From Vicugna vicugna (Eukaryota), in assembly GCA_013265495.1 (NCBI GenBank), contig MU057801.1, positions 1,171,879 through 1,235,878 of the forward strand: DNA of 64,000 bases, read 5' to 3'. The notes below the pieces were generated by a model that did not search any database, was not told where the DNA came from, and was given only the letters and a program-made list of their open reading frames with translations. This document shows, one piece after another, positions 1 to 64,000 of the stretch. A program made the position numbers and the translations under genes. Each line of letters begins with the position of its first letter. Positions within the stretch are counted from its first letter, which is position 1.

Positions 1-525
1 GGAACCCAGCCGATGGCCAGGCGTTCCGTTCGGCCCCCGCCCTCTGGGGCACCACAAGCGGCGAGGCTGGGAGAAGCAGAGATGGGATACCCGCCCCAAG
101 TACAGGGAGGGAGCAGCCGAGCCATGGCTGTTGGAAGTCTCTGTGCCTCGGGCGGGTTTATCCGCAGGTGGCAGGCGTTCACGACGGGGTGACTCCCACC
201 TGCTGCGACTGGTCCTGAGCAGATGGCTGGGCCTTCTGACGACCTGCACGCTCTGTCCCCATGGCCACCTCCCCTTTGTTCCTGACGGCCTGCATCCCCC
301 AGCCTGAGTCTCGAAGAAGGAGGCCCTCTCCCACCAAATCTCAATGTCACTATCGTACAATTCAGACAGTTAGCAGTAACTCAGTAAGGCCGTCCAACAG
401 CAGTCCCTCCTCTAACTTCACGACTTGTGCCCCCAAATCTCTCTTACAGCATTTTTTTTTAAACTCCAGGAAGCCTAAGGCTTACTCATTGCAGTTGGTT
501 TTTATAGACGTGAAGAGTTCTTGAC

Positions 526-632
526 GGGGGAGGGAGATAGCTCAGTGGCAGAACATGTGCTTAGCAGGCACGAAGTCCTGGGTTCAATCCCCAGCACCCC
601 CATTAAAGAAATGAAAAAAAAAGAAAAAAGAA
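526..632 (+). mobile_element. tRNA-derived SINE (Vic-1-like)
   Basis: A box tagctcagtgg, B box ggttcaatcc, A-rich tail; degenerate TSD aagagttcttga/aagaactcttga. Confidence 0.85.
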
Positions 633-2181
633 AAGAACTCTTGAAAGGCATTTCACTGACGAAAAAGATCACAACTAGAAGCCATGGTGTGGTTCTCACC
701 CGGGCAACTCTGGGCTCCCTTCCTGCCCTCCTCCCTCACAGGTCGTGGGCGTCACGAGGGCCACCACTGCACTGCGGTTGGCACCACTCACCTAGCCTAG
801 GTGAGTCAGGGCCTCCCCGAGCACCACTTTCACTGATGGTTGCACATAAACACCTCGAGCCCTCGCTGTTTGGTGCTTGGCTTCTTCGTGGGTCTCATCC
901 CAGATTAATTCTGTTTCCTGGTGGATCACTGGCTTCTGGGTAGCAAGTCCAAGAGCTCCCCCACCATGGGAGCCTCCGGCCCCTTCACGTCTACCTCACG
1001 TCTACCTTTTTTGAGTAGAGATGAATCATTTGGGTCAGGGGTGCTTAGAAAGTGTGAGACCTGGGAGTGGGAAGGGGAGAGGAAGTTGACAGTGTTTTGC
1101 AGCAATGGTAAGAAGAGGGTGAAAGAAACAACCCAGGGCGTTCCTGCCTCTGCTGGTGGGAAAGGCAGGCAGGCGTCCGCAGGGACAGGCAGGAGCTCAG
1201 GACGCGGGAGGCTGGCAGCACGAGTCAGGGCAGCAAACACAAAGGTTCCTGCCCGGAGAAACGGGCGTAGGTGCAGCAACCACTCTTCTCGGTTTGCACA
1301 TGATCTGGCCCAAAGCCAGATAAACCCACACGCTTCCAGCTGGCATTGTGTGGAAGGAGCCTGGGGCGCCGACTGCCTGTACGCCACGCGGGGAGGCAAT
1401 ATTTTATTCTAATAAATGTAAAAATGCTTACAAGCACTTCGGGAGGTTTATTTGTGATCTCAGTCCTTTTAAGGTGGTGCTCTTTCCTGCGAGCCCTCTG
1501 CCCAGAGGGAAAGGGACTGTGACCTTGGTTTAGCCAGTTCCTGCCTCTGATCCTCTCCCCCAGGAAACCCCCAGAAAGCAAAACGCTGCAGGAGCCCCGC
1601 GGCTGCACTAGGCCTGGGAAGTCAGATGTCCAGCTGGCTTAAATGCTCACCCGTCCTCCTGCGGAAGCAGCCCTGCGAGAGCCCGGAAGGGACAGGCTGC
1701 AGTCCGGGCTTCTCTAGGGCCTCAGGGGAAAAGCCACTGATTAGAACCGGGAGGTCGGCGGCACCCCTGCTGGGCAGCCTGGAGATCCCTGAAGAGCCTC
1801 TTGGCCCAGTAGGGCTCTCGAGTCCTGCTCTGAGTGAGCAGAAGAGAGGCAGGCTCTCCCCTCGGAGGCCGATCTTGGCCTGAGCTCATCAAACACGGAG
1901 CGCATGGTTGGATCTTTACGCTGCCTGGTCAGAGGAGTGTTCATCACAGCAGGCAGCGTCATCATTTCCTGCAGACGTCTGGAGTTCAAGTCATTCCAAG
2001 CCTCTCTTGTCCGACAGTGGGAGCCGACGTCGGCCCCCGTGAGGCCAGAGCCGCACAGCGGGTCCCCGTCTGCCTGCAGCTGTGGAGCTGGCCCGTGACC
2101 CCGCTTGACCCCTCCGTTCTAACTCTGCGTCTCCGTGGAAAGCAGCCAGCTCCTTTTCTAGGGCAGCAGAAAGCTTCCGTC

Positions 2182-3180
2182 TGAGACATTAGGCAGATAC
2201 CAAATATGATCGTAGCTGCCATTTAGGTTGAAGGCCATCCTTCCCCACCCCGGTGATCACAGACAGGACTCTGAGGTGGCCAGGCCACGTTCCCATCACG
2301 AGGCGGGGTGCGGGGTTGCTCCCTGACCCACGAGAGGTGACCACAGATCGGGGAGCAGCCCCCTGCGCCTCTGTCGCTGCCCATCAGCCCTCCGCCCCCG
2401 GCCTCCAGCGCCTTCCTCACAGGAGCGTCCACCTGCACTTCCCTTCGCTCCGTGCCTCGGATTCCCCGCGTCCTCACCTGCCAGGTCCGACTCCACAGGA
2501 GAAAACCAGCGCCCCCAGGACTGCGCTGAGACAGAGCCAGGCGCGGGCCGGGGGACCGCCGCGGCGGCGAGCAGGGACGTATCTTTGCTCTCACTGGCAC
2601 TGAACTCATTTTCAGAAGAGGCCATTAGGTTGAGGTGGCTCTCGCGTCCGCACAGCCGAGCTGAGCAAACCAAAACTTATACCTGAAACGCCTCCAGGTT
2701 GAGACATGAGAACCTAAGGGCAGCCCAGCGCAGGGCAGGGCGGGGCGCGGGGATAGGACGGATGCTGTGGAAGGGTCCCTGCAACGAGCGGTAAAGAAGC
2801 CTGAGCGACCTACGCCCAGCATAATGCGTACAGACACGGTGCTGCATCATCACCCCCAAACCTGCCAAGAGACTGCGGTCTAGTCACTCCACCCCCTGGA
2901 AAGAAGTGGTAACTATGTAACGGGACAGAGGTGCTAGTTACCGCTACAATGGTGATCTCATTACCATACACACAATGCATCAGGTTAATAGGTTGTTCAC
3001 CTTAGATTTTCGCAATGTTTTATGTCCAAATACACTTCAATTAAAAAAACATTTGCTTTGCTTTCAGCTCTTCTCTGTAAAAGTCTTTCCCAGCTCCTGG
3101 TGGCGACGTGCTCCTTACCGCTTCCTTCTTGTTTGATTTTCACTCCAATAAACTCTTAAAAATCTTAAGATGCCTCAGCG
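2182..3180 (+). mobile_element. ERV1-type solo LTR (MER34-like) interrupted by an L1 3' end
   Basis: Repeated gccatt(t)aggttga motif and an LTR-like 3' end aataaactcttaaaaatcttaagatgcctcag; family assigned by recall only. Confidence 0.45.
2905..3049 (+). mobile_element. L1 3' terminus (L1MA-like)
   Basis: ggtaactatgt…caccttagat…cttcaattaaaaaaa. Confidence 0.65.
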
Positions 3181-3285
3181 TTTTTGAGGGGGTGGGAGGC
3201 CGGGGGTACTTAGGTTTACTTGCGTTTTAACCCAGGACCTCGTGCATGCTAAGCATGCGCTCTACCACTGAGCTATACCCTCCCC
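3181..3285 (-). mobile_element. tRNA-derived SINE (Vic-1-like), internally deleted
   Basis: Reverse complement gggtatagctcagtggtagagcgcatgcttagcatgcacgaggtcctgggtt. Confidence 0.8.
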
Positions 3286-3526
3286 ACCATGCTCAGCGTG
3301 TCTTTTAATACTGTCCACCGTGGATTTTCTGAGGACACAGAACACTACTTGGAGGCTCAGATTCATCTGCCTGCGTGGTTCTGGGCCACCTGCGGCTGCT
3401 TGAGCCCCACCGGGGGCAGGAGACCTGCCTCCGAGTCTGAGGTGCTTCGCTTTCTTGCTCTCTACCCGTGCTCCCAGGGAAGCCAGCTGGCTTCTGCAGC
3501 CCCCACCCTCGCCCTTCTCCCTGGAA

Positions 3527-3696
3527 CAGCGGCTCCCAAATTTGAGGGACATCAGAATCAACAGGAAGGTGTGCTCAAACGAGACTCCTGGGCCCCACCT
3601 CCAAGATTCAGACACAGAGGTTTAGAGGGGACAGGGGCTCGTAACAAGCATTTCTTACAAGTTCCTGGTCCAAGGACCACACTTTGAGAAGAACTG
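3527..3696. mobile_element. MER5-like hAT-Charlie MITE
   Basis: Ends cagcggctcccaaa…ggaccacactttgagaagaactg. Confidence 0.7.
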
Positions 3697-4538
3697 CCTC
3701 ACTCCTCTGTGGCATCAACAAATTATCCTTCACATCTGGCTTTCTCGGCACTCTCACACTTCGGGCAAACCGTGTCTCCAAGACATGCGACAGAAGAAAC
3801 CAACCGCTTTTCCCCTGAAGTGCGTTTGGCAGGGGTTTCCTGAAGTGACCCTGGAGGGACCCGGGAGAGGATGCTGTGCCTGAGTCCCGTGCCAGAAGGA
3901 TGCTTTCCCCCAGCTGCGAGATCGAGCTTTGAGTAAGTTTCAAAAGGTAATACAGAGAGAATTTCAGGAGTAAAGGGGAATTTAAACTTTACTGGCTGGT
4001 TCACCTGCCTTTTGAACACATCTGTGAATAACTTCTCTTTCAAAGTCCTTTAATCAGTTGTTTTACCCACAGAAAGCTTTTCCCCATACAAACGGTACCC
4101 CACGTGATGGCTAAGTAGGTGTCCAAATGGGTTTATAAAAGCTTACCCATCCCGTCGTATGGCTGAGAGTGCTCATTCTGCACAAAGCAAAACGGAGGAA
4201 AACATATATACTTCATAAGACACTTAAACAGAGTACGTCAAAATTCTTTTTAATAATCATTCTACAGTGAGTTAACCACAAATAATTAAGATGTAAAAGC
4301 AAACCAAATGAGATAAAATTCAATTTTATGTGGAATGTTGGTGTTGAAGGAAAGATTTGTTGTCACAAGACGGGGAGCTAGTGGATAGACCAACGGAGCA
4401 CGTGGGGCTCTTAGACACGGACACGTCTGGGTCTTCATTAGACTGCATTTCATTTCTGAACTTAACGGGCTTCGAGGGGCACCTTGGAGAGATGGCTGAT
4501 TCCAGCACTGGAGCAGGGGAAGTTCAAGATGAGCTGGA

Positions 4539-4672
4539 GGGGGGAGGGTGTAGCTCGGTGGCAGAGTGCGTGCCTAGCAAGCACCAGGTCCTGGATTCAA
4601 TCCCCAGTACCTCCATTAAATAAGTAAATAAACCTAATTATCTCCTCCCCTCCCCCCAAAAATAAATAAATA
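4539..4672 (+). mobile_element. tRNA-derived SINE (Vic-1-like)
   Basis: A and B boxes, AATA tail, perfect 13-bp TSD aagatgagctgga at 4526-4538 and 4673-4685. Confidence 0.9.
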
Positions 4673-5747
4673 AAGATGAGCTGGAAACATCTTATTGTGC
4701 CGGAAAGAAAAGACATACTCTAAAAGCCATGAAAATATAGCAAAAGGAAGCAGACGCTAACTTGAAGGGGCTCCCACCGACCAAACTGGAGCATCAAGAT
4801 AAATAAGGGCAGGTTAAACTATAAATAGGGATCCACTGGCCCATGGCAGTTTACGTACACACACAGTGTGCATATATATTTACACACACACATAGTTTCA
4901 ACATTAGAATGCCAACGGATACTGCAGAGTTTATACAAATTACATATATATTATTGGTGTATCTGTATATACCTACGTGTGTGTGTACGTATGTGCAGAA
5001 GCATACATTATCAGGTGGCATTCTACTATAAAAGGAGCTTCCCTTTCTCTCCTGTTTATGTCTCCACAGAGCGCCAAGTAATGAATGTAGGAGGAGTGAC
5101 GCACTTAGAAGCATCTCCGCTGCGCAGCTGTCATAATACTGAGGCAGGAAGCCAACACGAGCGCATGAGCATTGATTGAGAGCAGGACATTTACATAGTC
5201 TCAAACTACTCCTTCTCAAGTTGCTCCTTAATTACAAAGAGAAATATAGGAACTTTATGGTGGAAAAAGCAGAGATCAATGTTAAGGCCACCAGCACGGG
5301 GCACGTGGACCCGAGATGCACGGAGAAGAAAACAGCTCCCTTTCTGGGCAGTTACCCTCCAAATGCATAATCCAACAGCCATCATGGGGACACGCCAGCC
5401 GGTCTCTCAGAGGACTGGCCTGTACTTTTAAGAAATGTGAAGCTCAAGAGGACAAGGAAGGAGGAAGAACCGTCCCAGGCTGAAGGAGGCTGAAGACAAG
5501 GCAATCCAGTGCAAGTGTGTGGTCCCCGACTGCGTCCTGGCTGGGAAAGCGGCCGTAAAGGAGGAGGCTGGGCAGACGGCAACACGGGGACAGGGAACAG
5601 GGAACGCTCCCTTAGTAAAAGTATTGTATCAATGGTTTTCTTGATTGTGATCACTGTGTGAGCAAATTTATCTGTTCATAGAAAACGCGCTCAGATACTG
5701 GGGAGTAAAGGAGCATGTTACCTCTAAGTCGTACTCAGATGGCTCAG

Positions 5748-5753
<6 letters not shown>

Positions 5754-5797
<44 letters not shown>
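5754..5797. repeat. Compound (GT)n(GA)n microsatellite
   Basis: Directly visible. Confidence 0.95.
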
Positions 5798-6549
5798 ACC
5801 ATAAAACAGACGTGGGAAATGATTACAAGTCATGAGTCTGAATAAAGAGGATACGGGATTCTTTGTACTATTCTTGCAACTTTTCTGAGGGTTTGAAATT
5901 ATTTCAAAATAAAACACGTTTTCAAAAGCGTCAGTTTTCTTTTCCCTGATACCCGGCACCACTAACTCTTTTTGGAGGTCACTGTCAGGGAACCTCCTCA
6001 CGCCCGAGGGGAACAATGTATAAGGGGCTTTATTCAGACGGCAAAGCAACTTCTTCACCTTCATCCCACGGTGCTATTTGGGCTGCTTCTGTCTTGAAAC
6101 TTCCTAGTTCTGAGCATGAAGTCTCTCCTAAGTGCTCAGGATTTCTTTCTCTTGTTCTCATCGAGGGTCTTTGGCCTTGATTAGGACCTAGGCCTCAACA
6201 AGTGGAAAGTGAGTGCTCAGGCCTCACATCCTGTTCTTGCAACCTGCAGACACCCCGGGCTCCCATGCTGACCATTCAGACCCCATCAGTCTCTTCGCTG
6301 CTTCTCCAACTCTCCATCCATCCTGTCTGGGGGCCTTTACACTGGCTGGTCCCTCCGCCTATATCCCTCACTCCCTTCCTCCCCAGGGTCTTCCCCCTGT
6401 AGAATAAGCAAAACCAATGCAGGACAGTGAGAGAGGAGCCTCTGGTGCGGGGGAGGCACCGACTGCAAAGAGCACAAGAGAACCTCCTGAGGGGATGAAA
6501 TGCTCTGGTTTATTCTGGATGGTGAGCATGGAGTGTTTTCTATCATCTC

Positions 6550-6950
6550 TTGTGCAGAACCAATTGCCCCTAAACTCAGTCGCACAAAACTATTGTCATC
6601 CCTGAGTTTCTATGGCAAAGGAATTTGGACAGGGCACAGTGGAGACAATTCATTCTGTGGTGTCTGGGACCTCAGCCAGAAAGCTCAAAAGCTGGGGACT
6701 GGAATTATCCAAAGGTGGGGACCTCAGCTGGGGCTGTCGGCCAGAACACCTCACACGGCCTCTCCCTGGGGCTGCTGGGTTTCCTCACAGCATGGTGTTG
6801 TGGAGAGACAGAGAGGGGGGAAGGGGGTGAAGGGGGAGGGGAGGAAAGGGAGAAGGGGAGAGATCGAGCCAGGTAGAGGCTGTCTGCCTTCTCTAACCCA
6901 CCTCAGCAGTCACACCACGTCCCTCTTGCCACACTGCATGCATCGGAGGA
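6550..6950. mobile_element. MLT1-type MaLR LTR fragment
   Basis: ggaatttggacagggcacagtgg…tctgggacctcagc…cctcacagcatgg, MLT1-like motifs by recall. Confidence 0.55.
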
Positions 6951-7289
6951 TGGCATTTTGGGTAGAGAGGCTCGTCACAAACCCGGCAGAGGAACTCAGC
7001 TCCCGCCTCCAATCCTGTCTCATCCCTCCACAGGTGTTTCAGGGCGTGGGGTGGGCACCACTCCAGCAACTTCCCGCCGAGACAGGGAGGAGTCCTCCCT
7101 TGGGCTGGGGCACGGACCTGGAGTTGGAAAGATTCCTGAGTTCCAAGTCCTGGTCTTACCTGATTAAGATCTCATTCCCAAGGAGTTCAGGAGCGGAAGC
7201 CTGGAAACCAGGCCCTCTGGGGGGACATGCAGCCAGCTGTCTACTTTTATCTGAGTAGGTTCTGACTTTAGATGTGGTATTAACATATA

Positions 7290-10200
7290 TATAAAACCAA
7301 AGCTATGGGCCACTACATGTCTCTCTTTCTGCTGATACCTGGTCTAAAGCAATTTTATTGTCTAAAAATGCAATAGTTACAAAAGGAGAGAACTTGAGGT
7401 CATAAGGTTGCAGCTGCCAGTAGACACTGCTCTAAGGATGGCTGGTGGTGTCCGGAGCATGATGCAGCTCAGAAAATTAGAGTTCTCAACAGTACAGGAA
7501 TGTGTCTAAAATCAGGTCCACAGTGACCACCTAGTTTTACCCTGGATGTATGAACCACAGCTACTCCGTTTTGACTTTCAAATGCATTCCCCTCCTCCAG
7601 GCCAAAACAGATGTACAATGTCTGTCCAAAAGGCCATAAAACAGGCCGCTTTGGTCAGTAAAGTTTACATCAAACAATGCACAAGGCAGAATGACTTCCC
7701 CATACCTCAATGTGTGCAGATTTTCCCATCATCTCTCCTTTTGATTACAAATCTTTCGGTAGGAAAAGCCCACATTCAACCACGTTCAGTTCACCAAATG
7801 CCATGTAATCAACCCCCCTTAGCAACGGTTCCATGAAATCAGTCTCCAGTAGACCCTTAAATATCTTAGCCATCTCAGTGGTACCACCTAAAGGAAGCTG
7901 CACTTGTCAAATGCCCTCTTTACAAATCCTCTTCAAGATGAAGCAGCCCTGCAAAGCATCAGCTCAACCGTCTATAAATGACAGAAGACCCAAGAAGGCA
8001 AGGCAAATGGTCTGACCACCAAGTCCTTGACAAGGAGGTTTAATCAAGTTGCTGTGACACCCAACATTCTAAGGGAACAACCAGAATTATGACTGCCAGC
8101 ATTAAACCAGGACACGTCCAAATTTCAGAAACTATGTGCATTTCCAGAATGTCTGTATTAATGACATTCACCCACACCACGTAGCCTGAGGAGGTTTATC
8201 ACTCAGTTGACTATGCTTCCTGTGCAATTCAGCATGTCAAGCCGTCCTAGTTTAGTGCTTTTCTCTGAGATGCCTCAAGGGCCCTCGGAAGCATCCCAAA
8301 GTTAGCTGAAGTCAAAAGAACGTTAATTAGAATTTCATGGGACGTTTATCAAAAATCTCAAAAAGTTTCACACGGTCTGCTATCAGAAGCAATCCAAGTA
8401 AACTTGTTCTCTTAACAGAGAGGAACCAGATCCAGTCCTGCACCAGCCTCCTTTTAATAACAAAATCCTTTCACCCAATTAAATTCAACCTCATCTCAGC
8501 CCAACCACGTGCAGAACTCCTTTCTCAGGGCTCCCTCTCTACAAACTTTCCACAACTTCCTGTAGCCACATTAGTTTGTCCCTTATTTTTTCCCATCTAG
8601 AAATAACCAGTTCTAGGACTAAATGCTTTCTTTTAAAAAAATGCAATTCCATTCCTCATACTATTTTTTTTTAACTCAAAGCATATCATCTTACATTCCT
8701 GTTGTATATTGAAATGGTTCCTTTATTATTTTTAGCAGCTTTAGTTACATATTTAAATTAGAACCCCCAACTGTTAAAAATCTCAGTTTCCAGTGATTCA
8801 GTATCTTATTTTATTTGGGAATGACCTAGCTTTCAACTATTCAATAAACTTTCATCGTTTAATTTAATTTAGCACAACCCTAACATTTCAAGTTACCAAA
8901 TATCTGGAGAGATCATTTCTAAGTAGACATTCTTAAAGCAATTACTTCTAAAGAGCTCACCCAGAAGCTCACTTGCATTTAATTCACTTATAAGAATTTC
9001 AACGTACCGAGTTAATTTTTTTCTTTCTGCTAACAAACTCTGCAACAGAAACATGAACTTACCGACCCTCAGTAAATCTAGGTACAGTAAGAGACAACTT
9101 TACATTGATTATACCAATAAGCTTAAGCTAGCTTTAATATCAGATCCGTATTGCATATTTCCTAGATCATGGGAAGCTGAAATCTCTTCTGTCTAGCTTT
9201 TTTCACACTTAAAAGTAAGTGCTTACAAATTAAAATACTTCCAAGTCAACTAAATAGAGCTCATTTACAAGTTAGTTTTTCACATAAAGACAGACAGAAC
9301 CAAGGATCTGTTTTTCCACTTGAATTAAAAAAAAAAAACCAAAAACCTTTTTTTTTTTTTTTGAGCCCAGGTAGATCATTCACGTCTCAAAGACTCAGGA
9401 GGAGAAAAGCAAATTCCTCCTCTAACTGTTTTCACAAAACCCAACCATCGTGGCTGTATTCAGGGATTTTTTTTTTTCCTGGTTCCCAAATATCCAGTAG
9501 ACATGCCATTTATTCACTCACATTCACACTTTCAGTAAAACCAGGTAGAACAGGATTTGGACTCGGGTACTGAGACACACACACACACCCTTAAGACAAA
9601 AGACAAATTGCAAACGGCCCGCTTTGATATAACAGCAGGGCCGTCAGGCACCACTGTTCTCCGGATCTCAGAGAGAACTGAGCCCACAGTGTTACAATAA
9701 AAAGTATCATTTTCTTTTATTTATGGGAGCATAGCTTAAGATCTCCCGGTTTTGCAAAATATTCCCTAAGGCGACTATATCCTGGAACAGAGCTCCAAGC
9801 AGCCACACTGAATTATTCACAGCTGATGTTATCAAATATCAAACAATCAAGAAAACAATCCAAAACAGTCTCTCAGGGTCACAGTTTCCTTGGCCCCAAA
9901 AGGGAGATTCCCAACCAGCACCCATCAATCCAAAAGGGGAGAATCTCAACCAACTCTCCACCCCAGGTGATGCCAACGCCATAGGGAGGGATACCCTGGA
10001 CTTGTCCCATGCGAGCCCTGCTACTCAGCAAAGACATCTCAACCGGCCAATGCAAGTACTGATACACACATGTACAAACAAACACAGTCTCACAAACAAA
10101 GGATCAGATGAGGTGTAGCCCCAAAACTCCACTTCCACTCCCAGACAGAGGCTTCCAGAGTGGCCTGGCCCCCCTCTAAAAGAGAACAGACCCAGAGTGG

Positions 10201-10740
10201 CTCCCAGTGAGCCCAGAGTGGTTCACTTCCCAGGAGGAAATGAGCCCAGGTGGAGCGGGTAGAATTTTCCCATCCTGCACAAGCAGGAGTCGCTTGCTCT
10301 AAAACGATACCACAAAAACACAAACAACACATAAGCTATGGTCGCACAGACAATCAGAGGTGTCCATCTAAAAATCCCACTTCCACTCCCAGGCGGGGGT
10401 CTCCGATCAGATCCTCTCATCCCTCAAAAGAGAACAGACCCAAAGTGGCTCACAACGAGCCCAGGTGGCTCACTTCCCACAAGGGGATGAGCCCAGATCG
10501 GGTGGAGAGAATTCTGTGTAAGCTGGAGCCACTCACCTCCAGCGACACCGAATGCAGATGCAGCCTTGGACGTTTCTCAGCTCCAGACAGACTCATGCTG
10601 GGTCGGCCGGCACCCGTCAAGGACGGTCCCTCTCAGTTCCCTGGAGCGAAATGAGCTCTGGCAGCTGCTAGGGAAGGGGCTACCCCTGGCTGGGGTGGAC
10701 CTGCCACGAGCACAAACTCCTAGGCTGGCTTCATCAAAAC
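7290..10740 (-). mobile_element. ERV1 (MER4-group-like) non-coding internal/leader sequence
   Basis: Abuts the LTR through a PBS-like segment (reverse complement gttttgatgaagccagcctaggag); AT-rich internal tract with no intact gag or pol. Confidence 0.55.
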
Positions 10741-11189
10741 TGTTACTGAAGGCAAGTCTGTGTGCTGATGCACAGTGAGGCAGAACAAACTGGAATGTTG
10801 GGCTTTGGAGTAGAAAAAGGTTAACTGCAGAGTCATGCAAGGAGCATGGGTAGCTTGTGCCCAAAAAACCTGAGCTCCCTAAAGCTTTTCAGCTGAGACT
10901 TTTTAAAGACCAGCTGAGGGAAGGGCATCCCAAGCTATGTGGTCAGCTGTGCACAGTTCTCTGATTGATCACCATCAAGTGGTCCTTAGGTGCCAGATAG
11001 TCTGGGGTCTACATGCCTGTGATCATCGAATAGTTGATTTCTTCCATTTGGTGGTGGATTTTAGCATCTGAAAACTCAGGAAATCTGCATGAGATACTAT
11101 TATCTGGGTCCTTCTGAAAGGAGCTACAGCAGAAGATATGAGGGAGGAGTCTGTCTCAGGAAGGCCCCACAGAGTCTTGCTTGTTTACA
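10741..11189 (-). mobile_element. ERV1 5' LTR
   Basis: Ends tgttac…ttaca (TG…CA), about 450 bp, next to the PBS-like sequence. Confidence 0.7.
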
Positions 11190-11739
11190 GTATCTCCCGT
11201 CTTTGCTCAAAGCAGATATTCACTAAATGTTTGTAGACTAAACCTGTGAAGAGAGAGCCCTCTGTACTCCCCTCCCTTCAAAGCGGGGATTTCAGAAATC
11301 CTAGAAACATGTTTGGAATGCTTAGAGACAAATACAATTTCAGACTAATGTTGTCTGTGAAATTTGTCTTAAGAATGTCGTGAGTCACGCATCTGAGTTG
11401 GTGCCTAACCCTGACCATTTGGGTGGTAGGTGTGTGGTCACAGGGACAATGAGGCAAAAAGAGGAGCTGGACTAGTGCAAATCCATGTGCAGACCTGGAA
11501 GTACTGTCATTTACGTTTGGCTCAACTGTGGACAAGCAAGTAATTCAACGGTGCATGAATGAGTGAAGTAAGTGTATACCAGGATGGTAAAAAAGCAAAG
11601 TAAAGGCAGATGGTAGAGGATGAAAGACACTAGTCCAGAGTATGGATTCCTCTCCATAGAAATCAGAGAGCCTCCCAGGGTTTTTGACAATGACAAGAAT
11701 GCTCACGGAGGCCATTTCTATGATCATCAAACATATGTT

Positions 11740-12345
11740 TAGGTAAAATGGTACAACTACTTGGAAGACAGTTTGGAAGTTTCTTACAACATTACAACAA
11801 GTTTCTTACAGCACCTACCAGCAACCCAAATTCCCAGTATTTGCTCCAAAGAAATGAAAGTATTTACGCACACACACACACACACACACAACTTGTAAAT
11901 GGATGTTCATAGAAGCTTCATTTCAAAAAACTGGAAACAACCCAAATATCCATCAACATGTGAATGAATCAACAAATTGTGGTGCCTCTATACAGTCATA
12001 AAAAGACTGATTCACACAAGGTGGAAGAATTTCAAAAACATAATACTGAGTAAAAGGAGTCAAACAACAGACTATAAATGATAGCTTTCATTTATAGGAA
12101 ACTCTAGGAAAAAGACGAATCTAACAAAATGCAGGTCAACAGTTGCTGCTCGAGGCTGGGGGTGAGGAGGGAGTTGTTACTGCATGCACAGGAGCACAGG
12201 GAATTGTGGGGGGAGGGGAGGGCAATGCACTTGTTCTGTATGTTGGTTGTAGTGGTGGTTTCCAAAGTGCGTATCTTTGTCAACATTCATTGAACTATAC
12301 ACTTAAAATGTATACATTTAAATATATATAAATTATATCTCAGTA
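11740..12345 (+). mobile_element. Old L1 3' region containing an (AC)n repeat
   Basis: ctggaaacaacccaaatatccatcaac…aattgtggtgc. Confidence 0.7.
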
Positions 12346-12786
12346 GAGTCCCTTAAAAAAAAAAACTGGGCACAGCACTGCACAAGGCAAAAGGAGGAGA
12401 CAGGAGAGACTTTCCTACGGTGCTGGTCCTCTAGTATGAAGAGGAGCTGCAGCCCGGGACATAAAGGCCCCGCACTTCAGCACCATGGACAGCAGTGTGG
12501 CTTCCGCGGCCAGAAAGCGCAGGACTGAAAGCAGACGAGCGTGCGCATGCGTGCGGGGCTTGGGGGCGGGCTCTAGTGAAGCTCGCTCTATCCTGCTCGC
12601 TCCTCAAAACAGGTTCCCAGTCCCGCTTGCCCTGTAAATTCTTGCTCGACTCCCTACTCCCACTAACCTTTTCTTCTTTTTCTCCTCTGAACTCTTTAAC
12701 AGTAAGCTGTGTTTGTTTAATTTGATGGAAAATAACTGTGGCCTCCCCTTTTTTTCTTGAATTGCTATTCTAATTGCTTATTGCTT

Positions 12787-12963
12787 AGATAAAAACAAGG
12801 TCCTACTGTATAGCACAGGGAACTATATTCAGTAACTTGTAATAGCCTATAATGAAAAAGAATATGAAAGGAATATATATATATGTAAAACTGAATCACT
12901 ATGCTGTACTCTAGAAACGAATCCAATATTGTAAATCAACTATACTTCAATTAAAAAAAAAAA
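12787..12963 (+). mobile_element. Cetartiodactyl-type L1 3' end
   Basis: aacaaggtcctactgtatagcacagggaactatattc…aatcaactatacttcaattaaaa; TSD-like aattgcttattgct/aatggcttattgct. Confidence 0.85.
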
Positions 12964-14652
12964 CCAAATGGCTTATTGCTACTTAGCTGTGAACGTGGTT
13001 ATGCCTTATATCATCCTCTGCAATGTCCTGACGAGAGAATCATACTCCGGATCTCCCTCAGTTCCTTGGCTGGAGCAGACAGGCAGTGTTTGCGGGTGTT
13101 TCTGATTCGTGTTGATTTTCTGTTCCAAAAACTGGACTCTGTTAACAACTTGACGTCAGGAAGAAACATCTACAATTCTGTTACGATCGTACTTAGGGAT
13201 TAAGTAGAGAGATCTTGGGGTTCGTGTGCCCCTCAGTAATTCATCTCCACTTCTATTGTAATTGACAGACCACAATTTCTACCACAAAGCCAATACCTTC
13301 TTCAGGCAAGGTCCCCTCTGAGGCAAACTGAAATCGAGTTGATATATTTCCCTGATGATTTCTTATCTCCATGATTTTTATTTTAGTCAGGAATGTCAGC
13401 CAGGGCAGTCACATTTGTATTCCAAGCCTGCCAACTCTGAACAGAAAGCAGGTGTCCACTAAAGACACACCTTAACAAGGGGGATTAGACGTTCTAGTGA
13501 AAGGCAGATCAGTGTCCCTCGTGTCACTATAAATAAACGTCTGGGCCTGCTATCAGCTTGCAGGGTTAAGGTCGCACCTTCAACACTTCTGAGTGCTTCA
13601 CATTTTATTGCCCTTTAAACGAGGCCTTTTCCATCTATTTATATGCCTGGAGGGAATTACTACCGTTCACCTCCTTGAACATGTGACTTCCGTAAACTTC
13701 AGGAGACAGAATGTCTTTTTCTTTAGGAGACAATATAACCTGGGGCCATAAACAGAAATCTGCCAGAATTTCCTCAAATACCACATTATGGAATGAAATA
13801 CACTGAAACCCTTTCATGGCGCTGGATCTAGGACCTCTTGTACCTGCTTTACAAGCAAATCATGTGTTAGCAGACTTTAACTGTTTGGGGCTGTTTCAGA
13901 ACATGAGATTTGTCCTCAAAACCTATGTAACAACAAGTATGGATTTCAATTTGTGGTTCTGGTCAAATCCTGTTCTTTGAAACTGAAACACATACAGCCA
14001 ACGCTTGCTAAAACACCAGTCATAGCTTATTCACACTTACACGTATACAGCATCCTCTCCCATAGTAGCTGAGGGTTACAAGGCCCATGGGATGCCTCGC
14101 CAAAAAACGATGCTTCCTGGTTAGAGAAACAGAGACGGGCGTGCAAACAGGCTCTAAGACAGCCACAGAAAGGTAGTGTGCTCAACTCAGTCTAACCCAG
14201 AGTTCCCAAGCCATCTGACTACGGACACACACCCTGTTTTCCCACACTTTGGGTATGCTGTTTGTTGTTTTACGTCGTTGGTTAACTTAAGGTGTGAGCA
14301 GTGACTGAGAAAGTTTAGAGCTAAATGTACATATTGAGGCCTTAAAAAAAAACAGACACATCTTTCAGTCAGCCACATTCCTGCATTACCTTTCTGTACT
14401 CACATTTCTGAGCTGCATTCTGAAGTTCAGTGAGGACAGGACTGCAGATGAACAAACATGTTTGGTACGTTTGCTCACCAAGGTCATGTCCATTTGTACG
14501 TGGTGATAATGACTTCACGTGGCTTTAGGTTGCCAGGAGCATTTGAGACAAGATCAGAATATATCAAAATCATGGAAATCTGAACAAGGAGCTTTGGGTG
14601 GGCTCTAAGAGCAGAAACTTGCAGACTCCATTTCCATTTTCATGTTCTAAGA

Positions 14653-15179
14653 CAGAGGTTCTCAAAGTTTTGGGGCTCAGAACTCCTTTATACACTTAAA
14701 AATCATTGAGCATCCCAAAGAGCTTTTGTTCAAGTTAATTACAACTGTCAATACTTGCCATGTTAGAAATCAAATCCGAGAAAAATTTAAAATACTTAAA
14801 ATACTAAAATAAATTATTATTAATTCACTTAGAAATGACAAAAAGCCCATAACATGTTAGTATATTTTTATGAAAATAAATTTTTTCTCAAACTCCCCCC
14901 AAATTAGTGAGAAAACTGGCTTTGTTTTACACTTTTTGAAATTCTTCAGTGTCTGGCTTAATAGAAGGCAACTGGGTTGCCCCATCTGCTTCTGATGTCC
15001 AGTCTGCTGAGACGTTACATCACACGGCCTCTGAAAAATTCCACTGTACACTTGGAGAATGAGAGTGAAAAGGAAAACCACACTGTAATATTATTAGGAA
15101 AATAGTTTTAACCTCGTGGACCCCCTGATCGGGCCTCTGTGATCTTAGGGGTCCCTGGACCACATTTTGAGAACTGCTG
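14653..15179. mobile_element. hAT-Charlie non-autonomous element (MER119-like)
   Basis: TIRs cagaggttctcaaa/tttgagaactgctg; 8-bp TSD ttctaaga/ctctaaga. Confidence 0.8.
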
Positions 15180-15639
15180 CTCTAAGAATTCAATTCAGTA
15201 AATATTGACCATCTACGGAATGCCCACAAGACACGTCCCCGCCTCTAGGGAACTTACAGTGTCTCCTTCCACACACATCGCCTTATTTCCATCCAGTCTC
15301 ACCGAGATTTCAAGACTTGCTGTCATCCTACCTCCTCCCTGCCATGTGTGATGGTCCCATTAGGTGGCTAGATCTCTGTCTTTTTAAAATGTCTGTAGCA
15401 ATTATCGTCTGTGCAATTCACTTGGTATTTCAAATCATATGCTGTGGTAGCTTAAATACTACGTTGTAAAATTAATGATACTTAAATGCTGTGATGTAGA
15501 GTCAACACATCTTATGTTACATGATAAGAGGATAAGTGAGGAAAGAAAACAAAGATATTTGCTTTGTACACACACACCAACAAACACATTCATAGCAAAA
15601 TAAGAAGGAAATATGGCAGTTACAGTGCTGGTTTCTGTA

Positions 15640-17535
15640 GGTGGTCGCTGGCTCAAGGCTGGTGTTCAGAACCGCCTCCTTCCTTTGCCAACACCACATC
15701 CCCCTTGACTTCATCAAGTGCTTTCACTGGTCTCGGTTCTAGACTTGGATGGGGTGGCCCACACCTTCACTCTGGAAGGGTCTGAGCCATTAAGCAGTCC
15801 TGCCTGAACTGGGCTGTGGCGCTCTTCGCTGAGTTTAATCACCGGGCATGGCAGAACTAAGAGAAGCCCCTAGGCATCTCCGGTCTCCCAGGCGTACTCT
15901 TCATCTCTTCTGAGGAGCGTCAGCCCCTTTGCCCCTGGTATGCAGGATCAGTTGCCCCAGTCAGCACAGTAACTCCCTCCCTGAGTGTTGATTCAGAGGC
16001 AGGCGGAGCCCGAAATGACCCAGGTGGCAGTCAACTTCCAGGTCAATGGAATCAGTGTGTGTCTCCTGGGGGAGCTATGACTTTCCTCCCTTTGAAACTA
16101 AGACCTCTAGATCAGCAGAGTATGCAGTTGAGGGAAAAGGAAGCAAATATTTGGCTAGTAGGTCACTAGGGGTAATAGTGACAGGTGCCACTCCCAATTC
16201 CCGCCCTTTCCGGAACCCATGGCTTCTGACTGTGGGAGAAGAGCAGCAAATACGGGGCACGTACAGCCTCCTGGAGACCTTTGTCCAGCTCTGTAAGGTA
16301 CTGCCACCCAACTGGCCCTGTAATAGGGTCTCCAAAAGGTCATTCCACGGCTCTATCAGGCCAGCTGCTTTGGGGGGGGGGTCATGGAGAGACGGGGAAT
16401 TTCATAGACACGGGCCATTGCTGCACTTCACTGCTATGCAGTGAGTTCCCTGTCTAGGGGCGGTGCTGCTTGGAATACCAGGCTAGTGGATAAGGCACCC
16501 CGCAATTCCAAGGGTGGCGGTTTTGGCAGGAGCACTGTGGGCAGGGAAGGCAAATCTGTATCCAGAGTAATCGTCTGTTCCAGTGAGAACAAGATGCTGC
16601 CCCTTCCATGATGGAAGTTGCCCAGAGTAATCAACTGGCCACCAGGGAGCTGGCTGATGGCCCTGAGGAAGGTGCTATATTGGGGATTCGGTGCTGGTCT
16701 TTGCTGCTGGCAAGTTGGGCACACAGCTGCTGTAGCCAGGTCAGCCTTGGCAAAGGGAAGTCTTTGTTTCTGAGTCCATGCATAACCTCCATTCCTGCCA
16801 CCATGGCCACTTTGTTCATGAGCCCACTGGGCAACGACAGGGGTGGCTGGGAAAGAGGCTGTTATCCACAAAATGTGTCATGCTATCCAATCGGTTATTA
16901 ACATCCCCCTCTGGTGAGGTCATCTTTTGGTGGGCGCTGACATGAGACACAAATATGTTCATGTTTTTCACCAATTCAGGGAGGTCTGTTCATGCACCTC
17001 TTGCCCAGACCTCCTTGTCACCGACTCCCCAGCTGTGTTCCTTGTTCCTGACCCTTCCATGCAGCCAAACCACTGGCCACAGTCCAGGAGCCAGTATCAC
17101 ATGCTGGCTATTTCTCCTTCCAAGTGAAATGAACAACCAGGTGTGATGTTCAAAGTTTTGCTCACTGGGAGGATTTCCCGTCACCTTGTCCTTCAGGGAT
17201 GTCCAAGAAAGGGGCTGCAGGCTGCAGCCATCCACTTTTTTTGGGGGGGGGGCTGCATATCCTGCAGAACCATCTGGAAAGTAGGCCCAAGTTTTCTCCT
17301 TCCTTACATTAAACCAGGGCAGCTCCAGCATTTCTAACTCACTCACTATGGGCCACTGTTTTGTCCATGTTTCAGCCAACTGACCGACCACACCACTAGA
17401 GGCCTTCCTAACTCCCTGAGCCACATCAGATGCAGGACCCCTGCTCTGTGGGCCCGCATCGGAACTCTGGCCTGATACAACTTTAGGTTCCGTCTGCCCT
17501 CATCCTGCACCCTTGGTATCAATTCCCACACATTC
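15640..17535 (-). mobile_element. ERV-L internal remnant (gag fragment joined to RNase H and integrase)
   Basis: WAHEQSGHGG…CPTCQQ (integrase HHCC), KTWAYFPDGSA (RNase H) and ELPWFN (gag-like), with frameshifts. Confidence 0.85.
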
Positions 17536-17611
17536 TGTGTATAAATAACAAAATCTAGTTCATACTTTACCCTTAGCAGCCTGCTGGGACTTGTACCGAA
17601 TTATAGGCTGC

Positions 17612-18045
17612 TGTAGATAGGGTGGAAGTCTGTGTCCTCCCCAAATTCACATGTTGGAATCCTGACCCCAAGGGTGGTGGTGTTAGGTGGGGCCTTTGGG
17701 AGATGACTGGGTCATGAGGGCACAGCCTTTGCGAATGGGGTTAGTGCTCTTGTGCAAGACACCTCAAGGGGATCCCTCACCCCTTTGGCCACGTGAGAAG
17801 TCAGTGAGAAAACGCTGGTCGGTGAGGCAGCAGACCCTCACCAGACATAGAACCTGCTGGCTCCTTGATCTCGGACTTCCCAACACCCTGAATTGTGAGA
17901 ATTACATTTCTGGGTGGTGGGGGTATAGCTCAGTGGTAGAGTGCATGCTTAGCAGGCATGAGGCCTGGGGTTCAATCCCCAGCACCCCTACTGAAAAAAA
18001 AAGAAAGAATGTCACCCAGCAAACAGTATTTGGTTATAGCAGGTC
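17612..18045 (+). mobile_element. MLT1A-like MaLR LTR split by a SINE
   Basis: tgtgtcctccccaaattcacatgttggaatcct…ccttgatctcggacttccc…gtatttggttatagc. Confidence 0.75.
17912..18008 (+). mobile_element. tRNA-derived SINE inserted in a MaLR LTR
   Basis: gggtatagctcagtggtagagtgcatgcttagc…ggttcaatcccc plus A tail. Confidence 0.85.
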
Positions 18046-19779
18046 AAAGATTATTTTCTATAATGACAATGAAAAGGAGGCTCTAAAATGAATTTATAAC
18101 CTTTTACAATCATTCTGGGTTCTGTACATTTCATATTATTCCTCATATTAATGTAATCCAGATGTCAGCTGGGGGCCTTCCTCTGCCCCCCTGGAGGTCT
18201 GGGCAAAAGTGTTTCAAAACCTCCTGGTTCCCAGCCTGCAGAAGTTCGAAGACTGGCTCAATATTCCCGCTAATTTCCAATGCTTAAAAAATCCCCCTTG
18301 CCTCCTCTGGCCGTTGAACTCTGTTATGTAGCCTGGCACTGTGTTCTAGACCACAGTGACCCCAACACAGGACTCATTCTCTTTTTCAATTTCGACAACA
18401 ACCAACACCCCCCCCCCACCACCAGCAAGCCTGAGTCTGGCAGACACTGCTGGAAACCCTGGGCTGGGGAAGGTGTCGCACGCAGCACTTCATCTACATC
18501 CTCCCGTCACCTTTCACGTTTCCCCGCTTCTCTTCCTTTCAGGCCTCGTTTCCAAGCGCCCCAGATTCCAACTTTTGTACCTCTTTTCCTCAAAGCAATG
18601 TCAGCCCCTAGGTGAATTAGCTGTGTATTCCCCGGATTCTGTTACTGGTTTTTTGAACTCTTTAGAGAAACTTAGCCCAAAACAATTTAGGACCAAAGGA
18701 GAATTTACTGGCTCATGGGATTACAGGACGGGTTTACCAACTAAACTGCAGGAAGAGGGGTTCAGTTAAACTCAAAAGCACTGAAACCAGGGAGGACATC
18801 TGCTTCTTCCACTGCAAACTGGTAACAAGCCCTGTTCTCACCTTCCAGCTTTCCGCCAACCCGGAGGGGCTGCCTCGCCTTACTTGTGGCTTGAAGTTCA
18901 TGCTGGGCAAGGACTCTCCATGGCCCAAATGCCCACCTGTCCACCCTCGTTCCAACTACCTACCGCGTATGTGCCCCTAAGAGCGTGGCGCCCTCCAGGG
19001 ACCCAAATACTCGAGGAGGGGCTGGTTCTAGGGGTAGTGAGGGATTTCACCACCACCAATTTCCCATAAGAGTTTTGGCTGTCCTTAGGTAAAACACGGG
19101 CTAATAGCCTTTCCTCTAATGTCCACGCCAGCCAGTTTAAACAGGGCGGCATCGGGCCACAGAGGAGGGGCAAGGACCACTGCACGCCAGGTGGCAGGGA
19201 GAAGTGCTTTTACAGAGGCCGCCTGACGTGAGCCTTTGGGACTGAGTGTGAGTGTCAAGCCACGAGGGGATTCCAGGGAGACGGACTTCCAGGCTTGAGC
19301 AAGTGGACCGAAATACCCTCCTCTTCCACGCCTCCCTTTTTATATGCTGAAAATATGTATCTGAAGCCGTCAGCAAACAAAGGATAAAAGTATCTTAGTC
19401 CAAGGACGGAGAATTAAGTGATCTTTACTTGGACTGAAACACAAACTGTGTGAACAAGCAAGTGACTTAACCCCTCTACAACCAACCTGCCTTCTCACCC
19501 TTCATAGGAGGTTGGTAAGAGCACCCTCATAAGGCCCAAGTGACCCACAAACGAGACAACCCCTCAGCCAATGCTTCAGCACGTTGTAAGCGCTCCAATA
19601 AATGCCAGAGAGCGATGCTAGCGATTATTCTACACTCATAAATGTAACTGGAAGGCCGAATTAGATGCCAAACGCTGGCCACATACCATTTTATAACTGT
19701 TTAAAGTGAGTTATTTATGCAAACCAGCCATCATTAGTGCAGAATACTTTTAAAAAGTACGTACTGTGGCACAGAACTG

Positions 19780-20900
19780 AGAGAAACCGGGAAGTAGACG
19801 TAATGAGGCCGTGCAGATGCTTAGATTCTACCGTGACTCGAAGCGGGTGAGAGAGGAGACCAGACCGGCCAAGCCTCCCCGGGGCCTGCGGAGCGCGGGC
19901 GGGAACTCCCCCTGAGGGGCGGCCGGGGCGGGGGAAGCTCCGGAGTGGGCTCCGTGCAGCCCGCGCCCCCCCGATGCGGCCCCAGGTCCCGAGCCCCGCC
20001 CCGAGCCCCGCCCCGGGCCCCGCCCCACCGACGTCCCGCCCCAGACGACCCCGCCCAGTGCAGCCCGACCCTCCTTCCCGGCTTCCCTGGCGGCGCCGCC
20101 GTGACCTCACTTCCTGTCGCCGGCGCGCACGTGGGAGGAAGTGCCGGTGCCCGCGGCCCCGCTGCTGCCGGTCTCTCTGGTTACGTCCGTCCGCGGGCCG
20201 CGCCGCCGTCTCTAGCTGCGCCGCCGCCATGGGAGTCCCGGCTTTCTTCCGCTGGCTCAGCCGCAAGTACCCGTCCATCATTGTCAACTGCGTGGAAGAG
20301 AAGGTGAGGAGGCGCGGGGCGGCCGCGCCAGAGCCCGGAGCCCCGGCGCGTCCAGGCCGCGGTGCCCGGGGTCCGTCGCCCGCCCCTGGGCGCCGTGCGG
20401 GGGCCCGCGCTCCTCTCCGCCCCCAGCAGCCGAGCCCGACGCGCGCTGGGGCGCGGGCGCTCGGACTCGGGCCTGGGCGGGGGTCCTGGGCGGGGCGAGG
20501 GCCGAGCGGGCCGGAGCTCGCGGGAGGGCTGCTCCCCGCCGCCCGCCGGCTCCCGGGCCGGAAGGCCCCGCCCACGGCTTTGTTCCCTCCCGCTCGGCGC
20601 TGTCGGGGTTTCTGGAGAGGCTCCCGGGCTGTCGGTCGGCGTGCGGCTGGGCGGCTGAGTTAGCCGGTGAGGGTGGCGGGGGTGCCGACGCCAGCCTCTA
20701 CCGACCTGGGGAAGTAGTCCCGGCGGCGAGCTCTGCGCTGTTCCCTGGCCCGGCCCGAATGGTTTTCTGCTAGCGGGAGAGGCAGGTCCTGCGGAGAAGG
20801 CGGCGCCTTAGAAACGTCCGGGACAGGACAGCGGTCCCCCAGGTGCCCCTTGTCTAGGGGCCGGCCTGCTGGACCGCATGCCTTTGACAGTTTCAGAATT
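19780..20900 (+). promoter_or_regulatory. CpG-island promoter of XRN2
   Basis: Very high GC and CpG density around exon 1. Repeated CCCCGCCC (Sp1-type) boxes at ~19994-20030, ETS-like CACTTCCT and GGAAGT, and an E-box CACGTG at ~20108-20143. No obvious TATA box. Confidence 0.9.
20229..20303 (+). CDS. XRN2: XRN2 exon 1 (coding part)
   Basis: [25 protein letters not shown], donor AAG|gtgagg. Confidence 0.97.
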
Positions 20901-23900
20901 CCTGGCGCACCTGAACGGGACACTTGCTGCTGTAGTTTGTCAGTGTTACGTAGACTTCTGGCCGGTTTTGACTTTTGTGTTTATCGTTTATGTGGTTCCG
21001 TCCGAATTCGATTTTGTACTCTGGATTAGACTATCCGGATTGGGAAGGTTCAGGGCCACATTATGTTCCTCCCTGCTTCGGTTTTGAAGGACGTGCTCGT
21101 CCGACACGGGGAACTTTTCCCTTAGGCTGGGTGAGATCTTGATTTTGCTTAGAATCCGTCCGAGGAAGAACTGAAAGCCTTGTTCTTATTACCTTTCCAG
21201 TACTCTCCGTGTTTTTCTCAAAGAGAAACTGTTAAACTGAATGCTCATTTCCTTTGCTTTTAAAACTTTTATCGAACGTTATTAACTTTACTTGCGTCTT
21301 AACAAATTTCTACTCTCCAGTGATAACCACTTTTAACTATTTTTGGTTTTATTGAATTTTAGCAAGAATAGAAGAGGATGTAGTCCCATACACAGCCCTC
21401 CCCCCGTCTCCTAAGCACTAGCTTCATTTCTCTATTGGTAAACTTTGTAACTTGTGTGTTCTGTTATTTTTTTTTAATTCCATCTCCTATACAAAGTATC
21501 GTTTGACCCTTTGCTTTCAAAGGTTAGGTGTTAGCTTTTCTACCTCTGTTGCCCTTCCTGTCAGCTGACCTTCTGCCTTGCTGGCCGCCAAAACGAAGTT
21601 GTCAGGCCTCTGGCTATACAGGTTTGTTTTAAAGGCTGAAAAATCAGATGGCATTGGTGATTATTGTCACTGTGTAGATTCACAGTATGTGCTGTGATTC
21701 CGTTTCTTCCCTTGTGCCACTCTTGTCTTTTGTTGTGTGGACTGTTTTCCACTACAGCTGGTTCCCCATCCAGACTCTCTTTTATCAGGTGTTGTATCAA
21801 GTCCTCTTTTTAACTGCTTGAGGTCTTTATTCCTGTTGCTGCCATGCTTGGTTATGTAGGCTTGCTGGAAAGCTGCTCCCGGAGATTTTTAAAAATCCCT
21901 TCAATTAGAGGTACAATTTTCTAATCATTATTTCTCTTGGTTTAAAACCTTCCTTGTTTTTTATTTTTACGTGAATTCTTAAGGAGTGTTGTGTGAGTTT
22001 TCTAAGTCCATACTACCCTTGTACACATGAATGATCATGAGCTAGGCAGAGCTTGGGTTTAAAAATACTTCTCCTCAAAACTTTAAAAACGTTGTTCTTT
22101 TGACTTCTGTCGTCCAGAATTGTTGATGAGACGTTGAATGCTAACTTGATTCGTTTGTTTAGGTAGCATTTATATAGTGTTTAACATGTGCTGGGTGTTT
22201 TGCAGATTAATTTATTAAATCCTCATAACAGCCACATAACTATTTCTCCTCTTCCTCCTCCTCCTTCTTACAGATGAGAACACTGAAGCACAGAGGGCTT
22301 GAGTGTGTCTCAAGGTCACGTGGCTAATGTGTCAGAGCCAGTGTCAGAGCCAGGAAGCCCCTGGTCTTCATGTCTGTGTTCTTTTGCTTTCATTCTTTTG
22401 TAGTTGTTGTATTTTTCTTTCTGAAATTTGTGAAGCTCTTTATCCTTGATGGCATAAGATTAGGTACTTAGGTAGAGATTTTTTTTTTTTCAATTAATTT
22501 TGATCAGTACTTGACTGACTCTGAGTCTGGAGGCTTGTGGGGAATGCTCTTAATTTTTTTCTTGTTTCTCCTTTTCTCTGTGCCCTCTGTGAACTCTGAA
22601 TACCGGTCCTCCTAGATTGATTTATTTTTCTTTTTCCTCTCTTCTCTCCTGCCTTTCCCTCGAGATATAATTGACCTACAACAAACTGCACATATTTAAC
22701 AATGTAGAATTTAATACATTCTGACTCATGTGTCCGTGAACCTATCACCACAGCCAAGATAATGGCCGTCACCTCTGGAACATTCCTTCTGCCCCCTGTT
22801 GTTGCTCCCCACAAGCCCTCCCTGCTGCCCATCTTTGTTGAGACTGATTTGTTTCTGACTCTCCGTAAGTTTTCATTTTCTACTGTTTTGTATAAGTGGA
22901 ATTATACAATATGTATTCTTTTTTTTAACCTTTTAACTTTATTCAGAATAATTATTTTGAAAGTGTTCCATGTTGTTACTTGTATCAGTAGCTTTTTGGG
23001 GGTTTTTTTTGGAATAGTATTTTGTGTTGTGCATTTATCACGTTTTGTTTATTCATTCACCTGATTGATGTTTGATGATTTGGGCTTTTTCCAGTTTTTG
23101 GCCATTAAAAAAACTTCTGTGAACGCTGGTATACAACTCTTCGTGTAGGCACGTGCTTTTATTTCTTTAGAGAATACACCTAGGAGTGAATTGGTTGCAT
23201 TGTATGGTAGGTGTCTGATTAAAAAAAACTTGCTAGACTGTTTTCCAAAGTGTTTGTGCTGTTTTATTGCCACCAGCAGTGTGTGAGAGGTCTGATTGCT
23301 CCGCTTCCTTGTCCACACTTAGAATGGTTAGTCTTTTTAATTTTGGCTGCCCACTGTGGTTCTTTCTTGCATTTCCCTAATGACCAAGGGTGGTGAGCAT
23401 CTCTTTGGGTGCTTATTTACCTTCCATATATATTCTTGAGTGAGGTGTCTATTCCGATTTTTTGCTCATTTTTAAGTTGGGTTGTTTGTATAATTGAATT
23501 GTAGAGGTTTTTTTTACATATTAACATGTATTTTTTGCAAATATTTTCTCTTAATCTGTGGCTTGCCTTTTTATTTAGCAGTGCAAAGAAGAGCAAAGTT
23601 TTTAATTTTAGTAGAGTCTGACTTTTATATCCCTGCTTTTTGTGGTATATTTCAGAAATCTTTGCCAAAGCCAAGGTCACCAAGATTTTGTCTTGTGTTT
23701 TCTTAGAGCTGTTTTATACTTTACTTCATCCTGTGCTTTTTTTTAAAAAATTTTTTAAAATGGTGAATCATACTGATTTTTAAATGTTAACTGCTCTTTG
23801 CATTTCTTTGAATTAAATCTCACCTGGTCATGGTGTATTATTTTTATATACTCTTGGAGTCAATTTGCCAAAATTTCCTTGAGAATTTTTACATTTTTGT

Positions 23901-26900
23901 TCAAAAAGGATATTTATCTGTAGTGTTCTTGTAATGTTTTGGTCCAGTTTGTTTTTTTTTTTAGACTTAAAGTTTTTTAATTTTTATTAATCATTAGTTG
24001 TTTAACTACTGAGAATTTTTATCCTTTCTTTTTGGGGGGCGATAATCCGTTGTTTGTTTGTTTGTTTAATGGAGGTACTGGGGATTGAACCCAGGCCCTC
24101 GTGGATGCTAAGCACACGCTCTCCCACTGAGCTACACCCTCCCCTCCTTGTCCAGTTTTGGTATCAGAGTAATCTTGGCCTCATACTGAGTTGCGAGGTG
24201 TATGCCTTCAGTTTTCTGAGAGTCTCTGTGCAATTCCTATTACGTCTTCCTTAAATATTTGATAGGATTCACCAGTGAAGCCATCTGGACCTGACATTTT
24301 TGGGGAAGTTTTAGCTACAGATTCAGGTTTTTGGATAACCATTGAGCTATTCAGATTATCTATTTATTTTTGAATGAGCTTTTGTAGCTTGTGTCTTTCA
24401 CATATTATGCTCATTTCATCTAAGTTGCCCATTTTCTTGACAGTTCATAGTATTCCTTATTAATTTTTTAATATTAGTAGAAAATGTAGTGATGCTGCTT
24501 CTCTCATTCCTGACGCTAATTTTGTCCTTTCTCTTTTGTTCCATTATCAGTCTGGCTAAACTGATCTCAGAGAACTAGCTTTTGGTTTCATTGATTTTTC
24601 TCCATTATTTTTCTGCTTTCTGTTTCATCAGTTTCTGCTCTTGTATTTATGACTAATTTCTTATGCTCATTTCGAGTTTAGCTGTGTTTCTTGTCCTTCT
24701 TTCTTGCCTCTGCTGAGTTCGTTGCATAGATGCTGCTTCTCCGAGTGCCGTACGCTGCCTGCCAGCCCTGCGCCAGGAGCGTGCCCCACACACTGACACG
24801 TTGCCTTCATTTTCATTCAGTGAACAATACCTGCTCGTGTCCCCTTTGACCCATTGGTTATTCAGAAAAGTGTTACTCAAGTTTCAAATATTTGGAGGAT
24901 TTTTCAAGCATTTTTTTTCTGTTACTGATTTTTAGTTTAGAGAACCTTCTTTCCATAATTTGAATTATTTTAAAGAACCTACTTTGCAGCATGTTCGCTA
25001 CGTGCAGTGGCCCTCCCCTGGTGCAGGCACAGAAGGGGCTCCAGTGCCTTTGACCCAGTGCCAGGTCCGCCCGGCTTCAGAGATTGTCGAGCAGTGCGGG
25101 CCCCGAGTCTCACCGTCTTCACGCTTCCCTGGTGACTCAGCCAGGAGCTGCTGTTGAGGCATCCTCCTCCCCCATGACCAAGGGGAAGGAGCTGACTTGT
25201 CTGATGGCCTGTTCCCAGAAACATCTGGAAGATACAGCCAGAGCCCTCCACCATCAGGATGAGCAGCTTGACAGCATAGCCAGAGGCCTGGACAGGATGG
25301 AATCTGCCCTAGATGTGGCTGACAGGTTGTCGCTTTGTAAGCGGTCCAAACTGGAAAAGACAAGATAAAATTGTTGCTATATGCAGATGACATGATACTG
25401 TATATAGAGAACCCTAAAAGGTCCACACAAAAACTACTAGACCTAATCAAAGAATTCAGCAAGGTAGCAAGATGCAAGATTAATGTACAAAATCAGTTGC
25501 ATTTCTTTACGCTAACGATGAATCAACAGGAAAAGAAAGTAAAGAAACAATCTCTTTTAAAACAGCACCCAAAGTAATAAAATACCTAAGAATAAATCTA
25601 ACCAAGGAGGTGAAAGACTTATACATGGAGAACTACAAAACATTGATCAAGGAAATTAAAGAAGACTTAAAAGAATGGAAAGATATCCCATGCTCTTGGA
25701 TTGGAAGAATCAATATTGTCAAAATGGTTGTACTGCCCAAGGCAATCTTCAGATTTAATGCAATCCCTGTCAGATTACCCAGGATATATTTCACAGAACT
25801 AGAACAAATCATAATAAAGTTTATATGAAATTACAAAAGACCTAGAACTGCCAAAGCATTAGTGTAGAAAAAGAATGAGGCTGGAGGAATAACCCTCCCA
25901 GACTTCAGACAATACTACAGAGCTACAGTGATCAAGACAGCATGGTATTGGTACAAAAGCAGACATATGGATCAATAGAACAGAATAGAGAGCCCAGAAA
26001 TGAACCCACAAACTTTTCGTCAATTAATCTTTGACAAAGGAGGCAAGAACGTACAGTGGAATAAAGACTCTCTTCAGCAAATGGTGTTGGGAAAACTGGA
26101 CGGCAGCATGTAAATCATTGAAGCCAGAACACTCCCTTACACCACACACAAAAATAAACTCAAAATGGATCAAAGACTTAAACATAAGACAAGATACAAT
26201 AAACCTCCTAGAAGAAAACATAGGCAAAACATTCTCTCACGTACATCTCAGCAGTGTTCTCCTAGGGCAGTCTACCCAAGCAATAGAAATAAAAGCAAAA
26301 ATAAACAAATGGGGCCTAGTTAAACTTACAAGCTTTTGCACAGCAAAGGAAACCATAAGCAATACTTTGATTTCTTGAATTTTATCTTCCTGCCCTTTGT
26401 GAATGAAAAATGTTGCCTGCCATATCAGCAAACAAAGGGTGCTGCATCAGCCACTGCCACAGCCCCCAGTGGTGAGCCCAAGGGAACTTGGGATGGAGAC
26501 AACCATGGTGCCCACTGCCAAGCCCTCAGCGACAGAAGCCACCGCTAGTGGTGCACCCTGAGGGGACTCGGGATGGGAAAGATCAGGATACTAGCCCTTG
26601 GGAGGGAAGGTGCTCATCAAAGGAGTGATTTCGGTGAGCCCAGACTCTTGCATCTTCCCATATGTAGAAAAGCACCAAGTTCATTAACTTGAGATAATCT
26701 GGTTTTCCTTAATTAACAGTGGTCTTTTGATGTTCTGGCCACCTGGTCTTTGTTGCAAAAACCCCTATTTACCCTGGCTCCCCCCCTTCCCTCTTCAGAG
26801 CATTCCCTCAGAGCTATCTGAGAAGCTGCCTCCTGCACCTGAAGTCCTCAGAACGTCCACCTAATAAAATATAATTCTCAAAAAACAAAGAAAAAACCTG

Positions 26901-29900
26901 CTTTGTGTAATTTGAATTATTTGAAAGCTGAACTTACTTGTTTTATGGCCCAGAGTATGGTCTTGATAAATGTTTCATTTTAATTTGGGAAAGACACAAG
27001 CTCTGCTGTTGGGTAGTGTGTTCTACAAACGTCGTCCTGCTGGGTGTTGGGTACGGGAGACGTGATTGTCTGTCTCTTGTTCTGCCAGTAATTGATAGGG
27101 GTATGGAAATCTATAAAAATTTTTTAGATTTGTCTGTTTCTTCTTACAGCTCTGTTGCTTTTTGCACCTTGCATTTTGAAACTTACTAGGTGCACAGACG
27201 CTTAGGAGTGTTAAGTCTTGTGCTGAATATGCTCCTTTATCATTGTAAGATGGGTAATATTCTTTGAAATCTGTTTTGTCCGATATTAATACAAGCAGAT
27301 CTTTTGACTAATGTTATCATGGTCTACTTCCATCCTTTTACTTTTGGCCTACTTGAGTCTTTATATACGAAGTGTTCTTAGTAGACAGCATATAGCTGGT
27401 TCTTGTTTTTATATAAAGTTTGATGATTGCTGCCCCTCTTTTTAATTGTGGCCAAATATGCATAATGTGACACTTGCCATTTATATATAGAATTCTGTGG
27501 CATTAAGTACATTTGCAATATTGTGAAGCCATTACTGTTTGTCATTCCTAGAACTTTGTCATCATCCCAAACAGAATCTGTCTACTCATCTAAATTCTCT
27601 GTTCCCTTCCCCTTACTTCATGTCTTATGAATTTGCCTGTTTTGGACTAATATAAGCAGAATCATACTATTTGTCATTTTGTATCTGGCTTCTTTCACTT
27701 TGTCACTTAGCATAATGTTTTCAAGATTCATCCATGTTTAGCATGGATCAGGGCTTTTTTTTATTAAGGATCTTTGAAGCTGTTTGAAGTATTTATATGC
27801 AAATATGTGTATAATGTATAGGAATTTAAATGTTTAAACTCTTCATATGTTGAAGTTTTATAAGTATACGTATAGCTCATTAATTTTCACGAACTGAAGA
27901 TGTGTGACTTGCGCCCAGATCATGAAGCAGAGTATTATCGCAGTGTTAGTACCCTGGGACTCAGGGCTTTGCTCCCTCCTACACGGTGGCCACCCTACAG
28001 TCATGTCTCCTGATAGCAAAGAGTGGTTTTGGTAATGCTTGTATTATTGAAATTGTCTGTTCCTTTCATTTTTATCATTTATTATAAGTCGTGTGTATTT
28101 TCATGCTGTTATTAGGTATATATATGTTTCTAAGTGTTGTATCTTCTTGATGGATTGACCTTTTTATCATTATCAAATGCCATTACTTCTAGTAATTTTT
28201 TAGGTCAGTTTTGTCTGATATGAGTGCAGCCACTCCACATTTCTTGTGGTTGTTATTCTTCCCCATCCATTTACTTTCACTCTGTATGTGTGAATCTCAG
28301 ATGTGTCTCCTGTAGACAGCATATAACTGGGTCAATTTTAATCCAGTGTGATGGTTGTCTTTTGATTGGATTATTTAATCAGCTCACATTTAACATTATC
28401 AATATAGTTAGATTTGTGTTTTCTATATGTATTTTTAGTGTAGCATTTAGATTTCATTAGTGATCTTTTTAAAAAATCTGTTTTAAGTGGTCTAGGGTTT
28501 ACTGCATAGATCTTAACAGCTTTAGATTTATACTAGTTTAAACCCAGTAATATATGGAACCTTTACTGCTGTATGACTTGATTCCTAGTTTCCTTTTTAT
28601 TTGGTCTGTCGTTACGTGTATTATATGCATTAATGCTACAAGCCCAACAGTGCATTGCGAGAATTACTCCTTTACCATCTGCAGTCACGTCCACAGTGCG
28701 TTGCAGTTTGCGTCTCCCCGCCGTTTGGGCTGTTACCAGGAGACGTATCCCGTTTGTACTACATTGTGTGCTGTGAGCTGTAGTGGGTTACACAGTATCA
28801 TTTTATACAGTTGCATTTTTTTTGCAATAGTAGTTAAGAAAAGAAAGGATATATATCTTTACTTATTTTTGTCCCATACGTCTCTCAGGCTTTGTTCACT
28901 TTTCTTGATCTTTTTTCCTCTCTGCTCCCCAGCCTGCATAATCTCTATTAATCTATCTGAGTTTGAGTTTAAGAATTCTCAGGAGGACGGTATAGCACAC
29001 GCTTAGCATACATGAGGTCCTGGGTTCAATCCCCAGTACCTTCTCTAAAAATGAGTAGATAAACCTAACTACCTCCCCCTAAAATAAATAAACAAACAAA
29101 TAAATAAATGTGCAATTTTAAAAAAGAAGAAGAAAACACGAAGAAAATTCTTTCTTTTGCCAGTTCCAGTCCACGCTTGAGCCCCTCTGATGAATTTTTT
29201 TTTAGTTGCTGTGCTTCTCTAACCCCAGAGGCTCCATTTATTTGTTCTTTATACTTCTTGCCTTTGTTAATATTCTCTACTTGATACAAATTGTCATCCT
29301 ATCTTCCTTTAGTTCTTTAACCATATGTCTCTCGTTCAGTGAACATGTTTATAATGGCAGCTTTAAGCTCCCTTCTGCTAAAGCTGACATCTGGACGCTC
29401 ACAGGTGGTTCCTTGTGCCTCCGCCTTCTGTTTCTCTGCTGTGTTTTGCCTGGTAGTTTTGTTGTGCTGGTGGTTTTTTGCTGCAAAGAGGACGCTTTAG
29501 GCAATATATTTTAGTGACTCTGGGTGCTGGTCCCTGCAGACTCTTCCCAGGTGTCTTCCTGGTTTTTGTGGTCATGTACTGGCTGGGCTACGTCAGTCAG
29601 GTGTGTCCTGGCTCCGGCGCTGCCCCCCGGGGGCACGGTGTGGCGCGCCCACAGCCCCCCTGGGACGGCCGTGGCACCGGTGGGGCGTGCTCCCACTCAG
29701 CCACTGGGCTGCCGGGCGCAGTCTCCATTCAGTGCTGTCCGTGGCACTGCTGCTTTCAGCAGTGCCCACGGCACGCGTTCCTCTGTGGCCTGACCCTGCG
29801 AACGTGTGGCTCCTTCCAGGGACTCGTTTCTGGGATTCCCGTTCCAACCCCGGGAGGGCTCCTCCCGCCATATGACGCCGTGGTGCATCTGCTTCTCTGT

Positions 29901-32900
29901 TCCCGTGCCCGTGGGTGCAGACTTCTCCTTGCAAGTGGGGTCAGTTCTGAATTTTCCTAGGTTTCTGTTCTGACTAGATTACCGTTTGCGCCTCGGACTG
30001 TTTCCAAAGGCTTTAAATGTTTTGTTTAAAAGATTGCCACCAGCTCAGCCGGGGCAGGTGAGCCGAGCTCTCCCATGTGCTGTGTCTTGGAGGGTGAAGG
30101 TCGCATTCACAGGTCTTGGGTGCTCTGCGTCCTCCGCGGCTCTGCCCGTCGTCCCTGCCACGCGTTCTGAGTGGTCAGTAAGTCCACGTGGGATCTAGTG
30201 AAGCTACAGTTAATCGGCCTAACATGAGGCTTAAGACACCAGCCCTGAATCCAGACGACTGGGTTCAAATCCTGGTCTCTGCACTTGGCAGAAGGGTGAC
30301 TTTGGAAGGACCCCCAACCCCGCTAAGCATCTCTGTCCTCGTGTGTCAGCAGACTGTTCTGTACCTCCTGGGGCTGTGAGGGGAGAGGGAAAGGAGCCGT
30401 AGTAACAGGCCGTGCGACGGTGCCCGCCCGGTTTCCGTGCTCTGTGAGCGTTCGTGGTGATTAGTCCGTGCTGAGTAACACTAAAAGTGGAGACCTACTG
30501 TGCATACAAGTTGGAAAAACACTCATCACTGAAAGTGATAAGTTTTTCTACTGGGCAACTGTGTCAAAATTTATGGCCTGAATTTTTAACCAAAATACTG
30601 TAATTTGAGTATTTTGGTAGCTTTTTGACCCTTTCTCTCCAAAATACCACCAGTTTTGCAGTTCTTCCCTGGAGTTCCGAGCTGCGTTAAGGAAACCCTC
30701 AAACCAGGCTCTGCAGTGTGGCATCTGGCGTCCAGCAGCGGGAACCCCCTCACAGCGGAAGCGCAGGCGTGGCATGGGTTTTCTAATGCTGCTCTGAGAT
30801 GCGGTGCGTTTACTTAGCTGTTACTAGTGGTGGTTTCCGCCTCACGTTTGAGGAGCCAGGCAGCTGCGCAAGGCTGCCTAGAAGGGTGGATCGCTGTGAG
30901 AGTCACTTTAGGGGTTTCATTCAAAACTGTAGAGTGTGTTTTTATACTGATTCACTGTCTGTGTATTTGTACCATCTTTACTCCTGTAAAGACGTCCTTT
31001 ATCTTGATTCTTCGGTATATTTGTGCACAAACTGGGTAATTTCTCCACTGCTTAGTTGGGATACGTGTCCTTTCCTTTGTGCCTTGAAGAAGGGGGCTTC
31101 TGGCTGCGCAGAGCTGCCTTGACCTCCGAATTTTGGGCAGGGGTACCCCGTCCCTCCAGCCAGGGCGCGGACGGCCCTTCCTCCCCAAGCACCGTGTCCT
31201 CTGGGAATGCCTGTCTCCCGTGGGGCCTGAGAGGGCGGTGGCGGGGGAGCGTGGGGCTGACCCACCCAGCTCTTCCTGCTGCTGGTGCTGATGGCCGAGC
31301 AGAGGGTGTCCTGTGAGCCCCAGGCCCCGAGCCCCTGTGTTCTCCTCCTTCTGCACGTTTGCGATTGTGTGTTCTGATCAGATCTGCCAGTTTTTTGCAT
31401 TTCAGGCCCCCCCTGTCCCGGGGTTTCTCAGTCACAGACAGCTCTCCCTTTGGTTTTCCAGTACAGTTACGCAGTTGTGGTTGTTTGTTTTCAGTCTTCT
31501 GTGTGGTCTGGGGATGGGAAGGAAGCTGCAGGTGTGCTCAGTTTATCATCTGGAAAACCCAAAAGATAATGAAAAACTATTTGAAGTGAATTGGGTTTAG
31601 GGTTCAGATTAGCTGCCTTTGGATCAGTGAAGCATCTCTCTTGAACCCAGCAGGAGATGCACTGGCCTTGTATTTGACAAGGCTCTTGGAGGATGAGTTC
31701 CCTTGTTGAGTAGCAGCATCTTCTCTTGAAAAAACAAACATTAATTTACATAATTAATGTGTTGAATAATATATCCTCAGGACTCCTGAGAGGAAAATGT
31801 GTTCAGTTTTCTTAGTGGGAATGCCTGGAATCCTTTGAAAATTAGGACCGGCCTAGCCCCGCCCCCAGGCTGTACTGTGTAGGTGGTGGGAGTAGAAATT
31901 CTCCTGCAGCTGCACTCAGCGCTCAGTGTAGCATGCTGGTGACCTCCTGTTGTTGTAAACAGTCTCGTTGGACCACAGCCACACCCATTCGTGTCCATAT
32001 TGTTCATGGCTGCTATTACTTTAAAAGGCCCATTCCCTGCTTCTGATCAAGCCCCTCTTTGCTGATTCATGGGGTGTGTGCCCAGGACATTGATAGCGTC
32101 TCCCCTGTTTGGCCCTTTAGTCCCCTTAGTTACTCATTTCTCCCAGTTGTAAATACAAGCTGAAGTCCAGTCTCATTCCTCCCCTCTCAGAGATGACCAC
32201 TGTCCTCAGGTTGGTGTTTATCATTCCTGGCTCTCTGTGCCTTTGCTGCACACGAATTTATCCCTGAACAGTGCCTGATGCTGCTGTCTCTGCTTTGTGA
32301 CTTTCTGTAAGCGGTGGACTGCATCGTTCCTTCGCACCTCGCTTTACTGGCGTAGCAAGGTGTTGGTGAGCTTCCAGCTCTGTTTCTTTGAATCTTACTT
32401 TTGTCTGATATTCTGGTATATGGACATACCGCAGTTTCTAATCCATTCTTTGGGCTCTTTTTTTACCTAGTTAAGTAGACCTTTTGTTTTTATTTCGTTT
32501 TTTAAACAACTTTATTGGGATATAATTTATATGCCATAAAATTCACCTGTTGAAAGGGTACTGTTTAGTGGGTCCAGTACACATGCGGTTGTACAACAAT
32601 CACAAGTATCTAATTTTAGAACATTTTCATCACTCTTAAAAGAAATGTAACCATTTCCAGTCACTTCCTGTGTCCTGCATCCTCCCCCACCTCAGATTGA
32701 GGCGCATCTGTTTCTGTGTAAAGATGCGTCTCTTCTGGATCATGTCAGTGGGATCGGTTATGGTCATTTGTGACTGGCTTTCATTAGCAGAATGTTTTTG
32801 AGGTTCATCCATGATGTAGCATGTATATGATAGGCCTTTAAGTTCTTCACAATTTTTTGTTTTTACCAGTGATACTTTGTGTTATTTATAACTTTTACTA

Positions 32901-35900
32901 TTAATAAGAATAAAAGACCTAAGAATAAAAACCTGTCTCATATTCTTATCATTTGCTGAAGTTCTGGAAGATAAAGAGAAAGGTAATGCTTATTGTAAAA
33001 TACTGCTGCCTGCCTGGAGGGGTGCACGCCAAGCAGGCCTCGGCCCTTGAAGAACTTGCAGCGCAGGTGGGGGTTAGAGCGGCCAGTCCATTGTGAAACC
33101 ACGGGCGTGCAGCCAGTGAGCAAGCGAAATGGTGAGGAAATGCAGGAGCAGTGAGGTTCCTGGGAGACGTGTGCAGAGTGTTACAAAGCGAGCAGCGTAG
33201 ACCCTGGAGGGTTCGTGAGGTTTCGGGAAGTGAGCGTTGAGGGAGCAGGCAGGGGGAGCAGGGGCAGTGCGAGGGGTAAGAGCGGCTTCCCAGAGCCCCA
33301 ATGGGCTGGGGTGGCCGGGGCAGGAGGCTCGTCAGGGCCAGGCTCACTGGTCTGCACCTGCTCTGGCAGGCATCGGAAAGACCAGGCAAGATTTAGACAC
33401 AGCCACGTTTGTATTTAAGAAAGAAAACTGACTGACGCATAGAGGGTGGGCTGGAGACAGGGGAGTCTGGAGGTGGGGCCGTCCCTGCGAAGGCTGCTGC
33501 CATCGTTTGGGTGAGAGGTGGTGCCTAATGTTGGTAGCGGGGATGAGAGGAGGTGAAGCGAGAGGCATTTCTCAGGGTAGATTGACAGGACTCACTGATA
33601 AAGGGTGGGGCGGGTGAGGGACACGAATTCAAAGATGGCTCCCGTGGTCTCTCACTGAGACCGCTGAATGATTTGGGAATCTGCTAACTATCCCCCGTGT
33701 AGTCAAGATTAACTTGTGTTGAAAGCTTTAAGGAGTAAAATAGCTTCTCATCTGATAAATTAAAGATTACAGTAAGTATTTTATTTCCAATTCAGAAATG
33801 AAACACGGGTTCATACTGAGCCTAGGATGTGTCAGTTTCAGACTTGAACAAACCACCCCGAATTATCCCTTCCTCACAGCCGAAAGAATGCAATGGCGTG
33901 AAGATTCCCGTCGACGCCAGCAAGCCCAACCCAAACGACGTGGAGTTTGATAATCTGTATCTGGATATGAACGGAATCATCCACCCCTGCACTCATCCTG
34001 AGGACAAGTACGTGACCCGCTCTTGTCACTGACCTTGCAGACGGCAGAGGGGACGTGGCAGACGGCAGGGGAGGGCTGTGTTGCATTATACTGTTTGCTT
34101 GTCATTCCAGACCAGCACCCAAAAACGAGGATGAAATGATGGTTGCGATTTTTGAATACATCGACAGACTTTTCAATATTGTGAGGCCAAGACGCCTTCT
34201 CTACATGGCGATAGATGGAGTGGTACGTGCTGAGTAACTTAGAATCCTCTGGTTTTGTTTTTCCTGTGTCCCCAGTGTCTAGAATGAAGTCAGGTAAATA
34301 ATGAAGAACGTTGATTGTGGTAAATTTGAGAAAGAAAGCTTCATCTTTCATTCATTCAAACTTTGTGCGTGTGTGTGCACGCACGCGCGCTCCTGTTTTG
34401 GGTGAGATACCGTGAGGTGCTGGGGCTGCTTGTGGGGCTGTTGCTTTTGAAGGGCTTGTCGCTAAAGGGACAGAGACGGTTAAATGAATAGGGCCGGTTA
34501 CTCAGGGCCTTCGCCCACCTGCACTAGACCACATGTGCAGACACGTGCAGGGCTCTGAGGGAGGGGGAGTCAGTGCCTCAGGGGCGTTAGGAGACAGAGA
34601 GGAGGGGGCGTTGGCCCCAGCGTTTGAAGGGTAGAGAATAACTGGAGATGGGGGCAGTGGATGGGACAGCGTGTGGAAGGAGGACCTCCAGGTGTCTCAG
34701 ATGTGTCAGGTCAACACCCTTCCCGGGTCTTTGATGACACTGACACGTTTGGGTGACTGCCGGTGTTGGGACGGGAAAGCAAAGTAGAAAGATGGGCTTG
34801 AGAAGGCTTTTCCTGCCACGCTCAGCTTGGATTCCATCCTGCAGGCGGTGGGCAGTCATCAAAATAACGTAAGTGCGGAGTAACTTACTCAGGTAACAGT
34901 ATCAGGAAGCTTACACTGTGAATGACTGCCAGACTGTACATCAGAGTCCATGGAAATTAGGGTGAATCGTGGCCCTAAACTTATTCAGCTGTATGCACAT
35001 AGATTCCCTTTCTTTTAGATTTAGTAATCTTAGTGGCTAATGAAGTGATTTCATAAATCCAGGAAACTTTGGGTCCCAGGAGAGTAACTTTTCTGTGAGA
35101 TTCTCTGTACTCAAAGTCTTATTTATTTGAAAACTTAACTTTCAATTAAAGCCTAGGAAAGAATAAAGGGAACAGGAGTGTGTCTTATTTGAAACATATT
35201 CCAGTTCACGTTAGCTCAGCGTCTTGAAGGCCTTTCACGTTACTCCAGAGGGCCCTTCTGCGAGATCATGTGTGCAACATGCACACGCGTGTACCTGTGT
35301 GTGCATGCTCTTGTCTATAACATATCAGTGTAGAACTCGCTAGCTGAGAGAGCTAGGTGAGGTGGTCTCGTTTTGCAGGAAAGGGAGCTGTTTAAAGAGG
35401 ATATGAAATAACTTACTTTACGTAGACAGGATACTTGAGAGTCCCTTCTAGCCCCAGACTCCGCTCAGTGATTTCAAAACCTTATGTCCTTCAGTCCACT
35501 CCACTCATCCTGTGGTTTAAGTTTATATTTGCTTAGAGTGATTGACAAGTACGTTTGAGTAAAACCTTGTTCCCTTTATACCTGCTGTGCCTCGTAGAGA
35601 GAGTGGTAATTATGAACCTGATTGTGGGAAGTACAAAAAGGTTTTGGTGGTCTTGTGAATCCCACGTGGAGACTGTCCTTCCTTTCAGACGTGGCAAAGG
35701 GAAGGTCTTCCAGTCCGGGTTCGTGCTAACAGCTCACTGCGTGCTGGCTGCATCTTTGAGCAAAGTGAGCTTTCCTTCTTGGGTGTCTTGAGACACCATA
35801 ACCCAGCGGACCCGGCATTAGGTCGGGGGCCCTGCGGTGTTAATGCTGTCGGGTATTTGTCCCTTTGGCAGGTCACTTGCTCACCTAACTGAGCTCGACT

Positions 35901-38900
35901 CTGAGATGCTTGGTCCAGATTTGAGCTCTCGGGATCGCCTGTCTGTCACAGAAGGACTGTTTAGACTTACTACTTAGCTTCTATGTTTTAGTGTATTATT
36001 TTTGTAAGACCAGCCGATTCAAAACAGTGCACGGATCTCGTGCACGTGTTTGGAACGGCACACGTGAGTGTGAAATACGCGTCCCCAGGCGCCCCGCGCG
36101 AAGATGAACCAGCAGCGCTCTCGGAGGTTCCGCGCGTCCAAAGAGGGAACGGAGGCGGCGGCGGAGAAGCAGCGCGTCCGGGAGGAAATACTGGCAAGAG
36201 GTAGAGTGTGCGTCTCCGAGTCGGACTTCTTACAAGATGTGTGCGGAAGGGGTAGGGGGCAGCTTCCCCCCACAGATAGCTAAGATTTTAATTTAATCAG
36301 GATCCCAGGATACCCAAGGAAAATTTATATCCACTGTTGAGGAAAAGTAGTTAACAGAATCCTTTATTCTGTTAATAAGCTTGTTCATTTCCAAACGCTG
36401 TAGTGATAGGGAAACTGGGGAATAGAGAGAAGGAACCCCTGCGGGGAGCGCAGACTGTCAGGGTCGTTGAAGGCGAGAGCAGCTCTCAGCTGACTTCCCT
36501 GTGTCTGCAAAGTGCAAGTACGTGAGTGCTTCTGACTCCCTTTTCCTCTGGGTCTGTTAAAGAGCTACAGTTCCGTGAACATTGTCCTCAGATCAGTGTG
36601 GGTGGCTTGCTCAGTGCTGCTCCTTAGAACCCAGGACTTGCCAAGGAGGCCTGGGGCGAGGGGACCGTGTTTCCGGGCTCTCCCCTGGCCCTGCACATCT
36701 CAGTGCAGGCTGGGGCAGCAGGTAGGGAGGGCCCCGCGTCCCTTCAGTTTCGGGAGGGGGCTGTGGAGTGGAACGTGGTCATCTTTGCAGTTCCTCAGAG
36801 CCTGGGAATTCCTGAGGGTACAGAGGGAGGAGCTGTCCTCAGAGGAGGACTGCCAGGCCCCCGACGCCCGCGGCACTGCTGCTCACCAGAGGCCTGTGTG
36901 CCAGGCGGGGCCCGGCCAGCGGGGTGCGTGCGTGGTGTTCTGTTCAGGAGGCAAAATGGTAGACCAGGGAAGAAAGCCACAGTTTATTGGTTCAGGATGT
37001 TGCGTTCAGCAGGTGGAAAAAGAGCGCCCAAGCCTGTCGTGACAGTCCCTTTGGTGTCACTTCAGCTTTGCTGGGGGTGCGCTGGTCTCTGCGCTTCAGC
37101 TGCAGCTTGTTAATACTCTCAAACCTGTGTGTATTTGTAACAGAATTGAAAGCTATCTTTCTTAAGATGTTAAGAGATACGTTTGTGTCTTGAGAAAAAG
37201 CTCATCAGTGATAGAGGAAGAAGTAGGATTTTAAATTCCCTCTAGCTGGTGGTGTCATTTCTTAGCATATAAAGCCGTGATAAACTCTGCATATTAATTT
37301 TGTTTTCCTAAGACCCCTTTATCTTAAGAACTGTTAGCAGTATTAGAACCCCTAGTGTGTGTGTGTGTGTGTGCGCATGCGTGCGTGCGCGTGCTGCTTC
37401 AGGGGCATTAGGAAGAACATAATTTTTGTTTTTATAACACAGTATGTATCTTTTGTGTACCATATGTTGTTTGGCAGTCATGTTAAATCTTACTTTAAAT
37501 TTGAGGGAAGGAATCTTCCTTTCTTCAAAAAAGGGCAACGTTGTTCCTCAGGTGACAGCACTTCTCTTTCTTTTTTATTTGAACTTTTTGTTTTGTTGTT
37601 CTGGCCTAATACTGACTAACTTACTTCACTTTTTATGAGGAAAACAGAGCATTGTTCCTTTTTCTCTAGGTGGCTTTCTTCCTCCAGAAGAAATAAAAGA
37701 GAGGTTTGACAGCAACTGTATTACCCCAGTAAGTGGTCTCATACTTTGCTGGCTATTGCTAACTCTTAAACGGTAGGTTAATTTATTTCCTTCTGTCATT
37801 TTAGGGAACTGAGTTCATGGACAATCTTGCTAAATGCCTTCGCTATTACATAGCTGATCGTTTAAATAATGACCCTGGGTGGAAAAATTTGACGGTAAGT
37901 TTCGCATTTTGGTACTCCAGAAAGATGAGGGGGATGATTTGAGGCTGCACTTTGATATGTCTGGTTTTATTTGTCCTTTTCCCCCGTAAAATGCTGGTTG
38001 ACTGAGGACAGAGAAGCTTCCAGGGCTGTTAGGAATGGGGTGGGTGCCCTGCGTGGTCCAGGAGTAGGCAGCTGAGCTTTGTCTCTGTGCCAGTTACCAT
38101 CACTGTGAAGCCGTAAAGTGGGACTTGGGATTTAAAATATATGTATGTGAGATTAATTTCTGTTACCAGAAATCAGAATACAGCAAAATTAGTCATGGGG
38201 CTGCCTTTAAAGAATAGCTGTTTCCTAAGTATTTAAGTAAGATTTAAGGCAACTTTTATGTAATTTGAGGTTCATGAGCTTGTTTCCCTATTAATTGGGC
38301 ACAGCACCTTGTATTTCATGGGCGCTCTCGGGGCTTTTGTAGCTCTGCGCTGTGTACTCGAGCAGCAGCGGAAACAGTGGGAACTTGGGAGAAACTGATC
38401 TATTTTTCTAACGGCTCAGTTTGACCTAAAGATTTCATGTTTTTAATATTCCATGTAGTAAATTAACCAGTGAAATAGTTTTGATGTCTAATACATAAAC
38501 ACCTTACTAAGAAAAATTTCCAGTTAGTAACACTCTATTAATAGAATTATCCCAATTTAAGATACTCAGTTCTATTGATTTTTGTGCTAGAAAATTTGAG
38601 GCGGCTGAAAATTTTTTTTGCTTTTTGTAGGTTATTTTATCTGATGCTAGTGTCCCTGGTGAAGGGGAACATAAAATCATGGATTACATTAGAAGACAAA
38701 GAGGTAAAGCACGCTTGTAAATGTTTGATTATATGTTCACTTGAAAAAACAAGCCGTTGTGTAGAAAATACTTGGTGATATGGGATACCGCCTGTGGGGT
38801 GAAGTGCACTGATGTAACTGCGTGTCTTCCCTCCTCAGCCCAGCCCAACCACGACCCAAACACTCACCACTGCCTGTGTGGAGCTGACGGTAAGCTGCTT

Positions 38901-41900
38901 CTCTGGGGTCTGAGTCTCTTGGATTGAAACATAGCAAGTCGATGGGTGGGTGTATAGTGATGGATTATTTGTGGTTGCCTGGAAATTCTAAAAATTTTCT
39001 GTTTGAGAGGGAACTAGAATGGAGTTGTTTAATCTGTGATTAATGTTCACTTATCTTTAATTTTTTTTTTTAACATTTTTCACCCTCTTCGTATGATTGC
39101 ATATGTCTTTTAAGTGGAAAATTTCCAGATGCTTGGCTCTCGAGTGGCAGTCTGTGTCCTAGGCCCGCGTATCTGGAGGCTGCCCTGTTTCCTGCTAGGG
39201 AGCCTGCAGGCTTTGCGGCTGTGCTGCCTCTGCTCTTGTGCCCGTCTGGGCTTGTCTGCGCTGGTGCCTCGCGTTGCGGTGATGTCTTGCTTTGTCGCAG
39301 TCGGGGCCTTCTGAACGTTCCCACTGTCACGCGTGGTGGTGTTGTTGACAGCTGACCTCATTATGCTCGGCCTTGCTACACATGAGCCCAACTTTACCAT
39401 CATCAGAGAAGAGTTCAAACCGAACAAGCCCAAACCGTGCGGGCTCTGTAATCAGCTGGGGCACGAGGTGAAGGACTGTGAAGGTTTGCCAAGAGAAAAG
39501 AAGGGGAAGGTAAGAACTTTGAGATGCCAGTAGCCTCATTTAAATTTTTTTAAATTTTATTTTTTACTGTGATAAAATAAACGTAACAGAAAACATACCA
39601 TTTCAACCATGTGTAAGTATACAGGTCAGTGGCGTTAGGTATATTCAGGTGCCTCATTTTAAGAATGGCTGGAGCGGAGACCGTGGTTGATTGGGTTTTT
39701 GCCTGCTTGCCCTGTCACCCTGACAGAGGTGGTCTTCCTCAGCTCTTAGAGTAACACGTTCAGAGCCACGGCGCACTCGCTCCTGCTCTCCACGGTCTCT
39801 CACCCAGCTTGTCTCCACGTGAGGCTGAGGTCTCGTGGCTAATAAAGCCCACTGCACACGATTTGTTGGTAGAAGTATTTATCTCCAGTGGTTATTCTTA
39901 AAAGGAACTATGAATCAAATATTTTAAACTTCTTGGTGCTTCTAAGTTACTCCTAGTTGCTATATATTTGGGGTTCACTTGATCACCATCCATTCTCTTA
40001 AAGGGGTTTCTGTTTTAAGAATATGGTGCCTCATTAAAAGGCATGTTGAGTGAGAAAAGCAGCTGATAAGTATACACGTTGACAGAGAACGTGAGGTGTT
40101 CATCAGAATGTCGGTACTGGGTGGGTGAGGGTCGAGTTCACAACACAGCCCTCTAGATTTGGCCTCTGAGCTAAGGTTTTTTGTTTTTAAAGGGTTGTAA
40201 AAACAAAATAAAACATGAAAAAATATGCAACAGAGACCGTAAATGTCCCTCCAGGCCAAAATATTTAGTGTCTGGCCCTTTACAAAAAAACATTTCCGAC
40301 CCCTCGCCTGGGTGTGTTTCAGATTATGAGTGATTTTTATTTTTCAAATGGTTTGGTGAGTTCTTTTTTTAGTTAATACTTGTAACGTTAAGCGGGTCTG
40401 TCTTTAGAAAAGCCGCAGTATTTGCTCGGTTGGCGAGAATGCAGGGCTCAGAGTAGATGGGCTGAGTCTTTCCCCCCTCCCTGCAGCACGATGAGCTTGC
40501 AGACAGTCTTCCTTGTGCAGAGGGCGAGTTCATCTTCCTCCGGCTCAGTGTGCTCCGCGAGGTACGTAGCCGTGGCCCGAGCCTGGGGCTCGAAGGTGGG
40601 GTGCCCCTTGGCAGCCGTAACGCGGCGCCCCTTGTCGGTTGTAGTACTTGGAGAGAGAGCTCACCATGGCCAGCCTGCCGTTCACGTTCGACGTGGAGAG
40701 GAGCATCGACGACTGGGTCTTCATGTGCTTCTTTGTGGGGAACGACTTCCTTCCTCACCTGCCGTCCCTGGAGATCAGGTGTGTGCGCGCGCGCGGAGGT
40801 CCCCCGCCGCCCTCGCAGCCTTCCCGCCTTCGCAGTGCACGCTGGTCCTAATGCGGAATGTTTGTTTCCTGGCGGCAGGGAAGGTGCAATTGACCGTTTG
40901 GTTAACATTTACAAAACTGTGGTACACAAAACTGGGGTAAGTTCACTCTTGAATAATTTCAAAACAGAAGTATTTGCTTGTAAAAGGAGATCATTTTACA
41001 TGTATTTTATCACTTACAGGGTTACCTTACAGAAAGTGGTTATGTCAATCTGCAGAGAGTACAGATGATCATGTTAGCAGTTGGTGAAGTTGAGGATAGC
41101 ATTTTTAAAAAGAGAAAGGATGATGAGGTAAAGTGTTTCTCTTGCAGTAGCTCAATTGCTCCTGTCTCTAATAGGCTATGATGACCTGTGATTGTCCTTT
41201 TAACCTCTCTGAGCGCGCTGTTAAATCATTACAGTGTATCAAACACCAAGGTGATCACGAGTGGCCAGTGCTTTGACTGTGGTATAAAGGTTGTGCTGCT
41301 TGCTGTGTGGAGCTGTGTATTGCACACTATGAGGGTTGCATTGTAATTTTTTCTCTTCTTACTCTTAACTAAGATGTAAATCCAAACATCTGTCTAATCA
41401 GTGGGACATGAAATGAGAATTCCACAGCTAGAAGAGTGCTGGACTTGAACTAGTGGCTGCCGAGTGCTGTAGGCAGTGTTTCTGCTCTGGATCTAGGAGC
41501 TCTGTACTCTGGTAGCAGAGTGGATGGGGTCTGGGTTGGATTGCATCCGCCAAAGCGGAGACTTACAGCTGTAAGAAATGTAGGCTTAAAAAAGGAAATA
41601 AAATCACAAAGCACTTGGGAATTGGCTTCATATGATCGGGTGAGGGCTCAGGTGAGGAGCCCAGGTCTCCGGCTTGGGCAGTGGGGAGGTTGTGGTGCCG
41701 TTCACTGAAATAGCAGGTCCCCCTCATCTACCCAGGAGAGCAGGATGGGATGGGGATGAGAAGAGATACTGAGTTTGAGGGGCCACTGGACACCTGAGAG
41801 GAGGGCAGTCCGTGGACCAGTTGGATGGGTGCATGTAGAGCGCTTGGCAGCAGACTCTGAAAGGAAATGTGAGAACCACTAGCAGAGGGGAGACACCTCA

Positions 41901-44900
41901 CTGTGAGAGTGAACTTGAACTCCCTGGGAGTGTGCATGGAATGAAATGCCTCCCGCGGGGCCCTCAGGAGTGCGGGCGCTTTGGGAGAAGGTGGGATCTG
42001 TCCCAGGGAGCTGGGAGGAGCCCCCAGAGCGGGGCGCTGGTGCTGCCCAAGGCGTCAGAGCGCGATGGACAGGCCCCTCGTCCTCGGCCAGGGCTGGGGC
42101 ACCCCGGGAGCCAAGGGTGGAGGGGCAGCTCCGGGAGGCAGAGTGGGTTGGAGGGTGACTATGGGGGAGTGGAAGGGAGGCGAGCGGTGGGTAAAATGAG
42201 CAGAAAGGAAGTGAAGGAATTACCCTCAGAGACTGATTTTCTAAGTCATGTGGCTGTTGAGCGGTAGTAACGTACCAGCACGGCTGCATTGCTCCATGGT
42301 CTCCCGGCTGAGCGAGGATGTGCTGTATCTGACAGGAGTGTCTGTCCCTCAGCTCTGCGGCCTGGGGCTGGCGTCCTCCGCTGTGGAACTCTGGGTACCC
42401 CTTTGCAGAGCAGAGGGAGGTGTGCTTTCAGAGCCTTGGGTGCTTGGCAGGCTTCACATGTAAAATTCAAAAAACAGACCTCGCTTGGTCTGGGGTATCG
42501 CATGTCTGCCGGAACGGCCGTTTTTAACTAATTCTGCACCAGGCACAGTGGCTCCACTTGACCTGCTGCCGTTGATGCTTAAGAAAAAGCTGTACCTGCC
42601 ATGTGCTACTCGGCGCACAAACGTCATGCCAGGAAAGTCCTTCTACGTGGCTTCAGCGGGCTCCGTCCTATTAAATATCGGTGTTTGGTGTTGGGGGGGA
42701 TGTGTGACCCTGGATAGATACCACGGTGCTCTAGGGTTAAGTATGTGATTCGTTTTCCCGCTGGCCTGGCAGAGAGGACATTTCACAGCTTTGGGTCTTT
42801 TTGGCGTCCGTGACATTGTGTGACGTCTGTCAGTGTGGTTGAGTACTGGGGAAAATTTATGACCCCTCAGAGATTCAGTATAAATAAGTATTTGGGTGCA
42901 TGTGTTTTCCTGGAAAGTGTGTCTACGGCTTTTGAGAGATTTCCAGAGGAGTTCATAGGACAGAAAAGGACTGAACACGAGTAGGATCTGTGTGCGGTGG
43001 GCCTGCTCTGCTTGTGTGACTGCCTCCCTGAGAGACAGCGGGCCAGAGAGGAGACCGGGGCTACATCTGTGCTCGCTCTGAGGCTGGGCGGTTAGGTCGG
43101 CGCGATGCTTGTTACTCCGTGAGCTTTGGTGTTTGCCTTTCTTCTTGCAGATGTTGTTTATTTGGCAAATCCTTATTAAGTGCTTACCATGTGCCAGGTA
43201 GTATTCTGAATGTTACCGATACAGCAAAAATCAAAAGGACAAAAAAAACAGACGAAAGTTCTGACCGCGTAGAGCTGGCGTTCTCCGGGGGAGATGGACA
43301 GTAAACCCAGAAACGAAGTGAACTGTGTCATGTGTTTGAGAGTGATAGGTGGGGGGAGGGCACAGCTCCGTGGTAGAGGGCTTGCCCAGCACGCACGGGG
43401 CCCTGGGTTCAATCCCCAGTACCTCTGTTCTATGTAAACAAACCTAATTACCTCCCCCCTCCAAAAAATGAAAAAATAAAGCAGATGAGGAAGCGTCTGG
43501 GAAGGCAGGGTGGGAAGGCTGCCGTCCTAGAAGAGGCGACTGGAGAAGGCTTTGCTGACAGACGGCTTAGAACCAAGAGCTAAGGACGTGAGGGGTCAGC
43601 CATGCAGGAGGGGCATCCCAGACAGAGGGAACCGCTGTGACAGGGCACGAGCACACACGGGTGTCCATAGAACGGAGGGGCCAGTGTGGGGGGGGCAGGA
43701 GAAGAGGTTGGAAAGAAGGCAGAGGCCGAGCTGAGAGATCCCTGTAGGTCGTTAACAGGACTTCAGCTCTCAGTCTACATCTTGTAACCATAAACGTGAT
43801 AGAGGTGTGATACGTACTGTACAGCGATCCCTCTGGCTGCTGTGTGGAGGCAGCCAGCCCATCGGAGCCAGCATGGCGGCAGTGAAGAAGGTAACAGGTG
43901 GCAGGATTCTGAGCATGTTTTGAAGCTGGAACCAGCAGGTGTGGCTAACGGATTAATCCTCGATGTGAGACAAGAGGTGTCAGGAATGACCCAAGCATTT
44001 TTCTGAGCAGCTGTGATGGGAAGCCTGGGAGGGGCAGCACTGGGGGTGGGGATTCCACTTTGGACGTGTTCCGTTTGAGACACCCAGGTTGGGCGATGAG
44101 TGGGCAGAGGTCCTGGTAGGAGAGTCGTCAGCAGGTAGATGGTGTTTAAAGCCCCGAGACTGGATGATTACTTCCGTGAGAGCACAGAAGTGGAGAGGGC
44201 CAAGTGTCGGGCCCAGAGAGCCACCAGCACGAAGAGGCTGGGGAGCTGCGTGGAGACGCAGCAGGATGAGAGAGGAGGGCAGGTGAGTGCAGGGTCCTGG
44301 CGGCCAGGAAGGGAGGGCCGTGGTCAGATAGGAGAAGTTTCCTTAATGGTGGGGCAGAGGCTTGATTAGGGAAATGGGCGGTGTTCACGTCTCAGGAGGT
44401 TTTAGGGCAGCCGGTCACCACGTGTTGGGGTGCAGCTCTGGTTCAGAATTCCGTTGCAGGTGGTGGCTCTGGCACAGAGGGGTGGCAGTGCAGCGAGTAG
44501 GGTGACCACCCCAGCTGTCACTTCAGTGCTTTCTGAGGTAAAGGAGGCCTTTGAGTGACCCAGTATGTGGGGAGCAAGATCAGCCCTAAATCCTGCCTGG
44601 TTGAAACCATGGCTGCATTTTGAAAACGAGTGCAGGGGCCTGGCCCCTTTCCTGTGGGCCAGCTCAGCCCGGAATAAGCAGTGCAGACACCTGTGTTGTC
44701 TTCCTGTCTTTGATCGACATCCTGGACTTGGCGGGGTAGGATTTGCGTAGCGCCCCACTGCTCTCCAGCCGCTGTGCCATACGTGTCTCAGGGTTAGGAC
44801 CTGTCAAGCCTCATTATTAAGTTGCTTTGTTGACTCTCTTCAGTGGTCATCTTGATGATTAGCTGTATTCAGTTACAACTTAAGAGACTTGTTTTCTTAT

Positions 44901-47900
44901 GTGTGTCTTCTCCACATCGGCAGCCTATTCACTCCAGCGTGAAACCAGGGGTCTTTGTCATGACTCTTGCATTCTTTCCTGAAACGGTGTGAAAAACAAT
45001 CTGAAAAAAAAAATTAAGAGGAAAAATTTAAATTGTATCTAAACTCAGTCTAGAACGCTCTCTGTCCATCCAGAGTTCTGCTCTGCAGCACTTAGAGCGC
45101 ACGTTCCATTGCCTAGTTTAATTGTGTGCCTTGGTTTCTGGGGTCTTCCTTTAAAACTTTAATTGTCTCCTGAATCATTCCTGGTAATGTTTAACTCTTA
45201 CATTTTTGTGTAATTATTTGACAGAATATGTGGATTTTATACTTTTAGGACAGTTTTAGAAGACGACAGAAAGAAAAAAGAAAGAGAATGAAGGTGAGTT
45301 TTCCCGAATTCCACAAGACTGGCAGTGGTGTTAAGTTCACAGCTGGGGAGGAGGATGTTCATTACTGAGCTTTTTATTCCTTTCCCGGGAGGGGTTGGTT
45401 AGGGACTTAGTCCCCACCCAGCTGCCTTCTTACCTGGTATTGACTTTAAAGAGATCCTTATTTATTGCCACTGTCCTACAAGCCATAGGGAGTCTGCAGG
45501 AAACACTCGGTAGGCAGGAGCGGGCAGGTGACACTCAGCTGTCTGAGGTTTTACAAGAGTCAGGTGTTGTTTTTGTGGTAAGAACAGTCGACCCTTGTGT
45601 CCCCTTGCAAGCCTGTATTGTCAGGCTCATCTTCCTAGAACAAGATATCAGAGCCCTGTTGTTTCTCTGCTTGGAAGTCACCAGTGACCCTTGGTGTGGC
45701 TGCTGTGCGCACTGAGGTCTGGTCGGGCCCTGGCCGCCAGCTCCCCCTGCTCTCTTCTCAGCGCACCCCGTCCCTCCTGACTTGGAGCCTTGCCTCCCGT
45801 TGGCCCCTCCAGAAGGTGCCTGCTCCGGACCCCGCACACCTTGTCGTCTCCCCGGCCTCCCTTGCTGCTTCTGCTTGTAGGCTAGGTTGAGCAGTCCTTC
45901 CCTTTATCTCTAGCGATTCTTGTCTTCCTTGTTGAATTTTAAACTCATGCAGTTGAGAGACTGCCTTTTATTCTCCTCTTTCATGGGGTTTGAGCAGTTT
46001 CAGGAGCCCAGAAAGGAGAAGAGTAGAGTTACTTGTTGTTGCAGGACGGTTCCAAGCCGCTTAGATTGGGAGGAACGTATTTGGTTTCTTCTTTATGTAT
46101 TTTTTACTTTCTTTTCAGTTAGTTTTTTTATTGAGACATAGTTCATGTAGCAGTACATGTTTCAGGTGGACGACAGTGATTCACAATTTTTAAAGGTTAT
46201 ATACCATTTATGGTTAGTATAAAATGCTGGTTATATTCCCTGTGTTGTACAGTATATCCTTGCAGCTTATTTATTTTATATGTAGTACCAGATATTATTT
46301 TGTGTCAGTAGCTATCAGTCAGCCACAGCTGTCACCTACTATAGCTGTAATCATATCTCTAATTGGCAGTAAAGAGTTAAATTCTAGCAAGGTGAAGGGT
46401 TAATAGAAGCTGTATTTCCTACGGAGAAATCAAACTCCTGACTTTTTTTTAACCATTAAGGTAAATGTTATATTTGTGTTATTATTTGTTATTTTTATTT
46501 GCCTAAAATCATGTCTTGAACGTGTTAGGAAATTGTAGGTAAACCCAGCAGAACAGCCTAGTGAGGCTTGAACACTTCCTGCGTGGAACTGAAAGTAGCT
46601 GGCACTCAGTCTGTGCAGTCGCAGCAGAACGGGCGCCACGTGTTCCCTTGGGGCAGGGTTACTGCTGCAGACTTGTTTGCAGGGCAGGTCGCCTTCGTGT
46701 CAGACGTGGATGACCCCGTGATGCTGGCAGAAACCCGTTCTGCCCTTGAAGTGCCCACAGTGGGGACCATTCCCACTGCCCTTGTTTCTGCCTGTCCTCT
46801 AACTGTGTTGTGATTTAATTTCTACATTCGTTTATTTCCGTTTGTGTTAGAGAGATCAGCCGTCTTTCTCCCCTGGTGGAATATTAACTCCTCACGCCCT
46901 GGGTTCGAGAGGTTCACTAGGATCTCAAGTGGCCAGTAACCCGAGACAAGCAGCCTATGAAATGAGGATGCAGAACAGCTCCGTAAGTGACTCGCCTCCG
47001 TGCACACGGAGGGTGGGGACTGTTGCATGCCCCTGCCGCTGTGTGTGAGGTAATCCCTTAGCCTGGAGTGGTTCTGTTTTGTAGTTTTTCTCAACTTCCT
47101 TTGCCTTGAGATGATGTTAATTCTCTTAAATCCATCTTTATCAATATGATAACACCTAAGTGACGTGGAAGAGAAGAGCGTGCGCATGAGCATAGACAGC
47201 CCCATAGCTGCGCATGCCTGTGACACGGCCGGGCCACGGCGCCCCCTCTGCCCAAAGGCACGGCGGCAACGGCGCCGGGAGCACGGGGGAAGGCCGGCTG
47301 CCTCTGCGTGGGACCCGAGAGGAGGGCCTGCCTTGCCTTCCAGGGCTCGGTTCCGGGCCTTCTGCAGAACAGTATTCCTCAGTCTGTTCAGTACAGGTCT
47401 CCTCTCCGCCTGAACCCTCGCCAGCCCAGTCAGCGGACAGAGCGAGGGGGTTTCAGGGCCACTCTCACCGCCCAGGCTCTGATTGCTCCCTGTTTGTAAA
47501 CCCCCTGCATGTCAACTGAATGGATGTGCCTCATGGTACCCCTCTTCGTCTGAATTTGTCGTCCAAACTGCAGAAGCAGGTGGTCCCAGCCAGCGAGGCT
47601 GTGCTGTCTACTAGCTCCCTGTTGTGCTGATGAGATCAGGAGCTCCAGGCCCGCGGCAGGTCGGCGAGCAGGGGTGCGGGAACTACCGCACAGGCCACAG
47701 GGAGTCATAGCCGTTGCTCACTTCAGGCTAGTAAGCGTGAGAGGGAGTTCTGTAGGGGGAGGAGAAGATGCTGTGTGCAGTTTTCCTGTGGTACACCCGA
47801 GGAAACGGCATAGATTCGGACACTGAAGTTTTGCTTTTCTAGTAGTTATCCTGCTGATGCTCGCATCCCTTATTACAGGGCAATCCCATATGTGAGATTT

Positions 47901-50900
47901 TTTGCCATATCGAGAGACTGATTGAATTTATATTCCCATATATTCTCAACTAGATGTCTCAGGACCTTAGATTTGGAATCTGAGAAAGAAGGTGTTGCAT
48001 CTCCTGAGAGGAGGCGCTTGGGTTCCTGTTGTGTTTTTGTTTGGCTTGGTTTTTGTTTTCTTGTCTTATCCCTTGCTCATGAACAGGGTGGGGTGTGGAG
48101 GGTCAGAGAAAGGGGATGCAGTGAGACCCTTGAGTAGAACAGTAAAGGCTGATGTCTGTCATTCAAGGTCACAGGGACTACAGCCCCTTAGAGTGGGACT
48201 GGAAGTGGCCGGCGTTCTCGGCCATGAGAATGATAGAACGCTGCTTTCTTAATGTCTGGGAGGCAGGTGGGTTTGAACTTTGCCGCTCGTGAGTACCCTG
48301 AGGAGGGCTCCAGTGGTGTGTTCAGGCTCCACAGAACCCGCCCACTGTTGACGATAACCCCTGAAATGGTGTCAGAGTCGGGAGGCTGGTGTTCACCTTG
48401 CTTATTTGATCCTTGTTTAATTCCTCTGGACACAGTTATTTCTCTTGGAGTCTTTGCACAGAGGGATTTCCATCTAGAATGTTCCGAATTTAAGGAAGTC
48501 ATGAAGCCATGTTACCGGTTCATTTAAAGATGACCTTTGGAGTTCTGGGTTTGTTGTTCGGCGTGGCTTTCTTTGCCCTGTTTTTTTGGAGTTGTTGGAA
48601 GTGTTAGTGCATGACGCGTGTCTGCCGGTGGTCACGTGGCTTTTGTTTCTTCATAAGTATGTGTTTTTAATCTTTACATTCTGATGCATGGTTTCTTTAT
48701 TTCTCAATTTAACAGAATTTGATTGCAAAATGGCTTTTTAAAAAAGACATTTTTTGTGAATTAGTATGAATCTGGTATGTTCAGGAAAGAATCCTTCTGT
48801 TGGCAGAGACAGAGAAGAGAGAGTGGAGGTTTAGCATTAAAGAGCAAACACCCACCTTTTTTCTTTTCCTCAGAAGTGTGTTTTTGTTATTTAAGGATGG
48901 AATTTATCTTTTGTCAATACGGGAAAGTTTGCTTTTTACACAGCTTCTTCTCGTAATTTTAATCCAGGTGGATTAGCCTGGGGTTTAAAAGGTAGCAGTG
49001 ATGGCTCAGTGAATCAGGTGTGCTCTTGATCTTTCACACCTTTCGTTTCACTTAATCCCGGCAATAACCTCTGAAGAGGGAACACTGTCACCGCCGCTCC
49101 ACGCTGAGGCTGCGGCTTCAACTGCCCGGAAGGGTGACCTTGTGCCCCCGGCTCAGATCTGCCCGAGCACACCCATCTCGCTTTGCGGGTGCAGCCGTGC
49201 GCTCCTGGACTGACTGCCTTACTGGTTCTGTGGAGGTTTGGGGACAGTGTTGGCCACACGGCATCATGAGTGAAACTGACACTATACATTTTTAAAAGGA
49301 AAGTGTTTTAAACTCTATGTGAAATACAATTTTGTTTTGCTGTAACAAACGTTCTTAGCCTGTGGTGGGAGTTACCTTTATGCTAAGGTTTTAGCTACAG
49401 TATCATTAAAATATCTTCTTGAGCTCTCAGTTTAAAAATAATTCAATTTACTCGAAATACCTAATATACTGTGAATAACAGAAAAAACCTTTACCATGAA
49501 AACCTTTTCTGCCACTTAAGTTTTTGGTCATTTAACATAAAACTAAAGTTGCAGATTTTAAATTTTTAATTAAATATTAAAATCCTGTAGGCTGCTCCTG
49601 TCTTCATTGAATTAGGGACAGAAGGAAGAGATGGTAGTGAATTTAAAGTGATATCTAGGTCTTTGAAGTACTAGTAAGGTGTGCATTTTTCTAAGACGAC
49701 CAATAGAGTTTTATGTCTACATTGAATTTTAAAACAGTATGTGTAAAATAATGTGATAGTTATCTGGCAGAGTCTTGCTAAACTGCTGCTTTCCAGAGGG
49801 GTTGTACTAGTTTGAACACGTAGCATTTAACTTCATCTTCACCAGCTTGACTATTTTATGTATTACTAATTTATGTATATGTGTATTTTCCCCCTTTACA
49901 TAAAGTTTGCTATTTGATGGTAGAAAGTGATCATGAATTCCTAAGAACAGGGAATCACCAAAGGAAGACAATTTAAGTAGTAGTTTAAAAAAAATCTATA
50001 AAATTAAAATTTTCGTTTTTCTTCTGAAGCAGTTTTTACCCTCAGAATGTTCAAATTCTTTTCAGGTTCAGCGCAGGAAGCGTGGCGCTGTGTTACTCTT
50101 GGGGGAAGTGCGACAGGCCAGATCAGTCTTGGTGTTTTCTAAATACGTTTACCATGCCTGTTTACCAGCTCTTTAAAAAACGTAGTAGCACGAAGCATGG
50201 TGCTGATAGCGGCTGGGTGTAACTTCGTGTATGAAATGAATAATTAAATCCTCCTCTGAACATCGTCCTTGTCTGCAGAGTCCTTCGGTGTCTCCTAACA
50301 CGAGCTTCACCTCTGACGGCTCCCCGTCTCCGAGAGGGATTAAGCGAAAAGCGGAAGACAGTGACAGTGAACCTGAGCCAGAGGATAACGTCAGGTGAAG
50401 CCTTTTTTTTGGTAGCACTTTGTTAGCAAATTGCTGAAATAGAGGCAGTCTAATTAATGCTGTTTAGCCTAGAGCCTCGGTGCCGTCAGATCTTTGCCCG
50501 TGATCTTTTTATCCACCAGTAATTACTGTGGAGGGTTGGAACAGCCAGTCAATTCCAGGGAGAGGAGTAAGCTGTAGCCGTTAAACCCAAGCATGGAGAT
50601 TAGTATGCGCGTGGGTTCTTGCCCTCCGAGCCTCATTCCCTCTGAGACCAGGCCCCGGATCAGCTAGACGCGAGGTGCTGAGCTCGGACTGTGCGATCTG
50701 CACGCTGCTGTGCTGAGCTGGAATCTGTGAGCTGCTTAACCCAGAAGGCTCAGTTACTGTTGGATACATAATGTGGCTTGCTTTAGTCTCAGTTGAGAAG
50801 TTTTTCCTCAAGATGAAATATGCAAAAGTCATTTGGTTAAGAAATAAATATGTAGTTTTAAAAGCCGCGGACTTGCATATGCACGGTTCTGTTTCATTAC

Positions 50901-53900
50901 ACAGTTTTCCTTTAGCAGTATACTTACCCCCTTATAGTAGGAACCTTTGGTTCTTTAATTGGTCGAGAAGTTTGAGGTCATCATTATAGTAAGACTGCCA
51001 GCCTCTGCCGTAATTAAATCCAGGTTTGAATCCTGGGCTCCAAGTGCAGAAGGCCGACAGTCTCAGTAACTCATTAAGAACTTAGCAGAATGGTATGTTT
51101 CAGAGTTAAGCAAACAGCAGTGGTCCACAGTTCACCCTGCTACACGGGGTGTCGATGCTGTATTTGTATTTGTGGTTAGAAACTTGACAGCTGTCATGTG
51201 TGATTCTGTGCTTTCCAGACATCCTTTGATGTCAGATTCTGAGATCTCTGGTGACCTGTAATCGAACACTTACCTGACTTGAGTTTTACCGCTCTGCTTC
51301 TGTAACAATGGCTTTTCCTCTGAGAGTGTTTTTTGTTTTACTGTGAAGCCATCATGATCAATACTAGCTTAATCGTTAGCTTGATTTATTTAGTACTTTA
51401 TCATTTAATCCTTGTGCTGAGTATAATCGAGGTAGGAATGCTTCTATCAGGAAGTACTTGAGGGGGGAGGGTATAGCTCAGTAGTAGAGCGCATGCCTCG
51501 CACATGCAAGGTCCTGGGTTCAATCCCCAGTCCCTCCACTAGAATAAATAAACACCTAATTACTGCCCCACCCCCAAAAGAAATGCTTGGGATTCTTAGC
51601 ATCTATTTTGTTAATAGTTTCTATAAAATGGTGACAGTCCACATTACAGACGGAGAATCCTTCTCCTGGTTGGTGTTCTGTGAACCCATTGTGTGTGTGG
51701 GGTATGGGGTCCCCCACTGTCCCAAAGTGGAGGTGCCCGTGACACCTCTCATAGCCACCGTGCCGTGCAGTGAAGCAGCAGTGGCCTTAGGACACATCTG
51801 CCAGCAGATGCACAGAATGAACGGAGATAAAGCTCCGGCAGCTGGATGCTGGCTGCGGTTCCCGGGCAGGGCTTGGCGGGACCACTCCCGCTGCCCTGTG
51901 ACGGCTCGCAGGAATCACACTGAACGTCATTTCCACTTTCTTTTTTTGGTTAAAGCAGAAATCCTCCTTGGATTTCTTTCGGTTAAAGAAAACAGGTATT
52001 CGTGTAGGTCTTTTGCAAAAGCAGAGTGGTGTAATGCAAACTTTTGAAAAGCAGGGCACACTTGTGTCCTGAAACACGACCGCAATTAGTGTGTGAGACC
52101 GGGCGCCCGGCAGCGGGCAGTCTTAGTGTAGGCTCGCCCTACCTGGTGTTCCTGGTCGGGCGGGATTTTTTTTCCCTGCTGCTTTGTGTTCCTTCAAGGA
52201 AATGTTTTAATCTCTTAGAGAATGAGAAGTGAGTGCTTAGGAAAACATATGCTCCGGGTGAAAAATGCGGTTCTTCACGTTGTATTTTCAGTGATTAATG
52301 ATTGTGTAGTGAGTTGACTGACCTGCCTTTGAGTTTTATCAGAACACACACACACGCCTGCCTGCCTGCCTGCGCGTGCCCAGCCTTGCCTTCGGCTGAC
52401 AGCTCTTAGCTCAGAGCGCCTAAGGCCCAAGGGGGGTGGGAGGAGTGGGTTAGGTAGACACTTTACTCTTTTATAAACCACCTTTTACCTCTAAACGAGT
52501 TACCCAAGCAATTTTTTTTAAAGTAATTTAACTGACTTTTTTGTACAGTTTAAATATATTTTAACAAACTGAGGAACTTGCGCTATTAAAAATACCTGCA
52601 GTATTTGAATCTTTAAATGTAATTTTAGAATTATTCCACAAATATGAACATTTGAGCGAACAAGTGTTCTGTCTACTTTAGTGACTATTCTTTTTTAAAA
52701 TGTGGTTCTATAATGATTTGATTAGAATCAGTGTTTGAGTTTCTGATGTTTAAATGTCTTTAAGTTGGTAATAAATCCTGTGAAAGTAGACTTTTTAGAA
52801 ATTAAATGAAGCTGTGTTTGTTAACATTACTGTTTAACTTATTTACACTGCACCTGGATATTAAATATACATTGATTTGGGTGATGAATAGGTAGACAGT
52901 TACCAAAAGTACATTACTTGAGCATGAACTGGCTTTGCCTGGATTTTAGACTGTGGGAAGCGGGCTGGAAGCAGCGGTACTACAAGAACAAATTCGACGT
53001 GGACGCGGCCGATGAGAAGTTCCGTCGCAAAGTTGTGCAGTCTTACGTGGAAGGGCTCTGCTGGGTTCTTCGCTATTATTACCAGGTACAGAGGGAATGC
53101 TTTCCTTTAGAGCTCCAGCTTTTAGTCATTTTAGGAGAATAGTTTCTGTAATAATGTGTGCCATTGAGCTATATTCTGAATTAAACCTAGACTCACTTTT
53201 TTTTAAGCTTTTTGTTTAGAAATTCATCACTTTAAATAATATTTGTTTCTAAACCTCCTTGGGTGTTAATATACAAACAAAGCTAATGTATGTTGTGTTG
53301 AAGGGCTTCCACATCGGGTATCGTTGAGTGTACTTTGTCTTCCAAATGATTTAAGTTTAGTGTTCTTTAAAATTGGAATGAAAAAATACTTGAGTAGCTA
53401 ATAGATAGGCGCTCAGTGACTGAACAGAGGACAAAGCCTGGAAAATTCTGGTAAGAATCTGAGGATCTTGAATGATACCACTTCCTCCTTCCTCGCGGCC
53501 TGTGATAACTGAGCTGTCAGACTGGTGAGAGGCCAGGCAGACACGTGGGGCTGTGGCGCCGGCGGTTCTGTCTGGTTTTGTGCTCGGAGAGGGAAGCAAG
53601 TGAAGTTTGGTGTGATCTGAGAGTAGGGGAGCCTAGGAAGTAGAAAGTAATGCACCAAGTATCACCTATAAAGTATTTTAATTTCATGTTTTACTCCTGC
53701 TGAGATTTTAATCCACCAGGCACAGGGTCCAAACACATACCAGGAAGACCTCTCTTTTCTATGAGCATAACTTGCTTTTGTTTTGGGGGGTTTTTTGGTG
53801 GGCTTACTTGAATAGTTTTATAATAGAGAAATTTGTCACTGAAAGTATAATAGGGAATTGTAAGGTAAGACTTTTCCCTATTTTATTCTCAGTCACGGTG

Positions 53901-56900
53901 CTGTCCCCTCCTGGCCTGTCGGCCCAGGGAGTGTCAGCTCAGCTGCTTTTCATTGTGTTTGATGACAGCAGCTCCAGAGTTGTAAAAAATGCCACCAGCC
54001 ACATTTTAAGGACGAAAATCTTCACCAGATTGTGTTTGTTAATATAAAGTTTGGTATTAGCTACTGATAATTAAAGACATTTTGCAGTATTTTTTAAATC
54101 AAGGGACCATTGACATGAAATTTTAAAGTTCAGATTTAATCTAATAACTTCTAGGACTTGTGGAAAAATTAACAGAAGTCATGTGTTTTATAAATGGAAT
54201 GTTATAGGCTGAATAGTCGAGTCCTTCTTTCTTTGTCTCTGTGTCACTGACATCATTGTGGGTTTTGCTGTCTGGTGGCTAGGGCTGTGCGTCCTGGAAG
54301 TGGTACTACCCGTTCCACTACGCGCCGTTTGCTTCAGACTTTGAAGGTATTGCGGATATGCCCTCTGATTTTGAGAAGGGGACTAAACCGGTAAGCCGAA
54401 TTATTTAGGGCCATAAAATTCATAGAATTCTGGCTTAGATAAAAATTGTGTGTCAGATGTTGAAGTTTTTTCCTTTTTGCAGTTTAAACCACTGGAACAA
54501 CTGATGGGGGTTTTTCCAGCTGCAAGTGGTAACTTTCTGCCTCCGTCATGGCGGAAGCTCATGAGTGACCCTGTGAGTCTTTCAGTGCTTTGAGGGTGTT
54601 GGGACCTGGGTTTCTGTCATACATTTTACTAGCAATAGTCACAATTGCTTTTGCATCTCGTCTTTAAGAGCGTGAAGTGCAGAAACAAATGAAAGTATTT
54701 GAGTTCTTCTGTATATTTTTCACTGCTTTTTTTTTCCTGCTTCCCTTGGCCATCAGTACCCTAACCAGTAAATAAAATTGATTTGTGTTTGGGGAAAATT
54801 CTTAGAACAGGTGTTGTGTTCTCAGCTTCCCTGTAAGCCATTATTTTTGTTTGTTCCAGCCTTCGTGGTGGCTGCCAGAGCTCAGAAACCTGGCCCGCCT
54901 GGAATCCCCTCCAGGCTGGCTTTGTGCCCTGGGAGGCGCGAGACTCAGCTGGGAGGTGGGGTGGTCACAGTCAGTAAGCTCTTCACTGCCTGTCTTGGGT
55001 GCACAGCTGTCCACTCTGGAATTCTATAGTAATGCCTCTTTTTCATCTTTTACAAATTACAGTTAATAAAATTACTTATTTTGTTTCACTAAACTTGCAA
55101 TTTAAAGAATACCATTTTAAAAAGGAATGAAAGCTCGTTTTCTTATCAAGCCTGATAACATGATCAGAAGTTACATTAACACCTTTACAAGAGAAATGTG
55201 TGGCTTCGCGTTTTGAGTCTACGTTTCTCCCCGGTGCAGGATTCTAGCATAATCGACTTCTACCCTGAAGACTTTGCCATTGACTTGAATGGGAAGAAGT
55301 ATGCATGGCAAGGTAAGGTTTAGACATGAGTCCTTTTTGTTGAAACAGTTTTCTCTTTTTGCTAGAACTCTGAGCAAACACGATTTATGGGATAAAACGT
55401 TTCCTGTAAAAGATAAATATTTTAGAATTACATGTGAAAATTTGATATTTTTCCATCCCACCTGATTAGCAGTGATTGCTAGTAATTTTAATAGTAGCAT
55501 TCTGATAAACAGTAAACTGGGTTGAAATAGGTTAATCATTATTTTTTGGATCTCCTTGTAGTTAATGGGACTTGGGACATGCTCCTTTCAGTCACTGACC
55601 CCTTGTGAGGCTGCTGAGGGACGTAGAGGTGTGAGCATGCCCTTGTAGAGGTTTGCTCATACTCCAGGGACACTTTTGAAAAATGTGTTAGAAATTTAGT
55701 TTAAATACTTGACATTAATCATAATTTAAAGTTTATTTCTTATTTGTATATTATTTTCTCATTTCCTCTGTTCACAGCTTTTGTAAGAATGACAATATAT
55801 GAAATTTGTACTAAATTTAAGATGATACTTACCTGCTCAAAAATGCATGATGACTGATTGTAAAGCACAGTGAAGTCTCGCACAGGCAGCCAGCCAGCTG
55901 TCGTGCACCAGACCCCATTCACCAAATCATGTTTGCCTCTTCTTCCACCATACGTTTTTCTAGAGTAGTAAGCATGTTTGGTAAAATTACGTTTTCACTC
56001 TTTTTCCTTGATTATTCCCCGTGGTGCAGAAGACCTGTGAAATGCCTCAAAGAGAGTTGTGGAGCAAAGGGGAATAGAGAGTAACTTACAGATCGAAGCG
56101 ATCACTTGATGAGGTTTTAGGGTGGACTCTTGGTGTCTGTAGTAGCAGGAGTTCCCTGTTACTTCATAGCGGAGTGCTGACGGGCCTGTGTCTTGTCGAT
56201 TGTAGGTGCTGTGCTCTGTGGTCGTGTTTTCCAGGTAAATGGATTGAGCTCTTTGGTTGTTTTAATACGTTTGTGGAGTAATCAGAGAGGGAGAGGAGGC
56301 GTAGAAGGACGGGTAGTGAAGTGAAGATGTAAGTGCATTTGTCTGTTTGTTAAAGTGTTTTGTTAAATGAGTAAATACGCAAGCGTGCAGGTGACCGCTG
56401 ACTGTCACTGTGGTAGAAACCGTCCAGAGGAGTCGTGTCTGTTTTGGAAAATGGTCTGTTCAGGTCCTTTGTCCATTTTTGAAACGGGTTTTTGTTGTTG
56501 TGTCGCAGGAGTACTTTATATGTGCTGGACACTAATCTCACCAGATACGTGACGTGCATGTATTTTCTCCCGTTCTGTGGGTCATCGTCTTCTGTTGATA
56601 GGGTCCTTGAATGCACAAAAGTTTAAAATTTTCCAAGTCCAGTTTTTGTTGGACTATTTTGTTGTTGCCTTTGCTTTTGGTGTCACATCTAAGAAATCAC
56701 TGCCAAATCCGGTGTCATGAACTTCCTCTGTGTTCTTCTGAGAATTTTGTAGTTCTGGTGCGTGCATTTAGGGCACTGGGCCATTTTGAATTAATTTCTG
56801 TGTATGTTGTAGGGGAAGGGCCCAGCTTCATTCTTTTGCGTGTGGATGTCCATTTTCTCAGCGTCGTTCGCTGAGACGACTGCCCTTTCCCCGGTGGATG

Positions 56901-59900
56901 GTCTTGGCACCCTTACTGAGAATCAGGTGGCTGCGTGTGCGGGCTCATTTCTGGGCTGTCTGTCTGTTGCTCGGTATATCTGTCTTGACGCCAGTACCAT
57001 GCTGCCTTCGTTTCTGGTAAGCTTTGAAATCCGGAGGCGTGAGTCTTTCAGTTGCATTTTTCTTTTTCAAGATTGTTTTGGCTTAAGATTCCAGGTGAAT
57101 TTTAGGCTGGGTTTAAACTCAGATCTTTAATATTTTTATATTTTATATAAACATTTTCATCTATTAGGTTCTAACAAGAACACACCGTTCTTGAGGTAAA
57201 ATGCAGTCCTGTTGGGAGAGGCAGTCTTTTCTTCACACATGTCTTTAAAACCCATGCAGAGTAATGATAGTCGTTAGGTTCTTGTCTGAGTACATCTTAA
57301 AATGGTAGAAGGGAAACATAGCTGGGTACTTTTCCAACGTTTATTGAACATGTGTTCTTACCAACATTGTATGTAATGGTAGCAATGTTGTGTTTTCATA
57401 TTTGCGTAGTACGGAGAGAAGGACTGTATAGCAGAGACATTCCGAATGCTGTGTATTTTACATATGAATGGAAAATTTAAGTAATCTGATTGGAGTCCCA
57501 CAGTGGCAGAGCTAAGAGCTGAATCCGGAGAGTCTGACCCCTGTGTCTACCTGCACGGTACTGCCGTCTGGGCCGCCTCTGGGTTGTGGAGAGGACCGAG
57601 TGAGTGAGAGCATGTAACGGGGTGGGTGCTCGGGAGGGAGTAGCTGCTGTTGTCCTGGGTGCTGTCGGCTCGTCCTCCAGCGCTGCCAGGGCCGCCGGGG
57701 TCACGGCTGGTGCGGGCGCTCGGCTGTCCTGGCCGGGGTGGCGTGTGTGTTGCCAGGAGGACCAGGTGGTTGTCATTGGCCTGCAGGTTGCTTCCTACGT
57801 GGAGTTAGCTTCTGGCGCTGGCATTGTAGGAAGGCCTTTCTGAGTATTTTAGGTCCTAAATCTGGTAGGTAGAAGACAAAGCTACATAATGTTGCTGTTT
57901 TTTCATGATACAACTTTTTTAGGTGTGTGACTAATTAAACTTGAACAGCTTTCTAGGTTTTTCCATCTGAGTGCTTACTGGTGATTGAAATAGCCTGACT
58001 CAGGATAGACGTTAACAACCTTGAAATCATGTTTTAGGCGCTATAAGATTCCCACTAGAACTTAGTTTCTTTTTAACGTGAGAAAATACATATATATTCT
58101 CCTCACTAGGTAGTACAATGGCACACGTTTCCTAACTTTGAAAATATGGTAGCTAAATAATTAACGACTTTGGAAACCTTTCATTTCTCATCACTTTAAA
58201 GGGAGTCATCACAAACACAGCAGTTTTGAGTGGCAGTAGTTTCAAAATTATTTAGCTCTATTTGGCATTTCTCTTTGCTGTTTACCTTAAAGTTTTTATT
58301 TGGCCAAAATGCTATTTATACTATAACAGCAGAACTTAACGCGCTTCGTAACTTCCTACGTTTCCTGGTAGGAGATAACTGTGTTGCTGATGCACTTCTT
58401 TGGTGGTCGTGCACGTGGGTCCAGGTAAAACACTGACCTTAATTCCAGCACGCGCCAGACGACAGCTTTCAGCCTGAAGATGAGCATCTCTCCTACCCTC
58501 CCCAAAGTTATTTAAGCAAACAGGTCTCCACTGTTTGTGTGTAAAAGCTGGTCTTCAGGTTTCAACATGGAAACAGTACTATGCGGTTTTAGAGCTGGAA
58601 TAGACATTTCGAATAATCTAGTTGAACAACACTTACGAGTATTCCTGTTGAATGATCTCAGCAGGAAGACACCAAGGTCCTAGAAGGATGAATGGTCAGA
58701 CCTAAGCCCTTGGGAGGTTGGCCGCTTGCCCGAGGGCGCCCAGTAAGTGAGGCTGAGAAAGAGACTGGTGTCTCGGCCTCTTGTTCATTTAATTTAGAAT
58801 TTTTATTATCACAGAGTTAAGCTCAAACATGGTTTCCCATATGAGCCATTTTAAGGATGGAAATTTTGGAATTTTTTCTTTTACATTTGAATTTTGGCTG
58901 AAAATTAGAGCTCAGTTCCAAAGTGTTTATATTAGCAGGAACATCCTATGAGAACTGTTAGCTTGGACCAGCTGGAAATTAGGTGACTAATAGCAGCGCG
59001 GTTGGTGTGCATTGGTCTCCCCAGGTGTCGCGCTGCTGCCATTCGTGGACGAGCGGAGACTGCGGGCCGCCCTGGAGGAGGTGTACCCGGACCTCACTCC
59101 CGAAGAGTGTAAGGCTGCACTCACCTGGTCGCCGCTGAGTCTGCGTCCTACACGCGTCACGTTTCCTTCTAAAATCTGACTTTCCATTTGTCAAATTTTT
59201 TATAAAAGGGGGCATAAATCATTGGTTTTAACTTCTTTGTAACAAAAGCTGAATTTGTTTTTTAAAATTTATTATCCATAAATTGAATCGTCACTAAATG
59301 AAAATCTTAAACTGACAGGTGTTTGACTTCCTCCATCTCCCTTTTTCCCTTCACCTGCCCCCAACCCCGGCTCAGTACCAGTAACTTTGCTTGAAGATTG
59401 TGACACGAGAGTGCTTGCTCATGTTATTTTTCACAAAAGTGGGATTTTGTCGTTAATTCTGATACTTAAAATGTTGGGAAATTGCAGGGTGGGCTCTTGG
59501 AAAATTTGTTGAATACCAGTGTAATAGACCTATAGAAATAATTCCTCTGTCAACCATCCTTAGGATAGTTTTTGTGCTCAGGTGACACGATGTGTGTCTT
59601 GCAGTGAGATGCTGAGCTCCGCAGAGGGAAGGAAGCGTGGGCCTCCCCGTGCAGCCCTGTGCTCAGCCGGCTTTTAGTGATCCTTTCCTGACTGTCACTG
59701 ATCTGTGAAGCCTTTTTGCTAGTTTTTTTTCCTACAGAGCCGTGTCACATATTTAGGCCTCTTGCTGTTAATTTATTTTTCATAAACTTTATAATTAAGT
59801 TTACAAAATTTGGATGCCTTTTACTGCTTTTGCAAGTACAGCTGTCTGATGCCCCTCTCTCCCTCCCCCAGCCAGGAGAAACAGCCTGGGCGGCGACGTG

Positions 59901-61972
59901 CTGTTCGTGGGCCGGCAGCACCCACTGCACGACTTCATCTCGGAGCTGTACCGGGCGGGCTCCACGCAGGTGCGGCGGCCACACCGTCAGGAAGCGTGTT
60001 CGCGTGGTGTATTTGTTGGGTTGCTTCATCAGGGTACACTTTTTACATTTTGGTAAAATATAAACAGAATTTACCATTTTAACCATTTTTTAAGTGTTTA
60101 ATTCTGTAGCATTAAGACCATTCACAGTGATGTGCGGCCATCACTGCAGTCCATCTCCTGAACCTTTTCGTCCTCCCAGTTGGAGGCTCTGTACCCAGTA
60201 ACCAGTATTAAATGGCACCTCTCCACTCGCCCTCCCCAGCCCCGGTGACTTCTCTGCCACTTTCTGACGGTGAATTTGCGTGACTTGATCCCTCACGTGA
60301 ATCGCATCGTCAGCATTTGTCCTCCTGTGTCTGGCTCTCTTCACTTAGTGTAATCTTTCAGGGTTCAGCCATCTTGGGTCAAAATTTCCTTCCCTTCATG
60401 GCTGAGTAAGATTCCATCATGTGCATACACTGCATTTTGTGCATGCACTCATCCGTTGGTGGGAACTTGAATTGTTTCCACCTTTTGGTTATCAAGAGCA
60501 ATGCTGCTGTGAACACTGGTGTGCAGGCGTGCGTCTGAGTCCCCGCCTTCCATTTTTTGGGGTGTATGATCAGGAATGTGTTTTTCCACAGTCGGTGGAT
60601 GTACCACCTGAACTCTGTCACGGGATTCAAGGAAGGTTTTCTTTGGATGAAGAAGCCATTCTTCCAGATCAGTAAGCATTCATCTGTGTGTAATTGGGGC
60701 AGCTGGGAAGATGTTCAGTTGTTAGCATTTTTGCTTTGTTGCCTGAATGTTTCTTTTCCTAGTAATAATGAGAAAGTAGTGAGAAAACAAAACAGCAGCA
60801 ACAGAAAACCCCTGGACTGAAAAAGACTTGGGCTCAGGGCTCAGCTCTTCAGCACAGTAGCCCTGCCGCTACCCTCTGAGGAGATCCACGAGGTCAAGAC
60901 TGTTTTCCTAATACTGCCAGGGTGTTACGATGCTGTTTGCCCTTCTCGCTCTTCCTCTCGAGTGTGTGGTGGTTTTCCAGAGGCTAAATGTAGTTTGATA
61001 ACGCAAGAGGTCGACTCAGAAGTGGATAACAGAATCCAGCTATTAATACTAACATTAAGATAGATACTAAGCTATACATTGAAGAAATTTAAAGTAATGA
61101 TAGTCTTTTTTGTTTTGCTTTGTAAAATGTAGTTGTTTTTCATTTAAAAGTTCTTTAAATTAATATTAAGTTTATTCCTGAGGTTGTCTTACTAGATTTT
61201 TAATAATAGGTTTATCACTGTTATTGTTAAATTAGAGTATATTTTAAATTACTTAGTTTTAATTTTTAATAGGTAAATAATGATAGCTGCAACCAACATG
61301 AGCAGAAACTCTTGGGGTCTGCAGTTGTTAAGTGCATAAAGGGGTTCTGAGATCAGAGTTGGAGAGCTGCGGCTCAAGGGTGTAGGTCCAGGAGTAGATC
61401 TGCTGGTTTTCCAGAGTGGTTACACTGGTTTATAATTTCAGTGCCAGTTTTTGGGAGAGATTGTTGCTCTGGGGTCTTGCAACCCTTGGGACGGTCAGGA
61501 CCTTAATTTTTGCCCACGTGGCGGACCCTGGTTATCTTGTCCTGATGACAGTTGCATTTCTCTGATTACTGATGAAACGGAATGCCATGTGGTGTATTCC
61601 TTAACTTTTTGGGTTTCCTCGTTTATGAAATAGCTGTTCTGTTCTTCAGTTCTCTGTCCCCTCCCCCTTTTGTTTTGTAGGTGTTCCTGTACAGATTCTG
61701 ATACAAACCCTTTGCCCATTAATTGTTTTCTGTTAGTGAGATTACAAACGAGGAAGATAGGGTCCTTGTTTAAAGATAGGTGGGGTTATATTGCTTTTTG
61801 CTGGTGCACTTTAACGGTTTCCTTCCTCAAAGCCTAACGAGCAGCAGCGTCTGGCTGCTGCTTGCGCAGAAGGAGCAGCTGACAAAGAGGCGGCCCTTGT
61901 CTCGTTTCTCTTCAGGGTGGTGTGCTCTCCGGTTCCCTTGTTACGGGACCTGACACAGAACACCGCGGTCAG
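20229..61972 (+). CDS. XRN2: XRN2 5'-3' exoribonuclease 2, coding exons 1-24 (gene continues beyond the window)
   Basis: Starts [26 protein letters not shown]. The 24 GT-AG exons join in frame (2252 nt). XRN motifs [43 protein letters not shown] and GNDFLPH are intact, as is the CCHC knuckle. Confidence 0.98.
22660..24986 (-). mobile_element. Old antisense L1 in XRN2 intron 1 (left part)
   Basis: T-rich antisense L1 3' and ORF2 motifs such as tcaccagtgaagccatctgg. Confidence 0.75.
23951..24146 (-). mobile_element. tRNA-derived SINE inside an old L1
   Basis: ggggattgaacccagg…cactgagctacaccctcccc; gtccagttt flanks both sides (TSD-like). Confidence 0.85.
24987..25326 (+). pseudogene. SNAP47: SNAP47-like retrocopy fragment (5' part of a chimeric insertion in XRN2 intron 1)
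   Basis: 25129-25326 reads [66 protein letters not shown]. This matches the SNAP47 first SNARE-motif region as I recall it (…SQKRLEDTARVLHHQGQQLDSVMRGLDKMESDLEVADR…). Confidence 0.8.
25344..26361 (+). mobile_element. Internal L1 ORF2 fragment (RT motif and downstream region), disrupted
   Basis: [38 protein letters not shown] and [11 protein letters not shown], with stops and frameshifts; no L1 3' UTR. Confidence 0.93.
26398..26891 (+). mobile_element. ERV LTR-like segment truncated after its polyadenylation signal, followed by an A-rich tail
   Basis: Starts TG…gaaaaatgttgcctgccatatcag, contains internal direct repeats, has AATAAA at 26863-26868 and an A-rich tail from 26880. Confidence 0.6.
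26906..29500 (-). mobile_element. Old antisense L1 (continuation after the chimeric insertion) with nested L1 pieces
   Basis: ttgttttatggcccagagtatggtct resumes the L1 interrupted at 24986. Confidence 0.7.
28981..29140 (+). mobile_element. tRNA-derived SINE with A-box deletion
   Basis: ggtatagc[deleted]acacgcttagcatacatgaggtcctgggttcaatccccagtacc plus tail. Confidence 0.8.
30230..30480 (+). mobile_element. MIR-like SINE
   Basis: ctgggttcaaatcctggtctctgcactt…gtgactttgg. Confidence 0.55.
32500..32825 (-). mobile_element. L1MB-like 3' end
   Basis: aactttattgggatataattta…tttttgaggttcatccatgatgtagcatg. Confidence 0.7.
33880..34007 (+). CDS. XRN2: XRN2 exon 2
   Basis: cacag|[47 protein letters not shown]|gtacgt. 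Confidence 0.96.
34111..34222 (+). CDS. XRN2: XRN2 exon 3
   Basis: ttccag|[38 protein letters not shown]|gtacgt. Confidence 0.96.
36089..36200 (+). CDS. XRN2: XRN2 exon 4
   Basis: cccag|[38 protein letters not shown]|gtagag. Confidence 0.95.
37670..37728 (+). CDS. XRN2: XRN2 exon 5
   Basis: tctag|[21 protein letters not shown]|gtaagt. Confidence 0.95.
37805..37894 (+). CDS. XRN2: XRN2 exon 6
   Basis: tttag|[30 protein letters not shown]|gtaagt. Confidence 0.95.
38631..38703 (+). CDS. XRN2: XRN2 exon 7
   Basis: tgtag|[25 protein letters not shown]|gtaaag. Confidence 0.95.
38839..38889 (+). CDS. XRN2: XRN2 exon 8
   Basis: ctcag|[19 protein letters not shown]|gtaagc. Confidence 0.95.
39352..39509 (+). 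CDS. XRN2: XRN2 exon 9 (CCHC zinc knuckle)
   Basis: gacag|[54 protein letters not shown]|gtaaga. Confidence 0.95.
40487..40561 (+). CDS. XRN2: XRN2 exon 10
   Basis: tgcag|[25 protein letters not shown]|gtacgt. Confidence 0.95.
40645..40778 (+). CDS. XRN2: XRN2 exon 11
   Basis: tgtag|[46 protein letters not shown]|gtgtgt. Confidence 0.95.
40879..40936 (+). CDS. XRN2: XRN2 exon 12
   Basis: ggcag|[20 protein letters not shown]|gtaagt. Confidence 0.94.
41020..41127 (+). CDS. XRN2: XRN2 exon 13
   Basis: tacag|[36 protein letters not shown]|gtaaag. Confidence 0.95.
43160..44250. mobile_element. L2-like fragments
   Basis: ttattaagtgcttaccatgtgccagg and gtgtcaggaatgacccaag…tttggacgtgtt. Confidence 0.5.
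43351..43480 (+). mobile_element. tRNA-derived SINE (Vic-1-like)
   Basis: ggggggagggcacagctccgtggtagag…ggttcaatccccagtacc…aaacctaattacctcccc. Confidence 0.85.
45249..45293 (+). CDS. XRN2: XRN2 exon 14
   Basis: tttag|[15 protein letters not shown]|gtgagt (basic, NLS-like). Confidence 0.93.
46120..46285 (-). mobile_element. L1 3' end
   Basis: ttttattgagacatagtt…ttatattccctgtgttgtacagtatatccttg. Confidence 0.7.
46851..46982 (+). CDS. XRN2: XRN2 exon 15
   Basis: gttag|[44 protein letters not shown]|gtaagt. Confidence 0.93.
50279..50394 (+). CDS. XRN2: XRN2 exon 16
   Basis: tgcag|[40 protein letters not shown]|gtgaag. Confidence 0.93.
51462..51579 (+). mobile_element. tRNA-derived SINE (Vic-1-like)
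   Basis: A and B boxes plus tail; TSD-like gaagtacttg/gaaatgcttg. Confidence 0.85.
52950..53085 (+). CDS. XRN2: XRN2 exon 17
   Basis: tttag|[46 protein letters not shown]|gtacag. Confidence 0.95.
54283..54390 (+). CDS. XRN2: XRN2 exon 18
   Basis: gctag|[36 protein letters not shown]|gtaagc. Confidence 0.95.
54483..54572 (+). CDS. XRN2: XRN2 exon 19
   Basis: tgcag|[30 protein letters not shown]|gtgagt. Confidence 0.95.
55240..55312 (+). CDS. XRN2: XRN2 exon 20
   Basis: tgcag|[25 protein letters not shown]|gtaagg. Confidence 0.95.
56430..57115 (-). mobile_element. Antisense L1 ORF2 fragment
   Basis: ccattttgaattaatttctgtgtatg…cttcattcttttgc. Confidence 0.75.
59025..59108 (+). CDS. XRN2: XRN2 exon 21
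   Basis: cccag|[30 protein letters not shown]|gtaagg. Confidence 0.94.
59872..59969 (+). CDS. XRN2: XRN2 exon 22
   Basis: cccag|[34 protein letters not shown]|gtgcgg. Confidence 0.93.
60040..60577 (-). mobile_element. L1MB-like 3' end filling XRN2 intron 22
   Basis: tttaccattttaaccatttt…aatgctgctgtgaacact…ttttggggtgtat. Confidence 0.75.
60592..60671 (+). CDS. XRN2: XRN2 exon 23
   Basis: cacag|[28 protein letters not shown]|gtaagc. Confidence 0.93.
60868..61370. mobile_element. hAT-Charlie element of the same family as 14653-15179, opposite orientation
   Basis: tccacgaggtcaa and ttttccagaggct match the reverse complement of the 14653 element. Confidence 0.65.
61916..61972 (+). CDS. XRN2: XRN2 exon 24
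   Basis: ttcag|[21 protein letters not shown]|gtgagt; the next exon was not found before the window end. Confidence 0.92.
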
Positions 61973-64000
61973 GTGAGTGTCCCGAGATGCACGGCAGCCG
62001 CCCAGGACGCAGCTGTGAACTTGCACGTGAGCTCAGGAAGGACCTCCGGTTCACAGGGAGGTTGTGGCTGTTACCCACCAGCGCTTTGAGATCGGCGAGT
62101 CCCCGTGTTGCAGACCTCAGAGCAGAGACTCTTGACTTTAAATTATGTATATTGTTAAGGCTCCTGATTTAACAAGCCTGCTTCTCTGCTTTCCAGTTTC
62201 CCCTGACAACCCCTGATTCTTCCTGGATTAGGGAGGGGGTTCGCCGTGGGGGCGCAGAGACCCACGCGCTTGTGACCATTTTAATTACATTACAGTCGTG
62301 GCCCTGCGGAGTCTGGAAACAAAACTTCTGTATACTGGATTTTGATTAAGATGAAATGGAAGGAATCTGTGGAATTTTTTGTCAACAGTTGTTATAAGGA
62401 CTGATATCTACTGTCTGGAAAATTTATAGTTCATTTCTTCAGTGGTGACAGCATTTTCTGCTGAGTATGTAAAATGTTTAGAATGTAAAAAATCAGCGGA
62501 CGCACCACTCATCTGTGTGGTTGTTGTGTGTAGTTACTGACCCCGGTGGCAGGTTTGTGTTCGTTTTCTTCAGTCTCTAGACGGAAGCAGGGCAAACGCT
62601 GTGCTGATTCAAGGACTGGAAGCTGCTCCTGAGTGCTCCCCCCACGCAGTCGTGCCATTTCCCGCTCGCAGCGAGTCTTGGATTTCTTACTGTGAAGTAG
62701 AAGCGTGTCTCTTTTCCCGCCGTTAATGGGTTTAAATAGCAACTAGGCTTTTACTTAAGGAAAACTGTTGTGAATGTGGAGTGCTTCCCAGATGAGTTGC
62801 TTTTATTTACCTTCACCCAATTTCTGTTTATCTTTACACATTATTGTCCTGGCTCTTTGTCTTCGGGCTTTTGTTCAGGGCGGAGTTGCGGACCCTCAGC
62901 CCGGCTCTGTGTCCACGGCACACAGGCCGGCCCGGGCAGCCGCGAGGACTCCGTGCGTTAGGCCCCGGGGGCCCGTTCTCCCCGCCGGTGCTCTCCGGGT
63001 TGCCCCGTGTCTGCCCGTGCTATGCAGTTTCTTCCTTGTTTCCAGGGGCCTTCCTTCCCAGCCCTCTAGAAACAGTCAGTTCTACTTAACTTTCTAATTA
63101 GTGTGGAGACTTGCCCAGGGGAAGAGCTGCGAGGCTGAGGGGTCCTGGAGGTTTGTTTGTGTGGTGGTGGTGGTTTCGGAGCCTGCAGGGGCCTTTGGTA
63201 TCATCCAGTGCCTAGTGTTTTCACAAGATAATTAAATTTATAAAGCAGATCTCAGATCCAGGTCTATATTCAGGTATATGTTGAAAATAACTTCGTGATA
63301 AGATTGACTTAATTGAGTTGATTTCCTAGAGATTCATGAAAGAGCAAAGTTAATTCTTAACCTGGTGAGGTAGTTCTCTGTTTCCTCGGAGAGGTGTTGT
63401 TGAGACCAGGACCCAGTTCACTGTGGTTCGTGGCGTGTGTTTGCTTCCAGGCTTGCTGTGTACCCCAGTGTCGTTTTTGCTTTACAGACAAAGACCTGAA
63501 ATTGTCGCCGTTGGCGCCAGTGGTGTCCCTCTTTCTGGACTCCTGGCCTTTCCCATCCCCTCTCTGTGTTGTCCAGGTCACAGTCTAGATCGATGAGCTG
63601 TGTCCTCACGCTGGCTTCAGGTGTGTCCTTCTCGTCACCTTAGATCTTGCCTGTGGTGTTGAGAAAGTGTATTTTAGAGGTTATTGAAGTGTCTTGAGTT
63701 CACAGAAGGACCCTTGAAGGATACAGCCAGCTGTGACCTGGGATTGTCTTAGTAGTGACTCTGTCAGCGATTCAGCACGCAGTGGTTTACCCTTGGTGAG
63801 AACTGCGCTGTTCCCCCTGGTTCTCCTCGTCCTGCTCGTCCTCTACCATGGCAGATTGCCTAGGCGTAGTATTTTTAGAATAATTCTTTGTGAGCTTTAA
63901 TTCTGTAAAACCTGTACATGGTTTAAAATTATAAAAAAGCTGTCTTCTTGGTGCAGCAGCGCAGTTTTCTGCTCATCTGGGCGAGTGGATGCACACCCGG

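What the first reader, a model, noticed from the sequence alone, without database searches (positions are those of the whole stretch)
24973..26905. Three-part chimeric retrocopy (SNAP47 segment + L1 ORF2 + LTR poly(A) site) in XRN2 intron 1
Seen: one insertion interrupts an old antisense L1. It is bounded by a near-identical 14-mer (aagaacctactttg 24973-24986; aaaaacctgctttg 26892-26905) and ends AATAAA (26863), 11 nt, then an A-rich tail. Inside are a GC-rich leader, a SNARE-like coding segment, an internal L1 ORF2 piece with no L1 ends, and an LTR cut off at its poly(A) site. Established: a TSD plus poly(A) tail is the signature of L1-mediated retroposition. Inference: the template was either a non-canonical SNAP47 transcript that ran or spliced into intronic L1/LTR sequence and was polyadenylated early, or a template-switch chimera. 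In the first case it is a fossil of an unannotated truncated SNAP47 isoform.
Basis: partly seen in the sequence, partly recalled or inferred. Interest (0 to 1): 0.75.

Follow-up and report, generated by a model that had tools for sequence, protein, structure and literature searches.

The report
Fossil of a mis-spliced SNAP47 RNA
A dead DNA copy of one oddly spliced SNAP47 messenger RNA, which seems to have been diverted into a backwards, partly inverted L1 element and ended at a retroviral-type promoter repeat, sits in the first intron of XRN2 in a camelid genome; it is a tidy example of a known kind of genomic fossil.

Summary
The insertion is real: TSD 13/15 (5 of 1,500 null pairs as good), L1-type nick site, AATAAA plus A-tail, sense in XRN2 intron 1, splitting an old antisense L1. 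It is best read not as three parts glued at insertion but as the copy of one spliced RNA. The 'leader' (24987-25140) is SNAP47 exon 1 and ends exactly at the exon end seen in horse and rhino isoforms. It joins the last 185 nt of exon 2 (P106-R167), which stops at the exon-2 donor. The first 'spacer' (25326-25338) is antisense L1 encoding T-K-R-Q-P, the residues that directly follow the end of the sense L1 piece (ORF2 ~687-1028): the geometry of a twin-primed, 5'-inverted L1 lying antisense in the source locus. So the RNA most likely entered that L1 by a cryptic acceptor, read the inverted arm, left through its flank and was polyadenylated in a solo LTR. The parent locus DNA could not be examined, so cis versus trans joining is open, and the LTR identity is recalled only. 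The copy lacks three camel/alpaca-shared SNAP47 changes, so it probably predates their split. Known class; modest interest.

The parts
24972..24986 (+). 5' target-site duplication, preceded by TT (L1 endonuclease-type TT|AAAG)
   Evidence: 13/15 to 26891-26905; null 5 of 1,500
24943..24975 (+). 33-nt unit duplicated at the target site (pre-existing tandem repeat or part of a longer duplication made at insertion)
   Evidence: 28/33 to 26895-26927; 45-nt 80% repeat; period 33
24987..25140 (+). SNAP47 exon 1 (5' UTR exon), from near its 5' end to its donor
   Evidence: back-translated N-terminal extensions of horse, rhino and muntjac SNAP47 match 25042-25140, 24997-25140 and 24985-25110; scores 36.6, 27.9, 46.3 with 0, 2, 0 of 120 GC-rich nulls as high; horse and rhino matches end at the last exon-1 base = 25140
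25141..25325 (+). last 185 nt of SNAP47 exon 2 (P106 to the AG of R167); about 360 nt of exon 2 including the start codon are skipped
   Evidence: exon end inferred from 26 of 121 entries that stop right after this residue and from isoform X4 joining at R|LL
25326..25338 (-). 13 nt of antisense L1 ORF2 (T-K-R-Q-P codons, aa ~1029-1033): tail of the non-inverted arm of a source L1, entered at a cryptic acceptor
   Evidence: only 12/12 fit among 3,108 positions of one ORF2 (next best 7); in 85 L1 proteins, 62,844 positions, all 15 hits at this one place; shuffles 1 of 400 near it
25339..26362 (+). inverted 5' arm of that L1 (ORF2 aa ~687-1028), read in sense; 2 frameshifts, at least 3 stops
   Evidence: ends 0-1 nt from where the 13-nt antisense piece begins in L1 coordinates
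26363..26376 (-). putative TSD of the source L1 (A-rich in L1 orientation, TCTT|GA nick variant)
   Evidence: inference from sequence; only one copy is present here, so untested
26377..26397 (+). unassigned source-locus DNA between L1 and LTR; pyrimidine-rich, not a polypurine tract
   Evidence: sequence
26398..26879 (+). LTR-like segment (U3 and R), starting TG, with ~80-nt internal repeats, a decayed TATA-like box near 26766 and AATAAA 26863-26868; ends at the cleavage site
   Evidence: anatomy; ERV1-class identity recalled, no reference found
26880..26896 (+). decayed poly(A) tail merging into the 3' TSD
26891..26905 (+). 3' target-site duplication
25174..25368 (+). longest SNAP47-frame ORF (64 aa, M117 to a stop in the L1)
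   Evidence: not in the protein collection
23079..24971 (-). old antisense L1 ORF2, left of the insertion
   Evidence: tblastn segments 23079-24598
26906..27295 (-). same old L1 continuing (endonuclease domain) right of the insertion
   Evidence: weak: E 1.4, aa 75-119; colinear by extrapolation
20229..20303 (+). XRN2 coding exon 1, phase-0 donor (host gene)

Best explanation
A processed copy, made in trans by L1 ORF2p, of one aberrant polyadenylated RNA from the ancestral camelid SNAP47 gene. Steps: (1) inferred: the source locus held, downstream of exon 2, a twin-primed L1 lying antisense to SNAP47 and, about 35 nt beyond it, a sense solo LTR; (2) shown by junction positions: exon 1 was joined at its normal end to an internal site of exon 2 (just after the pyrimidine-rich L-L-L-S-Q codons), and exon 2 was left at its normal donor; (3) inferred: that donor was spliced to a cryptic acceptor in the antisense L1 13 nt before the inversion point, so the 1.55-kb last exon reads the inverted arm in sense, the L1's TSD, 21 nt of flank and the LTR; (4) shown in part: cleavage 11 nt after the LTR's AATAAA; (5) shown: near-full-length insertion by TPRT into an old L1 in XRN2 intron 1, probably before the camel/llama split. 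It is most likely a dead fossil.
For: TSD, nick site, tail. Leader = exon 1 ending at 25140 in horse and rhino alignments, starting at the TSD edge in the muntjac alignment. SNAP47 homology stops at the exon-2 end; the 26 single-exon entries imply an intron starting G-stop, whereas the copy continues GTTG, so it is not intron read-through. The 13-nt antisense piece fits one place only, abutting the end of the sense arm; this is the twin-priming pattern described in 10.1101/2024.08.27.596794 (passages read; medians 4.5 kb for truncation and 5.15 kb for the junction, against about 4.05 and 5.07 kb here using a recalled ORF2 start). Two old L1 copies in the window show a pyrimidine tract just 5' of the homologous place. 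No polypurine tract precedes the LTR, and U3 is included, as expected for read-through into a solo LTR. Camel SNAP47 isoform X4 begins with an antisense-L1-derived exon (score 42.7, next 9.4, of 3,081 positions), so antisense L1 does get spliced into camel SNAP47. L1/LTR gene traps and their release in testis: PMC10901741 (passages).
Against: No DNA of the parent locus was seen, so steps 1 and 3 are inferred. The acceptor AG needs a CCT proline codon in the source L1; both old in-window copies have GG there. The CAG needed inside exon 2 is inferred from Q105 (110 of 141 entries), codon unseen. Both junctions share 2-3 nt (AG/CAG) that could also serve a template jump. Nine AATAAA/ATTAAA hexamers in the L1 arm were passed. 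None of 121 SNAP47 entries has this tail. The antisense-L1 exon of isoform X4 maps to ORF2 aa ~627-641, outside this L1, so it is another copy. In PMC13174262, 15 of 17 exon-L1 chimeras had no intronic source. LTR identity unverified. Dating is loose: 5 private changes in 140 nonsynonymous sites (3.6%) gives only about 7 My at the rate quoted in PMC8605555, younger than the 16.3 Mya split quoted in PMC6726744.
Confidence: 0.72

Rival explanations
1. Same RNA-level splice, but not from SNAP47's own intron: trans-splicing, long read-through, or a partial SNAP47 duplicate supplied the L1/LTR last exon.
Against: Cis is simpler; camel SNAP47 already exonises antisense L1; a polymorphic source lost later would look the same.
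Confidence: 0.13
2. Template switch during reverse transcription from an L1/LTR-containing RNA to spliced SNAP47 mRNA, using the shared AG (and a second jump or later deletion inside exon 2).
For: Short overlaps at both junctions; if camelid exon 3 starts GTTG the overlap would be 6 nt (exon 3 DNA unseen).
Against: Both junctions fall on exon ends to the base; a switch has no reason to do so, let alone twice; the switch point would also have to coincide with a pyrimidine-tract/AG site of antisense L1.
Confidence: 0.1
3. Independent nested insertions (SNAP47 retrocopy, then an L1, then an LTR) at one spot.
For: The target has an extra 33-nt duplication and 26363-26369 repeats the last 7 nt of the TSD, which could hint at more than one event.
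Against: One TSD pair bounds everything; the LTR-like part ends 11 nt after AATAAA in an A-tail; the L1 lacks its poly(A) end and 3' arm; SNAP47 stops at a donor with no tail of its own.
Confidence: 0.04

Closest known systems
Processed pseudogenes as fossils of alternative or aberrant transcripts (Shemesh et al. 2006; recalled, seen only as a reference entry, text not held)
   Same: TSD/poly(A)-bounded copy that preserves splice junctions absent from current annotation
   Different: Here three non-canonical processing events (internal acceptor, antisense-L1 acceptor, LTR poly(A)) sit in one 1.9-kb RNA, and the copy also preserves the inversion junction of a source L1
mRNA/LINE-1 chimeric insertions, 5' transductions (Law and Burns 2026, PMC13174262; abstract, section 13, passages and 6 supplements searched)
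   Same: First exons of a gene, ending at a splice donor, joined to L1 sequence and inserted by TPRT with a ~15-nt TSD
   Different: Their L1s are mostly sense, near full length and supply the poly(A) end; here the L1 is entered antisense, is a 1-kb inverted arm, cannot encode ORF2p, and the 3' end comes from an LTR
Twin-primed 5'-inverted L1 insertions (Ostertag and Kazazian 2001, recalled; described in 10.1101/2024.08.27.596794, passages)
   Same: Inverted arm abutting the forward arm at about 5.1 kb, 5' truncation, 2-3 nt of primer-like complementarity at the TSD end
   Different: Seen second-hand: only 13 nt of the forward arm survive because the rest was spliced out
Intronic L1/LTR gene traps with cryptic acceptor and poly(A) site (PMC10901741, abstract and passages)
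   Same: Acceptor plus poly(A) site in TEs gives an early-terminated chimeric RNA; more permissive in testis
   Different: SAFB targets sense L1; the acceptor here is in antisense L1 (though the exon body is sense L1)

Membership tests
L1-mediated processed retrocopy | Target-site duplication | tested here: met
   13/15, null 5 of 1,500; length ambiguous because of a 33-nt duplication
L1-mediated processed retrocopy | Endonuclease-type nick site | tested here: met
   TT|AAAG at 24970-24975
L1-mediated processed retrocopy | Poly(A) tail downstream of a signal | tested here: met
   AATAAA 26863, tail from 26880
L1-mediated processed retrocopy | Loss of parental introns | tested here: met
   exon 1 end joined directly to exon 2 sequence at 25140/25141; shown through proteins, not parent DNA
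L1-mediated processed retrocopy | Empty site in outgroups | not testable with these tools
   no genome held; no outgroup DNA obtained
Twin-primed 5'-inverted L1 (source element) | Two L1 segments in opposite orientation that abut in L1 coordinates | tested here: met
   0-1 nt gap
Twin-primed 5'-inverted L1 (source element) | Own TSD pair and poly(A) tail | not testable with these tools
   only one candidate TSD copy lies in the insert
mRNA/LINE-1 chimera (Law and Burns) | Gene exons ending at a donor, 5' of L1 | tested here: met
mRNA/LINE-1 chimera (Law and Burns) | L1 supplies the 3' end and poly(A), usually near full length and sense | tested here: not met
   ORF2 aa 687-1033 only; 3' end from LTR-like DNA
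ERV solo LTR | Homology to a described LTR family | tested here: inconclusive
   no reference reachable; resemblance to an ERV1-class LTR is recalled
ERV solo LTR | TG start, TATA then AATAAA anatomy | tested here: met
   TATA-like box is degenerate
Functional retrogene | Intact, constrained, expressed ORF | tested here: not met
   64-aa ORF, 5 private replacements in 61 codons, CpG o/e 0 in the exon-2 part; no protein record; expression not measured

The most novel reading that the evidence does not exclude
The insert is not inert but works as a camelid-specific alternative last exon of XRN2: XRN2 exon 1 (phase 0) could splice either to the strong pyrimidine acceptor inside the LTR at 26798 (rank 3 of 426 YAG sites in intron 1; the true exon-2 acceptor ranks 12), 65 nt before the AATAAA, or in frame to the fossil exon junction at 25140 (rank 67), giving a 100-aa XRN2-SNAP47 SNARE fusion. 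That would be intronic polyadenylation attenuating the termination nuclease itself, built from a TE-trapped transcript of another gene.
Probability: 0.06. Interest if true: 0.62.

Novelty: new member of a known kind. Interest (0 to 1): 0.33.

Why it matters
If right, it is an unusually legible record of how intronic TEs break a gene's transcript in the germ line: one RNA shows a cryptic internal acceptor, capture by an antisense twin-primed L1 and termination in an LTR. It makes a base-level prediction about the ancestral SNAP47 intron and offers a presence/absence marker for camelid phylogeny. It also warns that an 'internal L1 fragment with no ends' in a retrocopy may be the inverted arm of a genomic L1, not a template switch. 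It changes no mechanism.

Tried and rejected
No host genome is held. Parent DNA was sought in metagenome contigs (2 loci of 73 stretches, 37% and 52% identity, not useful). LTR or L1 DNA references: viral contigs, bacterial genomes, phages and plasmids, paper full text, earlier findings: nothing. Pfam and PDB did not recognise the SNAP47 piece, so 'covers the first SNARE motif' is recalled. No short protein like the 64-80-aa frame exists in the collection. Sequencing runs: 14 of 24 listed runs, DNA by guess, under three organism labels in five studies, hold 0.65-0.75 of the words of 24500-27400 (flanks are a third of it), consistent with the insert being widespread, but none was laid; six RNA-type runs hold 0.07-0.23, unlaid and so no evidence of expression. 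Rejected: intron-2 read-through (conserved stop after R167 absent; 13-nt piece is L1); leader as an inverted SNAP47 piece or JMJD4 (no match; sense exon-1 match instead); twin priming at this insertion (no poly(T) on the left, SNAP47 and LTR colinear). Other camelid isoform tails do not match L1 ORF2 (3 tested). The protein tree (61 columns, muntjac row left out) leaves the copy unresolved outside the four camelid rows (support 90/77). Not in print: searches listed no paper on this locus (listings only), and SNAP47, XRN2 and camel were absent from PMC13174262 text and 6 supplements; subscription papers and bioRxiv supplements were not searchable. The camelid SINE label is recalled (one search found no paper).
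Full report
Observation. The coordinates hold. 24972-24986 and 26891-26905 match at 13 of 15 bases; 5 of 1,500 random pairs of 20x20 registers in the AT-rich flanks did as well. The left edge reads TT|AAAG, an L1 endonuclease-type site. AATAAA lies at 26863-26868, followed by 11 nt and a decayed A-tail. XRN2 exon 1 (20229-20303) and exon 2 (from 33880) place the insert in intron 1 on the sense strand. The left flank is old antisense L1 ORF2; the right flank gives a weak endonuclease-domain hit (E 1.4); the two extrapolate to roughly aa 210-240 at the insertion point (one segment gave 180). One complication: a 33-nt unit is duplicated at the target (28/33), so the TSD may be 15 nt inside an older tandem repeat or part of a longer duplication.

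Host. The best SNAP47 hit is Camelus ferus, earlier unchecked notes call this genome llama/alpaca-type, and the window's SINEs (8 copies) look like the camelid tRNA-SINE (recalled). Camelid is an inference.

SNAP47 part. The coding piece matches SNAP47 (85% to camel over 84% of the query). Homology ends at R167. Of 121 SNAP47 entries holding this motif, 95 continue into exon 3, 26 (many near-identical) stop right there, and none continues like the copy; camel isoform X4 joins exon 3 at the same codon. So 25325 is the exon-2 end, and the intron begins G plus a stop codon, unlike the GTTG that follows here. The GC-rich leader is SNAP47 exon 1: back-translated N-terminal extensions of horse, rhino and muntjac entries match it (36.6, 27.9, 46.3; 0, 2 and 0 of 120 GC-rich nulls as high; a pangolin entry 26.4, 1 of 120, ending at 25129), the horse and rhino matches end at their last exon-1 base, which is 25140, and the muntjac match starts at 24985, at the TSD edge. 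Exon 1 is therefore joined straight to P106, skipping about 360 nt of exon 2 with the start codon. The skipped codons end L-L-L-S-Q in camelids (Q in 110 of 141 entries), which would give a pyrimidine tract and CAG; the codons themselves were not seen.

L1 part. The sense piece is ORF2 aa 688-1026 in human numbering, contiguous, with 2 frameshifts and 3 stops in the aligned segments. The key result is the first 'spacer'. Its reverse complement fits ORF2 codons T-K-R-Q-P: the only 12/12 fit among 3,108 positions of a reference ORF2 (next best 7); across 85 L1 proteins and 62,844 positions all 15 hits are at this place; the fit extends to 13 nt, not 14; shuffles hit within 10 residues in 1 of 400. 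These residues come directly after the point where the sense piece ends, with 0-1 nt unaccounted for. Two L1 segments in opposite orientation abutting in L1 coordinates are the mark of twin priming (10.1101/2024.08.27.596794, passages). Read from SNAP47's side, a twin-primed L1 lying antisense gives exactly this order: antisense forward arm, sense inverted arm, TSD, flank. 26363-26376 is a fair TSD candidate with a TCTT|GA nick variant (inference). The inversion cannot have formed at this insertion, since there is no poly(T) on the left and SNAP47 and the LTR are colinear. Two old L1 copies in the window show a pyrimidine tract just before the homologous place, but end in GG rather than AG, so the acceptor depends on the source subfamily's proline codon. 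Camel isoform X4 starts with an antisense-L1 exon (42.7 against next 9.4) from a different part of ORF2, showing that such exonisation occurs in this gene but not that this element is there.

LTR part. 26398-26879 starts TG, has 80-nt-spaced internal repeats, a degenerate TATA-like box about 100 nt before AATAAA, and no polypurine tract in front. I recall it as an ERV1-class LTR, but no reference was reachable. Nine earlier poly(A) hexamers in the L1 arm were passed.

Mechanism. Best reading (0.72): one aberrant SNAP47 RNA (exon 1, internal exon-2 acceptor, exon-2 donor, cryptic acceptor in an antisense inverted L1, LTR poly(A)) was copied nearly full length by L1 ORF2p. Shown: boundaries, exon ends, inversion geometry. 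Inferred: the two acceptor AGs, the cis location, the LTR identity. Rivals: trans-splicing or a duplicate source (0.13), since 15 of 17 human exon-L1 chimeras lack an intronic source (PMC13174262); template switching (0.10); nested insertions (0.04). The parent locus could not be read, so the order of L1 and LTR within SNAP47 remains open.

Age and function. The copy lacks three replacements shared by Camelus and Vicugna (positions 112, 117, 138) and two Vicugna-only ones, and has five private single-base replacements, 3.6% of 140 nonsynonymous sites. That points to an origin before the tribes split (16.3 Mya as quoted in PMC6726744, passages), though the rate quoted in PMC8605555 (passages) would give only about 7 My, and the tree is unresolved. 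CpGs are gone from the exon-2 piece and partly from exon 1. The longest SNAP47-frame ORF is 64 aa and is in no collection searched. It is most likely dead. A possible effect on XRN2 (strong acceptor at 26798 just before the poly(A) signal; in-frame site at 25140) is not excluded but has no support.

Comparison and verdict. It is a processed retrocopy by every testable criterion and a member of the 'fossil transcript' class. It resembles the mRNA/L1 chimeras of Law and Burns but fails their L1-supplies-the-3'-end feature. Earlier notes list similar fossils in this genome, so the class is common. No paper on this locus appeared (listings) or in PMC13174262 and its supplements. Papers seen: PMC13174262 (abstract, section 13, passages, supplement search); PMC10901741, PMC8605555, PMC6726744, PMC5470649, PMC12350158 and 10.1101/2024.08.27.596794 (passages); Shemesh 2006 and Ostertag 2001 (recalled). 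New member of a known kind; interest 0.33.

Noticed in passing
P0029 (camel SNAP47 isoform X4, residues 1-14): The annotated alternative first exon is antisense L1 ORF2 sequence (aa ~627-641) spliced to exon 3.
   Followed up: partly
P0034 vs P0039 (alpaca): Alpaca has an annotated SNAP47-like copy with a different C-terminus on a contig of the same length as SNAP47, suggesting a partial segmental duplicate.
   Followed up: no
window 24932-24988 and 26895-26939: 33-nt tandem duplication at the target site, about as diverged (15%) as the TSD, so possibly made by the same event.
   Followed up: partly
window 26776-26798: Strong pyrimidine tract plus CAG inside the LTR, sense to XRN2, 65 nt before AATAAA; rank 3 of 426 in intron 1.
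   Followed up: partly
window 24985-25010: The copy starts at what looks like a CpG-decayed GCGCATGCGC (NRF1-type, recalled) promoter motif, suggesting it reaches close to the cap site.
   Followed up: no
SNAP47 residue 117: The Met that would start the internal-acceptor isoform is kept in the copy and most outgroups but lost in living camelids.
   Followed up: no
window 36110-39400 (XRN2 exons): Several XRN2 residues differ from the recalled human sequence (for example in the exons at 36110, 38658, 39372), and introns are GC- and CpG-rich.
   Followed up: no
window 56437-57011, 60316-60576, 11920-12063: Further old L1 ORF2 fragments; eight copies of one tRNA-like SINE across the window.
   Followed up: no
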